Part shown: positions 1 to 64,000 of the stretch, in pieces
Numbering within the stretch: position 1 is the first letter of the stretch
Layout of the letters: each line of letters opens with the position of its first letter
Assembly (NCBI GenBank): GCA_964639895.1
Contig: CAZXEJ010000001.1
Span: 60,237-124,236, forward strand
Length of the DNA: 64,000 nucleotides
Reading direction: 5' to 3'
From: an uncultured Spirochaetia bacterium
GTDB taxonomy: Bacteria > Desulfobacterota_D > UBA1144 > Nemesobacterales > JADFKM01
Translations under genes and position numbers: made by a program
The notes under the pieces: generated by a model
What the model was told of the DNA's origin: nothing
Database searches by the model: none
The model's input: only the letters and a program-made list of their open reading frames with translations

Positions 1-246
1 CTCGACCGTAACCACCCTCACCCGGTCGTCCAACACCTCGACGACCCCACCCCACACGACGAACCCTTCCTCCGCCGATCCCTGGCGTAGCCGCATCACG
101 CCGGGCGCCACGGTGGAGACGAGCGGCCTGTGTTGGGGCAGAATCTCCATCTCGCCCTTCTCGCCGGGCACCACCACGCTGTCGACTTCCTTCGAGAGGA
201 CCATCTCCGAGGGCTTTATCAGTTCAACCAATACTTTGCCGTTCAC
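1..246 (-). CDS. atpC: ATP synthase F1 epsilon subunit, 3'-truncated by the window edge (not in the ORF track)
   Basis: Reverse-complement translation of nt 246..1 gives (GTG)NGKVLVELIKPSEMVLSKEVDSVVVPGEKGEMEILPQHRPLVSTVAPGVMRLRQ..EGFVVWGGVVEVLDDRVRVVTVE. This aligns with the N-terminal beta-sandwich of bacterial epsilon subunits. A GGTGGAGG Shine-Dalgarno sits 7 nt upstream of the GTG. The gene lies immediately downstream of atpD in a different frame. The start codon is uncertain by a few codons. Confidence 0.6.
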   Translation of the reverse strand, partial: MNGKVLVELIKPSEMVLSKEVDSVVVPGEKGEMEILPQHRPLVSTVAPGVMRLRQGSAEEGFVVWGGVVEVLDDRVRVVTVE

Positions 247-293
247 CCTGGCCTCCACCGTACGCACTGGATCACGCCGCCCCCCACCACGCT

Positions 294-2596
<2,303 letters not shown>

Positions 2597-2627
2597 GGAG
2601 GCTCACCTCCTTCCCCGTCGCGGCTCT

Positions 2628-4166
2628 CTACTTGAACTCTCCCAACTCGACCTTCAGGTTTTCGAGCCCCTCGTCGATACGTGCCTTTATCTCGTCGGTT
2701 ATCTCCTTCTTCGTACGTATGGCCTCGAGCACGTCATTGTAGTTGGCCTCGAAGAACCTGTAGAGCCTCTCCTCGTACGGGCGCACCTTCTCGACGGGAT
2801 AGTCGTCCACATAACCGTTTGTGACTGCGTAGATAAGCAGTATCTGCTTCTCCACTGGAAGGGGGGAATACTGATCCTGCTTGAGTGCCTCGACGAGGCG
2901 GCTCCCTCGGGCGAGCTGGGCCTGGGTCACCTTGTCGAGGTCAGAGGCGAACTGGGCAAACGCCTCGACCTCGCGGTACTGGGCCAATTCGAGCCTCAGC
3001 GTGCCGGCAACCTTCTTCATGGCCTTGATCTGCGCCGAGCCGCCCACGCGGGAGACGGAGAGGCCGACGTTGATGGCGGGCCTTACGCCGGCGTAGAAGA
3101 GGTCGCTCTCAAGGTATATCTGTCCGTCGGTGATGGATATGACGTTCGTGGGAATGTAGGCCGACACGTCACCCGCCTGGGTCTCGATTATGGGCAGCGC
3201 GGTGAGCGAGCCCCCGCCCTCCTCGTCACTGAGCTTGGCCGCACGCTCGAGCAGGCGCGAATGGAGGTAGAAAACGTCGCCCGGGTAGGCCTCGCGGCCG
3301 GGGGGCCGGCGCAGCAGCAACGACAGCTGCCTGTAGGCCCAGGCGTGCTTGGTAAGGTCGTCGTACACGATCAGCGCCGCCCGCCCGGTGTCGCGGAAAT
3401 GCTCACCCAGCGCGCAGCCCGCGTAGGGTGCGATAAATTGGAACGGCGCCGGGTCGCTAGCCGTGGCCGCCACCACGGTCGTATACTCCATAGCGCCGTG
3501 CTCCTTGAGCTTCTCCACCACCTGAGCCACCGTCGATTGCTTCTGTCCAATGGCCACGTATATGCAGTAGACGTCCTCGCCCTTCTGGTTGATGATGGTA
3601 TCGATTGCAATGGCCGTCTTTCCGGTCTGCCGGTCGCCCAGGATGAGCTCTCTCTGTCCCCTTCCGATGGGGATCATTGAATCGATCGACTTGATACCCG
3701 TCTGCAACGGTTCCTTGACGGGTTGCCGCTGCACGACGCCGGGTGCCTTGATGTCTATGAGGCGCGTACCCTCGGCCGCTATCTCGCCCTTGCCGTCCAG
3801 CGGTTGGCCCAAGGCGTTGACCACCCTGCCCTTCATCCCCTCGCCCACGGGTATCTCGGCCACCCTGCCGGTGCGCCGTACGGTGTCGCCCTCGCTGACC
3901 TCGGTGTCCTCGCCGAATATGGCTACCCCGACGTTGTCCTCTTCAAGGTTCATCGCAAGCCCCATGAGCCCGTTCTCGAACTGAACCAGCTCGCCAGCCA
4001 TCACCTCGTCCAGTCCGTAGACGCGCGCTATGCCGTCGCCCACGGAGAGGACCGTGCCCACCTCGGCCAGCTCCACACCCCCCTCGTATCCCTTGATACG
4101 GCTCTTCAGTATCTCCCCTATCTCTTCGATCTTAAGCTCTTCCATCTCAGAGTGAGCTCCTTGCAA
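2628..4166 (-). CDS. atpA: ATP synthase F1 alpha subunit
   Basis: 512 aa. GDRQTGKT Walker A and alpha-specific motifs. The true start may be the internal Met (MEELKIEE..), 7 codons downstream. Confidence 0.97.
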
Positions 4167-4172
4167 AAGATT

Positions 4173-4715
4173 CTATGCTTCGGCCAACATCTGCCTTATC
4201 GTCTCGAGACGCTTCCGTACGCTCGCATCGTAGAGCCTGTTCTCGATCTTGGCCACCACCCCTCCCACAAGTGCGGGATCCACATCGACGGCCGCCTCCA
4301 CCTCCACCTCACCCCCGCGACCCACGGCCTCCCTTATCCTTTCGACCACCTCTTCGGCGGGCGGGAAGGCGAACGTCAGCTCCACTCTCACGATGCCGGC
4401 GGCCTCGCGGAGCCTCCTAAGCACATGCCTCATCGCCCCGAACAGTTCCTTGAGCTTCCCCTTCTCGGTTGCGAGCAACAGAAAGTTGCGCGTGAGAGAG
4501 CCGAACCCAGCCTTCTCGCAGAGGGCGGCCAGCGCTCTCTTGCGGTCTTCGACCTCGTAGGCCGACGTGGTAAGGGCGTATCTCAGCTCCCTTTCTCTTT
4601 CTACCAGGGCCCCGAAGGCCTCGAGCTCACGGGTGACGGCACTTAGTTTACCATCCTCCTTGGCCGCCTCAATCAGGGCCTCTGTCATGTCTCTCAGCGT
4701 AGCTACCGTAGCCAT
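4173..4715 (-). CDS. atpH: ATP synthase F1 delta subunit (OSCP)
   Basis: 180 aa. Size, position between atpF and atpA, and delta/OSCP-like helical sequence. Confidence 0.85.
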   Translation of the reverse strand: MATVATLRDMTEALIEAAKEDGKLSAVTRELEAFGALVERERELRYALTTSAYEVEDRKRALAALCEKAGFGSLTRNFLLLATEKGKLKELFGAMRHVLRRLREAAGIVRVELTFAFPPAEEVVERIREAVGRGGEVEVEAAVDVDPALVGGVVAKIENRLYDASVRKRLETIRQMLAEA

Positions 4716-5257
4716 GACGCCTCCTGGCGAGCCTTCTCGAGGAACTCGTCCACGAACCTCGCGTTGTCGGCCTCGGTGATGTTGCGCCGTATCACCTCGA
4801 CGGAGCGCTCGACGACCTGGGAGGCGAACTCCCCTCGGACGGCGCGAATGGTCTTCTCGCGCTCGGCCTCGATGGTGAGCTTGGTGTCAGCCTCTATCCT
4901 GCGCGCACCCTCGCGGGCGGCGTTCAATATCTCATCGCTCTCCACACGAGCCTCGCGCCTCATCTTCTCCTCGAGCGACGCGATGGCATCGTCGATCGCC
5001 TCGAGCTTGCCCTTGTACTCTTCGTAACGCTTGCGGCTTGCGGCGAGCCTCTCCTGCGCCTCCTCCATGGAAGCGGCTATCAGACCGCGGCGCTCGAGGA
5101 AGAAGTTGCGAAGGGGTGTCCTCAAGAAGTAACCCAGAACCAGGACGAGTATTATGACGTTAACCGTATGCTCGCCGAGGAAAAACCAGTCCATGCCGCC
5201 CCCATGCCTGGAAGCGCCCGTGACGGCGAGCCACACCAGCTGATCCAGACCGCTCAC
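4703..5257 (-). CDS. atpF: ATP synthase Fo subunit b
   Basis: 184 aa. N-terminal TM helix followed by a long charged coiled coil (AEAERE... repeats). Overlaps atpH by 13 nt. The start may be the internal Met (MDWFFLGEHT..). Confidence 0.8.
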   Translation of the reverse strand: MSGLDQLVWLAVTGASRHGGGMDWFFLGEHTVNVIILVLVLGYFLRTPLRNFFLERRGLIAASMEEAQERLAASRKRYEEYKGKLEAIDDAIASLEEKMRREARVESDEILNAAREGARRIEADTKLTIEAEREKTIRAVRGEFASQVVERSVEVIRRNITEADNARFVDEFLEKARQEASWLR

Positions 5258-5778
5258 CGCTCCACCTCCCTTCCCAGTACGCGCGCGGCTATCTCACGGG
5301 CCAGCGTATCCACCTGGGGACGCAGGCTCTCGCGCAACCTCTCGGCCTCAAGGGCCATCTCACGGCGGGCCTCACCCAGCGCCGCGCGGGCCTGCTCTCT
5401 CGCTTCGGCCACTATGCGGCGCGCCTCTTCTTGGGCCCTCCGCTTGACCTCTTCCTTATCCTGCGTGAACCTCTCGACGGCCTCGCGAAGACGGGCTTCG
5501 TATTCGGCGGCGAGCTTTTCGGCCTCGGCGTCTATCGAGCCGGCCTCCTGGGCGGCGCCCTCGGTCAGCTTACGGCGCCTCTCGGCCAGGTCGAGAAGCG
5601 GCTTGAACACCAGCGAGTCGAGCAGGAATACGGTCGCCACAAACAGCGCCATCTGCACCAGCACCGTGCGGTCGAGCGCAAGGATGTCCTCGGCCGCGTA
5701 GGCCGGCACCGCCGAAGCCACGACCGCCGCACAAGCGGCCGCCGAAACCAGCAATATCCACGAGCGCCGGGGACTCAC
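5254..5778 (-). CDS. ATP synthase Fo subunit b-prime (second b-type subunit)
   Basis: 174 aa. TM helix plus the ..LVFKPL.. motif, then a charged coiled coil. Paralogous to the adjacent b subunit. 4-nt overlap with atpF. The N-terminal extension and start are uncertain. Confidence 0.7.
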   Translation of the reverse strand: MSPRRSWILLVSAAACAAVVASAVPAYAAEDILALDRTVLVQMALFVATVFLLDSLVFKPLLDLAERRRKLTEGAAQEAGSIDAEAEKLAAEYEARLREAVERFTQDKEEVKRRAQEEARRIVAEAREQARAALGEARREMALEAERLRESLRPQVDTLAREIAARVLGREVER

Positions 5779-7151
5779 CCGTTTCCTCCTCCACTTGTCT
5801 TGAGTCTCAGATCCTCCTCTATCCTCGCCCTCTCTATCCTGTCGGCGCCGAAAGCCACCTTGAGCAGGGGGGGCGCAACGAATGTGGTAAGCATGACCAT
5901 CACCGTGATTGCCGAGAACATCCTCGTATCGAAGACGCCTGAGATGAGGCCGAACTGCGCAAATATCAGACCGACCTCCCCGCGGGGTATCATGCCGACA
6001 CCTATGGCTATCTTGTTGAGTCCTTTCTGAACGACGGCGTATCCCGCGATCACCTTCCCAACTATGGCGACCACCGTAAGAACGGCAGCAATTAATAATA
6101 CCGGCAAATTCGCTTCATGAAAGGGATTGAACACACGAACGTCGACGGCGGCTCCGACCATTATGAAGAAGATGGGCGTAAACACGTCGGCTACAGGCTT
6201 GAGCCTGGTCTCGATGGACTCTACCTGGTTGGTGTTGGCCAACACGAGGCCGGCTGCAAACGATCCCACGATGGGGGCCAGGCCCACCAGCTTCGCGAAG
6301 TAGGCGAAGATGAATGCGAAGGCCAGTGCGCTGAGCAGCAGCACCCCCCTCACACGCATCTTGTTCACAACGTCGAACAGCCTGCGGGAAAAGAGGTTGC
6401 CCAACACGACGGAGCCGATCAGGAACCCGAACGCCTTGAGCGATATGACGCCCACCGTAAGAAATGAGATGTGAGGGGCCGACCCGCCTTCGACGGCCTC
6501 CACCAGTCCGGTCACCACTGCCAGTATCATCAGGCCGAGCACGTCGTCGATGACGGCCGCACCAAGCACTATGCGGGACTCCGCTGCCCGCAGGAGGTTC
6601 ATCTCCGAGAGCACGCGCGCCGTTATGCCTACGCTGGTGGCCGTCAGTGTAGCGCCCGCCGTTATCGCCACCACACCCACGAGACGCGGGTCCGACCCTC
6701 CGAGGATCCCCATCTTCTCGAACACCAGCACCACCACCGCCCCGAGCACGAACGGGGTCACAACGCCCACTACGGCCACGGCGAAAGAGCTGAGACCGAC
6801 CCTTATCATGTCCCTGAGATCGGTCTCGAGTCCTATCTCGAACAGCAATATAGCGACGCCCACCTCGGCCAGCAGATGGAACGTCTCGAAGCCGGGCGCC
6901 CCGGGACCAGACGGCAGCAACGCAAGGACGCTCCCGCCCAGAAGCACGCCCGCGAAAAGCTCACCCAGGACGGCGGGCTGCCGGATGCGCTCCACTATCT
7001 CTCCGAGCACCTTGGAAGATACAAGGATCAGCGCCAGTGCGAGGAGAAACTTCTCAACAGGAAAGACCGAAGTGTGTTCTGCAGCCATTTGCCTCTCGGG
7101 AAACGCCGGATACGGACCGCCATACCGTCCGCCGGCGAAAATGTTTAACAT
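5775..7151 (-). CDS. cation:proton antiporter (Na+/H+ exchanger, CPA-type membrane domain, no KTN domain)
   Basis: 458 aa polytopic membrane protein with Gly/Ala-rich helices (LGELFAGVLLGGS, GSFAAGLVLANT) typical of the Na_H_exchanger fold. The true start is probably the internal Met (MAAEHTSVFPVEKF..). The 3' end overlaps the predicted atpF-prime start by 4 nt. Confidence 0.85.
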   Translation of the reverse strand: MLNIFAGGRYGGPYPAFPERQMAAEHTSVFPVEKFLLALALILVSSKVLGEIVERIRQPAVLGELFAGVLLGGSVLALLPSGPGAPGFETFHLLAEVGVAILLFEIGLETDLRDMIRVGLSSFAVAVVGVVTPFVLGAVVVLVFEKMGILGGSDPRLVGVVAITAGATLTATSVGITARVLSEMNLLRAAESRIVLGAAVIDDVLGLMILAVVTGLVEAVEGGSAPHISFLTVGVISLKAFGFLIGSVVLGNLFSRRLFDVVNKMRVRGVLLLSALAFAFIFAYFAKLVGLAPIVGSFAAGLVLANTNQVESIETRLKPVADVFTPIFFIMVGAAVDVRVFNPFHEANLPVLLIAAVLTVVAIVGKVIAGYAVVQKGLNKIAIGVGMIPRGEVGLIFAQFGLISGVFDTRMFSAITVMVMLTTFVAPPLLKVAFGADRIERARIEEDLRLKTSGGGNG

Positions 7152-7314
7152 GAAACGGGTGGGGTGTCAAACGCTCCGTTTTGCAGTGTGGAAAGAGAAC
7201 GAGCCAAAGAAAATCAGTAATTAGAGGGGGTTGGAAGAGACGCCCGTCGAAGGTCCCACGCCCCGCGGGTGGCTGACCGGGGGCTCGACGCCAGCCGACC
7301 ACAGCGGCCCGGAG

Positions 7315-9012
7315 CTAGGGCACGGCGTGCCGTAAGTCGACCACCCGGGCGCGCACCTCGTGCCTGCCGTTCCATGTATCCAGTTCCGGAGTGAAGGCCA
7401 CGTCGACCACCTCTCCCTCGGCGGGGACGAACCCGCAGTCGAACCACAGGGCCTTCACTCTCCACTCGGGCGACGACAACCCCAGCAGCAGGTGCTTCTC
7501 CTTGAGCACCTTCCTCTCCTCGACGCGCACCGCCCGCACGGCGAAAACGGGTTCGGGATTGCCCTCGCCGAAGGGCTCGAGGGCGGCCAGCTCTTCGACG
7601 AGATGCTCGTTCACATCGCCGAGGGCGCATACGGCGTCGATCTCCAGCTTGGGAACGCTCGGTTCCACGACGCCGCGCATGGACTCGACCAGGCGCTCGC
7701 GCAGCAGCTCCACGTCCTCCGCCCGTATTGAGAAGCCGGCCGCCAGCTCGTGGCCGCCGAACTTGACGAAGAGCCCTTCGCCGCAGCTGCGCAGGGCGTC
7801 GTATATGTTGACCCCGTCGATGCTCCTCGCCGAGCCCCTGCCCACTCCGTCCTCGCCCACTGCCACCAGGACGACGGGCTTTCCGTAAAGGGATACGAGC
7901 CGCGAGGCGGCTATGCCCACCACCCCCGGGTGCCACGACGTCGAGGCCGCCACAAGGACCGGCGCTTCTCCTCCGCCGACGGCCGCCTTCGCCTCGCTGA
8001 CGACGGTGTTCTGCGCGGCCTGGCGCCGCGCGTTGTCTGCATCGAGCGACTCGGCAAGACGGCGTGCCCTCCGGGGGTCGCTAGTAACCAGCAGCTCGAC
8101 CGCGGCACGGGCGCTCGCAAGCCTTCCCGCGGCGTTGAGCCTCGGGCCCATACGGAAAGCCACGTCCGAGGCGCTCACCCGCTCGCCGAGGCCGCTTACG
8201 CGTTTTAGGGCCTCGACACCCGGCCTGTACCCCATGGCGATACGCTTGAGCCCCTCTCTGACCAGTATCCTGTTGACACCCACCAGCGGGGCGCAGTCGG
8301 CCACCGTCCCGAGGGCCACCAGGTCCAGGTAGTCACCCAGATTGGGCTCGGCCCCCCCGCGGAAGAACCCCTTCTCGCGCAACGTCCTGCGAAGGGCCAT
8401 AAGCAGGTTGAACACCACCCCCACGCCGGCTATCTCCTTGTCCGGGTAGGTACAGCCTTCCTGATGGGGATCGACGACGGCACACGCCGCGGGCAGCCGC
8501 TCGGGCACCTCGTGATGGTCGGTCACGATGAAATCGACCCCAAAACGCTTGGCCCGTTCCACCTCCTCGGCCGCAGTGATGCCGCAGTCGCACGACACCA
8601 CCAGCCTCACCCCCAGCCGTCTCAGCTTCTCGACGGCCGCAGCATTTACGCCGTAGCCCTCTTCCACGCGGTCGGGCAGGTAGTAGACGACGTCGCAGCC
8701 CAGGCGACCCAGGAACGAATACAGCAGAGCCGTCGACGTCACGCCGTCCACGTCGTAGTCGCCGAAGACGGCCACCTTCTCCCCCTTGAGGAGTGCACCT
8801 ACCAACCTGTCGACGGCCTCGGTCATCCCCTTGAGCAGAAAGGGCGACGGCAGGTCGAAGAGCGTGCCCTCTAGAAAACCCTTGGCTTCGGCCTCCGTAA
8901 CGTATCCTCGGTTGACAAGCACCTGAGCCGTAAGGGGTGACAACCCGAGGGCGGCCGAGAGGCGGCTTACGGCACCGCGATCGGGTTTCTTGAGCGACCA
9001 CTCCTTCTCCAT
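7315..9012 (-). CDS. recJ: single-stranded-DNA-specific exonuclease RecJ
   Basis: 565 aa. DHH motifs (VVSCDCGI, IVTDHH), the DHHA1 region and a C-terminal OB-like domain. Confidence 0.95.
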   Translation of the reverse strand: MEKEWSLKKPDRGAVSRLSAALGLSPLTAQVLVNRGYVTEAEAKGFLEGTLFDLPSPFLLKGMTEAVDRLVGALLKGEKVAVFGDYDVDGVTSTALLYSFLGRLGCDVVYYLPDRVEEGYGVNAAAVEKLRRLGVRLVVSCDCGITAAEEVERAKRFGVDFIVTDHHEVPERLPAACAVVDPHQEGCTYPDKEIAGVGVVFNLLMALRRTLREKGFFRGGAEPNLGDYLDLVALGTVADCAPLVGVNRILVREGLKRIAMGYRPGVEALKRVSGLGERVSASDVAFRMGPRLNAAGRLASARAAVELLVTSDPRRARRLAESLDADNARRQAAQNTVVSEAKAAVGGGEAPVLVAASTSWHPGVVGIAASRLVSLYGKPVVLVAVGEDGVGRGSARSIDGVNIYDALRSCGEGLFVKFGGHELAAGFSIRAEDVELLRERLVESMRGVVEPSVPKLEIDAVCALGDVNEHLVEELAALEPFGEGNPEPVFAVRAVRVEERKVLKEKHLLLGLSSPEWRVKALWFDCGFVPAEGEVVDVAFTPELDTWNGRHEVRARVVDLRHAVP

Positions 9013-9140
9013 CTCTCTTTAACCACCGGGAACTCGGGGGAATACGGGACGAACGGACGTCCACGCGCAGGCGGCCCTTCGGCCCGTACGAGGTGCCGAC
9101 CGCCGTCGCTCCAACCCTGAGGAACGGCCGGGCGGCCGCG

Positions 9141-9587
9141 CTACTCCGAGGCGAGGGATCTCAGATGTGCCACCAACCCCCTCAGGGCCAGCAGGTAGCT
9201 GTCGGCGCCGAACCCCGACACCACACCCACGCACACGGGGGCGATGTAGGAGCGGCGCCTGAACCCTTCTCTACCCGCCGTGTTTGATATGTGGACCTCG
9301 ACGCACGGCACCCCGACGGCGGCTACGGCGTCACGGATGGCTATGCTCGTATGGGTGTAGGCGGCCGGGTTCATGACTATACCGTCGAATCGTCCAGGCG
9401 CCCGTTGTACACGCTCTACAATCTCCCCTTCGGAGTTGGATTGAAAACACTCCACCTCAACACCCAGCAGTCCGGCTTCATGCTGGATACGGGAGTCTAT
9501 CTCGGCCAACGTGGTAGTGCCGTAGACATCGGGCTCACGCGTGCCCAAAAGGTTGAGATTAGGCCCGTGCACGACGAGAATCCTCAT
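9141..9587 (-). CDS. aroQ: 3-dehydroquinate dehydratase, type II
   Basis: 148 aa. [23 protein letters not shown] is the canonical type II DHQase N-terminus. Confidence 0.92.
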
Positions 9588-9714
9588 CCCTGCCTCCGTT
9601 TGTGAGTGATATTACTCCATCCCCGCCGCTCTCGTCAAGGCGGCCGGTACGGATCCCTCCTCTCCCCGGGCAGAAGGGGGCATGGCGTCAACGAGAAGGG
9701 TGGCGGCGCCGCCG

Positions 9715-11286
9715 CTAGCGGTCACGGCGCAGCAGGGCCGAGAACACGTATCGCACCTCGTCGACGCCGAAGACGCGGCAGCAGGCCACGTAGACCAAGC
9801 CGCCTGCTGCGAGCAATCCGAGCAGCGCCGCCGCGGCAGCACCCCCGCCAGCAGCCCAGACGCCTCCGCCCGCCGCCGAGAGGTGGTGGAGGACGACGCC
9901 CATGACCGCCGCGGCGGCGGCTATCCTTCCCGCACCGTCCAGCACGGGGCGTGCCCCGATACGGCCCATACGGCGGTCGAGCACCACGAGCAGGGCGGCG
10001 AACTGGACGGCGGCCGAGGCGCTCGAAGCGAGCGCGAGACCCAGGTGCTTGAGATCGAAGTGGAATGCGAGTGCGTATCCGAGTGCCGCATTTACGACCA
10101 GCGAGACGGCGGCTGCAAGCACGGGTGTCACCGTGTCCTTCAGCGCGTAGAACGTCGGCGCCGTGATCCGCACGCCCCCCACGGCCCAGAGCCCTACGGC
10201 GTAGCCGAGCAGCGACTGGGCCGCATAGAGCGTCTCGGTCGCTCCGAACTCCCCCCTCTCGTAGAGGACCCTACATATGGGGACGCGCAGTACGGCGAGC
10301 CCCACCAGGGCCGGCACCATGACGAACAACATCAGCCTCAGTGCCGAGACGTAGCCGCCGACGAACGCCTCCCGCCTGCCGGCCGCCGCCTCACGGGCTA
10401 GCGAGGGCAACAGGGCCGTCGCGATGGAGACGGCGAACACGCCGAGCGGAAACTCGATCAGCCTCTCGGCGTAGTAGAGATAGGAAACCGTCCCCGCCGG
10501 CAGGTGAGAGGCGTACTGGGTACTGACGACTATGTTTATGTTGTAGACCCCGAGGCCGAACAGCTGGGGCGCCATGAGCAGGTATATCTTCCGCACGGCC
10601 GGGTGGGACGCAGCCCTCCTGAGGCTGAACAGGAAACCGTATCTCCGGAGGAAGGGCAACTGCATCGCCACCTGCAGAACCCCTCCGGCCACCACTCCAA
10701 CGGCCGCAGCGTAGATGGGGACGCCCAGGACACGGTTGAGCCCGACGACGGAGGCTATGACGGCGAGGTTCAGCAGGAGCGGCGAGAGAGCGGGGGCGAA
10801 GAAATGCCTGAGCGTGTTGAGCACCCCCATCGATAGCGCCACAACGGAGACAAGCAATATGTAGGGGAACATGATACGGTTCATCTCCACCGCAAGCCGG
10901 AAGTAGCGGGGATCGAACCCAGATGCAAACAGCTTGACCACGTAGGGGGAGAACACGATGCCGACGGCCGTAAGGGCCGAGAGCACGAGCACGAGGGCGG
11001 TGAACACGGCGTCGGCCACCACCTTGGCCTCCCTCCTGCCGCCCGTGCGCAACACCTCGGTGAAGACGGGGATGAACGCCACCGTAAGTGACCCCTCGGC
11101 GAAGAGGCGTCTCAGCAGGTTGGGTATCCGGAAGGCCACGTAGAAGGCGTCCGTCTGACCGCTAGCGCCGAAGTAGTAGGCGAGAACGACGTCGCGCACG
11201 TAGCCGCCCACCCGGCTGAGAAGGGTGAGTCCTCCTATAAGACCGGCCGCGCGAACCATGCTGCGTCGTTCGTCCATCTCATCCAC
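9715..11286 (-). CDS. murJ: lipid II flippase MurJ (MviN)
   Basis: 523 aa, about 14 TM helices. N-terminus LLSRVGGYVRDVVLAYYFGASGQTDAFYVAFRIPNLLRRLFAEG is the MurJ signature region. Confidence 0.92.
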   Translation of the reverse strand: MDEMDERRSMVRAAGLIGGLTLLSRVGGYVRDVVLAYYFGASGQTDAFYVAFRIPNLLRRLFAEGSLTVAFIPVFTEVLRTGGRREAKVVADAVFTALVLVLSALTAVGIVFSPYVVKLFASGFDPRYFRLAVEMNRIMFPYILLVSVVALSMGVLNTLRHFFAPALSPLLLNLAVIASVVGLNRVLGVPIYAAAVGVVAGGVLQVAMQLPFLRRYGFLFSLRRAASHPAVRKIYLLMAPQLFGLGVYNINIVVSTQYASHLPAGTVSYLYYAERLIEFPLGVFAVSIATALLPSLAREAAAGRREAFVGGYVSALRLMLFVMVPALVGLAVLRVPICRVLYERGEFGATETLYAAQSLLGYAVGLWAVGGVRITAPTFYALKDTVTPVLAAAVSLVVNAALGYALAFHFDLKHLGLALASSASAAVQFAALLVVLDRRMGRIGARPVLDGAGRIAAAAAVMGVVLHHLSAAGGGVWAAGGGAAAAALLGLLAAGGLVYVACCRVFGVDEVRYVFSALLRRDR

Positions 11287-11832
11287 CTCGGAGCCCTAGA
11301 TCCCGCCACTCGTTCCCGCAACAACCTATGCCCCCCTATCCCCCACACAAAGAAAGCAACTCCAATTGTAGTCCAGAGGGACGCGATACCAAAATCCGCA
11401 GGCGACCACGTGATGGGAGTGTCGGAAGAGGGTACCGCAAGCACAGGCGCGCAGGACGTTGCACCCACCCCCCAAGGCGGCGGGAGGAAAGCCCCTTTGC
11501 CGACACGCCCGCCCGGGTCCGAGCCGCACCGAGGGCACCGCTGAAACCAATCCCGCGCACGGAAGGTTATAGATTGTGTAGGCGGGAACGAAAACGGATG
11601 ACGACCGATACGCGGGTTATCATGGGGGGTCCCGCCGAGTGAGGGCGGGTACTTTGCGTACCAACTACAGGTGGCCCTGCGGATGCAATAGTCCCAACCC
11701 CCTATACGACCCACGCGTGGGGAGATGAGTCCCCTGACGATTTCCCTTCCTTTGCCCCAACCCCCCGGACTCACTCCCCACATTCTCTAAACGGCGCGGC
11801 AGCGCGGGGGCGGCTCGACCATCTCCACCCCC

Positions 11833-12063
11833 TCAGCGAGGATCAAAAGCGGCTGCGTCCACTATATCGAAGTCCACCTCGTCGGCCAGCGCCTCGAGTA
11901 CGCGCATGGCGTCGCCCACCGTATCGGGCGTGGCTATCACACGCATCAGCCCCTCGCTCGGGCGCACGGCCCTTACCCAGGCCACGTGCCCATATGCCCC
12001 GAACACCATCTGGAAGTAGGCCGTATCGCTGGGGTCGGCCAGTCTAACGTATAGCGTCGCCAT
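11833..12063 (-). CDS. DUF4911-like small protein
   Basis: 76 aa from the internal Met (MATLYVRLADPSDTAYFQMVFGAYGHVAWVRAV..). The pattern resembles DUF4911 proteins, recalled from memory. The ORF track lists a longer 93-aa version starting at 12114. Confidence 0.5.
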   Translation of the reverse strand: MATLYVRLADPSDTAYFQMVFGAYGHVAWVRAVRPSEGLMRVIATPDTVGDAMRVLEALADEVDFDIVDAAAFDPR

Positions 12064-12183
12064 GCCATCCTCCTCGCGCCACGGCCGCCCCCACCCCGTT
12101 CGCAGGACGTCCACGTACTGTTGACCGCCGGAGGGAGAAGTGTTTAAATAGGGATACTACCACAACACACCTAAGGAGAGTGA

Positions 12184-13068
12184 GTGATGGAACTGCTTGA
12201 AGCCATCGGAAGCCGCAGGAGCATAAGGTTTTTCAAGCCCTGGAAGGAGGTCGAGGACTGGAAGATCCAGGTCATGCTGCAGGCCGCCCGCCTCGCATCG
12301 TGCCAAGGGAACTGCAACTCCACCGAGGCCATAGTGATCGACAAGCGCACCTACCCCGAGGACCGTTTCGAGCAGTTGATCGGGTGCGTATCGGCCTTCA
12401 ACGAAATACAGATGCGCACGGCACCTATCGTGATCGCCTGGCTCATAAACATGGACGCATGGTACAAGGAACTGCTCAAATCGTTCGCCGTCCTCTTCCC
12501 GGCGCGGGCCGTGAGCGCGGCGCACGGCTGGACCTACAAGCTGCTCACCGAGGTCACCTATCCGCGTCTGATGAGCTTCCCCCGCGACAGGGCCGAGGAC
12601 ATGCTGCGTATAGAGGCCGGCCAGGCCATAGCAAACGCCCTGCTCGCGGCGACCGACCTGGGGCTGGGATGCTGCCTGTTGGCCGCAGGAAGGAAACCGC
12701 AGGAGCTGCCCAAGGTGCTGGGAGTGCCCGACAACATTGTGCCCGTATGGCTCATGGCCGTGGGGTACGCAGCCGAAGAACCGGGCCAGAGGCCCAGAAA
12801 GCGCTTCGACAGGCTTTACCACCTGAACGAGTACGGCACGCCGCTGCCCGAGGACCCGGAGGTCAAAGAGGAGCTCAAGGCTCTGGGCCTGTTCCAGCCC
12901 CCCGCCCCGCGTCCTGGCAGGGACGAAGAGATAAAACACGTCTGCAGGATGCTGGGCTACGAAGAAGGACTGCCCGACATGCCGCGGGAGCACGTGGAAG
13001 CGCTGTTCAATGAGGATTCGCCCTACTACGGTGAACTTCCCGAGGTGCTGAAGGAAAAGGGGGTCTGA
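12184..13068 (+). CDS. nitroreductase family protein
   Basis: 294 aa. The RRSIRFF motif at the N-terminus and overall nitroreductase-fold spacing. Confidence 0.85.
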   Translation: MMELLEAIGSRRSIRFFKPWKEVEDWKIQVMLQAARLASCQGNCNSTEAIVIDKRTYPEDRFEQLIGCVSAFNEIQMRTAPIVIAWLINMDAWYKELLKSFAVLFPARAVSAAHGWTYKLLTEVTYPRLMSFPRDRAEDMLRIEAGQAIANALLAATDLGLGCCLLAAGRKPQELPKVLGVPDNIVPVWLMAVGYAAEEPGQRPRKRFDRLYHLNEYGTPLPEDPEVKEELKALGLFQPPAPRPGRDEEIKHVCRMLGYEEGLPDMPREHVEALFNEDSPYYGELPEVLKEKGV

Positions 13069-14130
13069 GCCAGGGGGAGCATTCTCGGCGGTCGTGCGGG
13101 GGGAAGGTACAGCCAGCCCCCGCGGTTATGGCGCAAGGTGTAGCTGCGTTGCTGTCGCCAACATGGCTGTCCGTCCCAGCCGGAAAGAGTGGTGCGGCCA
13201 CACTTACCGTCCCCACTGCAAACCGACTGGGCGGACCGCGCCCCCCCCGGGAGGAGTTTGGCCCCTGCGACGAAGGGGGAAGCGGCCGACCATGACGGCC
13301 CGGAGCACATTCCCCTACCCCGCACCGGACACCCACGGAAACGCCAGGGCGGGAGTATGAGCGGGAAACGAATTTCGGGCGATGCGTCACGTAGATGGCC
13401 TCCATCCCGACCGTACCCTCCAAGAGTCGTACGGCGCACCCGAACGGCCAGCCGTCGCACCACGCGGCGCCTCCCTGCGGCGCCCGGTACCCCCGAGGAG
13501 GTTGCCCGCATCAATCCCGTGGCCACCTCTCCCATCCCAGCAGACACGTTTGCGAGAGAGCGGTTCACTCTGCTCTCTCATCCCCTACGGCACCATCGCC
13601 GTGCGGACAACTGCGGCGGGAGGCTCATTATCTGCTCGCACGCTACCCCCCGCCTGAGCCGTCGCAACCGCGACCGCTCCAACCACCATAATCCATCCGC
13701 CGTAGCCCACCGTGATGCCACCCTACCCCTACCGCCTCCGACCTCTCTCTCGCGGCACTACTTAGTATGGTTGTTCCCTTGGACCCTTCCGGCGGTTCTC
13801 CCACCAGTAATAGGGCGCGAGCATCCGGACCCTCCACCCACAGCAGGCAGGCGGCTGCACCAGGGGGGATAGGGGCGGGCTTTACCGATCGGTGAGGACT
13901 ACAGGAAAGAGGGCCGTACCCCCCTCTCCCGTACTGCTCAATCAACCCCTCCAGCGGCGACAATCAGGTACGCACAAAGAGACTAGTTTCCCTATCCACC
14001 TCTCTCCGGCGGTGCCAGCGGGCCAGGACACGCACGATGAGAGCGTAGAAACCAACACCGGGGGCATCCCTTACACCCGGCGCGGTGGCACAATACGGCC
14101 CCCCTACACACAGGGCACGGGTTGCGGCCT

Positions 14131-15294
14131 TCATCGCCCCGATACCGCCTCAGACATGAGTGTACGGACGGCCTCGGCCACCTCGGCGGGCGATATGGAG
14201 GCAAGACACTCCACCCCGCGGGGGCAGGGCGGCGTGTAGCCGAACCGCGTGCAAGGACTACATGGAAGGCGCTTGTTTACCACGCGTGCGGCCCCGCCGC
14301 GGGGGGCCCACTTAGCCTCTACACCTGCGCCGAACAGCGCGACGACGGGCGTACCCACACCGGCCGCTATGTGCATTAGGCCGCTGTCGGCCGTAACGAG
14401 GAGGTCTATCGCAGCCACAAGACGCGGCGTATCACGCAGCTCTACGGCGCCCGTCAGGTCCAACGCCCCCTCGCCGCCCACAGCCTCAACCACGCGGCGC
14501 CCGGCCTCTCTCTCAGACCTCCCGCCCAGCACCGCGACGCCGTAACCCATCTGGGCCAACACGCCGGCCAGAGAGACGAACCTTTCCTCCCCCCAACGCC
14601 TTTCCCTCACGCTCCCTCCCGGGAACAGGCCCACGACGGAACCCCTGCGCCGGCGCAACCCGTTGAGCCGTCCCACCCACATCGGCTCTCCCCCCTCCTC
14701 GGGCCGGTGCGGGAATATGAACGCCCGCTCGGGATCGAACACGCCGACATCGCCCCCCACGGCGGCGGCCGCAAGCCTGAGGAAGCTTACGGCCTCGTAC
14801 TCCTCGTGGTCGTAGGGCACTGCGGTCGAGAACATCCGGCGCCTCTCGTTGGTTGCGAACCCCACCCGGCGCGGGGCGCGTGTCAGCCACGCGACGAGCG
14901 CCGAGAGACGGTGCCACTGCTCGGTGTCGATTACCACATCGTAGCGCGTCCGGAGAACGGAGAAGAGTCCGTGTGCAGAGTCGTACGTATGGAGGGCGTC
15001 CACGTAGGGGCATGCCTCAAGAAGACCCGCATTCCTCTTCTCGCAGAGGACGTCGATGCTCCCGACGGAGGGTTCCTCGCTCAGCCTGCGCAGAGCGGGC
15101 CACAGGAGCGCGGCGTCCCCTATACCGCCCGGCCTTATGACAAGCACGCGCAACGGTCCGCCGGGCCGCGGAGGCGCCGTGCGCGGCGGCACCACTACGC
15201 GCGCCAGCAGGCACAACGGTCCTCCGAGAATGGAATCGAGCCGCTTGAGAACGGTCCTCTTTACGTACACACTGCCTCCGCACTTGGCCCCCAC
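14131..15294 (-). CDS. glycosyltransferase family 9 (ADP-heptose:LPS heptosyltransferase-like)
   Basis: 387 aa. RVLVIRPGGIGDAL.. N-terminal motif and the C-terminal DSGLMHIAAGVGTPVVALFG motif of GT9 enzymes. Confidence 0.85.
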   Translation of the reverse strand: MGAKCGGSVYVKRTVLKRLDSILGGPLCLLARVVVPPRTAPPRPGGPLRVLVIRPGGIGDAALLWPALRRLSEEPSVGSIDVLCEKRNAGLLEACPYVDALHTYDSAHGLFSVLRTRYDVVIDTEQWHRLSALVAWLTRAPRRVGFATNERRRMFSTAVPYDHEEYEAVSFLRLAAAAVGGDVGVFDPERAFIFPHRPEEGGEPMWVGRLNGLRRRRGSVVGLFPGGSVRERRWGEERFVSLAGVLAQMGYGVAVLGGRSEREAGRRVVEAVGGEGALDLTGAVELRDTPRLVAAIDLLVTADSGLMHIAAGVGTPVVALFGAGVEAKWAPRGGAARVVNKRLPCSPCTRFGYTPPCPRGVECLASISPAEVAEAVRTLMSEAVSGR

Positions 15295-15306
15295 CCGCCC
15301 TTGCTC

Positions 15307-16374
15307 TCAGCGGGTGTCCTTCACCGTGCCGGTCTCAGGGTCGTATCGGAACTCCTCACCCAGCGGGTGCTTGGGGAACTCGACCGTCTTGTCCTTGAGG
15401 ACGAACCGTTTGAGCTCGTCCAGGTCGCTGGGATATCGGCCGTACAGAGTCTTGAACCGCTGGGCGCGCGCCGTAAGAAACCCCGCCGCCTGGAGCAGCT
15501 CCTCGTCGACCAGAGCCGAACTCCTGATCCCCCGCAGACGCGGTGCCACGATGAAGGTGCCGCCCATCGGATCAGACGGCACGCGGTCGATGAGCCCCGC
15601 GGCCACAAGCTCCTCGACGTCGTTGGGCAGGCGGCCGTGCAGCCTCTCGAACTCCCGAGCCTTCTCGGTGAGCATACGCTCCAGCCTGCGCGACTCTATC
15701 TCGTTGAGCCTCCTCAGCGCGAACTTACGCCTGCCCTCGTTCGAGGAGTTCTCGTATATGTAGAGCCACACCCTTCGCGCAAGCTCCTCCTTTCCGCCCC
15801 TGGAGAGGGCCAGCGCCGCCATCCCCCTCAACGACGCGCGCCGGAAATCGCTGAGCCCGGGTTTGGATGCGGCTTCGGAGAAGAGCTCGGCCGCCTTCCG
15901 GTAGTCCTTCTTGTAGAGCATCCAGATGAAGGCCTCTTCGAGCGGGATGCGGAAGTTGTCGGGCAGGTTGGCACGTCCCTTATCGTAAAGCTTTATCCCG
16001 AGGTCGGTGGCTCCCAGCCCGATGGGGGGGAGGTCGGCGAGGAAGGTACCCCCGTAACGGTAGGCGTTGACGAACCCCGGGTCGAGGTCGGTTATGATGT
16101 CGAAGTACTTGTACAGCTCCTGCGGGTCAAGCTCTTCGATGGAGCTGCCGCCGAAGTACTGCAGCGCCCGCAACCAGTAGAGGTCGGCCAGCACCTCGTC
16201 GTATCCCAGCGATAACCTCTTGAGCGCCGCCGAGCTCATATACAGCGTCCCCCGTATGACGGCCTTCCTACCACGTGCATGATCGATCGAACGCTGCAAC
16301 GGGAGTGAGAGGGCGATTAGAGCTCCAACGACGACCACGGCCGCCCAGGGACGCCTGTTGAAGAAACCGAGCAT
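15307..16374 (-). CDS. membrane-anchored hypothetical protein with helical-repeat region and GspG-like C-terminal motifs
   Basis: 355 aa. N-terminal TM helix. The C-terminus carries two copies of a pseudopilin GspG-like motif (VPSDPMGGTF and KHPLGEEFRYDPETGTV). 12-13 nt gaps to both neighbours imply co-transcription with the ABC transporter and the GT9 gene. Confidence 0.6.
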   Translation of the reverse strand: MLGFFNRRPWAAVVVVGALIALSLPLQRSIDHARGRKAVIRGTLYMSSAALKRLSLGYDEVLADLYWLRALQYFGGSSIEELDPQELYKYFDIITDLDPGFVNAYRYGGTFLADLPPIGLGATDLGIKLYDKGRANLPDNFRIPLEEAFIWMLYKKDYRKAAELFSEAASKPGLSDFRRASLRGMAALALSRGGKEELARRVWLYIYENSSNEGRRKFALRRLNEIESRRLERMLTEKAREFERLHGRLPNDVEELVAAGLIDRVPSDPMGGTFIVAPRLRGIRSSALVDEELLQAAGFLTARAQRFKTLYGRYPSDLDELKRFVLKDKTVEFPKHPLGEEFRYDPETGTVKDTR

Positions 16375-16387
16375 CTCTCCCTCCTGC

Positions 16388-17224
16388 CTACTTGAACTCC
16401 CTCTTGTTGAAGATCACGATGGAGAGGAAGAGCAGCGCGGCGGTGTAGAGCGCCACGTAACAGGTGACGAGGAAGGCGTACTTCCAGCCTATGTATCCGC
16501 CGTAGACCGCCTCCGCCCTCATGTCAAGGGCGTCCAGATGGGGCAGTATAACGTAGACGAACTGGGTGACGGCCTTGGCCAGAGGGGCCTTTACCTCCTC
16601 GGCGAAGAGTCTGACGTCCGAGGCAAACCGGCCGGCTGCGAAGGTGAGGAAACACAGCAACACCGTCATGACAGGTGTGGTGAAGGTGGAAAACAGTATG
16701 GCAAGAGCGACCAGCACCAGGAACTCGAGGTACTCGAAGTAGATGGCCGTGAAATACTGCGGGTAGTGGCTGCCACCGTAGTAGAACCGGGATATGCCGC
16801 CGTGTGTGGTCTCAACCAGCAACACAAGCGCCGTAAGGACGGCCGCCATGGCCAGAGTGTTGACGAACAGGGTGAACGACAGGCCGAAGAACTTGCCGAG
16901 AATGAACTCGAACCGCCGCACCGGCTTGGAGAATATGTTGTAGACCGTCCTCTTGTCTATCTCCTTGAAGACGAGACCCATCCCCAGGAAGACGGAGATC
17001 ATTATCCCTATCACGGAGATTGCGGCGAGACCTATGTCCTTTACGATCTTGCCGTACTGCTCGGCCGATATGGAGGCGATCACCAGCGAGCTCAGGATCA
17101 TGAGCGCCGCAAAGAGGAACAGGCTGTAGAGCACCCTGTCCCGTATGGCCTCCGTAAACGTGTTCTTGGCGACCGACCAGACCCTCGAGAACGATCCCTT
17201 CACAGCACACCTATTGCCGCTCAT
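16388..17224 (-). CDS. ABC-2 family transporter permease
   Basis: 6-TM hydrophobic protein. The ORF track shows a longer 317-aa ORF to 17341 that overlaps the ATPase gene. A start at the internal Met (MSGNRCAV..) or the nearby GTG is more plausible. Confidence 0.8.
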   Translation of the reverse strand: MSGNRCAVKGSFSRVWSVAKNTFTEAIRDRVLYSLFLFAALMILSSLVIASISAEQYGKIVKDIGLAAISVIGIMISVFLGMGLVFKEIDKRTVYNIFSKPVRRFEFILGKFFGLSFTLFVNTLAMAAVLTALVLLVETTHGGISRFYYGGSHYPQYFTAIYFEYLEFLVLVALAILFSTFTTPVMTVLLCFLTFAAGRFASDVRLFAEEVKAPLAKAVTQFVYVILPHLDALDMRAEAVYGGYIGWKYAFLVTCYVALYTAALLFLSIVIFNKREFK

Positions 17225-18119
17225 TCTTGAACAACTCTTCCAGCGGTTTTCTGCTCGGGTAGAGAGAAACGACCTCGGCACCTCCATCGACGACGGCCTT
17301 GAGCACGCGTCCCTTGGCCTCCTCGGGGAAGCTGAGAACAACCATGCCCGCTCTCTCGCTCACCTCCACGCCGAGGCCGGCCAGGTGCGCGACCATCTCG
17401 TCGTCCACGCCGGCAAGCAGCATCTCGTAGCCCGCGCGCACCTCTTTGATAAGCTCTCCCAGCGTACCTTCCTTGACCGTCCTGCCGTGCATTATCACCC
17501 CCACCCTGTCGCACAGCGCCTCGAGATCGGAGAGGATGTGGGAACTGAGCACGATGGTCTTGCCCCGACTCTTCTCTTCCACGATGACGTCCTTCATCTC
17601 GCGCTGGCCCACCGGATCGAGGCCGCTCATAGGCTCGTCGAGGACCAGGAAGTCGGGATCGTTGATAAGTGCCTGAGCAATGCCTATCCGCTGTAACATC
17701 CCTTTGGAATACTTGCGCAGCTGAACCCCGCGGGCATGGGTGAGCTTGACCTTCTCCAGAAGCTCGTCCACACGCACCCTCAGCCTGCGGTGGGGGATGC
17801 CGTGCAGCTCGCCGACGTAGCGGAGCAGTTCTTCGCCGGTCAGATAGTCGTAAAAGTATGGGTTCTCGGGCAGGTATCCCAGGCGGGCCTTTAGACCGAC
17901 GTCGGTATGGGGCCTTCCCATTATCTCGATCGCACCCGAGGTGGGCTCGGAGAAACCGAGCATCACCTTGAAGGTGGTGGTCTTGCCGGCGCCGTTGTGG
18001 CCCACGAAGCCGTAGATCTCACCCCGATGAACGGTGAGGTTCACGTCGTGCAGCACACGGACCTTGCTCCTGAAGAAACCCGTTTTGTACTCCTTGACCA
18101 GACCTCGGATCTTGAGCAT
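17211..18119 (-). CDS. ABC transporter ATP-binding protein
   Basis: Walker A GHNGAGKTTTFKVMLG, ABC signature and Walker B LVLDEPMSGLD. Start taken at MLKIRGLVKEY (Met 11 of the tracked ORF). Confidence 0.9.
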   Translation of the reverse strand: MLKIRGLVKEYKTGFFRSKVRVLHDVNLTVHRGEIYGFVGHNGAGKTTTFKVMLGFSEPTSGAIEIMGRPHTDVGLKARLGYLPENPYFYDYLTGEELLRYVGELHGIPHRRLRVRVDELLEKVKLTHARGVQLRKYSKGMLQRIGIAQALINDPDFLVLDEPMSGLDPVGQREMKDVIVEEKSRGKTIVLSSHILSDLEALCDRVGVIMHGRTVKEGTLGELIKEVRAGYEMLLAGVDDEMVAHLAGLGVEVSERAGMVVLSFPEEAKGRVLKAVVDGGAEVVSLYPSRKPLEELFKNERQ

Positions 18120-18318
18120 GGCGCTGAAGGCGAAACAGTGCGAGACCAAACGTCCAGCGGGCAGCGCCCCACCGGGGGCATCGTGCCATTTAACTATAAA
18201 CCATTCAATCTCTCACCCAAAATCACCTTCGCCGTTCCCTGCTCAGGCTCCCTCATAGGCGGCGGGAAAGATGAGTGCAGGCCGCCGGACGAACTCGCAG
18301 GCCGCCGGCGGGTAAGGA

Positions 18319-18918
18319 TCAGTCACACTTGGTGGAATTGAACTTGTTCGATTCGAACTTGCCCGGCAAACCGGTCGATACCGAGCCAAGGCTGCAGCGT
18401 ATGACGCCGTCAGAATAGACCGAAAAGTCCTTGCGGCCGGTCTTGCGCATCTGTACCGGCGATGCCTGCCAGCCGAAGTCGTCGTAGTACCCGCTACCCG
18501 AGGGCAGGATGTTGGCGGAGTCGAACTGTATGCAGTAGCCCGCCTTGGGCCTCGCGCACAACGCCGTTCCGGCCGAGGTCGCAACGGCGGATATGAAGGT
18601 GTCGTCTATAAGTTCGTCCTCCCGCGTGCAGCCGGCCCTTGGGCATACGAGCGAACCCGGCGTCGTCCTGTCGCCGATGAGATTGGTGTAATCGAGAACC
18701 TGGTTCTCGTCCAGGTCCTGCTCGAAGTACTCCCCCTCGGCGTCCCTCAGCGTCTGCAGCGCCTTTCGCGCGCTGGCCTCGTTGGCGCTGATTCGCGCCT
18801 TCATGAGGTTCGGCACGGCTATGGCGGTAAGGATGGAGATGATCGCGACCACGGCCAGAAGCTCGACCAGAGTAAAGCCCCTCGCTCCAACGTAACCCCT
18901 GACGTACCGATAGTCCAT
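18319..18918 (-). CDS. type IV pilin (prepilin-type N-terminal cleavage/methylation domain)
   Basis: 200 aa from MDYRYVRGYVGARG|FTLVELLAVVAIISILTAIAVPNL, the class III signal with G-1/F+1 and E+5. AAGGGGG Shine-Dalgarno upstream. C-terminal Cys pairs. The tracked ORF extends spuriously upstream to 19287. Confidence 0.85.
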   Translation of the reverse strand: MDYRYVRGYVGARGFTLVELLAVVAIISILTAIAVPNLMKARISANEASARKALQTLRDAEGEYFEQDLDENQVLDYTNLIGDRTTPGSLVCPRAGCTREDELIDDTFISAVATSAGTALCARPKAGYCIQFDSANILPSGSGYYDDFGWQASPVQMRKTGRKDFSVYSDGVIRCSLGSVSTGLPGKFESNKFNSTKCD

Positions 18919-19346
18919 ACTTCCGTACCCCCTTAGCCTGAGCTGTGTGCGGCCGCAAGGCCGGATGAGCCCGACATCAAGCAGAACGTCCGCCCTGAAC
19001 GCCGGCCGGATCCCCACCACCTGCTCCTGGACACGCAGACCCCATCCTGAACGTTGCCAACGGACGGCTACGACCGCGCCCTGACCCACGTACGGACACC
19101 GAGGCCGATGGCACACCGGACGACGCTTCGAGAGGAGATCAGTCATCCCCAAAGCGGGGGCACCCCCCCGGGGGGATGGGAGGGCACCGCTATCCGAAAC
19201 TTCAAGCCGCCACCTTCCCCACTTGGGACAAACCGATATGGAGGGCGGAGAACGTTCGGCCGTCGTCCTTCCACCCTCCGATCGCAACTACGCTGCACTG
19301 CAACACATCTGCACCCTCGTCGGCGTGCGACCACGGAACCCTATCA

Positions 19347-19937
19347 TCAGTCGCATGCGCCGTCGTTACGGTCCGCCTCGAAGGTCCCCGGGTTGCCTGT
19401 AGTCGAGGTGCTCACGCTGCACCTTATAACGCCGTCGGCGTAGACGGCGAAGTCCCTACGACCCGTCTTCCTGAACGACGTCATCGAGGCCTGCCAGCCG
19501 AAGTCCTGGAACACCGCCGGCGTCCCAACGGCCGTCACGCTCGTGTCCCACTGTATGCAATAGCCTGCCTTGGGTCCGCTGCAGGTGGCCGTACCGGTGG
19601 CGTCGGATGCGGCTTCGAAGCTGTCGTCGATGAGGGCGTCCTCCTCCTGAGCAGTCCCTTCGGGGTCTCGCAGCGAGGGAGAGGTCCCCAGGGAACCGAT
19701 GGTGTCGATATAGTCCCTGACACCGTTGTTGTCGAGGTCCTGCTCGAAGTACTCGCCCTCGGCGTCCCTCAAGGTCTGTAGAGCCTTGCGGGCGTTGGCC
19801 TCGTTCGCCGAAATCCTCGCCTTTATGAGGTTCGGTATGGCGATGGCGAGAAGGATCCCGATGATGGCCGCCACGACGAGCAGCTCGATCAGGGTGAAAC
19901 CCTTCTCCCCTTTGATAGACCTGAGTGGGTGGAACAT
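19347..19937 (-). CDS. type IV pilin (major pilin candidate, PilA-like)
   Basis: 196 aa. MFHPLRSIKGEKG|FTLIELLVVAAIIGILLAIAIPNL. Paralog of the downstream pilin, with the shared block ARISANEA.ARKALQTLRDAEGEYFEQDLD and a C-terminal disulfide loop. Confidence 0.9.
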   Translation of the reverse strand: MFHPLRSIKGEKGFTLIELLVVAAIIGILLAIAIPNLIKARISANEANARKALQTLRDAEGEYFEQDLDNNGVRDYIDTIGSLGTSPSLRDPEGTAQEEDALIDDSFEAASDATGTATCSGPKAGYCIQWDTSVTAVGTPAVFQDFGWQASMTSFRKTGRRDFAVYADGVIRCSVSTSTTGNPGTFEADRNDGACD

Positions 19938-19973
19938 AGTTCACCTCCATTGAACAGTCTTTGGCTGCTTATA

Positions 19974-19992
19974 GTACAAGTAACGTGCCACT
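19974..19992 (-). promoter_or_regulatory. sigma54-like -24/-12 promoter candidate upstream of the pilin gene
   Basis: On the minus strand this reads TGGCACGTTACTTGTA: a perfect GG (-24) element with correct GG-N10 spacing to a -12 TTGT (consensus TTGC). It lies about 40 nt upstream of the pilin start. Confidence 0.35.
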
Positions 19993-20071
19993 CGCCGCTT
20001 CGGCTGGCCGTCGCAACATCCGGAAATCGTTGACATTATGAGTGCGTAAAAATTAGGCACTTCCGGATCCC

Positions 20072-20119
20072 TGACAATTTTTGTCAAGATAGGCCCCGAT
20101 CGGCTGACAATCTTTGTCC
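20072..20119. promoter_or_regulatory. two TGACAA-N3-TTGTCA palindromes (candidate enhancer or operator sites)
   Basis: TGACAAtttTTGTCA (perfect, 20072-20086) and TGACAAtctTTGTCc (20105-20119), centres 33 bp apart, located 80-130 bp upstream of the sigma54-like element. Confidence 0.3.
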
Positions 20120-20323
20120 CAAATCGCTACGATATTTGCTCGTATTGAAGGAATATTAAGGGGAAAACCTCATGACCAACTTTAAGTCAGCGAGAGCGTC
20201 CCTGTAGAAATCGACTCCCATTTGCTCTATAATGGGTTGCCCGCGACGATGCTGCGTGCGGCACTGCTGGAACCGCGGCCCCGCATATCCGGGCGAAGAC
20301 CACGACAGGGGGAGACACGAACT

Positions 20324-20866
20324 ATGGGACGCTTTCCAAGACCCCTTACAGCCGCGGCGATACTGTCCGCGGCGCTGCTGGCCGTAGGATGCGGCGACCT
20401 GAAGACCGTCTCCTACATCGCCCCCACCAGCACCAAACTAAGCAGTTACAACTACGTCGAAGTGGCGACGTTCGAGACCGAAGTAGAAGACGTACCCGAC
20501 GAGGCGCTCGACCTGCTGCCCAAGGCGGTGGCAAAGGAGATAAGAAAAGCCAATCTGGGCTTCAAGCAGGTCGTATGGGGGGACGAGGAGTTGCCCTACG
20601 AAAAGGGGGTCTTCGTTATATTCGGCACCATCGTCGACTACCAGCCGGGAACCGAACTGAGGGCCGAGGGGGGGAGTATCAAGTTCGGTGAAGCCGCCCT
20701 CACTGTGAGGCTCAGCATAGTGGACAAGGCCACGGGACGAGAGATCACCAACGGCGAGATAAACAGCTCCAGTTCGCTCGGTTTCCTCAAGCGTGGCTTC
20801 ATAACGCCGGGCGTGTACGAGGCCATAGCCAGAGAAGTGGTCAAATTCATAAAGGACAACAGCTAG
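20324..20866 (+). CDS. hypothetical lipoprotein
   Basis: Start at MGRFPRPLTAAAILSAALLAVGC, giving a lipobox LAVGC. A TATAAT lies about 90 nt upstream. 180 aa, no recognised domain. Confidence 0.6.
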   Translation: MGRFPRPLTAAAILSAALLAVGCGDLKTVSYIAPTSTKLSSYNYVEVATFETEVEDVPDEALDLLPKAVAKEIRKANLGFKQVVWGDEELPYEKGVFVIFGTIVDYQPGTELRAEGGSIKFGEAALTVRLSIVDKATGREITNGEINSSSSLGFLKRGFITPGVYEAIAREVVKFIKDNS

Positions 20867-20876
20867 CCGCCCCCAT

Positions 20877-22184
20877 TCAGGCGGCATGGTAGACCAGGTA
20901 CAGCACCGAAAGCGCTCCCACCACCCACATGACGGGCGACACCTCCCTCCACCTCATACCCAGAACCAGTAAGGCGATGTGGGTGAGGACGCCGAAACAT
21001 ATTCCGGTCGCGATGCTGAACGTAAGCGGCATGAGCATCAACGTTACGAACGCCGGAGCCCCGCTCTCCCAGGAAGTGAAATCGATCTCGGCCAGGTGGC
21101 GCATCATGTACATTCCCACCAGAACGAGGGCTACACCCGTGGCATAGGGGGGCACGACGGCCACCACCCCGGCGAAGAACGGCGCCGCCAGGAACAACAC
21201 ACCCGTCACCACGGCGGCAAGCCCGGTGCGGCCGCCCGTCGCGACGCCGGCCGAGGACTCTATATAGGTGGTCACCGTGGAGGTGCCCAGAAGAGAACCC
21301 ACCACGGTGGCGGCGGCGTCGGCCACCATCATCTCCCTCAGCCCCTTGATCCTTCCGTCCTCAACGAAACCCGCCTGATAGCAGAGTGCAGTCAGCGAGC
21401 CCAGGCTGTCGAACATGTCGACGTAGAGGAAGATGAAGATGGCGACCCAGTACGAGGGCGCAAGCGCCGCCGCAACGTCCAGCTGCAGGGCCACGGGCCC
21501 GACGGACGGTGGAAGCGAGAGAATACGCTCCGGCGGCGCGACCCAGCCGGCAAGCAGTCCTACGACCGTGACGGCCACTACAACGATGAGCAGGCTTCCC
21601 GGCACACGCCGCTGCTCGAGCACGACGGCAGCCACCACTCCGACCAAGGCCACGGCCGTGGCCGGGGTGATGGGGCCCAGTGTGACGACGGTCGTGGGGC
21701 TTGACTTTACGACGCCCATGTTGATGAAGCCGATCAGCGCTATGAACAGCCCAATTCCGACCACGATACCGGCCCTCAAGGCGGGGGGGACGGCATAGAG
21801 CACCCTCTCCCTCAGTCCCCACAACGAGAGTAGAAGGAAAAGCACACCCGACAACAACACGATACCCAACGCCACCTGCCACTCCACCCCGCCGCGTACA
21901 CACAACGAGTAGGCGAAGTAGGCGTTGAGCCCCATTCCGGGAGCAAGTATGATGGGCATGCGGGCGAGCAGCGCCATCAAGAAGCACCCGGCAGCCGCCG
22001 CATAGGAGGTGGCTGCCACGAGTGCACCCTTGGGCATGCCGGCCGCAGAGAGGATGTGAGGGTTGACGGCCACTATGTAACCGGCGGCCAGAAAGTTGAC
22101 CACGCCGGCCGCCACCTCGGTGCCGGGACGCCATTTACCCCTCAACTCCGGTCGAACGAGAAAGCGCTCAAGGAGTCTCAACAT
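20877..22184 (-). CDS. NCS2 family purine permease (AzgA-like)
   Basis: 435 aa polytopic membrane protein. VNPHILSAAGMPKGALVAATSYAAAAGCFLMAL.. and LNAYFAYS motifs typical of guanine/hypoxanthine permeases. Confidence 0.9.
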   Translation of the reverse strand: MLRLLERFLVRPELRGKWRPGTEVAAGVVNFLAAGYIVAVNPHILSAAGMPKGALVAATSYAAAAGCFLMALLARMPIILAPGMGLNAYFAYSLCVRGGVEWQVALGIVLLSGVLFLLLSLWGLRERVLYAVPPALRAGIVVGIGLFIALIGFINMGVVKSSPTTVVTLGPITPATAVALVGVVAAVVLEQRRVPGSLLIVVVAVTVVGLLAGWVAPPERILSLPPSVGPVALQLDVAAALAPSYWVAIFIFLYVDMFDSLGSLTALCYQAGFVEDGRIKGLREMMVADAAATVVGSLLGTSTVTTYIESSAGVATGGRTGLAAVVTGVLFLAAPFFAGVVAVVPPYATGVALVLVGMYMMRHLAEIDFTSWESGAPAFVTLMLMPLTFSIATGICFGVLTHIALLVLGMRWREVSPVMWVVGALSVLYLVYHAA

Positions 22185-22220
22185 CTGCCGACTCGACGGT
22201 GCCCGGCGGCCCTAGGGGCT

Positions 22221-23222
22221 CTACCCCCTGCCCTGGGCGGCCTGCTGGAACACCCTCAGCCTCTCCACCTCGCCCATCACTATCAACGTATCTCCAGCCG
22301 ACACCACCGTCTCCATGTCCGGGTTGAACTTCATCGTACCGTCAGGCCTGATGACGGCCACGAGAATTATCCCCATTCTGCACGATATGTCGCACTCACC
22401 CAACGTCTTTCCGGCCAGCTCTGAACCGGCGGCCACCTTCACTTCCTCGATCTGCAGGTCCAGGTGGCTGGAGCTTGTGGCCAGCGAGAGGAAGTCCACG
22501 ACGTTCGGTTTCAGGGCCGAATGGGCTATCATCATCCCTCCCAGCCTGTAGGCCGAAACCACCTTGTCGGCCCCGGCAGCGAGCATCTTCGACTCCGAGC
22601 CCTCGCGCTCGCAGCGGGCCACGATGAAGAGGTCCGGGTTCAGCCTGCGGGCGCTGAGCACGACGAACAAGTTGTCGGCGTCGGTGCCGAGGACGGAGAT
22701 GAGCTTGCTCGCTCGCTCGATCCCCACGGCCTTGAGGACGGCATCGTCGGTGGCATCGCCTATGTAGTAGAGCAGATCCGTATCGGGCGGCACAACCTCA
22801 GGGTCCTTCTCAACGACGACGAACTTCTCTTCGGTGGGCTTGAGCTCAGACACAGCCACCTTGCCCATACGTCCGAGGCCGCAGACTATGTAGTGACCGC
22901 TCAAGCTGCTTATGGCCTTCTCCATCTTTCTCCTCCCGAAAAAGTCCCTCAGCTCGCCGTGGAGGACGAAACTCGCAAACACGGCCACCAAGTAGAGCGC
23001 CGTGCCGGCTCCGAAGGTGGCGAGCACTATGGTGAACACCCTGCCCGATAGCGACAGGGGATGGACCTCCCGAAAGCCGACCGTGGTGAGCGTGATGACG
23101 GTCATGTAGAGGGAGTCAACGAAACTCCACCCTTCTATCACCATATAGCCCGCCGTACCGAACCAGTTGAGCACGAACAAGATGACGAGCGGTACGAGGA
23201 ATCTTTGCTTGAACGCCTCCAC
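22221..23222 (-). CDS. potassium-channel-like protein with RCK (TrkA-N/TrkA-C) domains
   Basis: 2-TM pore domain with the filter-like sequence TLTTVGFREV, then the Rossmann motif GHYIVCGLGRMG and a TrkA-C region. Confidence 0.85.
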   Translation of the reverse strand: MEAFKQRFLVPLVILFVLNWFGTAGYMVIEGWSFVDSLYMTVITLTTVGFREVHPLSLSGRVFTIVLATFGAGTALYLVAVFASFVLHGELRDFFGRRKMEKAISSLSGHYIVCGLGRMGKVAVSELKPTEEKFVVVEKDPEVVPPDTDLLYYIGDATDDAVLKAVGIERASKLISVLGTDADNLFVVLSARRLNPDLFIVARCEREGSESKMLAAGADKVVSAYRLGGMMIAHSALKPNVVDFLSLATSSSHLDLQIEEVKVAAGSELAGKTLGECDISCRMGIILVAVIRPDGTMKFNPDMETVVSAGDTLIVMGEVERLRVFQQAAQGRG

Positions 23223-23984
23223 CTAAGTCTCTCCGGGACTCGACACTGGATAGATTCTACATCATATAATCTTTTCACATCTATAAAAAGACGAGAGGGC
23301 CCCCGCCGGAATGGAGATACGAGGGGCAAAGATCCGCTCACGCTATCTCTACAGCCCACGCGACCGCCACGGGACCCACAGGCTGGGACGCGCCCTATTG
23401 CTTCCTCACTTCTTTTTCTTCTACGGGCGCAGGGCTCACGCGACCTCCCTCACACCACAACGGGCAGGCCCATCGCTCATACGGCAGCAGGGCTTTGCTC
23501 ACATTTCAACCTCCCGTGCAGCGGTGTGGAGGAGCAGGTCGAGCAGCTGAGTGGCCCCACGAAGAAAAAGGGGGGCGCTCAACCCCAGGCTCACCGCCTC
23601 TATCACCGGGGGCGCCCACCCGTGCAGCCGGCGCCGAGGGGTGAAGGCACAGAGAGCACATCAAGGCGATAAGGGGCGGCCGTCACATTGCCTCCAAGGC
23701 GGCTGCCGAGGGGGGGGTGAAGGCGAAGCTCGATTCGCCCCTCACGCACTCCCGAAGCCGTTCTTCCTACCGCACCCCCTGAGCCGAGGCACGCTCCTCA
23801 CTCCGCCCGCTCCCACGGACCCGGTGGGGGATGCCGGAGCCCGCCCGTCCTCAATAGTCCTCCAAAGCCGCTCGCTTCTCAAACACTGGACCGCAACCGC
23901 CCTTTTCAGGCCAACCCGCAGGGCGAGTCGCCGGGGGGTAAAGCCCTTGGCGGCCGCAGTGTCAGGGAATGCAGGCCCCTTTTT

Positions 23985-23995
23985 TGTGATATAAT
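23985..23995 (+). promoter_or_regulatory. extended -10 promoter (TGTGATATAAT)
   Basis: TGnTATAAT consensus about 85 nt upstream of the acidic small ORF. Followed by a 9-bp perfect palindrome GAGGCGGCC-c-GGCCGCCTC in the leader. Confidence 0.35.
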
Positions 23996-24080
23996 TTCTA
24001 AATCCACCGAGGCGGCCCGGCCGCCTCAGGCGGGCGGCAAGGTGAGTCCCCCCGCGACAGAATTCAAGGAGAGTAGTGTG

Positions 24081-24260
24081 ATGGGCAGCCAAGGTATGGA
24101 GACAAGACGTAACCCTCTATGGCAGGAAGGTAACGGGGCCGAGCGCAGACGCATCGAGCCCTGGGAAGAAGAGGAGTTCGATGAACTCATGGAAGAGGAA
24201 GAGTATGAGGACGAGGAGGACGAAGAAGACTGGGACGACGAGTTCGATGAGGACCACTGA
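24081..24260 (+). CDS. small, extremely acidic protein (59 aa)
   Basis: AAGGAGAG Shine-Dalgarno 9 nt upstream of the ATG. Sequence MGSQGMETRRNPLWQEGNGAERRRIEPWEEEEFDELMEEEEYEDEEDEEDWDDEFDEDH. The tracked ORF starts earlier at 24042. Confidence 0.5.
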   Translation: MGSQGMETRRNPLWQEGNGAERRRIEPWEEEEFDELMEEEEYEDEEDEEDWDDEFDEDH

Positions 24261-24324
24261 ACCGTCCTCAGCCAGGGCGCTACCCTCCGGAGCGGTAGGG
24301 AACGGGAGGACAGGATAAGCTACG

Positions 24325-25164
24325 TCAAACCGGTCCCGGGGCGTTGAGCACCGTATCCACCACGAGGGCCGCCATTATACCCATCACATAGAGAATCGAT
24401 ACGCCGAAGGCGTGCCCGTAGCCTCTCTCCGTGCGTAGGCTCCTGGCCGTAGCCCAGACGAAGTAGCCTCCCAGCAGGAAGGCCCAGAGGGCGAAGAGGG
24501 CAGAGGCGTAGCCGAAGAACCACAGCGACAGCGTGATGGGGACGAGTGCCACCGTGTATATTAGCATCAAGAGGTTCGTGTACCTGGAACCGTAGACGAC
24601 CGGCATGACGGGGAGGCCGGCGGCCTCGTAGTCGCTCCTGTAGAGCTGGGCGAGGGCCCAGAAGTGGGGCGGCTGCCACAGTATCATGAACACGAACAGT
24701 ATGTAGGCCCCGAGCGAAGGCGTCGGGTCGACCGCCGTATAGCCTATGAGAACGGGAAGCGCCCCCGGAATGCCGCCCAGTACGGTGCCGAAGGGCGATT
24801 CCCTCTTCAGATAGAGCGTATAGAGAGGCGTATAGGAAAGGACGGCGAGCGCGATGAGCGCCGTCGCGACGGCGTTGAGGCGCAAGAACGACAACAGCAG
24901 CGCCGCCCCTATCATGGCGGCGCCCACGGCCGCGGCCCTGCGCTCGCCCACGGCGCGCAGCGCCTCGACACGCCTTGCGAGCCTCTTCATCGACACGTCT
25001 ATTCCGCGGTCGAGGACGTTGTTGAGCACCGCCGCCCCGGCTGCGCTCAACACAAGTGCCGCCATGGCCGCGGCCGCAACCCACGGGTCGGGCAAGCCGG
25101 AGGCGGCCACCACCAGCCCCGTAAAGCCTGTGAACGTGACGCTCAGCACTATGCCCGGCTTCAT
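24325..25164 (-). CDS. ctaB: protoheme IX farnesyltransferase (heme O synthase)
   Basis: 279 aa from MKPGIVLSVTFTGFTGLVV... The UbiA-family motif NNVLDRGID is present. The tracked 469-aa ORF has an out-of-frame-looking N-terminal extension. A GTG start about 18 codons upstream is possible. Confidence 0.9.
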   Translation of the reverse strand: MKPGIVLSVTFTGFTGLVVAASGLPDPWVAAAAMAALVLSAAGAAVLNNVLDRGIDVSMKRLARRVEALRAVGERRAAAVGAAMIGAALLLSFLRLNAVATALIALAVLSYTPLYTLYLKRESPFGTVLGGIPGALPVLIGYTAVDPTPSLGAYILFVFMILWQPPHFWALAQLYRSDYEAAGLPVMPVVYGSRYTNLLMLIYTVALVPITLSLWFFGYASALFALWAFLLGGYFVWATARSLRTERGYGHAFGVSILYVMGIMAALVVDTVLNAPGPV

Positions 25165-25246
25165 GAGCAGTACCAGCGAGCGCAGCAGACCGGGCGCCCG
25201 TTCGACCTCCTCCCCTACCACGCATTCCCCTCCCAGCAGATGTCCC

Positions 25247-26110
25247 CTATACAACACCGGCCTCAACCTCCATCGAACGGAACCACGCGTCGAACACGAC
25301 GGCCATGAACACCAACGCCACCACCAGGTGCAGCGCCACGGCACCCACGTCGGCACGCGAAAACACCACTCCAACACCGACCCCCACCTGCACGAGCACC
25401 AGGGCGAGCGCCGAGAAGAGGGCCGCCCGGAAGGGCCGCAGCGCGGCGTGGAACATCGAGGCCAGCGAGAGTACCAGCGTATAGAGCAACAACAGATACG
25501 CCCCCAGGCGATGTACGAAATGGTACAGCACCCCGCCCTTGAGCGTAGGGGGCACGACGTAACCCAGACACGTAGGAAACTGAGCGCCGCACGCCATGGC
25601 GGCACCGCTGTGGCGGACGTAGGCACCGAGCACCGACTGTGCCACCACCAGGAGACCCAGAACGAACAGGGGAGCGGACACAGAGGACAGCGAGAAGACG
25701 GGGACAAAACGACGGCCGTCAAAGTGTGCCACATAGAGGGTGAGGGCGAACATGGAGACGGCGACGGCGAAGTGCAGGGTTACCTCGCGCACGGGTATCT
25801 CGAGCAGGACAACCACGGCCCCGAGAAAGACCTGCAAGACCAAAAGACCCAACACCAGTGCGGGCACCAGACGCGACCACCCGCGCCACCGCAACGCCCG
25901 ATGGATGCAGAGTGCGACCAGTGCCACCCCGGTTACGGCCGCAAGCAGCCGGTGGCCCGTCTCCATCACGATGTCCCACCGCAACGGCGGCAACACGGAG
26001 CCGTAGCACAGGGGCCAATCCGGACACGCAAGGCCAGCCCCTATGCCGGCCACCACGTTGCCCCAGACCAGCAACAACATGAGCAGCAGGACGGTTAGTT
26101 TCCCCAGCAT
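25247..26110 (-). CDS. ctaA: heme A synthase (COX15/CtaA)
   Basis: 287 aa, 8 TM helices. Conserved Cys pair CPDWPLC near the N-terminus and His-containing helices. Confidence 0.85.
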   Translation of the reverse strand: MLGKLTVLLLMLLLVWGNVVAGIGAGLACPDWPLCYGSVLPPLRWDIVMETGHRLLAAVTGVALVALCIHRALRWRGWSRLVPALVLGLLVLQVFLGAVVVLLEIPVREVTLHFAVAVSMFALTLYVAHFDGRRFVPVFSLSSVSAPLFVLGLLVVAQSVLGAYVRHSGAAMACGAQFPTCLGYVVPPTLKGGVLYHFVHRLGAYLLLLYTLVLSLASMFHAALRPFRAALFSALALVLVQVGVGVGVVFSRADVGAVALHLVVALVFMAVVFDAWFRSMEVEAGVV

Positions 26111-26123
26111 CAGATAGCCCCGC

Positions 26124-26453
26124 TCAGTGGGTGAACGTCCCGCCGATCACGGCGGCAAGTCTCATGAACTCGTCTACGAGCGTGAAGCCTATGAGAAGCG
26201 CAAGCAGGGCAAGGGGGTAGACCACTATTCCCCACGTAAGGCGGTCCTCGAACTTAAGATGCATGAACCACAGGGCGACCAGCGTCGCCTTGAGCGACGC
26301 GATGGCCATGGCTATAACGATGTTGATGGCGGCCGCGCCGAAATCCTGCCGCGACGCCCATACGGTAAGCCCCGTGAGAACGAACAGCGACGCCGCCACC
26401 AAAACGTACGTCTTGTAGCTTACCTCATGACCGAGATGCGGTTGCGTTGACAT
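26124..26453 (-). CDS. ctaF: cytochrome c oxidase subunit IV (prokaryotic small subunit)
   Basis: 109 aa with 3 TM helices, immediately downstream of subunit III. Confidence 0.7.
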   Translation of the reverse strand: MSTQPHLGHEVSYKTYVLVAASLFVLTGLTVWASRQDFGAAAINIVIAMAIASLKATLVALWFMHLKFEDRLTWGIVVYPLALLALLIGFTLVDEFMRLAAVIGGTFTH

Positions 26454-26478
26454 GTGAGTATCCCCCCTTTTCGTATCG

Positions 26479-27093
26479 TCACGCCACGAGATATAGGAGC
26501 GGGAACAGGTAGATCCAGATGACGTCCACCAGGTGCCAGTAGAGCGCCCCGACCTCGATGGCCGTGTAGTTGTCGGCCGAGTATCGGCCCTTCAGATTGA
26601 GGATGAGCAGCACGAACAGTATGCACACGCCCACGAAGACGTGGAGCATGTGCAGACCGGTCATCATGAAGTAGAGGGCGAAGAAGATATTGGTACTCGG
26701 GAAAATACCGTGGTGGAACTTGGCCGAGTATTCGAGGTACTTGTTGAATCCGAAGACCAAGCCGCAGAGGATGGTGACGAGGAGCATCAGGGTGAGCAGC
26801 CGGCGGTTTCCGCGCTGTATGGCCGTAACCCCGATGGCCACGGTGAAGCTGCTGAAGAGGAGGATGAACGTGTTGATGGTGCCCAGTCTCAGGCTCAGCT
26901 CTTCGTGCCCTTCGAAGAACATCTCGGGGAACTTCGCCCGGAAGATGGCGTAGGTGGTGAAAAGCCCCCCGAACAGAAGGAGCTCAGTGGCTATGAACAG
27001 CCACATACCCAGCTTCATCGAAGAGTACTGGTCCTCTTTGGTGACGAAATGTCCGTCCGAATGCATTCGTGCCGCTTGGCTAGCTATCTCCAT
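26479..27093 (-). CDS. ctaE: cytochrome c oxidase subunit III
   Basis: 204 aa. Heme-copper oxidase subunit III helices (HHGIFPSTNIFFALYFMMTGLHMLHV). Confidence 0.92.
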   Translation of the reverse strand: MEIASQAARMHSDGHFVTKEDQYSSMKLGMWLFIATELLLFGGLFTTYAIFRAKFPEMFFEGHEELSLRLGTINTFILLFSSFTVAIGVTAIQRGNRRLLTLMLLVTILCGLVFGFNKYLEYSAKFHHGIFPSTNIFFALYFMMTGLHMLHVFVGVCILFVLLILNLKGRYSADNYTAIEVGALYWHLVDVIWIYLFPLLYLVA

Positions 27094-27111
27094 GCCGGCT
27101 TCAACCCTCCT

Positions 27112-28725
<1,614 letters not shown>

Positions 28726-28873
28726 GACAGTACCTCCCCTTGAAGTTGTGCTTCATGTATTCGGCTCCCGTCTCTCCTCCACCGGCCTATCTCATCATCG
28801 CCGGCCGAGACCCAGGCCCGCACCCCTCTCCCCCCACCGCAAGCGCCCCTTCACCTTGCGGACGTTACGGCCG

Positions 28874-29806
28874 CTACTTGAGCGTCTTGAGATAAGCTAT
28901 TATGTTGCCCACGTCCTCCTCGCTCAGCATCCCCTTGAACGAAGGCATCACCGGGGCGTATCCCTTCACCACCTTGGCCTGAGGCTCGTATATCGATTCG
29001 CGCACGTAGTTCTCATCCACAACGACCATAGTACCGTCGGCCAACTCCACCTCGTGTCCCCACATCCCCTTGAACGTGGGCCCGACGCTTGGGGCGCCGT
29101 CTACGGTGTGACAGGCGTTGCACCCCCTCTTCTCGTAGAGCTCGCGTCCCAGTTCGGCGGCGCTCTTGCCCCCTGGGGCGGCCGCCGCTGCTACGGCCCC
29201 TTCAAGCCAGCGGTCGTACTCCTCGGGCGCCAGCACCTTGACCTTCCCAAGCATAGCCGAGTGGCCCGCACCGCAGTACTCGGCGCAGTATATAACGTAT
29301 TCCCCTTCCTCGGTCGCCTTGAACCAGAGCGTCGTGTACATACCGGGTACCAGGTCCTGCTTGGTCCTGAACGCGGGAACGAAAAAGCTGTGAAGAACGT
29401 CGTCGGACGTCATGACCAGCTTCACCGGCACGCCGGCGGGCACGTACATCTCGTTGACGGTGCGCTTGCCGTTGGGATAGTCGAACTGCCACAACCACTG
29501 CTTGCCGCGCACGCTTATCTCCATCGCCCCCTTTGGCGGCGTCCTGAGATCGTGGAACACGACCAGCCCGTAGCCGAAGATGACCAGCACCAGCACCGTA
29601 GGCACCAAGGTCCAGACAACTTCGAGCGTGTGGTTGGACACCATGTAGGGGGTCTTCTCACCTTCACCACGCCGCCGGTAGCGCAGTGAGAAATATACGA
29701 GCAGCCCCGATATGAGAACGAAGAACACAAGGCAGATTATCGTCACGAACCAAAGCAGCTCATCCACCCTACCCGCGAAACTGGATGCTTCTGGAAGCCA
29801 ATTCAT
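28874..29806 (-). CDS. ctaC: cytochrome c oxidase subunit II, caa3-type with fused cytochrome c domain
   Basis: 310 aa. CuA site H..CAEYCGAGHSAM and a C-terminal heme c site CNACHTVDG. Confidence 0.95.
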   Translation of the reverse strand: MNWLPEASSFAGRVDELLWFVTIICLVFFVLISGLLVYFSLRYRRRGEGEKTPYMVSNHTLEVVWTLVPTVLVLVIFGYGLVVFHDLRTPPKGAMEISVRGKQWLWQFDYPNGKRTVNEMYVPAGVPVKLVMTSDDVLHSFFVPAFRTKQDLVPGMYTTLWFKATEEGEYVIYCAEYCGAGHSAMLGKVKVLAPEEYDRWLEGAVAAAAAPGGKSAAELGRELYEKRGCNACHTVDGAPSVGPTFKGMWGHEVELADGTMVVVDENYVRESIYEPQAKVVKGYAPVMPSFKGMLSEEDVGNIIAYLKTLK

Positions 29807-30673
29807 CTAGCCTTTCAATCCTCCACTAGTAGTTCCTTTCGTCTTCTTCTCCTTTCTTCCACCCCACACCAGGTAACCTATCATTGAGCCCACACCCAAC
29901 ATGGTGGCGACGCCGCCCGCCTTGAGGATGTTGTAGGCCGCCAGACCATACCTCCTGCCCACCGGATCGAAGTGGTAGCAGAACAGAAGGACCTTGTTTG
30001 CAAGAGTGGACTTCCCTATCTCTCCGCGGGCCGCCTCGGCCAAGGCAAGCCGAAAGTCGAAAGAGGGGAACTTGACCCCGTAGAGATAACGCACGATGGT
30101 TCCGTCGGGCGAGAAGACGGCCACGGCAGCCGGATGTGCAAACTGATCCCCGTCCTTGACGTAGTGGAAACCCACGGCGGCGGCCAAGGCATCGATCTCG
30201 GTCTGCCCCCCCGTAAGGAACAACCAGTCGTCCGGACCCACTCCTCTGTCGGACAACCTTTCGTATATGGCCGACGCCTTGGCCGCTGCGTCGCGGGGGG
30301 TCTCGGTGGGATCGATACTCACGTTGACCACCCTGTAATCCGCTCCGACCTCAAGCGACCGCAAACCGGCCACGGCATCGGCAATGCCGTCTATTATGAA
30401 CGAGCACAGGCGTGGGCAGCGGTAGTAGACCATCCCCAGCACCACCGGCCTCTTACCGTCAAAAAGCTCGCCCAGCCGTACCTTGATACCGTCTGACCGG
30501 GTGAACTCGAGTCCTGCCGGCACCCGTTGCCCGAGCTTCTCCTCGACGCCCACGTTGGCAAGGTCACGCGTGTCCTGGATGGCCAGCCCGCTCGATGGGG
30601 CGAACGCCACCGAGAGAGCGAACACTACGGCCTGCAACACTATTCCTGCCAGTGAGAATGCAACGGCTATCAT
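29807..30673 (-). CDS. SCO1/SenC family copper chaperone
   Basis: 288 aa. Thioredoxin-like fold with YYRCPRLC (CxxxC) and a downstream His. N- and C-terminal TM segments. Abuts ctaC with no gap. Confidence 0.85.
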   Translation of the reverse strand: MIAVAFSLAGIVLQAVVFALSVAFAPSSGLAIQDTRDLANVGVEEKLGQRVPAGLEFTRSDGIKVRLGELFDGKRPVVLGMVYYRCPRLCSFIIDGIADAVAGLRSLEVGADYRVVNVSIDPTETPRDAAAKASAIYERLSDRGVGPDDWLFLTGGQTEIDALAAAVGFHYVKDGDQFAHPAAVAVFSPDGTIVRYLYGVKFPSFDFRLALAEAARGEIGKSTLANKVLLFCYHFDPVGRRYGLAAYNILKAGGVATMLGVGSMIGYLVWGGRKEKKTKGTTSGGLKG

Positions 30674-31391
30674 AACCTCGGAGACCGGATCCGGCCGGGC
30701 CTACACGCCACCGACGGAGGCGAACCACTTCTTTCTAGGAAGGAATAGTAAAAGGCAATTATATGCACGAACTTCCTAGAAAAATTCAGCCTATGAGTTT
30801 AATCCATTTAAAAAGGCTGTCAAGACGCATTTTGACGCCTACCACGGGAGCCGCCGTGGGTCTACCGCCGCCGTAGATACGACGTGGCCGGAGCCGATTG
30901 GGGAGGATGTGGTTACAAGCGTGCGTACGCAGCCTTTCAGCACTCCGCTGGCGGCACCCGCCTGCACCGAGCCATGCCGCCTGGGTTGCAGCCACCCACC
31001 TCCTCCGGCAGACGCTCCTACCACCCCGACCGGAAGGAGCAACCGTGCAACGGCGCTCCCTCGGGCGGAGGGCAAGCCACCCGTATCGGGAACAACCCCG
31101 CGCCCGGGGACGTCCTCGACCCAGAGCGGCAAACCCTCAAAGTGGAACCATATGTCCCCGCGCCTGCGTACCGTCCCCTGTCGGGAGATCCATCACCGAG
31201 TATTTTCCTTATATTTCTTGTGCGACGGGCCAGTACGTCACCCACCGCACCCGGGGGGCGCTCCACTCAACCCATCCCGCCCCCTCCAGGCACAGTCGCG
31301 GCGGAAGCCGGGGGATTTGACAATGGCGGGGGTTCGTTTTAAAATATCGAGTTCAGGGGATAGGGGATGGAGGCGGACAACCACATGTCGC

Positions 31392-31466
31392 GGGCCCATA
31401 GCTCAGCCTGGTTAGAGCTCCCGGCTCATAACCGGATGGTCCCAGGTTCGAATCCTGGTGGGCCCA
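31392..31466 (+). tRNA. tRNA-Met (anticodon CAT), elongator-type; tRNA-Ile2 (lysidine) cannot be excluded
   Basis: Cloverleaf read by eye: acceptor GGGCCCA/TGGGCCC (7 bp), D-stem GCTC/GAGC, anticodon loop CTCATAA, T-arm CCAGG-TTCGAAT-CCTGG, discriminator A, CCA not encoded. G1:C72 is paired, so it is not an initiator. Coordinates may be off by 1-2 nt. Confidence 0.85.
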
Positions 31467-31649
31467 TTACGCAAAAAATCCGCGGGCTTTGCCGTTTATG
31501 TATCGCATGAGCGCAAACCGCCACACCGACAGCGAACAACTACCACCGACAGCCGTCCCATCCATACGACCGTCCTTCACCCGTTACCGCAGTGTAATTC
31601 CCTTGCTACAATCCCTCGTTCACACGACGTCGACGTCAAGGAGGACTCG

Positions 31650-32375
31650 ATGAAAGAAGAGCTCTATGCACTGGAGAAGCTTCAAAGGCTCGATCTGGAG
31701 TTGGAAGCATTGAACGAACGCCTTCAAACGTACCCCAAGCGCATGGAACAATGGCGCGGCGAGCTGGACGAGCTGGAGCGTTCTCTCGAGGCGTGGAGGG
31801 ACGAGCTCAAGCAACGCACGGCCGAGAAGTCTTTGAAGGAAATGGAGTTGATGGAGAACGAGGGGGAGATCAAGAAGGCCGAGGAGAAGCTGTTCGTAAT
31901 AAAGACCCACAAGGAGTACGAGGCTCTCGAGAAGGAGCTGGCCGAGGCCAAGAGGCTGGGCAAGGTGATAGAGAACGACATCCTGCAGGCGCTAGAGGCC
32001 ATTGAGCGGCTTGAGGCCAAGATATCCGAATCGGAGAAGGAGCTCGAGAAGAAGCGCGTAGAGCTCGGCGAGAAGATCGAGCAGGCCACGGCGGAGCTGG
32101 AATCGGCCAGGTCGGAATACGAGAAGAAGCTCGAGGAGAAGAAGCGGATAGCCTCGTCCATCGGGCCCGACGTACTGGCCCTTTACGAGAAGATAAAGTC
32201 GAGGAACGGCGTGGCCGTCGTGGCTGTCAGGGGCGAGGTGTGCCAGGGCTGCTACATGAACGTCCCCCCGCAACTCTACAACGAGGTCGTAACCATGCAC
32301 AAGCTCATCCAGTGCCCCAACTGCCAGAGGATCCTCTTCTACCACACTGAGGAAGACAAGGTTGCGACGGCCTGA
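31650..32375 (+). CDS. zinc-ribbon/coiled-coil protein (COG1579 / DUF164 type)
   Basis: Start MKEELYALEKLQ preceded by AAGGAGGA. Long coiled coil followed by C-terminal CQGCYMNV...CPNCQRIL (C4 zinc ribbon). The tracked ORF start at 31458 would overlap the tRNA and is rejected. Confidence 0.8.
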   Translation: MKEELYALEKLQRLDLELEALNERLQTYPKRMEQWRGELDELERSLEAWRDELKQRTAEKSLKEMELMENEGEIKKAEEKLFVIKTHKEYEALEKELAEAKRLGKVIENDILQALEAIERLEAKISESEKELEKKRVELGEKIEQATAELESARSEYEKKLEEKKRIASSIGPDVLALYEKIKSRNGVAVVAVRGEVCQGCYMNVPPQLYNEVVTMHKLIQCPNCQRILFYHTEEDKVATA

Positions 32376-32811
32376 CCCCCCCGGCGGCGACTCCCCTCCC
32401 GTGACGCTCATCTATACCGACGGTGCATCACGAGGCAACCCGGGCAGGGCCGGCATAGGGGTCGTACTCCGGAGCGACGGCGCACTGCTGGGGACGATAA
32501 AGGCCTACATCGGCATACGCACCAATAACCAAGCCGAGTACGAAGCCCTGATAGCGGCCCTCAAGAAGGCGCGTGAGCTGGGCAGCAGGCGCCTGCAGAT
32601 ATTTACCGACTCACAGCTGCTTGCCAACCAGGTAAACGGCCTCTGGAAGATCAAGGACCCCACGCTGAGGGGCCTCTACGAGAAGGTGCGCTCGCTAATG
32701 CGCGGCTTCGATTCCGTAACGGTCACCCACGTGCGGCGCGAGCTCAACAAAGAGGCCGACCGCCTTGCAAACGAGGCGATAGATGATTATATAGATAAGG
32801 TGGGCGAGTGA
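32362..32811 (+). CDS. rnhA: ribonuclease HI family protein
   Basis: 149 aa. TDGASRGNPGRAGIGVVL (catalytic Asp), EYEALIAAL, and a C-terminal ADRLAN Asp. 14-nt overlap with the upstream zinc-ribbon gene. Confidence 0.85.
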   Translation: MRRPDPPGGDSPPVTLIYTDGASRGNPGRAGIGVVLRSDGALLGTIKAYIGIRTNNQAEYEALIAALKKARELGSRRLQIFTDSQLLANQVNGLWKIKDPTLRGLYEKVRSLMRGFDSVTVTHVRRELNKEADRLANEAIDDYIDKVGE

Positions 32812-33189
32812 GTCGGATGGTCGCTCGTCCCTCGCTCCTTCAGGGAGCGAGCGGGCGGGAGGAAAGTCCGAACTCGGCAGGGCAGAGCGCTGGGTAACAC
32901 CCAGGTGCCGTGAGGCAACGGAAAGTGCAACAGAGAGCAGACCGCCTAAGTCCACCTCCCCCGCCGAGGGGGGCGTGGACCGGCAAGGGTGAAAGGGTAG
33001 TGTAAGAGACTACCGCACGGCGTGGCGACACGCCGTGGCTAGGCAAACCCCGCTCCGAGCAAGACCAAATAGGGGGACGCTTGAGGGTGGCCCGCCCGAT
33101 GTCCCCGGGTAGGTCGCACGAAGCGCCCAGCAATGGGCGCTCCAGATGGATGACCATCCTCGACAGAATTCGGCTTACAGACTCACTCG
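32805..33189 (+). ncRNA. rnpB: RNase P RNA, bacterial type A
   Basis: P1 helix CGAGTGAGTC...GACTCACTCG. GGAGGAAAGTCCGAAC (P4 5' strand). ...GTGCAACAGAGAGCAGACCGCC..GGCAAGGGTGAAAGGGTAGTGTAAGAGACTACC..GAGCAAGACCAAATAGGGG...ACAGAATTCGGCTTACAG all align with E. coli M1 RNA conserved regions. Followed by a T-run. The 5' end overlaps the rnhA stop codon. Confidence 0.9.
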
Positions 33190-33611
33190 TCCGTTTTTTC
33201 TATACCAGCGCACGTAAAAACCCGCCCGAAACACCTCGAAAGACACCGCCGACGTACTCTTCTATGCCGCATACGCAAGCGCACCGCACGTTGTGACCCA
33301 GCCGCCGTCGGCACTCCGGGCCGATCGTCTCCACGTAACCTCCCCACATAGCACAACCCTACTGTAGTACACCGGCGCCGGGGCATAACTTTAACGCTCG
33401 TGGAACGGACACGGCGGGACGCCGACGGTAGGAAAACGCATCCTAGGCGGGGGCGGTGATCACCTGTGGGGAACCATATCACCGAGCCCGCCCACGGCGA
33501 GACGCAGAACCGCTCCCGCGCGAACGCCGCGGCGACGCTCCCCGCGGTGGGACCATTCCAACCGCCGACCTCCGACGACCCTCGAGCGGCTCCTGCAACC
33601 GGGGCTCGGCC

Positions 33612-34817
33612 TCAGGTGAACCGTACGCGCACGAACTCTCTCTTTCCGATCTTTACGCGCAGCTCTTCACCCTCGGGCACGGAGGCCGTGGGGTCCGTGT
33701 AGCGGGTGCCGTCGATAGTAAGGCCCCCTTGGCGGATGAGACGCTTGGCCTCGCTCCGGTTCCGTATCCGTGACGAGACGGCCGTGACGAGATCGAGCAC
33801 GCTCATCCCCTCGGTCCGCTCAAGTTCGGCCACGGGGGCGTCCTCGGGGAAGGCGCGGCGGGAGAACTTGGTCTCGAAATCCCGTTGCGCACGCTCGGCG
33901 CTCTCGGCATCCAGGAGCCACGCTACTATCTCGCGGGCAAGCGCCTTCTTGGCCTCCATGGGGTGGCAGCTGCGGCGCAGCCGCTCGATCTCCTCTGCCG
34001 TGCGGGAGCTCAAGAGTTCATAGTAGTGCCACATCGTCTCGTCCGGCACGGACATTAACTTGCCGAACATCTCCTCGGGCGGCTCGTCCAACCCCACGTA
34101 GTTGCCGTAGGACTTCGACATCTTGCGCTTGCCGTCCAGCCCCTCAAGCAGGGGCAGCAGCACGACCACCTGGGGCGTTAGGCCGAAGTGGCGCTGCAGG
34201 TGGCGGCCGAGGAGGATGTTGAATTTCTGATCCGACCCCCCCACCTCGACGTCGGCCTTCACCTGGACGGAGTCGTAGGCCTGAATGAGCGGATAGAAGA
34301 ATTCGCGCAGCGTGATGGGTCTGCCCTCACGGTAGCGCTTCTCGAAGTCGTCGCGCTCGAGCAGGCGTGCCACGTTCTCGAGCTCGGCCAGCTCGAGCAG
34401 ATCCAGCGCACTCATGGGCTCGAGCCAGCGCGAGTTGAACACCAGCTCCGTCCGGTCCGGTCGGAGCACGCGGTATACCTGGCGCTCGTAGGTGGCGGCG
34501 TTCTCGGCCACCTGCTCGCGACTCAACCGCGGGCGCGCCTCGCTCCTGCCGGTGGGATCGCCTATGAGGGCGGTGAAGTCACCCACGATGAAGACCACCG
34601 TGTGACCCAGGTCCTGGAACTGGCGCAGCTTGCGCAACAGCACGCAGTGGCCCAGGTGGAGGTCGGGCGCCGTGGGATCGAACCCGGCCTTTATGCGCAG
34701 GGGGCGGCGCTCGCGGTAGGAAAGGCGCAGCCGCTCGAGCAGCTCCTCTTCGGATATTATCTCCACCGTGCCGCGGCGCAGTAGTTCGAGCTGCCGCTCG
34801 GGCTCCATGATCTCCAT
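33612..34817 (-). CDS. tyrS: tyrosine--tRNA ligase
   Basis: 401 aa. HIGH-type motif [14 protein letters not shown] motif KMSKSYGN, and a C-terminal S4 domain. Confidence 0.95.
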
Positions 34818-35042
34818 CTGCTACACCTCTCGTCGGGGGCGCCGTCCCAGCCCGCCGCAGGCGGGGGCTCTAGGTGCGACCGATGGGGGGGCAGGGCAAC
34901 CGACCCCCCCTCCCGCCGCACCACGGCCCGAGTGCGGGGGCGCCGTAACGGCTAATCAATATAACACATTATGGGTGACGGCGCCCCCGGCGGGACAGAC
35001 TTGAAAAAAAATCGGCCAACCACTACACTTATGTGAAGCGGG

Positions 35043-36173
35043 GTGCATCTAGCCATGAAAAGAGGCGACAAGGTCTATTACGTCAAGGACTTCGTCCAGT
35101 CCATACCTCTGCCCACCCCGAAGCAGATCTCACAGGAGCTCGAGAACCTGGGTTACCGTGGACAGGAGTCCTCCCGCAGGGCCGCCTGCTTGGCCGCCTA
35201 CAGGCACGTCAAACGCCTCAAGCTCCTCCATCTCAAGAAGATGCCCCGCTCCGAGTTGCCGGCGCGTCCCAACACCGTGCTCATCGGGCCCACAGGCTGC
35301 GGCAAGACCTTCCTCATCGAGCTCCTTTTCGGCGAGATCTTCAAGCTCCCATACGTTATCGTCGACATGACGAAATTCACCGAGTCGGGCTACGTGGGCG
35401 ATGACGTCGTAAACATCCTCGTACAACTTGTGTTCGCCGCCAACGAGAGCATCGACATCGCCGAGTGCGGCGTCGTGGTGCTGGACGAGTTCGACAAGAT
35501 AGCAGGTGCGCTGAGCAGCGCCCGGTTCGCCGGCCAGGGAACGACGAAGGACGTCTCGGGCTACGGTGTCCAGCGCGAGCTGCTCAAGATACTCGAGGGC
35601 ACCGACGTTCAGATCCCGCTCGACTTCGGCTTCTCCAACCGCGGCCCGCGCGCCTTCATATCGACGCGCGACATCACTTTCTTCTCGGTAGGCGCATTCT
35701 CGGGCATAAGGACCCTCATGGAGCGGCCCTCGATGGGGTTCCTGAGCGACGTCGACCGCGACGGCGGCGACCCGGAGGCCATCGCCTACAAGATCACCGA
35801 GGAGGAGCTCAACGACATATCCCGCTTCCACCTGTTCGGCTTCCTCCCCGAGCTGATCGCACGCTTCAACCGGATCGTGCCGTTCGCACCGCTCGACCGC
35901 GAGACGCTCAAGGAGATACTGCTGCTCAAGATACAGAAGTACAAGAAGGAGTTCCTCGAAGAGGGATTCCAGCTAACCATAGACGATGCGGCCATAAATC
36001 TCATCATCAACGAGGCGCTCCAGCGCCAGACCGGGGCGCGCGGCCTCGACGTCATAGTGACCAAGCACATAGAAGACGTGGCGTTCGAGGTGTTCGGTAC
36101 GGGAGCCGAGGGGGAGGTGCTGCTCACCGCAAGCGGAGGCGAGATGTCCCACTTCGTAAAGAGGCGCGCATGA
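35043..36173 (+). CDS. ClpX-like AAA+ ATPase lacking the N-terminal zinc-binding domain
   Basis: 376 aa. Walker A IGPTGCGKT, pore-1 loop GYVGDDV (ClpX GYVGEDV), Walker B VVLDEFDKI, and VSGYGVQRELLKILEGT (ClpX VSGEGVQQALLKIIEGT). No C4 zinc finger. MGF tripeptide where ClpX has the IGF loop. Confidence 0.85.
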   Translation: MHLAMKRGDKVYYVKDFVQSIPLPTPKQISQELENLGYRGQESSRRAACLAAYRHVKRLKLLHLKKMPRSELPARPNTVLIGPTGCGKTFLIELLFGEIFKLPYVIVDMTKFTESGYVGDDVVNILVQLVFAANESIDIAECGVVVLDEFDKIAGALSSARFAGQGTTKDVSGYGVQRELLKILEGTDVQIPLDFGFSNRGPRAFISTRDITFFSVGAFSGIRTLMERPSMGFLSDVDRDGGDPEAIAYKITEEELNDISRFHLFGFLPELIARFNRIVPFAPLDRETLKEILLLKIQKYKKEFLEEGFQLTIDDAAINLIINEALQRQTGARGLDVIVTKHIEDVAFEVFGTGAEGEVLLTASGGEMSHFVKRRA

Positions 36174-37507
36174 AGGTAGGTATCGTAAGCCTCGGCTGCG
36201 CGAAGAACCTGGTCGACAGCGAGCGCATGTGGGGGGTGCTGCAGCGGGAAGGCCACGAGCTCGTCCATCCGGAAGAGGCCGAGGTGGTGGTGGTCAATAC
36301 GTGCGGCTTCCTGGGTGACGCCGTCAGAGAATCGGTCGAGGCCATAGTGGAGGCCGCAGGGCTCAAGGAGAGCGGCCGCTGCCGCAGGCTCGTCGTGACG
36401 GGCTGTCTCGTGGAGCGCTACGGCGACGAGCTACGTAGGGAGCTGCCCGAGGTCGACGTCTTCTGCGGCACCGGCCCCACTCCCCCGCTCGAGGTTCTGC
36501 TCGGTGGGCCTGCCGCCGCGACGGCCCGCCACCCCTACGACCCCGACGCCCCGCGGGCGCTGCTCACGCCGCCGTGGACGGCCTACCTCAAGGTATCGGA
36601 GGGCTGCTCGCGCAGTTGCTCGTTCTGTGTAATCCCGTCGCTGAGGGGCCCGATGCGGAGCCGCACGCCGGACGACCTTGCGGCCGAGGCCGAGCGGCTC
36701 GCCGGAGGCGGGGTGAAGGAGCTAAACCTCGTGGCTCAGGACCTGACCAGCTACGGCCGCGACATAGGAAGCTCGCTCGAAGAGTTGCTCGGGCGGCTGT
36801 GCCGCATCGAGGGCGTGCGGTGGATAAGGCTCCTCTACTGCTACCCTTGGGGCTTTACGCCCGCACTGCTCGACACGATAGCCTCCGAAGAGAAGATCGT
36901 AAACTACGTAGACGTCCCGTTGCAACACATAAACGACCGCATCCTCGGCCTCATGAACCGCAAGACCACCTCGACTGGGCTCAGACAACTGGTTTCCACG
37001 CTGCGCGAACGCATACCCCGCCTTACGCTCAGGACGACCTTCATCGTGGGCTTTCCCACCGAGACGGAACGGGAGTTCCGCGAGCTGCTGGACTTCGTCG
37101 AGGAAGCCCACTTCGAGCGCGTGGGCGTTTTCACCTATTCACACGAAGAGGGCACGGCCGCAGCCGCATTGGAAGACAACGTCCCCCCGGAGGAGAAGGA
37201 AGAGAGGCGTGAGAGGCTCATGGAGCTTCAGGCCTCGATATCGCAGCGCCACAACGCCGCCCTCGTCGGGGAGGAGCTGGAAGCCCTGATAGAGCGGCGC
37301 GACGGTGCACGCTGGGAGGCACGCTTGGCGTCGCAGGCCCCAGAAGTGGACGGCGTCACGTACGTAGAATCGACGGCCCCCCTGAGACCGGGCGACATCG
37401 TGCCCGTCACCGTGACAGCGGCCGACACGTACGACCTCCACGCCGTGGCGGCCCCCCGTCGAGGCCGCACGCCGTCCCCGCGCCCGCAGGCGGCACAGCG
37501 CACCTGA
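36170..37507 (+). CDS. rimO: ribosomal protein S12 methylthiotransferase RimO (radical SAM, MTTase family)
   Basis: 445 aa. N-terminal MTTase domain (MKVGIVSLGCAKN), radical SAM CSRSCSFC, and a C-terminal TRAM domain. The ATG overlaps the upstream TGA (ATGA). The tracked 680-aa ORF from 35465 is a spurious 5' extension. Confidence 0.9.
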   Translation: MKVGIVSLGCAKNLVDSERMWGVLQREGHELVHPEEAEVVVVNTCGFLGDAVRESVEAIVEAAGLKESGRCRRLVVTGCLVERYGDELRRELPEVDVFCGTGPTPPLEVLLGGPAAATARHPYDPDAPRALLTPPWTAYLKVSEGCSRSCSFCVIPSLRGPMRSRTPDDLAAEAERLAGGGVKELNLVAQDLTSYGRDIGSSLEELLGRLCRIEGVRWIRLLYCYPWGFTPALLDTIASEEKIVNYVDVPLQHINDRILGLMNRKTTSTGLRQLVSTLRERIPRLTLRTTFIVGFPTETEREFRELLDFVEEAHFERVGVFTYSHEEGTAAAALEDNVPPEEKEERRERLMELQASISQRHNAALVGEELEALIERRDGARWEARLASQAPEVDGVTYVESTAPLRPGDIVPVTVTAADTYDLHAVAAPRRGRTPSPRPQAAQRT

Positions 37508-37761
37508 CTCCCCCCAGCACCCGCCACCCAGGAGGCACCTCGACCCCTGCCGGCGGCCCCGACCCATTCTCGAAAGACACGTAACGCAACTTCACCAGAC
37601 TCCTCCCAGAGCGCCGCCTTCCCCTTCCCACACGGCCGCGTACCCCGACGCCCCCCGGGGCGCACCACCCCGGCACCCCTTCCCCTCGCGTCCCCTCCCC
37701 CCGACACCGGGCCCCGACCACCACTTGAACACGGCACCCTTTCCCCCTATACTCCAACGGG

Positions 37762-38706
37762 ATGAGAATCGTCTTCATGGGTACGCCCCGCTTCGCCGTC
37801 CCGTCGCTCCGGGCGCTGGTGAGCGCGGGCCACGACGTGGTGGCCGTGGTCACCCAGCCCGACAAACCCAAGGGCAGGGGCCGTCGTACAGCGCCGCCGC
37901 CCGTCAAGTGCGAGGCCGTATCGCACGGCATCCAGGTGCTCCAGCCCGCCAAGATACGGACCGACGAGTTCGCCCTATGCCTCGAGGGGCTCGAGCCCGA
38001 GGTGGTGTGCGTCGTGGCCTACGGCAAGATACTCCCCAAGCGTGTGCTCGACATCCCGCCGAGGGGATGCATCAACGTCCACGCATCCCTCCTCCCCAAG
38101 TACCGCGGGGCCGCCCCCGTCAACTGGGCCATCATCCGCGGCGAGCGGACGACGGGGGTGACGACGATGCTCATGGACGAGGGCATGGACACGGGCGACA
38201 TACTGCTGCAGCGGCAGGTCGCGATCGAAGACGACGATGCCGAGACGCTGGCCGAGAGGCTCTCGCACGTGGGGGCCGAGCTGCTGGTGGAGACGCTCGA
38301 GGCCTTGGAGAGGGGAGCGCTCACGCCACGGCCCCAGGACGACTCGGCGGCCACCTATGCTCCGATGCTCAAGAAGGAGATGGGGCTCATCGATTGGAGC
38401 CGCGACGCCGAGGAGATAAGGAACCTCGTCCGAGGGCTGAGACCGTGGCCGGGCGCCTATACCCAGTGGGGGGAGAAGACGCTCAAGGTGATACGCGCCG
38501 TAGTAGCCCAGGGAGAGGGCAGGCCCGGCGAGGTGATAGAGGCCTCTACATCGCTCGTCGTGGCCGCGGGCCGCGGTGCGCTGCGGATAGAGGAGCTCCA
38601 GCTCGAGGGGAGCAAGCGCATGGGCGCGGCCGATTTCCTGCGCGGACACCGTATCGAGACGGGCACGGTGCTCGGCTCCGGGGGAGAGGGGAGCCGGAAG
38701 GGCTAG
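37762..38706 (+). CDS. fmt: methionyl-tRNA formyltransferase
   Basis: 314 aa. MRIVFMGTP.FAVPSL N-terminus, HASLLPKYRGAAP catalytic region, and a C-terminal Fmt domain. Confidence 0.95.
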   Translation: MRIVFMGTPRFAVPSLRALVSAGHDVVAVVTQPDKPKGRGRRTAPPPVKCEAVSHGIQVLQPAKIRTDEFALCLEGLEPEVVCVVAYGKILPKRVLDIPPRGCINVHASLLPKYRGAAPVNWAIIRGERTTGVTTMLMDEGMDTGDILLQRQVAIEDDDAETLAERLSHVGAELLVETLEALERGALTPRPQDDSAATYAPMLKKEMGLIDWSRDAEEIRNLVRGLRPWPGAYTQWGEKTLKVIRAVVAQGEGRPGEVIEASTSLVVAAGRGALRIEELQLEGSKRMGAADFLRGHRIETGTVLGSGGEGSRKG

Positions 38707-39080
38707 AGCGCGAACTCGACCGAGTAGCTGCCAACCTTCACCTTGGCCGCAAGGCCGTGGTTCCAGCACAGCTCACGCGCCCTGGCTTGGAGTTCCTTGG
38801 GCACCGCCACCACCAGCCTCGCCCCCAGGTCGGAGAGGCTCTTCCACTCCTCCACCTCGGTTTCGCTCACCGTCGAGGGGGTCTCCACCTCGACCACCAT
38901 CACCACCTGGCCGTAGTTCACGAACACCACGTCCGGGTATAGGCCCGCCACGGCATAGTTCCGCTCGTCGCCCGGGTTTATGTGGACCTCCTTGTACTCG
39001 CGGGCCCAGCGCTCCTTGATCTTCCTTATCACCCAGTCGTGGAGGAACTGCTCGTCCTTAGTCCGCGACATAACCCTCAC
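38703..39080 (-). CDS. hypothetical protein, possible PD-(D/E)xK nuclease fold
   Basis: 125 aa. YPDVVFV...VVMVVEVETP..K resembles a PD-(D/E)xK core. Overlaps the nadK 5' end by 23 nt and the fmt stop by 4 nt. Confidence 0.45.
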   Translation of the reverse strand: MRVMSRTKDEQFLHDWVIRKIKERWAREYKEVHINPGDERNYAVAGLYPDVVFVNYGQVVMVVEVETPSTVSETEVEEWKSLSDLGARLVVAVPKELQARARELCWNHGLAAKVKVGSYSVEFAL

Positions 39081-39966
39081 CCCATCTCAGTTTGGCCTTG
39101 AGCGTGCGGAAGAAATCGCTGAAGGGGGACTTTATTATGCGCACCTTGTGCTGTGCCCTTACGACCTCCACCACGTCCCCCCGCCTCAAGGGGATGCCCC
39201 CCCTGCCGTCCAGGGTGAGGAAGATGTCGGTCGAGTCGGCGGCCGTAATCTCGAGCTTTATGTTGGCCTCGCTAGAGACGACGAGCGGGCGGTTGGTGAG
39301 GATATGGGGACAGATGGGGGTGATTATGGTGACGGGCAGCGTGGGATAGACGATGGGGCCTCCGGCCGACAGGGAATAGGCCGTCGAGCCCGTCGGTGTG
39401 GCGACGATGATGCCGTCGGCCTTGAAGGTGGTTATGTACTTGCCGTCTATCAGCAGCTGGAGATCGATTATACGGGCCACGGCGCCCTTGTTGACTACGG
39501 CGTCGTTTAGCACGACGAACCCGCCCAACGTATCGCCCGTACGGTGTATGTTGACCGAGAGCATGTTCCGCTCCTCGGTCGTATAGTCTCCTCTGAGGAC
39601 GTGCTCCATCATCGGGTAGAGCTCGTGGCGGTCGATCTCGGTAAGGAACCCCAAACGGCCGAGCTTGACGCCGAGCAGAGGGATGTCGGCCTCGCTCACC
39701 AGGCGGGCCGCGGCCAGGAAGGTACCGTCGCCGCCCAGGACTACGACGACGTCGGCCACCTGGGACATCATGTTGCGCTGGACGTAGTGGCCGTGTCCGA
39801 TCTTCTCGTCCAACTCTTCGTCGATGAACACCTCGACGCCGCGCTCTTGGAGCCACGCCGTAAGCTCGGTGGCGATGTCGTGCGCCTCCTTAGAGTGGCT
39901 CTTGCCGATGATGCCTATCCTCAACTGCGGACGCACCCCCTGGCGGGTGGATTGGCTCCGGCGCAA
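39058..39966 (-). CDS. nadK: NAD+ kinase
   Basis: 302 aa. GGDGTFL motif (VVVLGGDGTFLAAARL) and NE/DD catalytic motifs. Confidence 0.9.
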   Translation of the reverse strand: MRRSQSTRQGVRPQLRIGIIGKSHSKEAHDIATELTAWLQERGVEVFIDEELDEKIGHGHYVQRNMMSQVADVVVVLGGDGTFLAAARLVSEADIPLLGVKLGRLGFLTEIDRHELYPMMEHVLRGDYTTEERNMLSVNIHRTGDTLGGFVVLNDAVVNKGAVARIIDLQLLIDGKYITTFKADGIIVATPTGSTAYSLSAGGPIVYPTLPVTIITPICPHILTNRPLVVSSEANIKLEITAADSTDIFLTLDGRGGIPLRRGDVVEVVRAQHKVRIIKSPFSDFFRTLKAKLRWGEGYVAD

Positions 39967-40038
39967 CGGGCGACGGGACGGTGACGAAGCTATATAATAA
40001 ACGCCCCCGCCGGGGGCGTCAAAACGCCCTCCTCCACC

Positions 40039-41163
40039 CTAGGACGTATCGGCGGCCGAATGCTCGCGGGCGGGTGCCTGGAGCAGGTAGCTCTTTATGA
40101 ACCCCTCAAGCTCGCCGTCCAAGACGCCTTCGACGTCGGCCGTCTCGTGGCCCGTACGGTGGTCCTTGACCATCTTGTAGGGGTGGAGCACGTAGGAACG
40201 TATCTGGCTGCCCCAGCCTATCTCCTTCTTTCCAGCGCTAAGCTCGTCCAGCCTGCGGCGCCTCTTCTCCTTCTCCAGCTCGTAGAGGCGCGCTCTCAAG
40301 ATCTTCATCGCCGTGTGCCGGTTCTGATGCTGGCTGCGCTCGTTCTGGCAGCTTACCACGATGCCAGTCGGGATGTGGGTTATGCGGACGGCCGAATCGG
40401 TCTTGTTGACGTGCTGGCCGCCCGCGCCGCTTGCGCGGAACGTGTCTATGCGCAGGTCCTTCTCGTCTATCTCGACCTCGACGTCCTCCTCGATCTCTGG
40501 GGCCACGAACACAGAACAGAACGACGTGTGGCGGCGGCGGCTGGCGTCGAAGGGGGAGATGCGCACCAACCGATGAACGCCGCTCTCGCCGCGCAGGTAG
40601 CCGAACGCGTAGGGGCCCTTGACGAGGAAGGTGGCGCTCTTTATGCCGGCCTCTTCGCCGGGCTGCAGATCGAGCATCTCGGTCTCATAGCCCTGGCGCT
40701 CGGCATAGCGCAGGTACATGCGGAGCACCATCTCGGCCCAGTCCTGGGCCTCCGTCCCTCCGGCGCCGGCGTTGATGGAGACTATGGCGTTGCGCTGGTC
40801 GTCCTCGCCGCCCAACATGCGCTTGAGCTCGAGCGACTCGACCTCCCTCTCCAGGCGCTCGAGCTTGCCGGACGCCTCCTGCACGGTGGCTTCGTCCTGG
40901 GCCTCCTCACCCAGCTCGGCCAGCACCTCGACCTCCTCGAGCTCCTCCTCCACCCCCTCGATGGCGTCGACGATCCCCCTGAGCGCGGCCCTTTCGCGGA
41001 GCATGCGCTGTGCCCGCTCGGCCTCGTCCCAGAACCCCTCCTCGCCGGTGGCGGCGTCCAGCTCCTCGATGCGGCGCAACTTGGCCGGAATGTTGTAGAA
41101 CTCCTTGAGTTCGGCGAACCTCCTGCGGAGGTCCTCAATCTTGTCTCGTATCTCTGCGTACAT
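40039..41163 (-). CDS. prfB: peptide chain release factor 2
   Basis: GGQ motif (RASGAGGQHVNKT) and SPF tripeptide (RISPFDASRRRHTSF) specific for RF2. Start taken at MYAEIRDKIEDLRRRF. The reading frame is continuous, so there is no programmed +1 frameshift. Confidence 0.92.
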   Translation of the reverse strand: MYAEIRDKIEDLRRRFAELKEFYNIPAKLRRIEELDAATGEEGFWDEAERAQRMLRERAALRGIVDAIEGVEEELEEVEVLAELGEEAQDEATVQEASGKLERLEREVESLELKRMLGGEDDQRNAIVSINAGAGGTEAQDWAEMVLRMYLRYAERQGYETEMLDLQPGEEAGIKSATFLVKGPYAFGYLRGESGVHRLVRISPFDASRRRHTSFCSVFVAPEIEEDVEVEIDEKDLRIDTFRASGAGGQHVNKTDSAVRITHIPTGIVVSCQNERSQHQNRHTAMKILRARLYELEKEKRRRRLDELSAGKKEIGWGSQIRSYVLHPYKMVKDHRTGHETADVEGVLDGELEGFIKSYLLQAPAREHSAADTS

Positions 41164-41350
41164 AGGACACCGGCGACGGCCGCACTGGAAACCGGAGCCG
41201 TCGCAACACAACGAATAATATTATGTGAGCGCCCCGCGAATTCAAGGCGCGGCGCAGCCGGCCGCCCACCCTTGCGGCGGTTGATTAATTCCCCCGATCG
41301 GGTAGATTCATTGCGTTCACACCATCCCCCCCACGACGGAGAAGGCGAGG

Positions 41351-42490
41351 ATGAAGACATACCTTTTCACTCCCGGCCCCGTGCCGGTCGCCGAGGACAT
41401 ACTGCTCGAGATGGCTCGGCCCATCATACACCACAGGACCGAGGAGTTCGAAAACCTGTTCGGCCAGGTCCGACGAGGGTTGCGCACAGTGTTCCAGACC
41501 CAGCAGGAGGTGTTCGTGCTCGCCGCTTCGGGCACGGGCGCCATGGAGGGGGCCGTGGCCAACACCCTGTCGACCTCGGCCAAGGCTCTGGTCGTAAACG
41601 GCGGTAAGTTCGGCGAGAGGTGGGCCAAGATATGCAGGGCCTACGGGGTCGAGGTGCACGAGGTGATGGTCGAATGGGGGGAGGCCGTCGAACCCCAGCT
41701 GATAAAGAACATCCTTGAGAACGACCCGTCGATCAAGGCCGTGCTCGTACAGGCCAGCGAGACCTCGACGGGGGTGATGCATCCCGTGCGGGAGATCGCC
41801 GAGATAACCCGCCAGAGGGACGACGTCATCCTAATCGTGGACGGCATCTCGGCCGTGGGCGTGATCCCGCTGCCGTTCGACGAGTGGGGCATCGACGTGC
41901 TGGTCGGAGGGTCGCAGAAGGCGTTCATGCTGCCGCCGGGCCTGAGCTTCGTGGCCATGAGCGAGAAGGCGTGGCGGTTCAACGAGAGCTCCGACCTGCC
42001 GAAGTTCTACCTGGACTTCAAGGCGTACCGCAAGAGTGCAGAGAAGAACTCCACCCCCTACACGCCGGCCGTAACGCTGGTGATCGGGCTGGCGGCCGTG
42101 TTGCGACGCTTCATGTCCGAGGGGATGGACGCCGTCTACGCCCGCGCCGAGAAGCTGGCCCGCGCCACCCGCGAAGGGCTTAAGGCCATGGGTCTCGAGC
42201 TCTACGCCAAGACGTCGCCCTCACCCTCGGTGACGGCCGTCTATTCGCCTCCGGGCATCGACGCCAAGCTGATCATAGGCGGGCTGCGCGAGAAGTACGG
42301 CATGACGGTGGCCGGCGGACAGGACCAGGCCAAGGGCAAGATATTCCGCATCTCCCACATGGGCTACATCGACAAGGCCGACATACTGGCCGTCATCTCC
42401 GCCGTCGAATCGGTGCTGCGCGACATAGGGTACGAGTTCGAGTTCGGAGCCGGCACGAAGAGGGCCGCTGAGGTGCTCTCGGAGGGCTGA
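41351..42490 (+). CDS. class V pyridoxal-phosphate aminotransferase (serine-pyruvate / alanine-glyoxylate type)
   Basis: 379 aa. MKTYLFTPGPVPVAEDIL N-terminus, the SQKAFMLPPGLSF PLP-lysine region, and overall AGXT-like length. Confidence 0.85.
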   Translation: MKTYLFTPGPVPVAEDILLEMARPIIHHRTEEFENLFGQVRRGLRTVFQTQQEVFVLAASGTGAMEGAVANTLSTSAKALVVNGGKFGERWAKICRAYGVEVHEVMVEWGEAVEPQLIKNILENDPSIKAVLVQASETSTGVMHPVREIAEITRQRDDVILIVDGISAVGVIPLPFDEWGIDVLVGGSQKAFMLPPGLSFVAMSEKAWRFNESSDLPKFYLDFKAYRKSAEKNSTPYTPAVTLVIGLAAVLRRFMSEGMDAVYARAEKLARATREGLKAMGLELYAKTSPSPSVTAVYSPPGIDAKLIIGGLREKYGMTVAGGQDQAKGKIFRISHMGYIDKADILAVISAVESVLRDIGYEFEFGAGTKRAAEVLSEG

Positions 42491-42528
42491 GGCCGCCGGT
42501 GTCGCCGGGGCGGTCAGGGGACAGGGCA

Positions 42529-43779
42529 ATGGGAGAACAGATCCGCTTCCTTCACCTCTCCGATCTCCACCTCGGCATCGAAACCCACGGCCGGCTCAAC
42601 ACGGCCACAGGCCTCAACACCCGCCTCGAAGACGTCCTCGGCTCGCTCGATACGGCCGTCGACGAGGCCGTCCGCCGCAGGGTGCACGCCGTATTCATAG
42701 CCGGCGACATATTCCACAAGGAGAACCCCTCGCCGACGGAGGAGATCGAGTTCGCACGTCGCATAAGGCGGCTCGTCTCCGAGACGGACGCCCACGTCGT
42801 GATCACGCTCGGCAACCACGACTATCCGTCGGCCACCAGGCGCGCCGCGGCCGTCGAGATCTTCCCCGCACTCACCATGGAGAGGGTGTACGTGGCCAGG
42901 GCACCCGCCGTCTTGAGGCTCGAAACCGAAGGGGTACCCCTGCAGGTGGCGTGCCTGCCGTGGGCGAGGAAGGGGGCGCTGCTTACGAAGGACGACATCA
43001 AGTCCCTTCCCGTAGACGAGATCACGCGCGAGGCCGAACGGCGCATGGCCGCCGTCCTGGAGCGCCTGCTGGGAGAGCTGGATCCGTCGCTGCCGGCCGT
43101 CGTCACGGCCCATGCCGCTGTAAGGAACGCCGTCTACAGCGGGACAGAGAGGACGAGCCTTGAGGCCGAGGATCCCACGTTGCCGCTCGGGCTCTTGTGT
43201 TCGGACAAGGTGGCCTACGTGGCCCTGGGCCACATACACCGCTTCCAGGACCTCAACCGCGGCAGGCGGCCGCCGGTCGTCTATGCGGGCAGCATCGAAA
43301 GGGTGGACTTCTCCGAGGAGCGGGAGGACAAGGGGTTCGTGGCCGGGGAGATAATCCGGGACGGCGGCTCGTGGACGGCTAGCTACGAATTCGTGCCCAC
43401 CCCCGCCAGGGCGTTCCGCACGCTCGAAGTGGAGATAGACGACGAGGGCCGCTGGGAGGAGAAACTGCGCGGCGAGGCAGCCGTCCGCGGCACAGAGGAT
43501 GCGGTCGTGCGTGTAAGGTGCAAGATACGCAACCCGGAACTCCGCATCGACGGGCGCCGCATACGCCACCTGCTGGAAGGGGCCTTCTCCGTCACCGTGG
43601 AGCCGGTGTTCGAGGGGCCGCTCACCTCGCCGCGAAGCCCGGCCCTGAGGGGCGAGCTGGACCCGATCGAGGCGCTGCGAGCGTACATAAGTCTCAAGCC
43701 CGAGCTGCGACGGATGGAGGACGAGCTCATCGCCCGCGCGCGCGCCCTCATCGAGAAGGCCGTCGAGAGCGAGCCATGA
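42529..43779 (+). CDS. sbcD: DNA repair exonuclease SbcD (Mre11-type metallophosphoesterase)
   Basis: Start MGEQIRFLHLSDLHLG. Phosphoesterase motifs DLHLG, GDIFH, GNHD, GHIH and a C-terminal capping domain. No sbcC follows. Confidence 0.85.
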   Translation: MGEQIRFLHLSDLHLGIETHGRLNTATGLNTRLEDVLGSLDTAVDEAVRRRVHAVFIAGDIFHKENPSPTEEIEFARRIRRLVSETDAHVVITLGNHDYPSATRRAAAVEIFPALTMERVYVARAPAVLRLETEGVPLQVACLPWARKGALLTKDDIKSLPVDEITREAERRMAAVLERLLGELDPSLPAVVTAHAAVRNAVYSGTERTSLEAEDPTLPLGLLCSDKVAYVALGHIHRFQDLNRGRRPPVVYAGSIERVDFSEEREDKGFVAGEIIRDGGSWTASYEFVPTPARAFRTLEVEIDDEGRWEEKLRGEAAVRGTEDAVVRVRCKIRNPELRIDGRRIRHLLEGAFSVTVEPVFEGPLTSPRSPALRGELDPIEALRAYISLKPELRRMEDELIARARALIEKAVESEP

Positions 43780-43983
43780 CCGGAGGGGGCAGGTCCAGCC
43801 CCGACACCGCCCACACCCCCCACGCCACGGTCGCCTCCGTGCCGCCCGGTACGGTTGCACGAGCCGCGGCCCATCCTGCGACTTTCACCCTCCTCTTTAC
43901 CGCACGCCGCACCCAACTCCTTCCAACGCATGCGCCCCGGCGGGAATCGGTCGCCTCCCGCCCTCCCGCGCATCCACCCCCCC

Positions 43984-45618
43984 TCATACGGGACATATGA
44001 GCGAACCCAGCCTCTCCATAAGGCTCAGGTTCTCGCTGTAGTCGACCGGACAATCGATCACAGCCGGCCTGTCTAGCGAGAGCGCCTCCTCGAGTATGTC
44101 TCTCAGCTCGTCGGCCCCTTCGACCCTGTAGCCCGCCGCCCCGAAGCTGCGGGCGAACTGTACGAAGTCGGGGTTCTCGAAATGTATCTGGGTGCTGCGG
44201 CCGAACTCCCTCATCTGCTTGAGCTCTATGAGGCCGTAGGTGTTGTCGCTGAACACCAGTGCCACTACGGGCACGTTGAGCCTTACGGCCGTCTCCAGTT
44301 CCTGGGCGTTCATCAGGAAGCCGCCGTCACCGCTTACGGTCACCACCCTCTTTTCCGGATAGAGCAGCTTGGCCGCTATGGCCCCGGGCAAGCCGATGCC
44401 CATCGATGCGAAGCCGTTCGATATGATGCATGTGTTGGGCTCGTAGCAAGGAAACACACGGGCGACCCATATCTTGTGGGCGCCAACGTCGGAGACGACT
44501 ATGTCGTCGGCCCGAAGCACCTGGCGCAGGTCGTAGAGAATCTTCTGCGGCTTTATGGGGAACGACGTGTCGTCGCGGTAGTCCTCGAACTCCCTGACGA
44601 TGTACTGCCTGAGCTTCTTCGTGTAGTTGGCCCCGCTGGGGGTCGCGCGGTCGGCTATCTCACGGAGCGAAAGCGAGATGTCGCCGAGAACGCCCACGGA
44701 GACGATGTAGTGCTGGTCCACCTCGGCCGGGCACGTGTCTATGTGGACGATTTTCTTGTCCTTGTTCGGATTCCAGTTGGCCGGGGCGTACTCGACGAGA
44801 TCGTAGCCCACGGTGATTACGACGTCGGCCTTGTCGAAGCCGCACGAGACGTAGTCCCTGACCTGGAGGCCCACGGTCCTCAGCGAGTAGGGGCTCGCGT
44901 CCGATATCACCCCCTTGCCCATGAACGTCTCGGCCACGGGGATGTTGAGCTTCTCGGCGAACTCGCGCACGGCCCCGGACGCCCGCGTGCGGATGGCCCC
45001 GTTGCCGACGAGCATCATCGGGTACTTGGCCTCGGAAATGATCTTCACCGCCCGCTCCACCTGGTGCTCGAGGGGCTCCGTCCTGTAGGGGAACTGCGCA
45101 AGCAGCGGCTCGCAACCGCTGACCTCGCGCGCGGCCACGTCCTCGGGAAGCTCTATGTGGGTGGCGCCGGGCTTTTCCGTCTGGGCCACCTTGAACGCCT
45201 TCCTCACCGCCTCGGCCGTCACCTCGGGCAGCATGATGCGCGTGTTCCACTTCGTCACCGGGTGGAACAGGCTCACGGTGTCGATGAACTGGTGGGACTC
45301 CTTGTGGAACTTGTCGAGCGAGGCCTGGCCGGTAATCGCCACAAGCGGCGCCCTGTCGAGGTTGGCGTCGGCGATGCCGGTCACCAGGTTGGTGGCCCCG
45401 GGTCCAAGGGTGGCCAGGCACACCCCGGCCTTGCCGCTGAGCCTGCCGTAGACGTCGGCCATGAAGGCGGCCCCCTGCTCGTGGCGGGTGAGTACGAACT
45501 CGATGGAAGAGTCGGCGAGGGCGTCCATGACGTGGAGATTTTCCTCGCCGGGCAGGCCGAATATGTAGGCTACGTCCTCGTTCTCAAGACACCTTACCAC
45601 CAGTTCCGCGACCTTCAC
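43984..45618 (-). CDS. thiamine-pyrophosphate enzyme, acetolactate synthase large-subunit-like
   Basis: About 545 aa from a GTG at VKVAELVV, with a GGGGG Shine-Dalgarno upstream. N-terminal TPP-Pyr domain, a central domain, and C-terminal GDGGF..N TPP-binding motif (VTVSGDGGFLMNAQEL). The tracked ORF begins with TTG at 45669. Confidence 0.85.
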   Translation of the reverse strand: MKVAELVVRCLENEDVAYIFGLPGEENLHVMDALADSSIEFVLTRHEQGAAFMADVYGRLSGKAGVCLATLGPGATNLVTGIADANLDRAPLVAITGQASLDKFHKESHQFIDTVSLFHPVTKWNTRIMLPEVTAEAVRKAFKVAQTEKPGATHIELPEDVAAREVSGCEPLLAQFPYRTEPLEHQVERAVKIISEAKYPMMLVGNGAIRTRASGAVREFAEKLNIPVAETFMGKGVISDASPYSLRTVGLQVRDYVSCGFDKADVVITVGYDLVEYAPANWNPNKDKKIVHIDTCPAEVDQHYIVSVGVLGDISLSLREIADRATPSGANYTKKLRQYIVREFEDYRDDTSFPIKPQKILYDLRQVLRADDIVVSDVGAHKIWVARVFPCYEPNTCIISNGFASMGIGLPGAIAAKLLYPEKRVVTVSGDGGFLMNAQELETAVRLNVPVVALVFSDNTYGLIELKQMREFGRSTQIHFENPDFVQFARSFGAAGYRVEGADELRDILEEALSLDRPAVIDCPVDYSENLSLMERLGSLICPV

Positions 45619-46577
45619 CTTGTAACACCCCCTGCACGGAATAGTCCCCTGGGAGAAAACCCCAAGCAACCCAACTAAAATCTATTATGAAACAAAAAAG
45701 GGCCGGTGACAAAGCAGCCGACGACACATGCGCTCACGACCGGGAAGGAGCGCTCTACGAGGGGGCCGTGTTTCGGCCGAGGGTTCCTGGATCCAAAGCA
45801 GCAAGCAGGCAACATCACTTCAGACCCCCGCCCACATCTCCCACCAGCGCATGGACTAAGGAACCACGAGCATTATCCACCAAAAACCTTCCGTACCCCC
45901 CCTCACCCCGGCGGACGAGGATAACCTCCACTCATCCGATCCCCCAACACACAGGGACAAAGACGCTTACAACGGGGAAATGCGACACCGGTGGGCGTTA
46001 CCCCTCGTGCATCAGGGGGGGACAAAGGCCACCGCACGGGGCGTCTATGCGGCCTCCCCTACCACCATGGTCTGAGGAGCACACTCCGCAATGCCGCACC
46101 GGGCAAGGGACGGAACCGCATAGTTGCGCGAGACGCCGCATGCACGTACTTCATCCCATGGCAGCCGCTCCAACACGGCAACCGCCGTCGAGTCCGACTT
46201 GCGGGCCCGCGTGAAGGGAGGCATACCACGTAGAGGTAGAGGCAAACAATGGACGCCCCGACCCACGGCGCCCGTGGGAACGCAGATGTGGCGGGGGCCT
46301 GGGCACCTACATGCCGCCGCCACAAGCAGCCCGAGCACAGGGCACGCGTTCGGCAGCCAGCCGCCGACGGCGGGTCTATACGGCCGGAGCGAGAGTGCTC
46401 GTCACCTTCGTCCACGGCTCGATGCGGCTCGCCCACAGGCGCTCCAAGGATGCAACGCCCATGCAACTCGAAAGGATTGTGTATATTTGAGCACGTCGGC
46501 ACTCCCTTTTGCCGAGGCCGCCTTCTACTCTGGCGGCGTCCATGGACGGGAGAGGAGCCCCCTCCGTCCGAGGCGGC

Positions 46578-46919
46578 TCAGCCGTCCCTTCCGAAGTGCC
46601 TGCGTGCTATGGGATCGTCGTCGAGCTCGGAGACGAGGTAGCCCACCTCGTACTGGTTGTGTGGCCTGTAGTAGAGCCTCACGCCCTGGGGCGTCCTCAT
46701 GTAGAACCCCTCGCGTACCGTGTGGTCGGGAAGCTCCACCTCGTAGACCGGCACGGCCACGGTGCCTCCGCCCAGGTTGACGGGCATCCTCTCCTCCCTC
46801 AGCTTCTCGACCCTGCGCGCGACGTCCCACACCTTGGGAAAGACCTGACCTTTCACTTCCACCTTCATCACCATGACGAACCAAACCGCTTCGGCTCTCT
46901 CGCCGCGCAGCCCGCACAC
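46578..46919 (-). CDS. hypothetical small protein
   Basis: 113 aa ORF. A likely start is the internal MKVEVKGQVF... No recognised domain. 9 nt downstream of the zinc-ribbon ORF. Confidence 0.4.
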   Translation of the reverse strand: MCGLRGERAEAVWFVMVMKVEVKGQVFPKVWDVARRVEKLREERMPVNLGGGTVAVPVYEVELPDHTVREGFYMRTPQGVRLYYRPHNQYEVGYLVSELDDDPIARRHFGRDG

Positions 46920-46928
46920 CGTGGCGGA

Positions 46929-47342
46929 CTACGCCACTTCCGAGACTTCCACTCTAGTTATCATCCCGATGCAGCTCAGTATCCTGTCCAGTTTCTCCCT
47001 TCTCTCGTGCACGCGGCTCACGCTCAGCCGCTCCCCGCACGACGGACAGCTCACCCCCTCGCGGGACTGCCGCTCGTTGAGCCAGCTCTCATCGCTCCAC
47101 CCGCACCCCGCACACCGAAGCAGCACCTTGGCGTACCACGCAAGATGGGAGTAGAGGAGCTCGTTTATGCTCCTTACACGAAGAGAATCGGCCCACGTCA
47201 CGAGGTCCTCGGCGAGCCGGCGCCTGTAGCGCTCGGGCACCTCCTCGAAGGAGCCCGAGTAGATCACATCGTCGTCGACGAACACCCTGAACACTACCTC
47301 CACGGCCGCAGACCTCCTGCCACCAGCCATATCAAAATACAC
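46929..47342 (-). CDS. hypothetical protein with C-terminal CxxC-N17-CxxC zinc ribbon
   Basis: 137 aa. CAGCGW...CPSCGERL. Non-low-complexity composition, unlike the surrounding spurious ORFs. Confidence 0.4.
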   Translation of the reverse strand: MYFDMAGGRRSAAVEVVFRVFVDDDVIYSGSFEEVPERYRRRLAEDLVTWADSLRVRSINELLYSHLAWYAKVLLRCAGCGWSDESWLNERQSREGVSCPSCGERLSVSRVHERREKLDRILSCIGMITRVEVSEVA

Positions 47343-47816
47343 TTGTGTGAGGCCGTTTTCAACCGCGGGAAGCGAGCCCTACATGCAACCTCTCCAGGCC
47401 ACGCAGCTCCAGGGCCCGGACAGGTACGGGGAGGCGCGCAGCCGACGTGGCCAGAACGGCTGGGCGCACCGAGTGCGCACCTCCCCGATGGCCGCAAAGG
47501 CGCGCCTCGGCCGCCGGGCATGCAGCCCGGAGAGGTCGCCCGGGTCGCAATCCGCCTCCCTCTCCAGGGGCCGGCCGGCGAGGAGGCCACGGCCACCAAA
47601 CCCACGGGTTCGCGGGACGGGCAACACGCAGCCCACCACCCCCAGCCGACTCGCCACTACACGGAACGCATGCACACCAAACCGCAGCCCATGCGGTACG
47701 TGCAGCGCACGCCCGCCGCATACGCTACCAAGGGACGCCGGGTCCGGAACGCACCCGCAGCCGGGCGCAAGCGTTGCTGCGCCGGCTCATGTGGCGGTCA
47801 ACCGATTCTATTCTAT

Positions 47817-48896
47817 TCAATCCACGCGGGAGAGCCTGGACGACAACAGGTGGTCCACCAGGACGAGGTTCACCATCGCCTCTGCAATGGGTACGGCGCG
47901 CGGGCAGAGGCACGGGTCGTGGCGTCCCTTCACGACGAGCTCGCGCTTGCGGCCGTGGCGGTCGACGGTGTGCTGTACGGAGGGAATCGACGAGGTTGGC
48001 TTTACGGCTATCCTCACCACCAACTCCTCGCCCGTAGTGATCCCACCGAGCAGGCCGCCTGCCCGGTTGGTCTTGAACCGCAGCCTGCCCTCGGCGTCGG
48101 CGTACATGAGGTCGTTTACCTGCGAGCCCCTCTTCTTTGCGGCCTCGAACCCCAGCCCGATCTCGAATCCCCTCACGCCACCTATGCTCATGAGAGCAGC
48201 CGCAAGGTCGGCGTCGAGCTTGTGGAACACCGGCTCGCCGAGCCCCGCCGGAAGACCGCGCGTCACGACCTCTACCACCCCACCCACCGAGTCTCCCTGC
48301 GAGCGTACCTCCTCGATGAGCTCCACCATCCTGCGGGCGGCCTCCGCATCGGGACACCTCACCGGGTTGCGCTCGATCTCGGAGAGGTCCACCTTCCGGG
48401 CCACCACGTTGCCCACGCGGCGCACGAAACCCGTGGTAACCACCCCGTGGCGGGCGAGCAGCTTCTTGGCGATGGCTCCGGCGGCCACGCGGCCCACCGT
48501 CTCGCGGGCCGAGGCTCGTCCACCGCCACGCCAGTCACGGTGGCCGTACTTGGCCTCGTAGGTGAAATCGGCGTGGCCCGGCCTGTAGACGTCGCGTATG
48601 TCCTCGTAGGACTTCGATATGACGTCGCGGTTGTAGACCAGCATCGATATGGGAGTCCCTAAGGTCCTGCCCTCGAACACCCCCGACAGTATCTCGACCT
48701 CGTCGGGCTCCTTGCGCTGTGTGGTTATGACGCTCTGACCGGGACGGCGCCTGTCGAGCTCGAACTGGATGTCGCTCTCGCTGAGCTCCAGTCCGGCCGG
48801 ACAGCCGTCGACCACGACGCCCACGGCCCTACCGTGGGACTCGCCCCAGGTGGTGACGGTGAAGTAGCGGCCGAACGTGTTGCCGGGCATGCTCAA
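47817..48896 (-). CDS. aroC: chorismate synthase
   Basis: 359 aa. GESHG N-terminal motif ([22 protein letters not shown]) and conserved AroC signatures. Confidence 0.95.
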
Positions 48897-49033
48897 ATTC
48901 TATACCACGGGCGGCGGCGTTTCAACGACCCCGCCGGCACCGAGGGCGGCGGTGCGCTATTGCCATCGCGCGCGGGGATCCTTAATATTAAGAGCGTGGA
49001 AAGGGGAACCTCCCAACGCACGACCCGCCTGCC

Positions 49034-49807
49034 ATGAGGATCCATATTCTAGGCTGTTCAGGCTCACAGACGACGGGCTCCGGTACGACCTCCATCCTCG
49101 TTGACGACACCCTGCTCGTAGACGCCGGCACGGCCGCCGTCGACGTCCCGCACTCGACGCGGCTCGGGCTGAGCGGCGTCGTGCTTACCCACGCCCACCT
49201 CGACCACGTGTGCGGGCTCGCCTTCCTGCTCGACTCCCGGCACGCCCGGGACGGTCGTACGCTGCCCCTTGCAGCCTCACCGAGCACGATCGAGGCGCTG
49301 AGAGACCACCTGTTCAACGACCTCATCTGGCCCGATCTCACGAGGCTTCCCACCCCCGCCCGCCCGGCGATCACCTACGTCTCCCTGCCGCCATGCGAGC
49401 CGCACTCATTGTGCGGCTACACGGTCACGGCCGTTCCCGTCGACCACTCCATCCCCACCGTCGGCCTCATCCTGTCCGACGGCCGCTCGGCCGTGGCCTT
49501 CTCATCCGACACCGGCCCCACGGAGAAATTCTGGGAGGCCGTGGGCGGCGACCCCTCCGTGAGGGCGCTCATCGTGGAGTGCTCCTTCCCGAACGAGATG
49601 GAGCGCGAGGCCGTGGCGACGGACCACCTTACGCCGAGGATGCTGGGAAGGGAACTTGCCAAATGCACCCGCCCCGGGATGGAGGTCTACGTGACCCACC
49701 TGAAACCCCCCTACAGGGAGCGCATAGCGCGTGAGCTGATGGAGCTCAGTCTGAAGACGGGGATGGAGCTTACGTTGCTGAGGGACGGCATGACGATCGA
49801 CGTCTAG
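49034..49807 (+). CDS. class II 3',5'-cyclic-nucleotide phosphodiesterase (MBL fold)
   Basis: 257 aa. THAHLDHVCGLAFLLDS closely matches the class II cAMP-PDE signature HxHLDH..G. Confidence 0.75.
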   Translation: MRIHILGCSGSQTTGSGTTSILVDDTLLVDAGTAAVDVPHSTRLGLSGVVLTHAHLDHVCGLAFLLDSRHARDGRTLPLAASPSTIEALRDHLFNDLIWPDLTRLPTPARPAITYVSLPPCEPHSLCGYTVTAVPVDHSIPTVGLILSDGRSAVAFSSDTGPTEKFWEAVGGDPSVRALIVECSFPNEMEREAVATDHLTPRMLGRELAKCTRPGMEVYVTHLKPPYRERIARELMELSLKTGMELTLLRDGMTIDV

Positions 49808-49864
49808 CGCACGGCAAGGGCGCCGTGGGAAGGCCGCCAGGGGAGTGCGGCGCACGAGGATACG

Positions 49865-52018
49865 ATGGTCCGAGGACGAAGCGAGACCAGCCGAGGACGA
49901 AGGGCGCTCGCCGCGGCGCTTCTGGCTGGTGCCGTGGGCGCGCTGCTGGGCGCTGCCCTATACGTGCTCAATCCCCAGCCGCTCTATGAGATCGACCGCC
50001 GTCTCGTCGACGAGAGGCAGAGGCTGCGGGGCCCCCGCCGGCCCCCCGCCGAGGTGGTGCTCGTGGCCATCGACGAGAAGAGCATCAACCGCTACGGGCG
50101 CTGGCCGTGGCCGAGGAGCCGCGTGGCGTCGCTCATCGAAAGGATAGCCAAAGCCGGGGCCAAGACGATCGCCCTCGACGTCGTCTTCTCCGAGCCTGCC
50201 ACTCCCGCCGAGGACGGCGCCCTCGCCGAGGCCGTAGCACGGGCGGGCAACGTGGTGCTGGGCTACTTCTTCCGCGACGACGCCTCCTCACCTCCTCCCG
50301 CCGAGGCGCTCGAGCAGCTCAAGAGGAGCGCCGTCAGGATAACCCTCGGCGAGCTCGACCGGCCGCCGCTCGGCTTTCCGGACGTCGAACTGAACATACC
50401 TTCGCTCGGGCGCGGGGCCTCGGCGATGGGGTTTTTCAACTTCCCCACGGCCGATCCGGACGGCCTCCTCAGGAGGTCACTCCTTGTGGCGTCGTTCCGT
50501 GGAGCCATATACCCTTCGCTCGCCCTTGCGGCGGCAAGCAGCTTCGTCGGCGGGTCCCCGGCGATGCGAGCCGGCCCCCGCCGGGGGGTGGAGGGGTTCG
50601 TGCTGGGCAGCCTCCAGGTAACGACCACACCCCACGGCGAGCTCGTGCTCAACTACTACGGTCCCGCGGGCTCGCTCCCCACGGTGAGCGCAGCCGATGT
50701 GCTCGACGGAACCTTCGTCGGCGACACCCTTGCGGGAAGGCTCGTATTGGTCGGGGCCACGGAGACGGGCATAGCCGACACGCGGGCGACCCCCCTTGAG
50801 CCGTTCATGCCTGGCGTGGAGGTGCAGGCCACGGCCGCCGCCAACATCTTGGACGGCTCCTTCCTCGTAGAGGGCCCGGCGTCGCGCATCGCCGACTACG
50901 CGGCTCTCGTCGTGCTGCCGCTCGCCCTGGGCCTTGTGCTCGCCTTCGTGCCGTCTACCCCCGTCGGCGCGACGGTCTGGCTCGCCGCGCTCGCACTGGA
51001 GGCAACGGCGGGCTACTGGCTGTTCCGCGCATTCAACCTTTCGACGACGGCCCTCTATCCGGCGCTCTCGCTCACGGCGGCGTTCGTTCTCTTCGAGAGC
51101 TACCGCAACGTCGCTCTGGAGAGGAGGCGTCGGTACCTGCGGCGCGCCTTCTCCACCTACCTGGCCCCGGAGCTCGTCCGCAGGCTCGTCGAGGACCCCG
51201 ACCGCCTGCGCCTGGGGGGACGGACGGCCGAGGTGACGGTGCTTTTCTGTGACGTGCGCGGTTTCACCAGACTCGCCGAGAGCCTCTCGGCCGAGGAGAC
51301 GGTCGAGCTGCTCAACTCGATGCTCGGCCCCCTGAGCCGGATCGTGATGAACGAGGGCGGAATGCTCGACAAGTACCTGGGCGACGGCCTGATGGCCGTC
51401 TTCGGGGCCCCCATCGAGGTGGAGGACCACGCGCGGCGGGCCTGCAGGGCGGCCCTCGAGATGGCGGCCGCCGTCGAGCGGCTCAACGAAGAGCGCGCAG
51501 GGCGCGGACTGGCACCACTGCGGCTGGGCATAGGCATCAGCACCGGGCGCGCCGTCGTGGGCAACATCGGGGCCGACGTGAGGTTCGACTTCACCGCCGT
51601 GGGCGATGCCGTCAACGTGGCCTCACGCCTGGAGGAGCTCTCGAAGCACTACGGGGCCACGATCGTCGTAAGCGAATCCACCCGCGAGGCCCTCGGCGAC
51701 GGGGAATTCACTGCGAGGCGGCTCGATACGGTGAGGCTCAGGGGGCGGCGTCGGCCGGTGGCCGTCTACGAGATAGTGCCTACAGGAGACGCCGCCCGCA
51801 GGGCCGAGAGGTTCGAGAGGGCAAGGCTTCTCTATACGGAGAAGAGGTTTGGCGAAGCGCTGGCGCTGTTCCGGGCCATAGTGGAAGACGACCCCTCGGA
51901 CGGCCCAGCGTTGCTATACGTGCGAAGGTGCGAACGCCTGATCGAGAACCCGCCCTCGCCGGAGTGGGACGCGGTGTTTGAGGCCGAAGCGGAAGAAAGT
52001 TTCCCCGAGACCACATAG
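49865..52018 (+). CDS. CHASE2 sensor domain-containing adenylate/guanylate cyclase
   Basis: 717 aa. N-terminal TM, periplasmic CHASE2-like region (VVLVAIDEKS...YGRWPWPR), 3-4 TM helices, and a C-terminal class III cyclase domain (FCDVRGFT..., GDG.MAVFGAP). Confidence 0.9.
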   Translation: MVRGRSETSRGRRALAAALLAGAVGALLGAALYVLNPQPLYEIDRRLVDERQRLRGPRRPPAEVVLVAIDEKSINRYGRWPWPRSRVASLIERIAKAGAKTIALDVVFSEPATPAEDGALAEAVARAGNVVLGYFFRDDASSPPPAEALEQLKRSAVRITLGELDRPPLGFPDVELNIPSLGRGASAMGFFNFPTADPDGLLRRSLLVASFRGAIYPSLALAAASSFVGGSPAMRAGPRRGVEGFVLGSLQVTTTPHGELVLNYYGPAGSLPTVSAADVLDGTFVGDTLAGRLVLVGATETGIADTRATPLEPFMPGVEVQATAAANILDGSFLVEGPASRIADYAALVVLPLALGLVLAFVPSTPVGATVWLAALALEATAGYWLFRAFNLSTTALYPALSLTAAFVLFESYRNVALERRRRYLRRAFSTYLAPELVRRLVEDPDRLRLGGRTAEVTVLFCDVRGFTRLAESLSAEETVELLNSMLGPLSRIVMNEGGMLDKYLGDGLMAVFGAPIEVEDHARRACRAALEMAAAVERLNEERAGRGLAPLRLGIGISTGRAVVGNIGADVRFDFTAVGDAVNVASRLEELSKHYGATIVVSESTREALGDGEFTARRLDTVRLRGRRRPVAVYEIVPTGDAARRAERFERARLLYTEKRFGEALALFRAIVEDDPSDGPALLYVRRCERLIENPPSPEWDAVFEAEAEESFPETT

Positions 52019-52197
52019 AGCCCCGGGGCAAGAAACGCCGTTACAGGACGTTACGTGACGAAGCGGAGAAAATGCCTTACCCATGCGTTTTAACTCGCTT
52101 GCATCATAACATATCCAATCTCCAGCGCACGAGATGGACGGAGGGGACCGGAATTAAAGGACACAATTAACTTTTGGTCCAAATCGCCTATCCCGTA

Positions 52198-52227
52198 TTG
52201 ACATTTGATCAAAAAAGGCTGTACAAT
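52198..52227 (+). promoter_or_regulatory. near-consensus sigma70 promoter (TTGACA-N18-TACAAT)
   Basis: TTGACAtttgatcaaaaaaggctgTACAAT lies 60 nt upstream of the TPR/beta-barrel gene. The spacer contains the palindrome TTGATCAA. The leader carries a GGGGAAGT direct repeat. Confidence 0.4.
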
Positions 52228-52286
52228 GTGGGGGAAGTCCGTCCCCGTAGGGCGACAGGCGGGGAAGTGGTGCGAGAAGGGATGAG

Positions 52287-53813
52287 ATGAAGAGACTCCA
52301 TCTGCTTACGACCGCCGCACTACTAGCCGGCATGCTTGCCGCCCTACCACTCCATGCCCAAGAACCCCCGGCCGGGAGAGCCTACGAGACCCGCCTCAAC
52401 AAGGCTTTGGCGGCCTACTACCGGCACAACTACGAGCAGGCGGCCTCGCTGCTCGAGACGCTGCTCGAGGCCAATCCCGACGATGTCGCCGCTACCCACT
52501 ACATGGGGCTAGTGCTCTACAAGTTTGGCCGCTACGACGAGGCTATCGGATTTCTCGAGCGGGCTCGTCGACTCGATCCGTCGCTTCCCGCGATAGAGCT
52601 AGACATAGGTCTTGCGCGCCTCAAGCAGGGACACTACGAGGAGGCCCTCGAGGCACTTCGGCACGCACAGAAAAAGCTTCCCGCAAGCGGATTCGTGGCG
52701 TTCAATATCGGCTACACGCTGTTTCTCCTAGACCGCTACGAGGAAGCCTTGGTCGAGCTACGCCGGGCGCGGCGACTGGACGCCGATTTCAGCGTCCCAT
52801 CGCTCTTCTACGAAGGGCTCTCCCTATATCACCTCGGCCGCTACCCCTCAGCGCTGGCCACGCTCCGCGACGTCCGCCGCCGGGGTGCAGGAACACCGTT
52901 CGGCATTTCCGCCGCTAGCTACATCGCCACACTCGAGCTGCTGACCAAGCCCTACTACGGCGCCCTTTCCACAGGTTACCAGTTCGACACCAATGTCGTC
53001 CTTGAGCCTGACGCGATCGAGATAACCGACGAGCAGGACAGCCGCTGGTTTGCAAACTTCACCGTCGCCTGGAGGCCCGTGCTCAAGGACGACTACGAGC
53101 TCAAGGCCTCCTGGAACACATACTTCTCCCTCCACGCCGACATCGAGCAGCTTAACCTGCAGGCCCATCGCTTCGACATCACCAGCACCAAACGCACCAC
53201 CCTCGGCCGCTACCCGGCGGCCTTCACCTTCAACTACTTCTACAACTTCGTCCTCGTCGACGGTTCCCCGGCCGACGAGCTGTTCTCCCAGACGCACGCC
53301 GTCTCACAGTCGTTGAGCGTCGCCTGGGCCAAGCACATCTCGACCGAGGTGGCGGCCGAGCTTCGCTTCGACAACTTCAAGGAGTTCCCCGAGCGTGACG
53401 CCGTCCGGGCTACTTTCACCGTTGCCGAATCCATCCTGCTGAGGCGGGGGCTCACGCTGCTGCGCCCCGGTGTGACGGCATCGTTCAACTTCGCAGACGA
53501 TATCGCTGGCAGGCGCAACTTCGACCAGGCCCTGGGCGGTGTGTTCATCGAGACCACTTCCTACATGCCGTGGGAGCTCACCCTGTTCGCCCGCCTACAC
53601 TACTACGCCGCTTCCTATTACAACGACCCCTTCGACAGGGTGGACAACCAGCTCGGCCTCAAGGTGGTCGTCTCACGCAGGCTCTACCGGACGGTCTCGC
53701 TCGACCTCGGCTGGGAGAACGTCTCCAACTTCTCCAGCAGCGACTTTCCCGGCCCCGAGCCGTTCGAATATTTCCGCAACATCTTCTCGGCCACTTTGTC
53801 CGCACGTTTTTAG
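52287..53813 (+). CDS. outer-membrane protein with N-terminal TPR domain and C-terminal beta-barrel (Slam/DUF560-like architecture)
   Basis: 508 aa. Signal peptide MKRLHLLTTAALLAGMLAALPLHA. About 6 TPR-like repeats in residues 30-230. The C-terminal ~280 aa show alternating amphipathic beta-strand patterning and end in ..ATLSARF, the aromatic terminal residue typical of an OMP beta-signal. Confidence 0.7.
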   Translation: MKRLHLLTTAALLAGMLAALPLHAQEPPAGRAYETRLNKALAAYYRHNYEQAASLLETLLEANPDDVAATHYMGLVLYKFGRYDEAIGFLERARRLDPSLPAIELDIGLARLKQGHYEEALEALRHAQKKLPASGFVAFNIGYTLFLLDRYEEALVELRRARRLDADFSVPSLFYEGLSLYHLGRYPSALATLRDVRRRGAGTPFGISAASYIATLELLTKPYYGALSTGYQFDTNVVLEPDAIEITDEQDSRWFANFTVAWRPVLKDDYELKASWNTYFSLHADIEQLNLQAHRFDITSTKRTTLGRYPAAFTFNYFYNFVLVDGSPADELFSQTHAVSQSLSVAWAKHISTEVAAELRFDNFKEFPERDAVRATFTVAESILLRRGLTLLRPGVTASFNFADDIAGRRNFDQALGGVFIETTSYMPWELTLFARLHYYAASYYNDPFDRVDNQLGLKVVVSRRLYRTVSLDLGWENVSNFSSSDFPGPEPFEYFRNIFSATLSARF

Positions 53814-53842
53814 CATTATATTTAACGGTTAGGAGGGCGTAA

Positions 53843-54691
53843 GTGCGTAACTCATCCGTCCTGGCTTCGGCTGGGGTGATAGTGTGTATTATCCTCTGCG
53901 TCGCAACCGCTGGGCGCGCCCACGCCCAACAGCGGGGAGACGCCGTGGGTGTGGTCACGGTGACCGTGGGCGCCGTATCGGTGGAGAGCAACGGCCTCGT
54001 GGAGCGCGTGGTGCCGGGCTCCGCCGTCTACGTGGGAGACGTCTTCAGGACGGGTGAGGACTCGGCGCTCAACATCATGCTCGACGACGACACGTTGCTC
54101 ACACTGGGCGCCGACGCTGAATTGGAGATCACTCGGTTCATCTACAACCCCGCGGCCGAGAGGAACTCGACGTTCAGGGTGCTGAAAGGCATCCTCAAGG
54201 CCGTCGTGGAGAGATTCGCCGCGGGCCCCTCGGAAGTGAGGTTTGTGACGCCGCGCGGTGTGGCCGGCATAAAGGGTACCGTGCTGTATGTCGACGCCGA
54301 CCGCGGTGTGTTCTACGTATTGGAGGGTACGGTGCATGTACGGGGCACCGCCCCCCAAGCCGCCGAGGTGGTGCTTACGAGCGGCACCTATACGGTGATC
54401 CCCGAAGGAGGTTCGCCCTCCAGTCCGGCCGCGGCAGACGACGAACTGAGAGAGGGCTTCGAGAAGGCCACACACGTCGAGCCGACGCCCGGTGCTCAAG
54501 ACCCCTCGAGGGAGGAAGACTACCCCGGCAGCGAGGCGGGCGACGACTATTCCAAGACGTTCGAGGGCGGAAGCGCCGGCTGGCTCGCAAGCAACCTTCC
54601 GCTGAGGCCGCCCGTGGACCTGTTGCCGAGCGTGGACGTACACAACAGGGCGCTGGTCGAGGTGGTGATACCCACGCCGCCCGGACCCTGA
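53843..54691 (+). CDS. FecR-domain protein (secreted/periplasmic)
   Basis: 282 aa. GTG start 10 nt after an AGGAGGG Shine-Dalgarno. Signal peptide, then a FecR-like region (VGVVTVTVGAVSVESNGLVERVVPGSAVYVGDVFRTGEDSALNIMLDDDTLLTLGADAELEI). Confidence 0.7.
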   Translation: MRNSSVLASAGVIVCIILCVATAGRAHAQQRGDAVGVVTVTVGAVSVESNGLVERVVPGSAVYVGDVFRTGEDSALNIMLDDDTLLTLGADAELEITRFIYNPAAERNSTFRVLKGILKAVVERFAAGPSEVRFVTPRGVAGIKGTVLYVDADRGVFYVLEGTVHVRGTAPQAAEVVLTSGTYTVIPEGGSPSSPAAADDELREGFEKATHVEPTPGAQDPSREEDYPGSEAGDDYSKTFEGGSAGWLASNLPLRPPVDLLPSVDVHNRALVEVVIPTPPGP

Positions 54692-54716
54692 GGGCGCCGC
54701 GACAGAGTGAGGAGAG

Positions 54717-55628
54717 ATGACGAAACAGCAACGCCATACCCAAGGGCCGGCGCAAGGGGCCGAGATCCAAACCGTACCATGTAGTTTCGCGGCCTACGCC
54801 GTAAAGACCGCTCTGCTCATTCTCGTCTTCGCCGCCGCGGCCTCATGCGGCGGGGGGGGCACCGACACGGCCACCATCACCGTGATGACGGAGTTTCCCC
54901 ACGCCCCTGCCGTGGGGGTGACATCGGCGGAATCGAGTGCTTCCACGCTGGGAATCGATACCGTCTCGCTCAGCGTGCTCGGGCCCGACATGGAAGAGAT
55001 ACGGCGCACCTTCTCCGCACCCGGTCTTGATTCGGCGGGCGAAGCCGTCTTTGCAAGGATATTCCTCTTCGTCCCCGTGGGCCCCGACAGGGTATTCCGA
55101 GTGGTCCTCTCTGACGAGGGAGGACGTACCGTGTTCACGGGGTCGGCGACCTCAGACATCGAGCCCGGGCACAACGTGGTGGTCATACCGCTCAGGCCAA
55201 AGGACTGCGCCGACGGCCTTGACGACGATTTCAACGGCCTGATCGACTGCGCCGACGTCGTAAGCTGCGAGGGACAACCGTGCGATCAATCTGACATGAG
55301 AAAGATATGTATCGAAGGGGCGTGTGAGCTGCCGCCGGAGGCGTCCGGGCCGCCGGTTCCGGCCCCTCCCTCGGCGGGCGGCGAGGAGAACTGCGCCAAC
55401 GGCATTGACGACGACGGAGACGGGTTCACCGACTGCCAGGACACGTGGGACTGCGCCGGCAGGCTGTGTCTCGACGAAGACGAGACCGCCGGATCCTGCG
55501 ATCCAACTACTTCGAGCTGCGTAGTACCGGAAACCCAGCCCACCCCGGTGCCCATACCGAGCGGACCCCCGATGCCCACTCCATCTCCGTCACCCACGTT
55601 CTCGCCGCCTCCGCCTCCGCTGGGTTGA
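54717..55628 (+). CDS. lipoprotein with Cys/Asp-rich calcium-binding-like repeats and Pro-rich tail
   Basis: 303 aa. TM/signal plus lipobox (AAAASC). Two repeats CADGLDDDFNGLIDCADVVSC and CANGIDDDGDGFTDCQDTWDCAG, resembling thrombospondin-type-3-like DxDxDG motifs. C-terminus PTPVPIPSGPPMPTPSPSPTFSPPPPPLG. Confidence 0.65.
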   Translation: MTKQQRHTQGPAQGAEIQTVPCSFAAYAVKTALLILVFAAAASCGGGGTDTATITVMTEFPHAPAVGVTSAESSASTLGIDTVSLSVLGPDMEEIRRTFSAPGLDSAGEAVFARIFLFVPVGPDRVFRVVLSDEGGRTVFTGSATSDIEPGHNVVVIPLRPKDCADGLDDDFNGLIDCADVVSCEGQPCDQSDMRKICIEGACELPPEASGPPVPAPPSAGGEENCANGIDDDGDGFTDCQDTWDCAGRLCLDEDETAGSCDPTTSSCVVPETQPTPVPIPSGPPMPTPSPSPTFSPPPPPLG

Positions 55629-55763
55629 ATGCGCAGTAGACACCCCTCTTCGGGCCGACGTCGAGCGCGTGAGCACGTCCAAAGTGGAGGGAGACGCAGG
55701 GGACGAATCAGGCGCGCTCCTATCGGGAAGACGCGCGAAAACAACAGGAGAACGAGCGTGACG

Positions 55764-57284
55764 ATGGCGACAAAGCTGTCGAGAACGAGAACCCAGACGC
55801 AGGTAGAGAAGCTGAACGCCCTCTTGGAGATAGGCAAGTGTCTGGCCTCGGAAAGGGACCTCGACAAGCTGCTTGAGATGATCGCCCGCGAAGTCACCCA
55901 CGTCACGAACGCCGACAGGAGCACCATCTTCGTAGTGGACCGTGAGAAGGGCGAGCTCTGGTCCCGGATAGCGCAGAACCTGGAGATCACCGAGATAAGG
56001 ATGCCGATCGACCGCGGAATCGCCGGTTACGTGGCGACGAGCGGCGAGATCGTAAACGTCGCCGACGCCTACAAGGACCCGCGTTTCAACACCGAGGTGG
56101 ACCAGCTCACCGGCTACAAGACGCACTCCCTTCTGTGCGCCCCCATGGTTACGCGTGAGAACGACATCATCGGCGTCATCGAGGTCCTGAACAAGCACGG
56201 CGGGCCGTTCACGGCCGAGGACGAGGAGATACTGCTCGCCTTCGCAGGCGAGGCGGCCGTGGCCGTCGAGAACGCCCTGCTCTATGAACAGATAGAGCTG
56301 ATAATGGAAAGCTTCATCGGCGCAGCCGTCTACGCCATCGAGTCCCGAGACCCCACCACGTCGGGCCACTCGGCCCGCGTGGCCGCCTACACGCTCAGCC
56401 TGGCAAAAGCCGTCAACGAAATCACCACCGGACCGCTGGCCGACGTCAACTTCACCCCAAGGGAACTGAAGGCCCTGAGATACGCCTGCTTGCTGCATGA
56501 CTTCGGCAAGATCGGCGTCAGGGAAGCCGTGCTGCTGAAATCCAACAAGCTGTACGAACACGAGCTGGAGCTGCTGCTCATGCGGTTCCGGCTGATAAAG
56601 CGCAGCATCGAGGCCGACATACTGAAGAAGAAGCTCGAGATATTGCAGAGCGGCACCGGCGACGCCGACGACGCCCTTGCCAGGCTGGACGAAGAAATCG
56701 ACCGGGAGTTTCGCAAGATAGACGACTACCTGAAGTTCATACTAGAGTGTAACAAACCCACCACCACGCCACGGGACAACTTCGCCAAGCTGCGCCACAT
56801 AGCGCAACAGACCTACACCGACGTCGACGGCGCGCAGAAACCCTATCTGACGCAGTACGAGCTGGAGAGCCTCTCGATCGAGGTAGGCAGCCTGCGCCAG
56901 CACGAGCGCCTCGAGGTGGAGTCGCACGTAACCCAGACGGTGAACTTCCTGAAGAAGATCCCCTGGACGAAGGACCTCAAGGACATAGCCCTCATAGCCG
57001 GACGCCACCACGAGCGGCTGGACGGCTCCGGCTACCCGGACCAGTTGGATGGCCGGCACATCCCCTATCAGACGCGCATGATGATGATAGCCGACATATA
57101 CGACTCGCTCACGGCCATGGACAGGCCCTACAAGAAGACCTTCACGCCCGCCAAGGCCCTGGAGGTCCTCAAAGAGGAGGCAAGAAAGAACAAGATCGAC
57201 GGCGACCTGCTCAAGGTGTTCATCGAGGCCGAGATATACAAGAAGGGACTCGATCAGACTCCGCTGCCTGGTACGAAGCCATAG
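55764..57284 (+). CDS. GAF domain-containing HD-GYP phosphohydrolase (candidate c-di-GMP phosphodiesterase)
   Basis: Start MATKLSRT. GAF domain (ASERDLDKLLEMIAREV...). HD domain (HSARVAAY..LLHDFGKIG) with HHERLDGSGYP, the HD-GYP signature. Confidence 0.9.
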   Translation: MATKLSRTRTQTQVEKLNALLEIGKCLASERDLDKLLEMIAREVTHVTNADRSTIFVVDREKGELWSRIAQNLEITEIRMPIDRGIAGYVATSGEIVNVADAYKDPRFNTEVDQLTGYKTHSLLCAPMVTRENDIIGVIEVLNKHGGPFTAEDEEILLAFAGEAAVAVENALLYEQIELIMESFIGAAVYAIESRDPTTSGHSARVAAYTLSLAKAVNEITTGPLADVNFTPRELKALRYACLLHDFGKIGVREAVLLKSNKLYEHELELLLMRFRLIKRSIEADILKKKLEILQSGTGDADDALARLDEEIDREFRKIDDYLKFILECNKPTTTPRDNFAKLRHIAQQTYTDVDGAQKPYLTQYELESLSIEVGSLRQHERLEVESHVTQTVNFLKKIPWTKDLKDIALIAGRHHERLDGSGYPDQLDGRHIPYQTRMMMIADIYDSLTAMDRPYKKTFTPAKALEVLKEEARKNKIDGDLLKVFIEAEIYKKGLDQTPLPGTKP

Positions 57285-57360
57285 CAGCCCCCGTCTGACG
57301 GCCGCGGCCGGTGGCGACGGCATCTCGTCCCACCCCCGTGGGGGGACAGGGCCACAGGGT

Positions 57361-57891
57361 CTAACGTCCCCTGCCCAGCAACCTTTCCACGAACCTCCTT
57401 CTCCGATGACGCTCCCGTTCAAGCTCGATGAGCAGCCGCTGAGGCTCGATATCCAGGTAGCGGGAGATCGATTCCACCGTCACCTCTCCCAGGGAAGCGA
57501 CGGCGGGATCGATACGCCTGAGCTCGTGGTAGAGAAGGCGCAATTCGAGCCCTAAGGAGTCGTCGCCCTCGTAGATACCCTCGGGCTCGGCGGCCTCCTG
57601 GAGGGAGTGGTCGTCCATTTCTTCCAGTTCACTCTGGGTTAGCGTGCGAATGTAGATCTTCACGTCCATCTTCGTCAGCTCTTCGGCCAGCTCTTCGGTG
57701 TCGCGTCCGAGCTCGTTGGCAAGACTGTTGAGATCCACTAGGTTCAGCGCAGATTTTCTGTACGATCTGGCGGCGGACTCAACCACTATCTTCCCTTTAC
57801 GAATCCAGTCTCTGAGCGTAGACTCCGGAATGACCAGGGTCCTACTCACCTCCGCAAGGGGGACCAACGGCCTGTGGACCAAATATTTCAT
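57361..57891 (-). CDS. hypothetical DNA-binding protein with N-terminal MerR/excisionase-type helix-turn-helix
   Basis: 176 aa. LVPLAEVSRTLVIPESTLRDWIRKGKI matches the HTH_17/MerR-like fold. Acidic central region and basic C-terminus. Confidence 0.6.
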   Translation of the reverse strand: MKYLVHRPLVPLAEVSRTLVIPESTLRDWIRKGKIVVESAARSYRKSALNLVDLNSLANELGRDTEELAEELTKMDVKIYIRTLTQSELEEMDDHSLQEAAEPEGIYEGDDSLGLELRLLYHELRRIDPAVASLGEVTVESISRYLDIEPQRLLIELERERHRRRRFVERLLGRGR

Positions 57892-57959
57892 CTGACCTAC
57901 CCCACATTTAAATGCCTACTTCACCCATCCGGTATCCTGAGAGCGCATGCTCCACCGCC

Positions 57960-58002
57960 GATCCTCTTTATACTTGCTCTCGTAATAAGTATAAAGAGGA
58001 TC
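57960..58002. promoter_or_regulatory. perfect 16-bp inverted repeat (GATCCTCTTTATACTT-N11-AAGTATAAAGAGGATC)
   Basis: Read directly from the sequence. AT-rich palindrome about 70 bp upstream of the HTH gene start. No T-run follows, so it is not a typical intrinsic terminator. Confidence 0.35.
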
Positions 58003-58639
58003 CAAGCGTAGTGTACCACTGCCGCTTCAGATACATTCGTCAGGGTTCGTATATTCTAAATTAAAGTTGCACTACCTACAATTCCCAAAATGGTACCACT
58101 CACGGCCGTCGTAGATGGGACTCGGCTCATACCCCCCACCCTCTACGGGGAAGGGGCCGCCAGACCGTCACCCGAACCCCTTTCTCCGGCTACACGACCC
58201 CCACGGCCGGAGACACCCCACCGCAACACGGGGCCAATCGCCCGTGAAGAGAGGAAGCGGCGGGTGCGACGGTAACGTAAGGCGAATCGGGGCTAGATGA
58301 TCTTGCAGCCTCGCGCAAGGACCAACCACTATTCGCACGGCATCCGGCAACGGCGGGATGGCAGCGTCCCAGGGTGTTGTGTCGCGCTACTCCCCTACCT
58401 CCCCATTCAGCTCAAAAGCGCGGCCCGATCTGCCGGAAAGACGACCGCGAGATCCCTCCCCCCTGGCCCGTCGCCCCATCCGCACCGACCACGCACACAC
58501 CACACGGCCCGACACCCATACAACACGGGTCCGCTCCGCTTCACCCCCCTCAAGACTCCGTCCCTCCTTCTCCGGACCGCCGCGGCTCGGCTGTGGTATA
58601 TTGTAGTTTGACTCGCACACCATCAGGGAGGGAGTAGAA

Positions 58640-59023
58640 GTGCTCTACACCGTGCAATCGGACAAGCCGCTCGACCAACTTTCCCGCGATCTCGAAGAAG
58701 CCGTACAGCGCAACAAGTTCGGTATCGTGGGAGTACACGACCTCAAGGAGACGATGCAGAAGAAAGGGGTCGATTTCAAGCCCAGATGCCTGATATACGA
58801 AGTCTGCAATCCCCACCAGGCAAAGCGGGTGCTCGAAGCCGATATGGAGATCTCGACCGCCCTTCCGTGCCGCATATCGCTCTACGAAGAGGGGACCAAG
58901 TCGGCACTCTCAACGATCAAGCCCACGGCCATGCTCGCGCTCTTCGGAAAGGAGGAGCTAGAGGCGGTGGCGCGAGAGGTCGAAGAGACCGTCATACGGA
59001 TAATGAACGAAGCGGCCCGGTGA
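58640..59023 (+). CDS. DUF302 domain protein
   Basis: 127 aa. GTG start preceded by GGGAGGGA and a TATATT -10. The MLYTVQSDKPLDQL...FGIVGVHDL...CNPHQAKRVLE pattern is typical of DUF302. Confidence 0.8.
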   Translation: MLYTVQSDKPLDQLSRDLEEAVQRNKFGIVGVHDLKETMQKKGVDFKPRCLIYEVCNPHQAKRVLEADMEISTALPCRISLYEEGTKSALSTIKPTAMLALFGKEELEAVAREVEETVIRIMNEAAR

Positions 59024-59028
59024 GGGCT

Positions 59029-59742
59029 TCAGACTATCCCCCGAAGGAAGTACCCTATCAAGTAGGCCAGCACCGCCGCGACGGTGCCGATGACAAACGT
59101 CTCGAAACCGGAACGCCACCAGGGCTTGAGCGACCATGCGCTCTTGGCCGAGCCTATGGCGAAGAACACCAGGGCCGTGAACACGCCGGACAGCTCGAAG
59201 GGATGCGGAAGGCCCAGCAAATAGGGCAACAGGGGCACAAGCCCGCATACGAAGAAGGAGCTGAACGTACTGGCGGCCGCAAGCAGGGGCGAGCGTATCT
59301 CGAGCGGCAGGCCGTACTCTTCGGTGAGCATCGTTCTTATCCACAGTTCCCGGTCGGATGTGATTACTTCCACCACCCGCTCTAGTTCCTCGCCCTCGAA
59401 TCCCTTGGAACGGTAGATCTGCCGCACCTCTTCCCTTTCCCCGTCGGGATGGGTATCGATGTGTCTGCGCTCCCTCTCACGAAGGTGTTCCTTCTCCTCG
59501 GTCTCGGTCTTGGTACCGGAGTAGTTGCTTGCAGCCATGGAGAAACCGTCGGCCAGAAGGTTGGCGAAACCCAGTATGATGACGACGGCGGGGGTGAGAT
59601 CGGCCCCGTTGACGCCGGCCACGACGGCGAACGTCGTCACGGCGCCGTCGATACCACCATAGACCCAGTCGCGCAGGTAACTCAGCCGAGGCCCTTGGGA
59701 AAGCCTCTCACGTATGGCTTCAGGGGTGTGGTCGTGCTCCAT
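59029..59742 (-). CDS. VIT1/CCC1 family iron/manganese transporter
   Basis: 237 aa. N-terminal cytoplasmic region (LRDWVYGGIDGAVTTFAVVAG), an acidic metal-binding helix region (EEKEHLRERERRHIDTHPDGEREE), and C-terminal TM helices. Confidence 0.85.
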   Translation of the reverse strand: MEHDHTPEAIRERLSQGPRLSYLRDWVYGGIDGAVTTFAVVAGVNGADLTPAVVIILGFANLLADGFSMAASNYSGTKTETEEKEHLRERERRHIDTHPDGEREEVRQIYRSKGFEGEELERVVEVITSDRELWIRTMLTEEYGLPLEIRSPLLAAASTFSSFFVCGLVPLLPYLLGLPHPFELSGVFTALVFFAIGSAKSAWSLKPWWRSGFETFVIGTVAAVLAYLIGYFLRGIV

Positions 59743-60076
59743 GACGTATCGGCGGAGAGACGGCGAATCCTATGGAATCTAACACAGAGCGGCCGAGCTG
59801 TCCACAAGAATTCCTTGCATTCCTTCCTCGTAGTTCTACTATAATAGTAATAGAACCGTAATCGAGGGGTGAGTCTCGTTCACTGACCGATCGTCGGCCT
59901 TATGACGCATCTGAGCGAAATCCTACCAGCACATGCATCCGGCGGTGGTTGCCGCCGCGCACCACATATTACGCGCAGCCACCCACACTCCCTTCAGCTC
60001 CGCAGCACGTAGCATCCATCACCTCCAACACACCCTCTACGGGCTCACCCCGTAGCAGAGGCGGAGGTGAAACCAG

Positions 60077-61765
60077 ATGATAAACCCACGCGTTGTACCC
60101 CCACTACGGGTGGGCTGCCTGTTGTTGGCCGCCCTATCCTTCGTGGCACTCGCACCGACGGAATCCTCGCCGCGTGACCCTACAGGACGCCTTACCACCG
60201 GCTGGGGGCTGCATCGGGTGGTATTCTCCGTCCCCGAGGGCGACGTAGTCGTCATGCTGCCGGACGACCTTGCGGCGGGCGACACCATATCGGGCGCCGT
60301 CGTAGCCGCGCCGGCCGGCAAGGGGCGCAAGCGCCGCAAGATGGCCGACCGCCTGGAAGGCTACGTCGTGGCGGCCGAGGAGATGAAGGCGCCGGTGGGA
60401 AAGGGCGCGCTCAAGTGGACGGTGCCCGCGGCGCTGGCAGGAGGTACGGCTACGCTCATACTGCTGGATGAGAAGGGCAACGCGGCAGCCCGCACGGAGG
60501 TGCCCGTCGCGGCAGCACCGCCGCCCGCCGCGGTTGCGGAACCCCTGCCCGAGGACTTCGCGCTGCCCGAGATAGGGCAAGCGGGAAGACCCATCTCGAT
60601 CGGCGGTCCCTTCGACGGCGAGTTCGGGACCACAGCGGTCAAGATGGGCGGCGAGACGATCCCCCTTCTGGCCGAATCTCCCCGCAAGGTGGTGGTCCGC
60701 ACACCTCGTGACGTCGTGGGCGGGACGGAGCTCGAGGTGCGGGAGGGCGACGTCGTCGCCAAGGGCACTATCTACAACGTCGGTGTCTCGCTCTCGGCTC
60801 CCCGCACCAAGCTGCACCAAGGCGAGGAGACGACGCTCCAGCTGACGGTCGAGGGGCTCGCGGGCTACGGCAGGCCGCTTGACGTCTACGTGCGGAACGA
60901 GACGCCCGAAGTGGTATCGATGGAGGGCGGCAACCTGATCACCGTACGTATCAACCCCGACGACCTGGACGAAGAAGGCCTGTTCACAGCCACCATACCC
61001 GTGAGAGCGGTCAGGATGGGATCGTTCTCCATCTCGGCCGTCGTAGCCGCGGCGAGTGACCGGCACGACTACTCCACCACCCGCAGGTGGAAGAGCGTCA
61101 ACCACGACCTGGCCGCGTCCTCCAGATGGAAGAAGCGGCACAACGAGTCGGTGAGCGTGGCCGAGAAGCTGCCCGAGAGACACGCGGAAGAGTTGTCGGA
61201 GAAGTGGGTCGGGCGCAAGCACAGCTTGAGCACGAGCAGGAAGTGGCGTGCCGAGGGCCATGCGCTGGCGTTGACCGAGCGCTGGGGGAAGCACGCCTAC
61301 GCCCGCTCCCGGCAGTGGTCACACTCGAACCATGCGGTCGAAGCCTCGCGGCGGTGGAAGGACGACGGCCACGCCCACGGCACATCGCGGCTGTGGAGGG
61401 GCGAAGGACATGCATACGAACAAAGCACCGCATGGGCACGCCTGAAGCCCAAACACTCCTATGTGACGTCGAAGCACTGGAAGGGCTACGGCCACAAGGA
61501 GGCCGATTCGTGGAAGTGGAGGGCCGAGAAACACCAGCCGGGTATAAGCATAAAACGGGTCGGCAAACACGAGGCCGACACAACCAAGATGTGGAAAGGC
61601 GACCTCCACCGCGAAAAGCTCTCGCGCCGCTGGCGTGGTGAGGAACACCGCTACACGACGTCCATGAAATGGAAGGACGAGAGGCACAACCACCGCTTCT
61701 CGCGCAGGTGGAAGGGCGAGGGCCACAACTACGGCGAGAGCCGCAAGTGGCAGGGGAAGCGTTGA
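60077..61765 (+). CDS. secreted protein with C-terminal Trp/His/Lys/Arg-rich 13-residue tandem repeats
   Basis: 562 aa. Signal peptide (MINPRVVPPLRVGCLLLAALSFVALA). Residues 30-350 are likely beta-rich. Residues ~350-562 consist of about 16 copies of S-[RK]-[RK]-W-[KR]-x-[ED]-G-H-x-[YH]-x-x (e.g. SRRWKDDGHAHGT, SRLWRGEGHAYEQ, SRRWKGEGHNYGE). GAGGCGGAGG Shine-Dalgarno upstream. Confidence 0.7.
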   Translation: MINPRVVPPLRVGCLLLAALSFVALAPTESSPRDPTGRLTTGWGLHRVVFSVPEGDVVVMLPDDLAAGDTISGAVVAAPAGKGRKRRKMADRLEGYVVAAEEMKAPVGKGALKWTVPAALAGGTATLILLDEKGNAAARTEVPVAAAPPPAAVAEPLPEDFALPEIGQAGRPISIGGPFDGEFGTTAVKMGGETIPLLAESPRKVVVRTPRDVVGGTELEVREGDVVAKGTIYNVGVSLSAPRTKLHQGEETTLQLTVEGLAGYGRPLDVYVRNETPEVVSMEGGNLITVRINPDDLDEEGLFTATIPVRAVRMGSFSISAVVAAASDRHDYSTTRRWKSVNHDLAASSRWKKRHNESVSVAEKLPERHAEELSEKWVGRKHSLSTSRKWRAEGHALALTERWGKHAYARSRQWSHSNHAVEASRRWKDDGHAHGTSRLWRGEGHAYEQSTAWARLKPKHSYVTSKHWKGYGHKEADSWKWRAEKHQPGISIKRVGKHEADTTKMWKGDLHREKLSRRWRGEEHRYTTSMKWKDERHNHRFSRRWKGEGHNYGESRKWQGKR

Positions 61766-61848
61766 GGGCGCAGCGGATACGGCGCAGGAGCCTGAGGTGG
61801 GGCGGCGTCCGGCACCCTTCTGCGCGCTCCTGGGAGGAGGGGCGCGGC

Positions 61849-62991
61849 GTGCGGGGGGTGCGTGGGCGCCTTTCCCCGCTGCCGCCGCTTGCGCTCGCTC
61901 TGCTCCTATGCGTCGCGTGCCACGCTGCCACTCCTCCCATGGCCGGCCCCCCGGCCGGGCCAGACGGCGGAGCCGTACTGCAGGGCACCGTGACCGGCCC
62001 TGGCGAGGCCCCGCCGCACATCCCCTCCACACCGCACCCCTCCTTACGCCCTCGGCCGGTGCTCCAGACGAACGAGGCGTTCATCCGCTCACTGCACACC
62101 AACCTCGACATCACCGATACAAGAGAAGTGTTCTACTTCGTCCTCTCCTCCCTTCCACCACAGGTGGACGTCATCCCCACGGAGAACTACTACTACTTCT
62201 CCTTCTACACGGCTGGAAGGGAGGTGCGCGGCAACATTCGGTTCGACGTCTACGACCGCGACGAGGGACGAGTGAGCTTCGTCTACTACGTACACCGCCC
62301 CCACGGCGAACCCTGGCGCGAGAGCGCCACGTGGCAGGCCGCGTTGGGCGCCGAGCAAGGCGTATACGTACTGAAGGTCTCTGACAACGTTTACGCCGTC
62401 TCGATGAGGGGCAAAACGGTCCGTTTCCACCTGAACCCTGCTCCCAGGACGCCTCCCGCCGTGGCGCGGCTGGCCGAGGGCGATGAACTCATGGGGCGTG
62501 CGGTGGACGAATCGGGCATAGCGTTCCTGCTCGTCTACGATACGCGGCGCAAGGCCTTCATCTGGCTGCTCGACGAGGAACGACCCACGCCGCCGCTGGA
62601 AAGGATAGCCGAGGGCATGCTGCTGGACCCGCTGAGCGGGTTCATCTTCTGGGACGACCGTCAGCGGCGGGCCAAGGTGCTCATAGGGGTGAGTGCCCGC
62701 GATGTGAGGCTCAACACCTACTGGGACGGCCCCTTCGACCAGCTACCCGACAACAACCCCCATCCGCGGCTCAAGGAGAGGCTCGAGGAGGCCCACCCCT
62801 ACGCACGCGGAAGGCTCGACGCGCTGGGGCGGTTTACGGACGAGAAGAGGATGAGGATGGCCGTGACGCCCTACTACGAGTACGAGACGCTCGATGAGAT
62901 GGCCGACCTCGTCGAGGACTGCAGGCGCCGCGAGCCTGCCTACATCGTCGACTGCCTCACCTACGATTGGAAGAGCTCGCTCGAGCCCTGA
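61849..62991 (+). CDS. hypothetical secreted protein
   Basis: GTG start (VRGVRGRLSPLPPLALALLLCVAC...) 6 nt after a GGGAGGAGGGG Shine-Dalgarno. Signal peptide, then a Tyr-rich core (YYYFSFYTAGREVRGNIRFDVYDRDEGRVSFVYYVHRP). The tracked 440-aa ORF from 61669 overlaps the upstream gene and is trimmed. Confidence 0.55.
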   Translation: MRGVRGRLSPLPPLALALLLCVACHAATPPMAGPPAGPDGGAVLQGTVTGPGEAPPHIPSTPHPSLRPRPVLQTNEAFIRSLHTNLDITDTREVFYFVLSSLPPQVDVIPTENYYYFSFYTAGREVRGNIRFDVYDRDEGRVSFVYYVHRPHGEPWRESATWQAALGAEQGVYVLKVSDNVYAVSMRGKTVRFHLNPAPRTPPAVARLAEGDELMGRAVDESGIAFLLVYDTRRKAFIWLLDEERPTPPLERIAEGMLLDPLSGFIFWDDRQRRAKVLIGVSARDVRLNTYWDGPFDQLPDNNPHPRLKERLEEAHPYARGRLDALGRFTDEKRMRMAVTPYYEYETLDEMADLVEDCRRREPAYIVDCLTYDWKSSLEP

Positions 62992-63090
62992 CGCCCCCCT
63001 GAGCGGCAAACCCACGCGCCGCGCTCCCAACCGAGCTCCCCATACACACACGCGACGGCCGACCACTCGCGGCCCGGTCCCACGGGCGGG

Positions 63091-63486
63091 CTAGAAAAAC
63101 TCCTCCGGTGGTACGGGGGGATGCTCCGGACCTACCCCCGCACCGTCGCCGCCGCCCGTGAGCGTGCCCACCAGCACGGCAGCCCCCGCGGCGGCGGCCG
63201 CCCCCAGCAGGAACCACAGCCACCGCCTCTTGCGTCGCTCTTCCACCACGCCCCTCAGCTCGTCGCGGGCCTGGTCCCCGCCACGGGCCTCCGCCGCCCG
63301 AGGCTCCTCCCCCACGACGACGCCGTAGAGCCGCGACCTGCCCGCCGCCGAGGCCGACACGGTCCTATCGGCACACGATACGGCGAGCAAGAATAGAGCG
63401 GCCGCAACGAACAACAAAACCCTCGGTGCCACGACCACCACCCCGTCACTGAAGTGGACGGCTTGACAGCTATCCCTATAGACCAT
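63091..63486 (-). CDS. hypothetical small membrane protein
   Basis: 131 aa with two predicted TM helices. Gly/Ala/Arg-rich, so it may be a spurious GC-rich ORF. Confidence 0.3.
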   Translation of the reverse strand: MVYRDSCQAVHFSDGVVVVAPRVLLFVAAALFLLAVSCADRTVSASAAGRSRLYGVVVGEEPRAAEARGGDQARDELRGVVEERRKRRWLWFLLGAAAAAGAAVLVGTLTGGGDGAGVGPEHPPVPPEEFF

Positions 63487-63839
63487 CCTACCACCCCGGC
63501 ACGCGGCTGTGAACCGGCAACTTCAGGCCCCGGGCGGTCCGGCCGGCAAGGCGTACCCCCCACACCTCCACCGCAAGGCACCGCTTCAGCCGTACGCGCC
63601 CCCACCGGCCCCGTAACCGCACACTCCACACTGCAGCGAGGCGACGTCCCCGTCCCATACCGCAGGCTCACCCGCACCCGCGACGCTCCCCCCTCGACCC
63701 CGCCCCTATCCCCCACGACCGGCCACATGCGCCCACCCCCCGGGCAGCAAATGGTTTTGTGATACGCACTCCATTCTTGTAATCTGTGTGCGAGGGAGGG
63801 TGCAACCCGCCGACGGCCGCCCCCGGGAGGAGAAAGCAC

Positions 63840-64000
63840 GTGTCACAGCTTGCCGCACTTATGCTTGAAGCAGCCCAAGCCCTCAGGGAAGGGGCCCTTG
63901 AAGAGCTGTGGTTCATGTTGCTCGCAGGCCTGATGCTGGCGGCCGTCCTCTACGCCCACCGCCGGATACGCCAGGCATTCAGGGAAAGGATAGAGGCGAA
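63840..64000 (+). CDS. hypothetical protein, 5' fragment running off the window end
   Basis: GGGAGGAGAAAG Shine-Dalgarno 5 nt before a GTG. Translation VSQLAALMLEAAQALREGALEELWFMLLAGLMLAAVLYAHRRIRQAFRERIEA.. includes a TM helix. Not in the ORF track because no stop is reached. Confidence 0.35.
   Translation, partial: MSQLAALMLEAAQALREGALEELWFMLLAGLMLAAVLYAHRRIRQAFRERIEA

Follow-up and report, generated by a model that had tools for sequence, protein, structure and literature searches.

The PilG/PilH/PilI transporter encoded downstream of type IV pilin genes was reportedly first described in Myxococcus, and to our knowledge no substrate of PilGHI is known, Myxococcus included. In M. xanthus, pilG, pilH and pilI mutants are without pili and without S motility. 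The pilA-pilG-pilH-pilI genes (MXAN_5783-5780) have been described as one operon, which is needed for S motility (PMC3546991), and a ΔpilGHI strain is without S motility and EPS (PMC5544727). In addition, a passage of PMC3724824 that cites Wu et al. 1998 states that pilin requires PilG/H/I to cross the inner membrane. The M. xanthus locus consists of a sigma54-type promoter in front of a large type IVa pilin gene, followed by genes for a single-pass accessory protein, an ABC ATPase and a PF12679 ABC-2 permease. A similar arrangement, with homologues of all three transporter proteins, is present on the minus strand of the 64-kb stretch of DNA analysed here (the window), where two pilin genes come first, the transporter genes (ABC ATPase, ABC-2 permease and membrane-anchored accessory protein) next, and a GT9 glycosyltransferase gene last. 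The features of this locus are as follows.

20222..20866, plus strand: predicted lipoprotein gene, divergently transcribed, with a LAVGC lipobox
20105-20119: second, weaker copy of the palindrome, GGACAAAGATTGTCA
20072..20086, minus strand: palindrome, putative PilR-type activator site; sole match in the window, conserved in orthologous loci
19975..19990, minus strand: sigma54-type -24/-12 element TGGCACGTTACTTGTA, conserved in orthologous loci
19347..19937, minus strand: pilin 1, 196 aa; N_methyl / IV_pilin_GFxxxE above threshold
18319..18921, minus strand: pilin 2, 200 aa; N_methyl / IV_pilin_GFxxxE above threshold
17211..18116, minus strand: pilH-like ABC ATPase, 301 aa; PF00005 and homology to Myxococcus PilH
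16388..17203, minus strand: pilI-like ABC-2 permease, 271 aa; PF12679 and homology to Myxococcus PilI
15307..16374, minus strand: pilG-like accessory protein, 355 aa; homology to Myxococcus PilG
14131..15294, minus strand: GT9 glycosyltransferase, heptosyltransferase-like; PF01075

All six reading frames lie on the minus strand, and their positions agree with the first-pass annotation of this DNA, which was made from the sequence alone. The pilin genes are indeed arranged head to tail; the 428 bp given for the distance between them includes a stop codon, and the actual spacer is 425 nt. The ATPase gene was placed about 200 bp beyond pilin 2, and we measure 202 nt to its ATG at 18116 (an alternative TTG lies at 18149). 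The genes that follow are tightly packed, as had been described, with gaps of 7 nt, 13 nt and 12-36 nt. The permease start was read from the sequence as GTG 17203, and an alternative ATG at 17224 would overlap pilH. The likely start of the GT9 gene is GTG 15270, which follows a GGAGG.

The transporter proteins were compared directly with those of the pilA-pilG-pilH-pilI locus of Myxococcus sp. Y35, in which gene names follow from position and the literature (PMC3546991). The ATPase (PF00005, E 9e-30) is 40% identical to PilH in an alignment of 295 aa that takes in the C-terminal extension (E 7e-74), the permease (PF12679 ABC2_membrane_2, E 5e-9) is 27% identical to PilI end to end over 264 aa (E 2e-29), and the accessory protein is 29% identical to PilG over 243 aa (E 5e-27). 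All three components of a PilGHI-like system, i.e. ABC ATPase, ABC-2 permease and single-pass accessory protein, are present, which supports the resemblance that the first-pass annotation had proposed. Because human ABCA3 scores like PilH in a phmmer search with the ATPase (240 and 235 bits, respectively; NosF, 179 bits), the ATPase sequence alone is not diagnostic of the PilH family, and the specific matches are those of the permease and the accessory protein. Neither of these two proteins has a match among PDB sequences, which include NosFY and other ABC-2 systems (for the permease, none at E ≤ 1). The NosDFY and GldAFG systems have the same architecture of ATPase, ABC-2 permease and extracytoplasmic accessory protein, the window ATPase is related to both NosF (179 bits) and GldA (187 bits), and their permeases share a Pfam family with the window permease. 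The genomic partner, however, is a pilin gene here and nosZ or gliding genes in those systems.

The accessory protein has no match among Pfam and NCBIfam families, and fold searches return only TPR proteins. A single membrane helix stands at the N terminus of its AlphaFold2 model, and the rest of the protein comprises a TPR-like helical domain and an alpha/beta module present in two copies (residues ~213-285 and 286-352). The first-pass annotation described two GspG-like motifs in this region. The duplication inside the protein is genuine (hhalign probability 96%, E 3e-9), but the link to GspG is weakly supported: against three approximate GspG sequences, module 1 gives a probability of 52% (E 1.4e-4) and module 2 a non-significant 2%, and no match to Pfam T2SSG was found at E ≤ 10. 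Myxococcus PilG does not have the second copy of the module.

The block of one or more pilin genes, ATPase, permease and accessory gene is conserved across ∼40 loci of Candidatus Dadabacteria / Thermodesulfobacteriota. Soil and sediment metagenomes contain a sister clade in which the same three genes lie inside pilC-pilS-pilR-pilA-pilH-pilI-pilG-pilD clusters with one to three pilin genes upstream. Among 32 sister-clade loci of at least 6 kb, pilG is immediately followed by pilD in 16, and 13 have a pilR gene ahead of pilA. The sister-clade proteins are ∼46% (ATPase), ∼37% (permease) and ∼34% (accessory) identical to those of the window, and their accessory protein, at ∼300 aa, has one C-terminal module where that of the window has two. 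Many of the sister-clade loci also carry the sigma54 element and the TGACA-N5-TGTCA palindrome found here. The first-pass annotation noted a gene order different from that of Myxococcus, and the orders do differ (pilG-pilH-pilI in Myxococcus, pilH-pilI-pilG here), but the order seen here is the common one. Since pilH-pilI-pilG is the order in every examined sister-clade locus that includes these genes, the Myxococcus order looks like the variant. In the window, as in the ∼40 Dadabacteria loci and the sister clade, the transporter block is directly downstream of pilin genes. Taken together, the "Dadabacteria" locus is a well-supported and fairly ordinary version of the known pilin plus PilG/PilH/PilI ABC module, for which homology, conserved linkage and conserved regulatory motifs are all direct observations.

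The two pilins are paralogous, with 58% identity over their full length, and both contain the class III signal and the conserved helix that had been noted for them. Pilin 1 has a 13-aa leader with G|FTLIELL, pilin 2 a 14-aa leader with G|FTLVELL, leader lengths similar to the 12 aa of M. xanthus, and the helix KARISANEA(N/S)ARKALQTLRDAEGEYFEQDLD is common to both. Across the pilin family, G-1, T+2 and E+5 are invariant, F+1 is nearly so, and four cysteines are kept (C119, C127, C173 and C195), with the conserved C173 and C195 located toward the C terminus. In a profile search, the N-terminal helix matched Geobacter PilA-N (7e-13) and M. xanthus PilA (8tj2, 8e-13), and the best NCBIfam match of the pilins is Myxococcus PilA. 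The AlphaFold2 model of pilin 1 (pLDDT 88) combines a long N-terminal helix with a four-stranded beta-sheet head, and its best fold-search result is again 8tj2, although weak (E 0.028). The PF14245 Pilin_PilA domain present in Myxococcus is absent from the head of the window pilins, and there are two pilin genes here, unlike in Myxococcus. Among the homologues listed from uncultured Thermodesulfobacteriota / Dadabacteria, full-length identity to pilin 1 is 60-77%, and pilin 1 rather than pilin 2 is the nearer relative of every other family member. Judged by sequence, pilin 1 is the conserved, type IVa major-pilin-like copy and pilin 2 is a more divergent paralogue.

Upstream of the pilin genes, the element TGGCACGTTACTTGTA (19990-19975, minus strand) ends 37 nt before the pilin 1 ATG. 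It has the GG at -24 and the correct spacing, and GT instead of GC at -12 (TTGT). The match taken alone is not beyond chance, as two sigma54 matches with at most one mismatch occur in the window versus 1.2 expected; it is the comparison of orthologous loci that makes the element significant. At the equivalent position, TGGCA(C/T)-N5-TTGC(A/T) is present in 27 of 29 orthologous loci, and the site is canonical in 25 of the 27; one locus (L036) also has the TTGT variant. The RpoN weight-matrix scoring that the first-pass annotation had called for was carried out with a matrix trained on 22 other loci (training range 18.6-29.5 bits). The window site ranked second of ∼128,000 positions and first among those with the GG, and its score of 11.6 bits is under the training range and well beneath the orthologues. 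The putative sigma54-type promoter is weak in this window (TTGT, 11.6 bits, a chance-level count), with a GG, a spacing and a position that agree with the orthologous sites. No sigma54 element of its own is recognisable for pilin 2 in the window, whereas TGGTAT-N5-TTGC(A/T) precedes the second pilin gene in 8 of 18 two-pilin loci, the window excepted. None was found before the ATPase (pilH) gene in the 24 loci examined.

A perfect palindrome, TGACAAAAATTGTCA, lies ∼80 bp upstream of the -24 element. This type of motif has one match in the window versus 0.02 expected, and 25 of the 29 Dadabacteria loci have it in the corresponding place, with the distance of TGACA-N5-TGTCA from the promoter varying from ∼80 bp (window) to 150 bp. 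It is also found upstream of pilA in non-Dadabacteria loci with adjacent pilS-pilR, against a background rate of ≤0.05 per 450 bp. We propose that a sigma54 activator of the PilR type probably binds this palindrome. In the Myxococcus locus, pilA is preceded by TGGCATGCTCGGTGCT.

Quite likely, the locus represents the pilA-pilGHI module in its Dadabacteria form and works as follows; we infer how the operon is built, which activator is involved, and what the complex and its substrate are. A sigma54-dependent promoter would drive pilin 1, the first of two type IVa major-pilin-type genes. The activator of this promoter would probably be an enhancer-binding protein of the PilR type that occupies the TGACA-N5-TGTCA palindrome ∼80 bp upstream. 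The pilH-pilI-pilG genes would form a tightly packed operon. As all loci examined are without a sigma54 element ahead of pilH, this operon would probably depend on transcription that starts at the pilin promoter and reads through. PilH, PilI and PilG are predicted to form an inner-membrane ABC-2-type complex in which PilH is a cytoplasmic ATPase dimer, PilI is the permease, and PilG is anchored by one helix and exposes its TPR-like domain and two repeated alpha/beta modules to the periplasm. By analogy with the M. xanthus mutant phenotype, the target of the complex would be the inner-membrane pool of pilin, and the complex could aid the export, insertion or hand-over of pilin to a pilus machine encoded elsewhere, which would then polymerise the pilin. 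PilHIG would by the same analogy be required here for piliation and pilin export; genetic evidence for that requirement (PMC3724824, PMC5544727) comes only from M. xanthus. Points that count against this reading are the TTGT and low score of the window promoter, the absence of a recognisable promoter before pilin 2 and pilH, the lack of machinery and regulator genes near the module, and an ATPase that matches eukaryotic ABCA nucleotide-binding domains as well as it matches PilH.

As the first-pass annotation had reported, the window is without pilus machinery: no pilB/T/C/D/M signatures were found in the 64 kb, nor were pilS/R or rpoN signatures. Unlike in Myxococcus, the module is not flanked by pilBTC, pilSR or pilD, and sister-clade loci, too, retain machinery and regulator genes beside it. 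Across the ∼40 Dadabacteria loci examined, no machinery gene, pilS/pilR or rpoN was found in the 8 kb on either side of the module. This separation could mean that the module works without the classic pilus machine and that the ABC complex alone handles the pilins, for example as proteins that are secreted or displayed on the membrane. The conservation of pilin 1, at least as high as that of the ATPase and unusually high for a surface pilin, would fit. However, the invariant prepilin peptidase site and E+5 imply processing and helical assembly, and pil genes are often scattered in bacteria, so we regard this reading as improbable. A further proposal, to which we give equally little credence, is that the Dadabacteria pilin-PilHIG genes are a self-contained unit in which the PilG modules dock the pilin head and the ABC-2 motor moves pilin independently of PilB. 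If true, it would add a PilB-independent, ATP-driven step of pilin handling or display, into or out of the inner membrane, and would provide a mechanism for PilGHI, whose role has been in question since 1998. In such a unit, the duplicated PilG modules may resemble a pseudopilin head.

The GT9 gene, described as appended in the first-pass annotation, raises a different alternative. That annotation suggested that the ABC system exports or modifies a glycoconjugate, possibly in pilin glycosylation; in a fuller form of the idea, the ABC system and GT9 together would export or modify a glycoconjugate such as a pilin glycan, LPS core or exopolysaccharide, and the pilin genes would be mere neighbours. 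The GT9 protein matches PF01075 (E 2e-27) and, at 121.5 bits, falls under the TIGR02195 cut-off of 134.6; a faint match to the TibC/Aah protein heptosyltransferases (E 0.004) was also found. Its gene starts only 12-36 nt past the accessory gene, and ABC-2 transporters often export glycans. Of 38 genome loci, 8 have a GT9 gene directly downstream and another 5 have one no more than 2 kb away, which makes about one-third overall. It is missing, however, from most related loci, with greA in its place in two complete genomes, and occurs in 0 of 80 sister-clade loci. In addition, pilin genes and pilD flank pilH-pilI-pilG across lineages, the accessory protein is a PilG homologue, and known pilin glycosylation relies on oligosaccharyltransferases from other families. 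The GT9 gene is best described as a variable adjacent gene outside the conserved module, and this variability makes the glycoconjugate alternative quite improbable.

It is very improbable that the pilin pair belongs, as pseudopilins, to a type II secretion system, an outcome that the first-pass annotation had left open, or to another non-pilus type IV filament: the GspG, GspH and ComG models of NCBIfam do match the pilin N terminus, all far under their cut-offs, and according to a genome survey some clades of Dadabacteria have a type II secretion system (PMC8115339), but type IVa major pilins match at ∼1e-12 and GspG at only 2.5e-3 in the same profile search, which along with the NCBIfam preference for PilA argues against pseudopilins, the sigma54 promoter, PilR-type site and PilGHI linkage are features of a type IVa pilus locus, and no gsp genes are nearby in the window.

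Finally, the predicted lipoprotein gene at 20222..20866 has no Pfam match and is absent from the sister-clade loci; its homologue occupies the same place, in the same orientation, in ∼30 Dadabacteria loci.

All six genes of the pilin block lie on the minus strand, and Pfam and NCBIfam searches bore out the description in the first-pass annotation, in which tandem pilin genes are followed by an ABC block and a GT9 gene.

Genes of the pilin block
19347-19937, minus strand, pilin 1, prepilin N-methylation domain above threshold (Pfam, NCBIfam)
18319-18921, minus strand, pilin 2, prepilin N-methylation domain above threshold (Pfam, NCBIfam)
17211-18116, minus strand, ABC ATPase (PF00005)
16388-17203, minus strand, ABC-2 permease (PF12679)
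15307-16374, minus strand, accessory protein of 355 aa, matched by neither Pfam nor NCBIfam
14131-15294, minus strand, GT9 glycosyltransferase (Pfam/NCBIfam search)

The ATPase, permease, accessory, and GT9 genes are separated by gaps of 7, 13, and 12-36 nt. Neither of the two intergenic spacers folded better than shuffled sequence (z 0.43 and -1.39). No relevant match came from an Rfam scan of 12900-20400 with a relaxed threshold, and the non-coding spacers gave no BLASTN matches to related loci. Pilus machinery genes, a sigma54 activator, and an rpoN signature are absent from the 64-kb window. Its remainder carries ordinary chromosomal genes, among them those for ATP synthase, RecJ, MurJ, TyrRS, a release factor, and RNase P RNA, and an operon for an aa3-type cytochrome oxidase.

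As a reference, the Myxococcus sp. Y35 pil locus was retrieved via its PilA. It runs pilB-pilT-pilC-pilS-pilR-pilA, after which come genes for a 305-aa protein, an ABC ATPase, and a permease of family PF12679, with pilD last; this order agrees with the published pilAGHI operon (PMC3546991). Each of the three window proteins has a counterpart here: the accessory protein matches PilG (E 5e-27, 29% identity, 243 aa), the ATPase matches PilH (E 7e-74, 40% identity, 295 aa), and the permease matches PilI from end to end (E 2e-29, 27% identity). The ATPase alone is not decisive, since its phmmer score with PilH (235 bits) is matched by that with human ABCA3 (240 bits); NosF scored 179 bits. Searches against the PDB gave no match for the permease at E <= 1 or for the accessory protein at E <= 1e-4. 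The specific evidence for the predicted PilGHI-like system, which had been proposed from the window alone, is therefore the agreement of the permease and the accessory protein with PilI and PilG.

Related loci were collected by exact-protein look-up (3 loci) and by scanning species-representative genomes (38 loci). The block of pilin(s), ATPase, permease, and accessory protein was found in essentially every one. The pilin genes number one or two per locus, and in most cases a divergent lipoprotein gene lies upstream. This conserved pilin linkage, together with the Y35 homology, indicates that the main interpretation of the first-pass annotation was essentially correct, and it shows that the pilA-PilGHI module, described in Myxococcus, is also present in uncultured Candidatus Dadabacteria. 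The locus is a lineage-specific member of an already known module. Metagenome-assembled genomes carrying homologues of the accessory protein are labeled Candidatus Dadabacteria, Thermodesulfobacteriota, or "Deltaproteobacteria", and the window most likely derives from a high-GC representative of this lineage. The PilG family proved to be large: at E <= 1e-3 it numbers 3718 cluster representatives, many of them ~300 aa and others ~350 aa long. The results are also useful for annotating pilA-PilGHI loci; a literature search found no published work on Dadabacteria pili.

A metagenome scan with a PilG alignment yielded 80 loci from a sister clade in soil and sediment. All 32 of those that span at least 6 kb have the order H-I-G; pilD follows the block immediately in 16, and pilS-pilR-pilA lies upstream in 13, often preceded by pilC. 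The usual place of the module is between pilA and pilD. The gene order had been noted as different, and it does differ from the G-H-I order of Myxococcus. It is not a peculiarity of this locus, however, because every non-Myxococcus locus examined, Dadabacteria and sister clade alike, is H-I-G; H-I-G is therefore the common order and Myxococcus appears to be the variant. What is peculiar to the Dadabacteria is that the module is split off from pilBTC, pilSR, and pilD: whereas pilus and regulator genes adjoin the module in the sister clade, in Dadabacteria the 8 kb on either side of the module contain none of them, except in the distant outlier L045.

The two pilins are 58% identical over their whole length, pilin 2 being the divergent copy, and four Cys residues are conserved in the family. 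An AlphaFold2 model (pLDDT 88) has a helix of 50 residues and a head with four strands, and its best structural match, a weak one, is the M. xanthus pilus subunit. Full-length identity of pilin 1 to the listed homologues from uncultured Thermodesulfobacteriota or Dadabacteria is 60-77%, as compared to 53-66% for the ATPase and 44-55% for the accessory protein in related loci. Pilin 1 thus equals or exceeds the ATPase in conservation and surpasses the accessory protein, which is unusual for a surface-exposed major pilin.

Based on M. xanthus pilGHI genetics (PMC3724824, PMC5544727) and the strict pilin linkage observed here, we propose that the pilin genes are probably under sigma54/PilR-type control and that a PilH2-PilI-PilG complex in the inner membrane may help pilin to reach or leave the membrane pool on which the pilus machine draws. 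It is unlikely that the pilin-HIG module instead acts independently of the classic pilus machine, as the prepilin processing site is invariant, which points to ordinary processing and assembly. The first-pass annotation had also raised export of a glycoconjugate by the ABC system and GT9. This appears quite improbable given the patchy distribution of GT9, which is directly downstream in 8/38 loci and within 2 kb in five more, and whose place is taken by greA in two complete genomes. That the pilins are T2SS pseudopilins is very unlikely, because the family profile, over the N-terminal helix, favors T4a pilins (Geobacter PilA-N, E 7e-13; M. xanthus PilA, E 8e-13) over GspG (E 2.5e-3) and the gene context also counts against it.

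In the model of the accessory protein (pLDDT 86), a membrane helix at the N terminus precedes a TPR-like helical domain and two alpha/beta modules. When the full model was searched by fold, it returned mainly TPR proteins, with the PilF and PilW pilus lipoproteins among many others; such matches are generic and uninformative, and they did not resolve the C-terminal modules. By hhalign, modules 1 and 2 are related (probability 96%), and Myxococcus PilG has the first only, whereas the window protein has both. The two GspG-like motifs reported previously therefore hold up as a repeat, while their reading as a pseudopilin-like domain is tentative: module 1 matched GspG weakly (hhalign probability 52% against three GspG sequences), and Pfam T2SSG did not match the C-terminal modules.

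Two elements lie upstream of pilin 1.

Candidate regulatory elements
19990-19975, minus strand, sigma54-type element TGGCACGTTACTTGTA, upstream of pilin 1
20072-20086, perfect palindrome TGACAAAAATTGTCA, ~80 bp 5' of the -24 element

Taken alone, TGGCACGTTACTTGTA is not significant. A TGGCA(C/T)-N5-TTGC(A/T) element is present at the equivalent place in 27/29 loci, 44-85 nt ahead of the point at which the first pilin gene's tblastn match begins, with a background rate of ~0.02 per 440 nt; the TTGT variant is common to the window and one orthologue, L036. In a weight matrix trained on 22 other loci, TGGCACGTTACTTGTA ranked second of ~128,000 window positions and first among GG-bearing sites. 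Its score of 11.6 bits is under the training-site range (18.6-29.5 bits). The top match in the window, GAGTTGCATGGGCGTTGCATCC (46448-46469, minus strand, 14.0 bits), is probably not a sigma54 promoter because it lacks the GG at -24.

The palindrome TGACAAAAATTGTCA occurs once in the window (0.02 expected). Its motif, TGACA-N5-TGTCA, is found in 25/29 Dadabacteria loci and, in other lineages, 5' of pilA in several loci with adjacent pilS-pilR; it accompanies the sigma54 promoter of such pilin genes in several lineages. We infer that it is a candidate binding site for a PilR-type activator, and the palindromes are candidate sites for PilR experiments. Ahead of pilin 2, a second sigma54-like element of the type TGGTAT-N5-TTGC(A/T) is present in 8/18 two-pilin loci (L008, L011, L024, L026, L028, L034, L037, and L042), which suggests separate control of the pilin paralogues in many Dadabacteria. 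In the window, no sigma54 element was found 5' of pilin 2 or pilH with up to 2 mismatches, and none precedes the ATPase gene in any locus examined. A consensus scan for a sigma70 promoter or terminator of the operon gave nothing convincing.

Divergent from the pilin promoter region is a predicted lipoprotein gene (20222-20866, plus strand) with a LAVGC lipobox and no Pfam family; its position is kept in ~30 Dadabacteria loci, and it is absent from sister-clade loci. Between the nitroreductase and GT9 genes lies ~1 kb of GC-rich sequence (13069-14130) without a convincing ORF, Rfam match, or similarity to related loci; in the related locus L005 these two genes are 37 nt apart. The interval 23230-24261, which has no similarity to related loci, consists of ~850 bp without a clear ORF and then a small ORF. 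A run of signaling genes was also observed.

Other window features
24081-24261, plus strand, small, very acidic ORF rich in E and D
49034-57284, plus strand, signaling genes: class-II cAMP phosphodiesterase/metallo-beta-lactamase-fold protein, CHASE2-adenylate/guanylate cyclase, TPR protein, and GAF-HD protein

Follow-up and report, generated by a model that had tools for sequence, protein, structure and literature searches.

A ClpX-type AAA+ protein without a zinc-binding domain, encoded upstream of rimO, belongs to a widespread clade separate from canonical ClpX

The window (the whole 64-kb stretch of DNA that was analysed) carries a clpX-like gene that is not a one-off oddity and belongs to a large, widespread and unnamed clade of AAA+ proteins lacking the C4 zinc-binding domain (ZBD) of ClpX. 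The encoded protein folds like ClpX, its ATPase and pore-1 motifs are intact, and it carries a tripeptide where ClpX has the ClpP-docking IGF loop; the gene is placed on its own, away from clpP. On balance, its most likely role is that of an alternative ClpX-type unfoldase that docks onto ClpP and selects its substrates differently, the docking being suggested by the conserved tripeptide.

The clpX-like gene and its missing zinc-binding domain

The open reading frame extends over 35043..36173 on the + strand (376 aa from GTG at 35043, the codon from which residues are numbered here) and ends with TGA at 36171-36173. A length of 376 aa had been given in an earlier, sequence-only reading of this DNA, and holds for the frame from the GTG. 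However, ATG at 35055 is the start in a 100%-identical database protein and in all close relatives (372 aa); hence the true start is probably 35055 rather than 35043, and the gene would occupy 35055..36173. Its divergent 5′ neighbour is tyrS (33612..34817, - strand; named from the translation). A promoter-like site matching the consensus, TTGAAA-17-TACACT (35001..35029, + strand), lies directly 5′ of the clpX-like gene. A scan of 34600-38000 revealed three such sites against 0.3 expected; the next one after that at ~35001 precedes fmt, and none was found between the clpX-like gene and rimO, which follows it. The tyrS, fmt and RNase P RNA genes near the clpX-like gene form a generic-looking housekeeping cluster.

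The N-terminal C4 ZBD had been reported missing, and it is. The alignments with the ClpX family models NF003745 and TIGR00382 begin at model position ~57-62, past the ZBD. A ZBD cannot be accommodated further upstream, because the frame does not open before 35037 and tyrS diverges upstream. The 400 nt that precede the gene have no CxxC..CxxC pattern in any of the frames, and a hidden upstream start or exon that supplies a zinc finger was thus ruled out. As a control, the same test was applied to 78 canonical clpX loci and detected a ZBD in frame in 77 of them; these 78 were found among the 80 matches listed in a contig profile search, of which the other two are members of the ZBD-less family. 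A ZBD-like motif is missing in 324/325 proteins of the family.

ClpX fold, conserved motifs and the ClpP-docking position

The clpX-like gene product includes the Pfam domains AAA_2, AAA and ClpB_D2-small. Its top NCBIfam matches are both ClpX, namely NF003745 (229.9 bits) and TIGR00382 (202.6 bits), and both fall below the respective cut-offs of 359 and 370.75. The sequence match to ClpX in the PDB has an E value of 3e-48, and the AF2 model (pLDDT 78) shows a ClpX fold for which the top PDB matches are all ClpX or ClpXP. The earlier assignment of the protein to the ClpX ATPase module was thereby confirmed.

HslU (ClpY), which belongs to the same broad group of AAA+ unfoldases, likewise forms a single ring, and a weak match to it was found. 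This match (TIGR00390) scores 85.6 bits, where the cut-off is 362.45, and covers the N-terminal part only. Unlike HslU, the protein has no I-domain insertion and its gene has no adjacent hslV; an HslU identity was therefore rejected. In several relatives, a separate hslV-hslU pair is located ~5 kb upstream of the family gene, which indicates that HslU and the ClpX-like protein coexist.

Motif positions were read by aligning the protein to E. coli ClpX, and conservation was counted over 320 family members. The Walker A motif GPTGCGKT (residues 82-89; 35286..35309, + strand) is identical in 304/320, and the pore-1 loop GYVG (residues 116-119; 35388..35399, + strand) is GYVG in 280/320 and GYIG in the remaining 40/320. 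Walker B is LDEFDK (residues 147-152; 35481..35498, + strand). The arginine finger R274 (35862..35864, + strand), which corresponds to R307 of E. coli ClpX, is invariant in alignments A1 and A2, and the sensor-2 motif TGARGL (residues 330-335; 36030..36047, + strand) is identical in 308/320 members. The Walker A/B, GYVG and sensor motifs, described as intact from the letters alone, are thus all in place, and an LPxP motif precedes the AAA module as in canonical ClpX.

Before the pore-2 loop, a family-specific insertion, ARFAGQGTTKDVSG (residues 157-171; 35511..35555, + strand), is 5 residues longer than the E. coli segment and is a low-confidence loop in the AF2 model, and the place of the RKH loop is occupied by PLDFGFSNRGPRA. 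The family-wide traits include the absence of the ZBD and of the RKH loop, the insertion before the pore-2 loop and a length of ~370-395 aa. The family signatures LGYRGQ, GPTGCGKT and the insertion RFAGxGTTKDVSG[YF]GVQ are all present in the window protein. The GPTGCGK pattern is also common to many canonical ClpX proteins, those of Actinomycetota, Alphaproteobacteria, Cyanobacteria and Clostridia.

The tripeptide MGF (residues 231-233; 35733..35741, + strand) is aligned to the IGF of E. coli ClpX. Its position at the ClpP-docking loop was correctly recognised in the sequence-only reading, although MGF itself is a minority spelling: the 320 family members have IGF (235), VGF (33), MGF (25) or LGF (18) at this place. 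Thus, [IVML]GF occurs in 311/320, and with AGF, TGF and two other variants ~99% show a hydrophobic-Gly-Phe tripeptide; G232 is invariant in alignment A2. Relatives of 530-600 aa that carry other N-domains retain IGF. Modelling, which had been proposed for this loop, placed MGF within a flexible loop (residues 221-251, pLDDT <50 throughout) whose flanking secondary-structure elements match those of ClpX. Compared with E. coli ClpX, the stretch running into MGF lacks 5 residues, which is a point against ClpP docking.

Relationship to canonical ClpX and gene neighbourhood

In a neighbour-joining tree built on Kimura-corrected distances with canonical ClpX as the outgroup, the ZBD-less family was monophyletic in 200/200 bootstraps and canonical ClpX in 168/200. 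The phylogeny that had been called for thus sets the family apart from canonical ClpX. Given this separate clade and the scores below both equivalog cut-offs, the protein is a non-standard ClpX, as had been proposed. Family members share 30-41% identity (median 33%) with E. coli ClpX, and the window protein is 49-82% identical to the 120 family members listed. The family comprises thousands of database proteins from several phyla, and the clade includes members from Dadabacteria/Thermodesulfobacteriota, Acidobacteriota, Myxococcota and Planctomycetota, with the cultured Haliangium ochraceum (Myxococcota) among them. Searches of the literature for ZBD-less ClpX, for ClpX in Dadabacteria and for the HCLR clade yielded no description of the family beyond a paper on Myxococcus xanthus (PMC11423568), which is considered below.

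When the 64-kb window was searched with E. coli ClpP and ClpX (tblastn), neither clpP nor a further clpX was detected, in agreement with the earlier remark that no clpP is adjacent. Similarly, clpP was found in 0 of ~90 family loci, whereas it is adjacent in 66/78 canonical clpX loci. The lack of clpP from the window and from the family loci is a further point against ClpP docking, and would suit an unfoldase or remodelling chaperone that acts independently of ClpP and unfolds or disassembles specific proteins, which are not degraded. Mitochondrial CLPX acts in this manner on ALAS, and ClpX on MuA. The absence of the ZBD and RKH elements of the classical degradation pathways, and the position of the gene amid genes of biosynthesis and translation, not of proteostasis, would also fit such a chaperone. 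However, a hydrophobic-Gly-Phe tripeptide kept at ~99% in an otherwise variable, disordered loop is hard to account for without a ClpP-type docking partner, and ClpX proteins that moonlight as chaperones still bind ClpP. A ClpP-independent chaperone is therefore considered unlikely, albeit an alternative of some weight.

The same searches bear on the question of whether the ZBD-less protein is the sole ClpX of the organism, having replaced the canonical form, and not a paralog. Neither canonical clpX nor clpP was found in the 64-kb window or in the flanks of the relatives' genes, as would fit such a replacement. Several lines of evidence make it quite improbable. The family spans phyla in which canonical ClpXP is known from cultured members, and its genes never take the clpP-clpX operon position that is held by 66/78 canonical genes. 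With its long branch and lost RKH loop, the family looks more like a diverged extra copy. Moreover, the N-domain-less ClpX3 of M. xanthus exists alongside two canonical ClpX proteins (PMC11423568).

The gene downstream, rimO (36170..37507, + strand), encodes the ribosomal protein S12 methylthiotransferase with UPF0004, radical SAM and TRAM domains (PF00919, PF04055 and PF18693). The translation includes CSRSCSFC (CxxxCxxC motif) and scores 474.5 bits on TIGR01125 (cut-off 356.95), as is characteristic of an ordinary, full-scoring RimO. The stop codon of the clpX-like gene (TGA, 36171-36173) overlaps the start codon of rimO (ATG at 36170) in an ATGA (36170..36173, + strand), and the overlap noted earlier was read directly from the junction ...AAG AGG CGC GCA TGA AGG... 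A Shine-Dalgarno-like AAGAGG (36159..36164, + strand) precedes the ATG of rimO by 5 nt and falls within the codons K-R-R-A that end the clpX-like gene. Together with the overlap, this site supports the translational coupling that had been predicted from the sequence.

The arrangement recurs in relatives. At ≥63% identity, rimO follows the family gene on the same strand in 18/19 loci; the ATGA junction is kept in 18 related loci (69-79% identity), and the sequence AAGAG[GA]CG[CT]GCATGA recurs at it. In one member of this clade (L103), the rimO neighbour is gone and the clpX-like gene is intact. In contrast, rimO is not within reach in 39/39 loci of other clades (≤60% identity). The synteny with rimO, which was to be followed in relatives, is thus found in the near relatives and not in the distant ones, and the clpX-like/rimO arrangement is specific to one clade, with no family-wide functional link. 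Since rimO is present in 18/19 loci of that clade and 0/39 elsewhere, the ribosome-dedicated role suggested in the sequence-only reading is unsupported for the family, and a ribosome-related role is at best a lineage-specific possibility. That the 4-nt rimO coupling is preserved in relatives of 69-100% identity could point to a genuine functional tie within the lineage.

Such a tie might take the form of a lineage-specific partner of RimO, which would present or unfold S12 for methylthiolation or would serve in maturation or quality control of Fe-S/radical-SAM enzymes. The conserved ATGA coupling and the 18/19 loci in which rimO follows point in this direction. In an Acidobacteria-like clade, ~13 loci have instead Fer4, multihaem-like and Pyr_redox proteins beside the family gene, and metal-cluster proteins are a loose theme shared with rimO. 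The absence of rimO in the 39 loci of other clades and the intact gene in L103 argue against a RimO partner, as do the ordinary RimO encoded here, the housekeeping surroundings (tyrS, fmt and RNase P RNA) that look like generic clustering, and literature searches, which found no rimO-ClpX link. Neighbour clustering over ~90 family loci gave no partner gene common to the whole family. A RimO partner is therefore thought very unlikely, and it is with equally low confidence that the protein of the Dadabacteria-like lineage may be regarded as a dedicated RimO helper in S12 presentation or in Fe-S enzyme maturation or recycling, and the family at large as unfoldases of metal-cluster clients.

Two distant members (49-52% identity) are located amid helicases, nucleases, a CHAT protease or unknown genes, which might suggest a component of anti-phage defence or of a mobile element. 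However, PADLOC gave only weak, partial AAA matches, the best at 26.7 bits, a scan of viral contigs gave only ClpX-like matches of ≤37% identity, and the context in the window is core housekeeping. Participation in defence or mobility is thus extremely improbable.

Comparison with known systems and proposed role

The family protein shares with canonical ClpX, as seen in the E. coli, M. tuberculosis and N. meningitidis ClpXP structures, the fold of the AAA+ large and small domains, the Walker A/B, GYVG, arginine finger and TGARGL elements, LPxP, and a flexible loop that bears the IGF-type tripeptide. It differs in lacking the C4 ZBD and the RKH loop, where PLDFGFSNRGPRA is present, in the 5-residue insertion before pore-2 and the LGYRGQ and GPTGCGKT signatures, in forming a separate clade of 30-41% identity, and in being encoded outside a clpP-clpX operon. 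The engineered E. coli ClpX-deltaN (~62-424) also consists of the AAA+ module only; it hexamerises, binds ClpP and degrades ssrA-tagged but not ZBD-dependent substrates. Unlike the natural family, which has neither, ClpX-deltaN keeps the RKH loops and a normal pore-2 loop. Mitochondrial CLPX lacks RKH loops, is not adapted to ssrA tags and is also a chaperone. The family protein resembles it in the missing RKH loops and by structural match; CLPX, however, keeps the ZBD and is more distant (130 bits, compared with 168 for bacterial ClpX).

A possible parallel is M. xanthus ClpX3 (MXAN_2743, WP_026113955.1, 356 aa), a natural ClpX without the N-domain and the RKH motif that is encoded away from clpP (PMC11423568). 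ClpX3 is dispensable, yet required for growth at 36 C, the mutant being heat-sensitive, and an N-truncated ClpX2 partly replaces it (PMC11423568). The likeness to the family extends to these absences, to the distance from clpP and to a similar size. ClpX3 is reported to be 43.5% identical to E. coli ClpX (PMC11423568), above the family range of 30-41%. ClpX3 was not among the top matches of Myxococcota-centred database searches or of a search with a 356-aa relative, and its primer-derived termini (MESSAR... and ...TQLDV) were matched by none of the family proteins compared.

The favoured reading, that of an alternative ClpP-docking unfoldase, can be drawn as follows. The protein would be a hexameric, ATP-driven ClpX-type unfoldase from a sister clade of canonical ClpX in which the ZBD and RKH loops either were never present or were lost long ago. 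Substrates should be threaded through the pore, and the IGF-like loops are predicted to dock onto the housekeeping ClpP encoded elsewhere, which would give an alternative ClpXP-type protease. Its substrates would be chosen without ZBD-dependent adaptors or ssrA-type RKH recognition; the likelier candidates for their selection are the pore-2 region, which is enlarged in this family, the segment that stands in for the RKH loop, and a short, conserved stretch at the N terminus. In this lineage, the clpX-like gene and rimO may be co-transcribed from the promoter-like site at ~35001 and translationally coupled.

Few protein-unfolding machines are understood as well as ClpX, and its substrate choice is usually explained by the ZBD, adaptors and the RKH loops. 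Here is a family that lacks the ZBD, the adaptor elements and the RKH elements, yet has a strongly conserved tripeptide of the ClpP-docking type. In current annotation, its genes bear the label "AAA family ATPase", which is the usual one, or, misleadingly, "ClpX". The rimO coupling offers an experimental handle in this lineage and not the function of the family. Docking of the family on ClpP, if true, would give many bacteria another ClpXP protease, with its own substrates and recognition rules, and the family would then serve as a natural experiment in substrate choice by a ClpX motor through the pore region alone.

A ClpX-like protein without a zinc-binding domain

The ClpX-like ORF of the sequence-only reading (35043..36173, + strand; 376 aa from GTG) is real, but its likely start lies four codons after the GTG, at ATG 35055 (372 aa, N-termini MKRGD.../MRRGE...), which is where the database protein P0001 (100% identical) and all close relatives begin. 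Residue numbers below are counted from the GTG. The Pfam domains of the protein are AAA_2, AAA, and ClpB_D2-small, the lid domain. The top NCBIfam models are two ClpX equivalogs, against which it scores 229.9 and 202.6 bits, well below both cut-offs (359 and 371), and both alignments begin at model position ~57–62, i.e. past the N-terminal C4 zinc-binding domain (ZBD). The HslU model matches the N-terminal part only (85.6 bits). Every one of the nearest solved structures is a ClpX (8yd0 best, E 2.7e-48, ~33–37% identity), and in a PDB fold search with an AlphaFold2 model (input 20 family sequences; pLDDT 78, pTM 0.76) ClpX and ClpXP chains alone took the top places.

Absence of the ZBD, first noticed in the sequence, was confirmed by these model alignments and by an empty upstream scan. 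The reading frame is open from 35037, 6 bases ahead of the GTG. The 400 nt upstream contain no CxxC..CxxC motif in any frame, and tyrS (33612..34817, − strand), the neighbour on that side, is divergent; hence an upstream start supplying a hidden zinc finger was sought, not found, and is ruled out. The same test was positive in-frame at 77 of 78 canonical clpX loci among the matches listed, and therefore works. An N-terminal CxxC-x14-CxxC short ribbon was present in only one of 325 family proteins (P0079, Eremiobacterota). This mini zinc-ribbon (CDQC...CEQC) could be a ZBD remnant or an independent gain; the relative P0067 has just one CxxC. Upstream of tyrS and the clpX-like gene also lie a tRNA gene (31392–31466, +) and a class A bacterial RNase P RNA (32805–33193, +; 299.5 bits), and the long ORFs at 30800–31400 and 32800–33500 are probably mostly spurious.

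Motifs were located by alignment with E. coli ClpX, a sequence checked by its tblastn match. As proposed from the sequence, Walker A (GPTGCGKT), Walker B (LDEFDK), pore-1 (GYVG) and sensor-2 (TGARGL) are intact, and MGF falls exactly at the IGF position; the arginine finger is R274. The protein differs from E. coli ClpX in having no N-terminal domain, in carrying PLDFGFSNRGPRA in place of the RKH loop, in 5 additional residues ahead of the pore-2 loop (ARFAGQGTTKDVSG), and in a segment entering the IGF tripeptide that is 5 residues shorter. The AlphaFold2 model has two low-confidence loops, the pore-2 insertion (157–171) and the MGF loop (221–251), which are presumably flexible, as would be expected for loops that act in the pore and in docking.

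Extent and phylogeny of the family

The first search gave at least 120 relatives (49–82% identity, 372–383 aa), labelled "AAA family ATPase" or "ClpX", from Candidatus Dadabacteria, Thermodesulfobacteriota, Acidobacteriota/Blastocatellia, Stahlbacteria, and Eremiobacterota; later searches extended the list to Planctomycetota, many Polyangia, and Haliangium ochraceum, a cultured species. When 1.84 billion cluster representatives were searched with a family profile, 3273 clusters matched at E<1e-30, with family-like scores from 486 to ~250 bits and canonical ClpX at about 230–240 bits. Many relatives of 530–600 aa (P0153, P0158, P0163, P0170, P0147) also outscore canonical ClpX; in these, an apparently helical N-terminal extension of ~200 aa with no Pfam match replaces the ZBD, IGF is retained, and Walker A is altered in some (GQTGCGKT, GNTGCGKT).

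Among 320 full-length members, GPTGCGKT is found in 304, GY[VI]G in all 320, and TGARGL in 308. The tripeptide at the IGF position is IGF in 235, VGF in 33, MGF in 25, LGF in 18, AGF in 4, and others in 5, counts that mark MGF as a minority spelling of a strongly selected tripeptide.

Identity to E. coli ClpX is 30–41% (median 33%). In a distance-based NJ tree (373 columns, HslU outgroup) the family was monophyletic in 200/200 bootstraps and canonical ClpX in 168/200, so that the family forms a separate clade. Though predicted to work as a ClpX does, the family protein departs from canonical ClpX in score, ZBD, RKH loop, clade, and operon position, which bears out the suggestion that it is not a standard ClpX. 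The alternative that it is the organism's sole ClpX, and not a paralog, is considered improbable. The protein also falls outside HslU in membership tests. Several close relatives of one sub-clade have a separate hslV-hslU pair (L082 1099–2992 and L086 1–1409; also L118, L130, L159, L169) ~5 kb upstream of the clpX-like gene, and the protein is therefore not the HslU of those organisms, an assignment that is ruled out. Between pair and gene lie argB-argD-argF and an opposite-strand ORF of ~90 aa.

Gene neighbourhoods and the link to rimO

Neighbourhoods were compared at ~90 family loci, obtained by looking up exact protein matches and by scanning metagenomes with a DNA pattern specific to the family; locus counts are samples of the matches listed. 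No clpP was present at any family locus examined, as in the window, whereas clpP lies directly upstream at 66 of 78 canonical clpX loci among the matches listed. A ClpP-independent chaperone would fit this separation, but the conserved IGF-type tripeptide speaks for docking on ClpP, and such a chaperone is considered unlikely. Unbiased clustering of neighbouring ORFs at these loci found no family-wide partner gene.

At the junction with rimO (36170–37507, +), AAG AGG CGC GCA TGA AGG, the rimO ATG at 36170 overlaps the TGA at 36171–36173, confirming the ATGA overlap seen earlier, and a Shine-Dalgarno sequence AAGAGG sits 5 nt 5' of the ATG. The downstream product is a full-scoring RimO (TIGR01125, 474.5 bits vs cut-off 357) with UPF0004, radical SAM, and TRAM domains. 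A sigma-70-like site, TTGAAA-17-TACACT (35001–35029), precedes the clpX-like gene and the next (37725–37753) precedes fmt; the scan found no + strand promoter-like or terminator-like site between the two genes, which makes a bicistronic transcript likely.

Among the matches listed, rimO follows on the same strand at 18 of 19 loci of ≥63% identity with downstream room, mostly with the identical ATGA junction and otherwise after gaps of 27, 42 or 487 nt, and at none of 39 informative loci of ≤60% identity. Thus, the synteny with rimO holds among close relatives only, and the ribosome link once proposed for the protein is at most lineage-specific. A role dedicated to RimO/S12 or to iron-sulfur enzymes in the window's lineage, compatible with the coupling there, is accordingly hard to favour and is rated a slim prospect. 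The exception among the 19 is L103 (75% identical), where a TAA stop replaces TGA and fmt follows directly, which suggests that rimO was lost or relocated.

A C-terminal [KR]-R-A is kept in 88 of the 127 closest members (RRA 47, KRA 41), in both the rimO-linked clade and an Acidobacteria-like clade without rimO, and the Myxococcota-like set lacks it. Within the rimO-linked clade, the tail codons AAG AGG CGC GCA TGA (window 36159–36173) double as the rimO Shine-Dalgarno and start, and the sequence is therefore doubly constrained. The window (37762–42490) and the locus of a 63%-identity relative (L087 8922–13122, GCA_012974745.1) share the order rimO, fmt, a conserved 122–125-aa ORF of unknown function (minus strand), NAD kinase, RF2-like prfB, and class-V aminotransferase. 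This common order suggests that the window is of Dadabacteria-like origin.

In the Acidobacteria-like clade (48–60% identity), ~13 loci among the matches listed have a tightly spaced conserved cluster: cNMP-binding/Fer4 (~817 aa) and FHA + CXXCH multihaem-like (~500 aa) proteins, the clpX-like gene, a Fer4/Pyr_redox_2 protein (~555 aa), and a cytochrome C7-like protein (L083 3964–11838; also L084, L003, L129, L149, L165). At other loci the gene adjoins unrelated genes. The distant loci L085 and L089/L090 (49–52% identity) have mobile- or defence-looking contexts, unlike the housekeeping setting of the window, with UvrD/PIF1-type helicases, GIY-YIG nuclease, CHAT protease and RmuC, or a 7-gene unannotated run with a PDDEXK_3 nuclease; a defence or mobile-element role for the window protein is highly improbable.

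Predicted function

The protein is a ClpX-fold AAA+ protein with all catalytic and pore-1 elements intact, without ZBD or RKH loop, and with a family-wide IGF-type tripeptide located in a flexible loop. It would assemble into a hexamer, translocate substrates, and use the housekeeping ClpP as its docking partner, so that the cell would have a second ClpXP-type protease; substrate choice would depend on the pore region, on the enlarged pore-2 loop and on a short conserved N-terminal segment, without ZBD adaptors or ssrA-type recognition. This ClpP-docking role is the probable one, because the IGF-type tripeptide is ~99% conserved and because engineered ClpX without the N-domain remains functional with ClpP. 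A natural precedent is M. xanthus ClpX3, which lacks the N-domain and RKH and is encoded away from clpP; it is dispensable, although growth at 36 °C requires it, and N-truncated canonical ClpX partly replaces it (PMC11423568). Compared by description only, ClpX3 is the closest published case, and literature searches found no description of the ZBD-less clade itself. Since the family is common and its ribosome link only lineage-specific, the ZBD-less protein is less surprising than the sequence-only reading supposed, and the finding is of moderate interest, to specialists in AAA+ proteases.

Follow-up and report, generated by a model that had tools for sequence, protein, structure and literature searches.

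What is the function of a three-gene envelope unit located directly downstream of a CHASE2 adenylate cyclase gene: does it display a lipoprotein on the cell surface, or does it take part in signaling? The first-pass annotation of the 64-kb window (the whole stretch of 64,000 nucleotides analyzed here) suggested an undescribed module of one or the other kind, consisting of a Slam/DUF560-like barrel protein, a secreted FecR-domain protein and a lipoprotein. We propose that these genes belong to a larger six-gene cAMP-signaling cluster at 49034–57284 and form its outer-envelope half. The features of the cluster are:

49034–49807, + strand: class-II cAMP phosphodiesterase gene, 257 aa (PF02112 PDEase_II)
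49865–52018, + strand: membrane adenylate cyclase gene, CHASE2 and class III, 717 aa (PF05226, PF00211)
52198–52227, + strand: sigma-70-type promoter-like site, TTGACA-N18-TACAAT (11/12 consensus positions)
52287–53813, + strand: gene 1, TPR-barrel outer-membrane protein, 508 aa (TPR families, AF2 model)
53843–54691, + strand: gene 2, secreted FecR-domain protein, 282 aa (PF04773)
54717–55628, + strand: gene 3, predicted lipoprotein, 303 aa (NF033662, lipobox)
55629–57284, + strand: GAF and HD-GYP gene (PF01590 GAF, 82.4 bits; PF13487 HD_5, 103 bits)

As first annotated, the three genes of the unit share one strand and are separated by short gaps (29 nt between genes 1 and 2, 25 nt between genes 2 and 3). 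Gene 2 starts with GTG after AGGAGG and gene 3 with ATG after GAGGAG. A 268-nt intergenic spacer extends from the end of the cyclase gene to the start of gene 1 and includes the previously noticed promoter-like site, 60 nt 5' of the start codon. No other site of 11/12 quality is present on either strand of the window (0.01 expected). Comparable TTGACA sites were found 5' of the gene 1 orthologue in L001, L002, L006 and L008 (10–11/12) and in L007 (9/12).

Both flanking genes named at first pass were recovered by domain matches. The cyclase (PF05226 CHASE2, 204.6 bits; PF00211, 96.4 bits) is composed of a periplasmic CHASE2 domain (residues 32–340), transmembrane segments, a class III domain (453–633) and a weak C-terminal TPR. 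Directly 5' of it lies the phosphodiesterase gene, which had been overlooked before. Its product matches PDEase_II with 63.6 bits (cut-off 23.7) as well as Lactamase_B_2, and we propose that it is a cytoplasmic enzyme of metallo-beta-lactamase fold acting as the reset enzyme of the module. On the other side, the GAF domain (~55857–56267) and the HD-GYP region (~56361–57209) belong to a protein whose true start is probably near residues 39–46 of the listed ORF (~55743–55764). The sequence carries LNKHGGPFTAEDE (NK-x4-F-x3-DE, NKFDE-type, in GAF) and HHERLDGSGYP, and the protein is a candidate cAMP-responsive c-di-GMP phosphodiesterase. Homologues adjoin the cluster in L022 (same position), L007, L028, L012 and L014; from this recurrence we infer that the gene belongs to the module.

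Gene 1 encodes a Sec signal peptide (residues 1–24), a TPR array (29–220; 52371–52946) and a beta barrel (223–508; 52953–53810) that ends in a C-terminal Phe (...SARF). The array comprises about five repeats, and TPR families match residues ~30–200. In the AF2 model (pLDDT 88.5), 11 helices precede 14 beta strands (residues 223–507), in agreement with the architecture described at first pass. The barrel alone (287 aa) matched no Pfam family at E<=10, SlipAM/DUF560 included, and only TPR families were found for full-length gene 1 among the best 25 of 27 matches; with 21.4 bits, TPR_Slam (PF24575) did not reach its cut-off of 35.2. A barrel profile built from the gene 1 clade reaches the relatives P0129, P0135 and P0137 over the whole barrel (E 3e-34 to 5e-32). 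These barrels score 36.6, 23.1 and 30.5 bits, respectively, against SlipAM (PF04575; cut-off 22) and match it collinearly at profile positions ~43–288. SlipAM is above the Pfam threshold in three of the ten relatives found by the barrel profile, and among 100 relatives it was matched by 36 and TPR_Slam by 61. Since profile-found relatives match SlipAM while gene 1 itself does not, gene 1 belongs to the Slam/T11SS barrel superfamily and forms a divergent branch of it. The label Slam/DUF560-like therefore holds at the superfamily level, where relatives match PF04575 and PF24575 and the strand number is 14, but not for gene 1 itself, which has no DUF560 match.

BcsC, PgaA and PelB also combine TPRs with a barrel. 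BcsC is the best Foldseek match of the full-length gene 1 model (E 4.5e-12) and an HD-GYP gene adjoins, as might be expected of a polysaccharide-export porin of this type serving a biofilm matrix under the nearby nucleotide-signaling genes. The barrel itself is not PgaA/BcsC-like, although the first-pass annotation had named such a match as a result that would refute it, and a 16-strand barrel matching those families together with a synthase operon was not found. We regard such a porin as very improbable.

We then compared gene order in a close set of 19 distinct loci (L001–L009, L022–L033) with a barrel identity of 35–53%. All 19 are collinear wherever the contig extends, in the order CHASE2 cyclase, TPR-barrel, FecR; the arrangement, whose absence from related genomes had been named at first pass as a ground for refutation, is thus kept. 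Wherever a close locus includes upstream sequence, a cyclase orthologue (38–46% identical) immediately precedes the barrel gene, and wherever it includes downstream sequence, a gene 2 orthologue follows. In most of the close loci the lipoprotein gene is next. Class-II phosphodiesterase and GAF-HD-GYP genes recur nearby, and across the loci compared phosphodiesterase homologues adjoin the cluster in L004/5, L007, L009, L019, L021, L029, L030 and L031. L022 shows the exact order of the window, including the lipoprotein and GAF-HD-GYP genes, and in L009 a stand-alone cNMP-binding gene is inserted between the cyclase and barrel genes. No other genes accompany the barrel gene as constantly as those for the CHASE2 cyclase and FecR. 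The cyclase had been treated as mere neighborhood at first; this has to be revised.

Eight more distant barrel relatives were sampled, three from Rokubacteria-type loci and five others. Three of these five have the same partners at 24–28% identity, which extends the synteny across distant lineages: L015 shows the order barrel (SlipAM 36.6 bits, Pfam-positive), FecR, an 824-aa protein, CHASE2 cyclase; L019 the order CHASE2 cyclase, PDEase_II, barrel, FecR; and L021 barrel and FecR with PDEase_II and CHASE2 cyclase 5 kb off. The third position is taken by other surface-protein-like genes, namely Big_9/cadherin in L019 and a lipoprotein with InlB-type repeats in L021. The three Rokubacteria-type relatives adjoin large FecR proteins and have no CHASE2 within 7 kb, and two of the eight (L016, L020) have neither FecR nor CHASE2 nearby. 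Because these loci are without CHASE2, the barrel family is not exclusively tied to it.

Gene 2 is a secreted FecR-domain protein, as annotated. PF04773 matches residues 66–164 (54038–54334) with 35.8 bits (cut-off 24), and the signal peptide is of the signal-peptidase-I type (cleavage between AHA and QQ) and kept in orthologues. Alignments of the low-complexity C-terminal tail show conserved YPG and PPVDLLP...VxVxI motifs; Pfam revealed nothing beyond the FecR domain, and the AF2 model (pLDDT 43.8) is too poor to judge the tail or possible interfaces. The FecR domain could also indicate cell-surface signaling of the FecA-FecR-FecI type, in which the FecR protein is the anti-sigma factor for an ECF sigma, and the distant barrel relative in L020 does adjoin an ECF sigma gene. 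However, the signal peptide of gene 2 is cleavable, the protein has neither an N-terminal anti-sigma domain nor a transmembrane helix, and the 14-strand barrel of gene 1 is without plug or STN domain. No sigma-70 r2/r4, ECF sigma or TonB-dependent receptor family was detected in the cluster genes and the other scanned ORFs of the window, and we consider this explanation scarcely credible.

Gene 3 agrees with its earlier description as a lipoprotein with Cys/Asp repeats and a Pro-rich tail. The predicted lipobox ...SC(G)GG (Cys44 at 54846–54848), whose function had been named as a point of doubt, is conserved in orthologues. It is followed by a beta-rich N-terminal domain (~residues 50–160), two acidic 6-Cys repeats (residues 164–203, 55206–55325; residues 226–268, 55392–55520), each with a DxDxDG-like core, and the Pro-rich tail (55524–55625). 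The acidic double-disulfide repeats match NCBIfam NF033662 in two stretches (47.5 bits, cut-off 41). BLASTP against the third genes of L001 and L002 gave 1e-27 and 2e-18; these share the SCGG lipobox, the N-terminal domain and the repeats with gene 3 and end in a CARDB domain. Homologues are present in L001, L002/3, L006, L007, L008, L022, L024, L025, L027 and L028. L009 and L030 have weak matches (35–38% over ~66 residues) on the opposite strand, on the far side of the phosphodiesterase gene, and no lipoprotein of this type was found in the close loci L004/5, L023 and L029.

Does gene 1 then work as a type XI (Slam-like) secretion system, exporting the gene 3 lipoprotein, the FecR protein or both through the outer membrane for display on the surface? 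The cyclase would then be uncoupled, or the displayed lipoprotein would be a sensor antenna in a hybrid with a signal relay. With its signal peptide and a barrel homologous to proteins passing Pfam SlipAM, gene 1 resembles Slam, whose architecture is likewise 14 strands plus periplasmic TPR (PMC8406197), and TPR_Slam is matched by many of its relatives. A lipoprotein gene is close by as at Slam loci, the third position varies among surface-protein-like genes (L019, L021 and the CARDB-ended L001/L002), and NCBIfam relates gene 2 weakly to the Leptospira FecR-domain lipoproteins Lsa33, a named surface adhesin, and LipL45. Known T11SS cargo, however, has a C-terminal 8-strand barrel domain as its common feature (PMC12282271), and this hallmark is missing from both candidates: gene 3 has only the NF033662 repeats and the Pro-rich tail in place of a TbpBBD or lipoprotein C type barrel, and Pfam shows only the FecR domain and low-complexity tail for gene 2. 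The gene 1 barrel itself does not reach SlipAM, and the lipoprotein is missing in some close loci whereas FecR and cyclase are constant. Partners and hosts differ as well. Slam/T11SS proteins of host-associated Proteobacteria are accompanied by TonB-dependent receptors and TbpB-like cargo, gene 1 family members in Thermodesulfobacteriota-like MAGs by FecR and CHASE2 cyclase. FecR and CHASE2 go unmentioned in two T11SS surveys (PMC12282271, PMC8406197), which is consistent with the earlier statement that the FecR gene is foreign to described Slam loci. A further argument comes from NsrA of Sinorhizobium meliloti, in which FecR precedes the TPR and barrel parts of the chain, an order that puts FecR on the periplasmic side (PMC7529298). 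Taken together, we find Slam-like secretion rather doubtful; surface export of gene 3 by a Slam-type route is a possibility.

The CHASE2 cyclases CyaK and CyaD1/D2 reportedly cannot perceive their signal without NsrA; it is an external signal whose perception is reported to raise cAMP (PMC7529298, PMC13001267). The ORF directly 5' of cyaK on pSymB is presumably nsrA; its 1190-aa product comprises FecR (66–160), TPR (~230–590) and a C-terminal barrel region. Like genes 1 and 2 it adjoins a CHASE2 class III cyclase and comprises FecR, TPR and an outer-membrane barrel, but the three elements form one chain instead of being split over a TPR-barrel protein (gene 1) and a FecR protein (gene 2). Gene 2 aligns to the NsrA N-terminus with 28% identity over 147 aa (pairwise E 1e-4), gene 1 shows similarity at the TPR level only by BLASTP, and the barrel region of NsrA has roughly double the length of the gene 1 barrel. 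Since the two barrels have no detectable homology (hhalign probability 0.09), what the two systems have in common is domain content and gene position rather than orthology. Unlike the window, the stretch examined around cyaK is without lipoprotein, phosphodiesterase or HD-GYP gene. An Ensifer plasmid carries small TPR and FecR genes, with genes for a CHASE2 cyclase and for an MBL-fold hydrolase running divergently from them.

Related gene sets have been described elsewhere. In Campylobacterota, genes for a CHASE2 cyclase, a cAMP phosphodiesterase, a FecR protein and a TPR protein are clustered, from which a shared pathway and horizontal spread were inferred in 2022 (PMC9239204). The window contains each of these four gene types, in a single + strand cluster (49034–54691). 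Compared by description, the Campylobacterota FecR is termed the outer-membrane protein and the TPR protein is separate, whereas here the TPR protein has the barrel and FecR is soluble; a barrel family, lipoprotein and HD-GYP gene do not appear in that description, in contrast to the window (PMC9239204). In Burkholderiales and Pseudomonas a LysM-FecR gene (COG4254) lies beside a CHASE2 histidine kinase gene (PMC5192318). There, too, a gene for a secreted FecR-domain protein adjoins a CHASE2 sensor gene, but the output is histidine kinase/response regulator, a LysM domain is present and no TPR-barrel gene is described (PMC5192318).

We lean slightly toward reading the cluster as a cAMP-controlling relay of the NsrA/CyaK kind, leading from the outer to the inner membrane. 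Gene 1 would sit in the outer membrane with the short, highly conserved loops of its 14-strand barrel on the predicted outer face, and its TPR arm would reach into the periplasm. There the soluble gene 2 protein may bind the TPR arm, perhaps via its conserved C-terminal tail, and signal to the periplasmic CHASE2 domain what state the barrel is in, upon which the cyclase would make cAMP faster or more slowly. Resetting the signal would fall to the class-II phosphodiesterase, and the GAF-HD-GYP protein would be a likely cAMP reader tying cAMP to c-di-GMP. Gene 3 may be an accessory part anchored in the outer membrane, ligand-binding or adhesive and differing between lineages. Since a Slam-related barrel and a FecR protein go with the CHASE2 cyclase throughout the close loci, the cluster provides a testable idea of how the long-unexplained CHASE2 class of sensors may receive its signal.

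This relay is suggested by the synteny with CHASE2 cyclase and FecR, which persists down to 24–28% identity, and by the fusion of FecR, TPR and barrel in the single chain of NsrA. It also fits the cAMP context (PDEase_II upstream, the cNMP-binding gene in L009, the NKFDE-type motif in GAF). In E. coli the periplasmic domain of FecR couples the outer-membrane barrel FecA to an inner-membrane step, which offers a parallel for gene 2. CHASE2 and FecR gene sets reported from other bacteria (PMC9239204, PMC5192318) point the same way. Counting against a relay, the homology to Slam translocators argues that the barrel may move protein rather than sense; the lack of detectable homology between the gene 1 and NsrA barrels and the distant barrel relatives without CHASE2 also weigh against it. 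Of the two kinds of module suggested at first pass, signaling is better supported than lipoprotein surface display because of the missing cargo hallmark, the constant CHASE2/FecR partners and the NsrA/CyaK and Campylobacterota precedents; such a module is at the same time less undescribed than assumed (PMC9239204, PMC7529298, PMC13001267).

A more far-reaching idea, which we put forward tentatively and consider rather unlikely, is that a divergent Slam/T11SS barrel was recruited to outside-in signaling. It would display a lineage-variable lipoprotein "antenna", or hold it in its lumen, and switch CHASE2 via the TPR arm and the FecR adaptor, and CHASE2 sensors would generally read an outer-membrane partner instead of small ligands. 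If true, CHASE2 would read its outer-membrane partner as FecR reads FecA, and this would account for the failure to find a CHASE2 ligand since the domain was defined.

The three open reading frames that the first-pass annotation had described as a Slam/DUF560-like envelope module were found where it had placed them, all on the plus strand, each with a Shine-Dalgarno-like sequence upstream and with gaps of 29 and 25 nt between genes 1/2 and 2/3:

52198–52227, plus strand, promoter-like site TTGACA-N18-TACAAT matching 11 of 12 consensus positions
52287–53813, plus strand, gene 1, ORF of 508 aa (TPR-barrel protein)
53843–54691, plus strand, gene 2, ORF of 282 aa (FecR-domain protein)
54717–55628, plus strand, gene 3, ORF of 303 aa (predicted lipoprotein)

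The promoter-like site is the sole one of such quality on both strands of the 64-kb window, where 0.01 would be expected. TTGACA sites with a -10 element 17–18 nt downstream also precede the orthologous gene in five related loci, so the barrel operon probably has its own, putative promoter. No CRP-type site (TGTGA-N6-TCACA and near variants) was found in the spacer before gene 1 or in those before its orthologs, and an imperfect GGAC-N14-GTCC palindrome at about 52160–52181 was discarded because it is not conserved. An Rfam scan of 48800–58000 returned no match at E≤0.1 and thus no known riboswitch or leader; no intrinsic terminator was found on the plus strand between 51500 and 56500. A GC-rich hairpin of 10 pairs (52003–52028) spans the stop codon of the cyclase gene upstream. 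It is terminator-like on the minus strand only, lacking a T-run on the plus strand, and may attenuate read-through into the 268-nt spacer.

Both flanking genes named before were confirmed, a CHASE2 class III adenylate cyclase upstream and a GAF-HD-GYP gene downstream. A further gene had been missed: a class-II cAMP phosphodiesterase (49034–49807; PF02112, 63.6 bits) lies directly before the cyclase gene. The GAF-HD-GYP gene probably starts downstream of the listed ORF start (55629), since alignments with homologs begin at residues 39–46 and the first 45 residues are Arg-rich. In its product the HHExxDGxGYP motif is intact, and the GAF domain carries an NK-x4-F-x3-DE (NKFDE-type) motif such as occurs in GAF domains that bind cyclic nucleotides. 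Immediately beyond the cluster on its downstream side, three ORFs of some size, 60077–61765 (plus), 61669–62991 (plus) and 57361–57891 (minus), showed no Pfam match at E≤0.001. Long ORFs of the window that overlap real genes are mechanical ORF calls and not genes; these include a 717-aa ORF (46509–48662) that runs opposite the chorismate synthase gene (47817–48896) and has no plausible product.

Gene 1 encodes a protein with a Sec signal peptide (ending in …LHA, followed by QE), matches to TPR families at residues 30–200 and a C-terminal Phe. The C-terminal 287 residues matched no Pfam family even at E≤10. A confident AF2 model built from 19 sequences (pLDDT 88.5) shows 11 helices (29–220) followed by 14 beta strands (223–507). 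No protein in the PDB is related to the barrel by sequence, and the fold matches of the model there are generic 14-strand barrels and TPR proteins. Polysaccharide export by gene 1 is poorly supported as an explanation. The most conserved barrel motifs, DGSPAD.LFSQ, FPERDA, NDPFDRVDNQ and SDFPGPEPF (residues 325–336, 366–372, 446–455 and 484–495), are located in short loops of the model, which would lie on the outer face if the TPR arm is periplasmic. Conserved outer loops are the reverse of the usual pattern, in which outer loops are variable.

A word-index search with gene 1 yielded only about 18 full-length relatives (36–47% identity), which come from metagenome bins of Thermodesulfobacteriota-like type. 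By annotation, relatives belong to MAGs of Thermodesulfobacteriota or Deltaproteobacteria, with a single Spirochaetia MAG among them. The wider barrel family became visible only when a profile restricted to the barrel was searched exhaustively; this retrieved 1609 cluster representatives at E≤1e-3, of which 760 reached E≤1e-10. Of the best 150 matches most are 430–555 aa long, with an N-terminal part of 150–240 aa before the barrel. All of 100 barrel-relative proteins matched TPR families, 61 matched TPR_Slam, 36 matched SlipAM (PF04575, the DUF560 family; best 2e-11) and 26 matched BBP2_2. The barrels of the ten relatives closest to the core clade but not in it were compared with Pfam: in seven SlipAM ranked first among the families, and in two more it was detected at E≤1; three of the ten passed its curated cut-off of 22 bits (36.6, 30.5 and 23.1 bits), with alignments collinear over the whole barrel. 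Direct DUF560 membership of the window barrel is ruled out by Pfam's own criterion, as it has no Pfam match, and only this transitive route worked. Through these relatives gene 1 can be placed, on sequence grounds, in the DUF560/T11SS barrel superfamily, of which it is a divergent member. The earlier Slam/DUF560 call thus holds at the superfamily level, not for the window barrel itself.

Gene 2 has a conserved signal-peptidase-I type signal peptide and a FecR domain (PF04773, residues 66–164, 35.8 bits). Its C-terminal tail is of low complexity, yet keeps the short motifs YPG, PPVDLLP and a terminal VxVxI. A protein search retrieved 3 relatives only, and a structure model from a 4-sequence alignment was unusable (pLDDT 43.8). 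Neither an anti-sigma domain nor a membrane helix was detected in gene 2; classical ECF signalling is a poorly supported alternative.

We compared close loci obtained by exact-protein look-up and a genome scan (nine, L001–L009, including two near-duplicates) and by a metagenome scan with a barrel alignment (twelve, L022–L033). In all of them CHASE2 cyclase, TPR-barrel and FecR protein follow one another in this order wherever the contig reaches far enough. The class-II phosphodiesterase recurs in L004/5, L007, L009, L029, L030 and L031, and a GAF-HD-GYP homolog in L022, where it occupies the position that it has in the window, and in L007 and L028. In L009 a 123-aa cyclic-nucleotide-binding protein is encoded between cyclase and barrel (about 6870–7240; PF00027, 73.9 bits), and the same insertion is probably present in L030. 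This stand-alone gene adds a cAMP receptor to the cluster of this 35–38% identity clade.

More distant barrel relatives showed related arrangements. L015 encodes a Pfam-positive SlipAM barrel, a FecR protein, an 824-aa protein (4049–6523, no Pfam match) and then a CHASE2 cyclase. In L019 the order is CHASE2 cyclase, PDEase_II, barrel, FecR and a Big_9/cadherin-like protein (9760–10950). L021 has barrel, FecR and a lipoprotein with InlB-type B-repeats (9460–11589), with PDEase_II and CHASE2 cyclase genes 5 kb away. Three loci of Rokubacteria/Methylomirabilota type have, facing the barrel gene, either one gene for a large protein or two in tandem; the products are 595–815 aa long, each with a FecR domain at the N-terminal end and no Pfam match in the long C-terminal part:

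L012, 9522–11969, large FecR proteins
L013, 8741–13144, large FecR proteins
L014, 8642–13110, large FecR proteins

None of these three has a CHASE2 gene within 7 kb; L012 and L014 carry a GAF-HD-GYP gene about 40% identical to that of the window over nearly full length. Two further sampled distant relatives had neither a FecR nor a CHASE2 partner nearby. The association of the barrel with its partners survives large divergence. Synteny in close and distant loci points to the FecR protein, and in most cases also the CHASE2 cyclase, as the constant partners of the barrel clade, the third gene being variable.

In gene 3 the Cys ending the hydrophobic segment and the Gly-rich stretch after it (…SC(G)GG) are conserved in orthologs. 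After the lipobox Cys the protein has a beta-rich domain (about 110 aa), two acidic repeats with 6 Cys each (NF033662, 47.5 bits versus a cut-off of 41) and, last, a Pro-rich tail. A gene 3 ortholog follows in L001, L002/3, L006, L007, L008, L022, L024, L025, L027 and L028. Those of L001 and L002 are clear (BLASTP 1e-27 and 2e-18) and end in a CARDB domain, not in a Pro-rich tail; that of L007 (9716–11443) has many more acidic Cys repeats and long Pro/Thr linkers. In L009 and L030 there is only a weak match, on the opposite strand and beyond the phosphodiesterase gene (35–38% over about 66 residues), and the ortholog is absent from L004/5, L023 and L029. The gene after FecR varies by lineage but always looks like one for a surface protein. 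None of the findings that the first-pass annotation had listed as speaking against its reading (another barrel family, an arrangement that is not conserved, a missing lipobox) was obtained.

The main rival to the signalling reading given below is that gene 1 retains a putative ancestral Slam activity and would bring the lipoprotein, or else the FecR protein, to the cell surface, which would fit these variable, Ig-like and often lipidated third genes. As the sole function we consider it rather unlikely. T11SS cargo is defined by a C-terminal 8-strand barrel (PMC12282271, PMC8406197), which is missing here, and gene 3 is lost from some loci; the N-terminal, periplasmic-side FecR domain of NsrA, an outer-membrane protein of S. 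meliloti, speaks against it as well. The two T11SS surveys that were searched do not mention FecR, CHASE or cyclases (PMC12282271, PMC8406197).

Pfam's CHASE2 description, as quoted in PMC5192318, gives the signals as unknown. In Burkholderiales and P. aeruginosa a LysM-FecR gene adjoins a CHASE2 histidine kinase (PMC5192318), and in S. meliloti NsrA is reported to be needed if the CHASE2 cyclases CyaK and CyaD1/D2 are to perceive plant and uL2 signals (PMC7529298, PMC13001267). The pSymB gene directly upstream of cyaK encodes 1190 aa with an N-terminal FecR domain (66–160), TPR at about 230–590 and a weak beta-barrel match in the C-terminal region. We take this gene to be nsrA. NsrA accordingly has FecR, TPR and barrel on one chain, whereas the window splits the same elements over genes 1 and 2. 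The FecR parts of NsrA and gene 2 align (28% identity, pairwise E 1e-4); homology of the two barrels was rejected (hhalign probability 0.09). In Campylobacterota a clustered set of genes for a CHASE2 cyclase, a phosphodiesterase, a FecR protein and a TPR protein has been described, in which the domains are apparently split in another way than in the window (PMC9239204). A fourth layout occurs on an Ensifer plasmid, where small genes for TPR and FecR proteins lie divergently to those for a CHASE2 cyclase and an MBL-fold hydrolase. On this plasmid (Ensifer sp. PDNC004, L011 1–5692) the TPR and FecR genes are followed on the same strand by NHLP-family bacteriocin export genes (secretion protein, ABC peptidase/permease).

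The occurrence of one domain set in fused (NsrA), split (window) and apparently otherwise split (Campylobacterota) form is a classic sign of physical interaction of the FecR, TPR and barrel parts. From these fused and split sets and the strict synteny we infer that the genes from 49034 to at least 55628 form one functional module. What stands of the earlier interpretation is the Slam-like barrel at the superfamily level; the functional unit would be a CHASE2 cAMP-signalling cluster and not three genes.

We slightly favor a relay from the outer-membrane barrel via a FecR adaptor to the CHASE2 cyclase, every step of which we infer. The barrel, its TPR arm reaching into the periplasm, would be the first part and the soluble FecR protein the adaptor; the CHASE2 domain of the cyclase would come next and set cAMP synthesis, and the class-II phosphodiesterase would reset the signal. 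Judging from its recurrence and motifs, the GAF-HD-GYP protein is a plausible reader converting cAMP into c-di-GMP turnover. Relay and Slam export could be combined, with the displayed lipoprotein as antenna.

The gene set of the CHASE2 cAMP cluster is already in the literature and a studied analogue exists. Within the searched literature two points appear new: the identity of the TPR component as a 14-strand barrel of the DUF560 superfamily, and the systematic pairing of this barrel clade with FecR-domain proteins. This may indicate a non-secretory or dual role for a T11SS-family branch outside host-associated Proteobacteria. FecR, TPR and outer-membrane barrel travel with CHASE2 cyclases in unrelated lineages. 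If the relay is true, trans-envelope signalling of the FecA/FecR kind would be generalized to a second-messenger output.

As a sensor domain outside the cytoplasm, CHASE2 is common among bacterial cyclases, kinases and c-di-GMP enzymes, and NsrA in one rhizobium is, to our knowledge, the only functional lead on it. For the long-standing question of CHASE2 activation, the window would offer an NsrA-like system in split and tractable form, since its small proteins can be handled separately and so tested more readily than a fusion of 1190 aa.

Follow-up and report, generated by a model that had tools for sequence, protein, structure and literature searches.

The gene at positions 60077-61765 of the window (the whole stretch of 64,000 nucleotides analysed here; + strand, stop codon included) encodes a 562-residue protein in which a predicted Ig-like module precedes a C-terminal array of 13-residue Trp/His units. 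Judged from sequence comparisons, this unit represents a small, previously undescribed repeat family. The product of the following gene belongs to a second undescribed family, of exported proteins, which is genetically coupled to the repeat; neither family is described in Pfam, NCBIfam, the PDB sequences or the literature searched.

The reading frame starts with ATG 60077, seven nucleotides behind a Shine-Dalgarno sequence read from the DNA as GGAGGTG (60063-60069, + strand); its exact complement, CACCTCC, lies further upstream (60020-60026) and could, by prediction, base-pair with it. The public gene call for the protein (P0001) is shorter, with 515 residues and a GTG start. Since alignments with homologues begin at about residue 40 of the 562-residue protein and hence upstream of the start of the shorter call, ATG 60077 is considered to be right, and it is also backed by the orthologue at locus L013 (protein P0036). 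GC3 of this frame is 0.85, like that of the neighbouring genes, and indicates that the frame is coding. Compared with locus L001, substitutions are biased to synonymous ones in this frame only (omega 0.33 versus 0.9-1.7 in the other frames; array 0.33, Ig part 0.92), which lends weak support to the coding frame because the L001 sequence is poor, with 79% DNA identity to the window but 31 indel events and stops, and reflects either faulty assembly or decay of this gene copy.

Residues 1-27 (MINPRVVPPLRVGCLLLAALSFVALAP; 60077-60157, + strand) form, according to the sequence pattern, a probable Sec signal peptide or N-terminal anchor composed of a basic n-region and a 15-residue hydrophobic stretch. 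Residues 10-24 are predicted as a helix by AlphaFold, and all homologues possess a comparable N-terminus. The position of cleavage is ambiguous, as Ala-Leu-Ala is directly followed by Pro; export of the protein is nevertheless probable. The conserved N-terminal module (residues 40-325; 60194-61051, + strand) consists of three Ig-like β-sandwich domains of the seven-stranded IPT/TIG (E-set) type, modelled by AlphaFold with pLDDT values above 90, in line with the β-rich region of a secreted protein described in an earlier note on this DNA. In the relative P0023, the Pfam TIG profile stays marginally under its cut-off (20.0 versus 20.9 bits). According to the model, the three Ig-like domains are the stalk bearing the C-terminal array. 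Paralogues of the module also exist without His repeats, and beside these the partner gene is absent.

The array (residues 335-562; 61079-61762, + strand) comprises 17 His-bearing units of period 13 with the consensus S-[RK]-[RK]-W-[KR]-x-[DE]-x-H-x-[YH]-x-x and ends with a partial unit, SRKW. In the basic unit geometry, the leading Ser/Thr is followed by Trp at position 4 and by His five residues past Trp, and Trp recurs at 13-residue spacing from residue 338 to 558. The period of 13 noticed earlier is clearly reflected in the identity autocorrelation of residues 340-562, with z = 9.1 at lag 13 and 8.7 at lag 26, while z never exceeds 3.9 at lags other than multiples of 13 (highest at lag 24). 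The unit was, however, described too rigidly in the earlier note: instead of about 16 units of strict period we count 17 and a partial one, three of them irregular (11 residues at residue 400, 15 at 450 and 12 at 478); the supposedly invariant Trp is missing from two of the 17 full units, those at 361 and 490, and so occurs in 15; and the G-H context ascribed to each His applies to 5 of the 17 units of this protein and to 50% of those in the family as a whole. Basic residues, put at three to four per unit, range from one to four, and acidic residues occur in every unit. The very high pI reported before is correct (9.77 for the whole protein), and it resides in the array (10.47 for residues 340-562 versus 5.47 for residues 1-339). 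With a GRAVY of -1.62 the array has hardly any hydrophobic core, and its composition resembles that of natively unfolded proteins; the charge-hydropathy plot places the repeat regions of 10 of 11 members among disordered sequences. Its AlphaFold pLDDT is 25-51, and the structure prediction of the repeat region envisaged in the earlier note, run with the family alignment, yielded a model of low confidence (pLDDT 51, pTM 0.24). The helix(9)-loop(4) pattern of period 13 visible in this model is untrustworthy at such values and inapplicable to the Pro-rich 12-mer variants described below.

At the DNA level, the 39-nucleotide units share a mean pairwise identity of 45%, and Tandem Repeats Finder detected no repeat in the array. 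The L013/P0036 orthologue from Dadabacteria/Thermodesulfobacteriota MAGs (GC 52%) is colinear with the window array unit by unit. Array identity between the two is 45.7% with six gap positions, compared to 50.7% in the folded module, and both the irregular and the Trp-less units hold the same places. Of 10 non-anchor positions, 3.6 are shared between orthologous units and 1.5 between non-orthologous ones, and none of 10,000 permutations attained the observed value. This colinearity implies that the array is old and position-specific and did not arise by slippage, so that the earlier view of diverged copies and a selected periodicity holds; on these comparisons the units are individually conserved. 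The strong positive charge, which is shared by the orthologous array (pI 9.8), appears from the sequences to be a trait of this lineage.

Relatives were sought, as the earlier note had suggested, by an exhaustive single-sequence search (1.84 billion sequences), which showed the family to be rare and returned 15 representative proteins with the repeat at E <= 1e-3. From 141 units of 14 proteins the family consensus [ST]-[KR]-x-W-x-x-[DE]-G-H-x-[YF]-x-x was derived, whose family-wide features are the Trp, the His, the leading Ser/Thr, a Gly, Asp or Asn before His and a Tyr or Phe two positions after it. The repeat occurs behind three Ig domains, behind one Ig domain or on its own. That it lies outside the described families, as had been supposed, agrees with the database searches: the window protein has no Pfam-A (2025) match at E <= 1 and the repeats of nine relatives are left uncovered; NCBIfam (r20) contains no match for the repeats of the 15 members and only a sub-threshold one in the N-terminal part of the window protein; a phmmer search of the PDB sequences produced no repeat match at E <= 10; and the literature searched holds no description of such a repeat. 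A plasmid collection gave no match for either the repeat protein or the partner protein, and a profile built from 52 alignment columns, covering blocks of four units, retrieved nothing from a word-indexed protein database. The DNA pattern (TGG-N12-CAY-N21)x4, when run over genome contigs, hit more than 120 stretches, nearly all of them 39-bp tandem repeats of the DNA that mimic the motif in an accidental frame, and L013 is the one genuine relative among them.

The partner gene (61849-62991, + strand) encodes an exported protein of 380 residues and is preceded by the Shine-Dalgarno sequence GGAGGAGG (61833-61840, + strand), 8 nucleotides ahead of its GTG. No terminator-like site was found on the + strand between 61765 and 61849, which makes co-transcription of the two genes plausible. 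The earlier note had registered a signal-peptide protein without recognizable domain; indeed neither Pfam, NCBIfam nor the PDB sequences offer a match, even with a 30-sequence profile, but its conserved partnership with the repeat had been missed. The protein is 41% identical to that encoded downstream of the L013 orthologue (E 4e-104), and homologues adjoin the repeat genes in L001, L125, L126, L128, L129, L208, L210 and L211. A partner homologue flanks, in fact, every repeat locus with enough flanking sequence, over a GC range of 35-67% and among all three architectures, and conservation does not extend to a third gene. As the repeat always sits beside it, a joint role of the two proteins at the cell surface is probable. 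One partner gene can be accompanied by as many as two or three repeat genes (L125, L128, L208); an apparent partner-repeat fusion at L133 turned out to be two adjacent genes in different frames. In a neighbour-joining tree the repeat-linked partner proteins group together. Relatives of the partner also adjoin other short-period [ST]...H repeat proteins, namely a 12-mer with TWPPxH and 9-, 10- and 8-mers, and the 8- and 10-mers of other lineages contain only the [ST] and H and no aromatic residue, which leaves His and Ser/Thr as the common denominator. The invariant polar residues of the partner are E, D, S, N, Q and R, with no invariant His, Cys or Met; they include E112, R131, D220, S222, N289, D293, D297, Q298 and R336 and are accompanied by invariant aromatics. 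Its N-terminus varies. In the window it carries LLLCVAC, a near-lipobox with a Cys at -3 (the lipobox at the end of a signal peptide reads [LVI][ASTVI][GAS]C); LISFGC in the L013 partner agrees with PROSITE's relaxed pattern, and the N-terminus is a plain signal peptide in L133 and a membrane helix in L208.

The upstream region offers no comparable link. The earlier note had connected the array to the divergently transcribed VIT1 gene, but neither VIT1 nor DUF302 is present at other repeat loci, so that only the window has VIT1 as a neighbour. The proposed Fur-box-like near-palindrome is likewise not borne out: when scanned with a GATAATGATAATCATTATC-like E. coli consensus, the region 59743-60076 gave a best match of 10/19, equalled or exceeded by 85% of shuffles and matched in score by 652 sites of the window, and the segment 57800-60100 contains neither a Fur box by this E. 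coli standard nor Rfam elements. A perfect palindrome, TACTATaATAGTA (59837-59849), embedded in GTTCTAC-TATAAT-AGTAATAGAAC, is unique in the window and located 95 nucleotides from the VIT1 start and 228 from ATG 60077; by the same scan with the E. coli consensus it is not a Fur box, and it is at most a candidate element of the module.

Based on these features we tentatively propose a function which we consider possible rather than probable: the Trp-His array would act as a multivalent strip that binds divalent metal via its periodic His residues, and the repeat protein and its partner would constitute a module of two genes operating in the periplasm or on the cell surface. Each unit would provide one His-centred site, flanked by Trp, by acidic, Gly or Asn residues before the His and by the aromatic residue two positions after it, and the array would probably gain order upon binding its ligand and/or the partner protein. 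The preferred ligand would be a divalent metal cation, held as in the non-homologous His/Trp octarepeats of the prion protein (PrP). The partner might dock onto the array once this is loaded, or else be in charge of its loading, unloading or modification, and the positive charge of the window array and its Dadabacteria orthologue might add electrostatic retention on the envelope. Metal ions are weakly favoured as ligand; against them, the His density of one per 13 residues is below that of classical His-rich metal proteins, no metal-handling gene is conserved beside the repeat-partner pair, and the partner itself lacks an invariant His, Cys or Met. Metal binding alone does not explain the invariant Trp of the unit and the conserved Ser/Thr, and a fixed interface between proteins, or a defined fold, could account for the conservation of individual units as well. 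A more specific role of the partner, a dedicated globular protein (the "TENYYYF / NYWDGPFDQ" family), which we regard as doubtful, would be the recognition of periodic Ser/Thr...His motifs, either for metal loading or stripping or for covalently modifying or cross-linking the units. The pair would then be an undescribed extracytoplasmic system of bacteria and probably archaea, with the Trp-His 13-mer as one repeat "dialect" among units of 13, 12, 10, 9 and 8 residues.

Alternatively, the array might serve as substrate to the partner, which would be an enzyme outside the cytoplasm that modifies, cross-links or cleaves the units at the conserved Ser/Thr, His or Trp, so that the pair would constitute an exported, repeat-directed maturation system akin to multi-core peptide precursors. 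The strict coupling of the two genes, the association of partner relatives with unlike short repeats having only [ST] and H in common, the presence of up to two or three repeat genes for one partner gene, and the resemblance of the invariant acidic, polar and aromatic residues to an active site are compatible with this possibility. We nevertheless judge it rather unlikely: the partner matches no enzyme family in sequence, no cleavage motif is conserved between units (141 units, 14 proteins), the conserved unit order would be unexpected for interchangeable cores, and the array is carried by a folded Ig stalk as part of one protein. Binding of a glycan or envelope polymer (peptidoglycan, EPS, LPS), with the partner as a glycan-active or anchoring protein, would suit the periodic Trp and Tyr/Phe, His and Asp/Glu/Asn/Arg/Lys, all typical sugar-binding residues, as well as the many invariant aromatics and carboxylates of the partner. 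Partner-linked 8- and 10-mers without aromatics, the lack of a match to carbohydrate-binding or glycoside hydrolase families and the absence of conserved polysaccharide genes nearby render this quite unlikely. Self-association as a matrix or adhesive domain, in which aromatic, His and Arg "stickers" drive a pH- or metal-dependent condensation, is improbable; the disordered-type composition, evenly spaced W and Y, the adhesin-like stalk and a G-H-x-Y sub-motif recalling the GHGLY of squid beak (PMC6884462) speak for it, but sticker-spacer systems allow unit shuffling, whereas order, irregular units and spacers are conserved between the orthologues, and the dedicated partner is left unexplained.

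The earlier suggestion of a polycationic tail, acting by polyanion binding (LPS, nucleic acid, EPS) or by Arg/Trp antimicrobial-like membrane insertion, could draw on the array pI of 10.5 in the window protein and 9.8 in the Dadabacteria orthologue and on units with one Trp and one to four basic residues. Across the family, however, the pI of the repeat region ranges from 4.5 to 10.5 and is acidic or neutral in the majority of members, so that basic charge cannot be the conserved function; together with the acidic residues in every unit and the lack of conserved processing sites, this makes the suggestion very improbable. That the array merely fills space as low-complexity sequence without function, or is non-coding or read in the wrong frame, is hardly credible, even if AlphaFold yields no confident array structure and the high GC content frequently gives rise to long spurious ORFs in other frames, given the in-frame GC3 of 0.85, the 46% colinear identity with a 52%-GC orthologue and the unit-specific conservation, which refute a non-coding array, and the omega of 0.33 in frame against 0.9-1.7 otherwise relative to the poor L001 sequence.

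The pair of two genes and one motif, which is conserved across genomes of 35%-67% GC, in three domain architectures and probably also in archaea, provides a handle on the envelope biology of little-known lineages, among them those of the Dadabacteria/Thermodesulfobacteriota MAGs. If periodic binding of metal or another ligand is the task of the array, it would offer a naturally occurring multivalent scaffold in which each site has its own Trp as reporter, convenient for fluorescence work and appealing for engineering; an enzymatic role of the partner on short His-containing repeats would amount to a new type of repeat-directed protein maturation. Should neither be true, one well-defined new repeat family and one new domain family would still be added to the libraries.

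Several known systems share individual properties with the repeat protein. Choline- and cell-wall-binding repeats and clostridial CROPs are Gram-positive β-hairpin solenoids built of ca. 20-residue units with a GW...YY pattern, which tether exported proteins to an envelope polymer at sites made by consecutive units. They resemble the array as C-terminal series of short aromatic repeats but differ in period, and His is no feature of CW_binding_1 repeats, to which the array of period 13 has no Pfam match. Multi-core ribosomal peptide precursors, e.g. those of fungal ustiloxin/dikaritin, contain many repeated cores and likewise combine tandem copies of a short motif with a neighbouring gene for a dedicated protein; here, however, neither a known maturase family nor a conserved cleavage site is found, the array is part of a folded exported protein and its units are not interchangeable. 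Arg/Trp-rich antimicrobial peptides are short, free, net positive and contain several Trp, in contrast to an array with one Trp per unit inside a 562-residue protein. The IPT/TIG stalks of bacterial surface proteins, e.g. Bacteroides SGBP-B, correspond to the N-terminal Ig module at the fold level only (10-22% identity), and this similarity is uninformative about the repeat, as the module is also found without repeat and without partner. The histidine-rich proteins of squid beak, with GHGxY pentapeptide repeats such as GHGLY, resemble the array in being extracellular and of disordered composition with a regular short repeat of His and aromatics (PMC6884462), although they are animal proteins of period 5 without Trp or partner, and their units are interchangeable while those of the array are individually conserved. 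The analogy drawn above is to the PrP octarepeats (PHGGGWGQ), a natively unfolded, multivalent, Cu(II)- and Zn(II)-binding His/Trp tandem repeat whose HGGGW unit binds Cu(II) through His (PMC6721516). Both are short extracytoplasmic tandem units with one His and one Trp and a Gly beside the His, the unfolded and multivalent character of the array being judged from its sequence. The two are not homologous and deviate in period (8 versus 13), in the position of Trp relative to His (+4 versus -5) and in the Gly residues, which follow the His as Gly-Gly amide donors in PrP and, when present, precede it at -1 in the array; and 17 units, a conserved Ser/Thr and a dedicated partner gene are features of the array.

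The open reading frame at 60077–61765 (+) encodes a 562-residue protein in which three IPT/TIG-like Ig domains (residues 40–325) precede a C-terminal Trp/His array (residues 335–562). Tryptophans are spaced by 13 residues from 338 to 558, and the identity autocorrelation of residues 340–562, computed against 500 shuffles, reaches z = 9.1 at lag 13 and 8.7 at lag 26, with z ≤ 3.9 at lags other than multiples of 13 (maximum at lag 24). Cut at unit boundaries, the array comprises 17 units with a His, followed by an incomplete SRKW at the end; Trp is present in 15 of the 17 and missing from two, and three units are of irregular length (11, 15 and 12 residues). The unit table and the lag-13 signal confirm the periodicity which an earlier note had read from the sequence, and its statement that the nucleotide copies are diverged also stands, as the 39-nt units share a mean identity of 45% and Tandem Repeats Finder reported no repeat within the array DNA. 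The G-H context it ascribed to the His is found in just 5 of the 17 units. The whole protein has a pI of 9.77, the array one of 10.47 and the remainder one of 5.47. By its composition (GRAVY −1.62, 36% charged residues) the array counts as disordered in the charge-hydropathy plot, likewise the repeat regions in 10 of 11 members compared, and AlphaFold leaves it unfolded (pLDDT 25–35 alone, 51 with a family alignment).

The public gene call on the identical sequence (P0001) gives 515 residues from a later GTG start. Since the homologue alignments all begin around residue 40 (TTGWGLH...), the longer reading, which includes the hydrophobic N-terminus, is correct; a Shine-Dalgarno sequence, GGAGGTG (60063–60069, +), precedes its ATG, and the GC3 in this frame (0.85) is similar to that of neighbouring genes. 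The exact complement of this site, CACCTCC, occurs at 60020–60026, and a perfect 7-bp hairpin (CTACGGG...CCCGTAG) is nested between the two; the 74 nt from 60006 to 60079 are predicted to fold with −27 kcal/mol, which would hide the ribosome-binding site, while the 227-nt leader as a whole is only marginally more stable than shuffles (z = −1.9).

Twenty homologues from Dadabacteria, Acidobacteriota and metagenomes have the Ig module as their sole common part, their C-termini being mutually unrelated (CarboxypepD_reg, CARDB, FAS1, Pro/Glu-rich linkers and others). The module is thus a stalk that can be reused, with the array as one of its cargoes. In P0010 the same three-domain stalk carries a Trp-less His-periodic tail, S-[KQ]-R-E-x-H every ~10 residues. 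With the array alone as query, a word-indexed search matched only a frameshifted close relative (P0022), and phmmer, run exhaustively against 1.84 billion representatives, yielded 15 proteins at E ≤ 1e-3, all with a modal His-His spacing of 13. Their consensus, built from 141 units anchored on W-x4-H, is [ST]-[RK]-x-W-x-x-[DE]-G-H-x-[YF]-x-x, with [ST] in 85% and G in 50% (D/N in 24%) of units. The array follows the same three-domain stalk (P0023), the last Ig domain only (P0025–27, P0030, P0034) or a signal peptide and nothing else (P0024, P0028, P0032, P0033, P0035); in P0035 a FIMAH domain separates two repeat blocks. P0024 contains 12-mers, S-x-x-W-P-P-x-H, besides its 13-mers, and both thus belong to one family. 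Every member is annotated at source as 'hypothetical protein'; the repeats match nothing in Pfam, NCBIfam or PDB sequences, and full-text literature searches did not find them described. The repeat occurs in Dadabacteria/Thermodesulfobacteriota-type MAGs and metagenome lineages. The P0035 gene (L127, GCA_053532655.1), whose contig ends too close to it for a following partner gene to be visible, has genes for prefoldin, SRP54 and a pyruvoyl-dependent arginine decarboxylase as neighbours, suggestive of an archaeal host. In a scan of genome contigs (L005–L124), 39-bp (13-codon) DNA tandem repeats of many genomes mimicked the W-x4-H period in some frame, for example in Obscuribacterales (L035), Bacillaceae (L054) and Bdellovibrionales (L070); these are unrelated to the family.

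Scanning one genome per species for a DNA pattern gave mostly false matches and one true orthologue, P0036 (MCH8028656.1, locus L013), from a Candidatus Dadabacteria MAG; the near-identical P0037 belongs to a MAG that carries the label Thermodesulfobacteriota. The window protein and P0036, whose source genomes are 11 points apart in GC, are colinear from end to end, with 50.7% identity in the Ig module and 45.7% in the array (six gap positions in 228 residues). Irregular units occupy matching places (TERWGKHAYAR and SRKWNGHKYTQ; STAWARLKPKHSYVT and SRKWERRKPKKHAYET), as do the two Trp-less units. With S, W and H excluded, orthologous units have 3.6 of 10 positions in common versus 1.5 of 10 for non-orthologous ones, and none of 10,000 unit-order permutations reached the observed similarity. 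In this unit-by-unit conservation the array resembles an element that is structured or forms an interface and is kept by purifying selection, unlike a low-complexity tract that expands and contracts. However, its disordered-type composition and the missing AlphaFold fold count against structured behaviour; both observations would be compatible with a chain that becomes ordered only when it binds a ligand or partner. A further orthologous locus (L001; ENA ERZ27262642 k141_105588; 79% DNA identity) shows 31 indel events, along with in-frame stops, in repeat gene and Ig part alike. Its dS is uneven, at 0.14 over the Ig part against 0.47 over the array; the copy has either decayed or been assembled poorly or as a chimera.

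The next gene (61849–62991, +) encodes a 380-residue exported protein, the partner; its GTG start, preceded by GGAGGAGG, lies 83 nt downstream of the repeat gene with no terminator-like site between them. The partner shares 41% identity (E 4e-104) with the product of the gene downstream of P0036, and its homologues adjoin the repeat gene in all repeat loci with enough flanking sequence, including L001, L126, L211, L212 and L129, where a repeats-only protein is encoded at 36% GC. In several lineages two tandem repeat genes stand ahead of a single partner gene: L125 (2–658, 668–1723), L128 (3605–4861, 4540–5982) and L208 (P0024 at 6001–7443 and a 173-residue mini repeat protein at 7447–7968; 35% GC). 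One beta-lactamase-domain gene intervenes in L210, and in L003 a partner fragment lies upstream of P0023. No partner gene was found within 6 kb of the Ig-stalk paralogues devoid of His repeats (P0002, P0008), and an all-against-all comparison of 15 loci revealed no third conserved gene. Repeat protein and partner are a rare, conserved two-gene module with both components undescribed, which goes beyond the single odd protein of the earlier note.

The partner family, with at least 389 relatives in a metagenome scan, is far larger than the repeat family. In about a dozen of its best 80 loci the adjacent protein bears other short His-containing repeats: exported proteins of [ST]-W-P-P-x-H units, namely 12-mers TWPPxH in L133 (~7000–8444, with the partner preceding the repeat gene), L134 (2–655) and L140 (3207–4652) and 9-mers TWPPH in L138 (1264–2427), further 8-mers [ST]-x-x-H in L137, L149 and L188, and, in L162 and relatives, very large proteins with 9-mers. 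In L136 (4401–5798), the same three-domain Ig stalk with a 10-mer S-x-x-x-x-H tail as in P0010 is encoded directly upstream of the partner homologue. A neighbour-joining tree built from 87 partner domains groups these repeat-linked partners together; it also contains a large soil clade without repeats, often adjoining era.

The AT-rich palindrome at 59831–59854 contains a perfect TATAAT between the two arms, GTTCTA/TAGAAC, of an inverted repeat. In the orthologous loci L211 (~9930–9965) and L013 TATAAT likewise sits within an inverted repeat, AGCCCCA...TGGGGCT, ~30–40 nt upstream of the repeat gene; the element may therefore serve as promoter or operator of the repeat operon rather than as a VIT1 regulator. 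Its sequence is not conserved. The link to Fur and VIT1 suspected previously is unsupported, VIT1 and DUF302 being found in none of the compared repeat loci. Nor are the upstream genes (all +) conserved beside the repeat gene elsewhere: a TPR protein (52287–53813), a FecR-domain protein (53843–54691), a 303-residue protein of no family (54717–55628) and a GAF plus HD-type phosphohydrolase protein (55629–57284). Between the HTH-like and DUF302 genes, ~750 C-rich bp (57892–58639; GC skew down to −0.27) contain no convincing ORF and no Rfam match at E ≤ 1. The window also carries a bacterial class A RNase P RNA (32805–33193, 299 bits) and a tRNA-Met gene (31392–31466).

The comparisons show an Ig stalk, probably exported, with a periodic Trp/His array that is conserved at the level of single units and coupled genetically to one exported partner; we infer that both act jointly outside the cytoplasm. 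One His and one Ser/Thr per unit are common to all partner-linked repeats, which points to the His as central to function. As first-ranked reading, the array might form a multivalent His-centred binding strip, with a divalent metal as most likely ligand and the Trp of each unit as a possible cap or second-shell residue. We hold this proposal only tentatively because no metal gene is conserved nearby and the partner offers no soft ligands: its invariant residues (P110, E112, Y114, Y116, G128, R131, D220, S222, F237, L241, N289, D293-G-P-F-D-Q298, P317, G327, R336) include neither His nor Cys. Three other readings rival this one closely. That the partner is an enzyme maturing the array as its substrate seems rather unlikely; the partner has no relative in Pfam, NCBIfam or PDB sequences, even by a 30-sequence profile. 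Binding of a glycan or envelope polymer appears less probable still, and formation of a condensate or matrix, for which the squid-beak GHGxY proteins offer a likeness (PMC6884462), is quite improbable. The polycation/antimicrobial idea of the earlier note is weak, as charge is not conserved across the family (repeat-region pI 4.5–10.5; strongly basic only in the window protein, its orthologue and P0031). A working analogue of the His-centred strip is the prion octarepeat with its HGGGW unit (PMC6721516), from which the array differs in order, spacing and period. Both proteins are new at the family level, whereas exported arrays of short-period repeats borne on Ig-like stalks are of a known kind.
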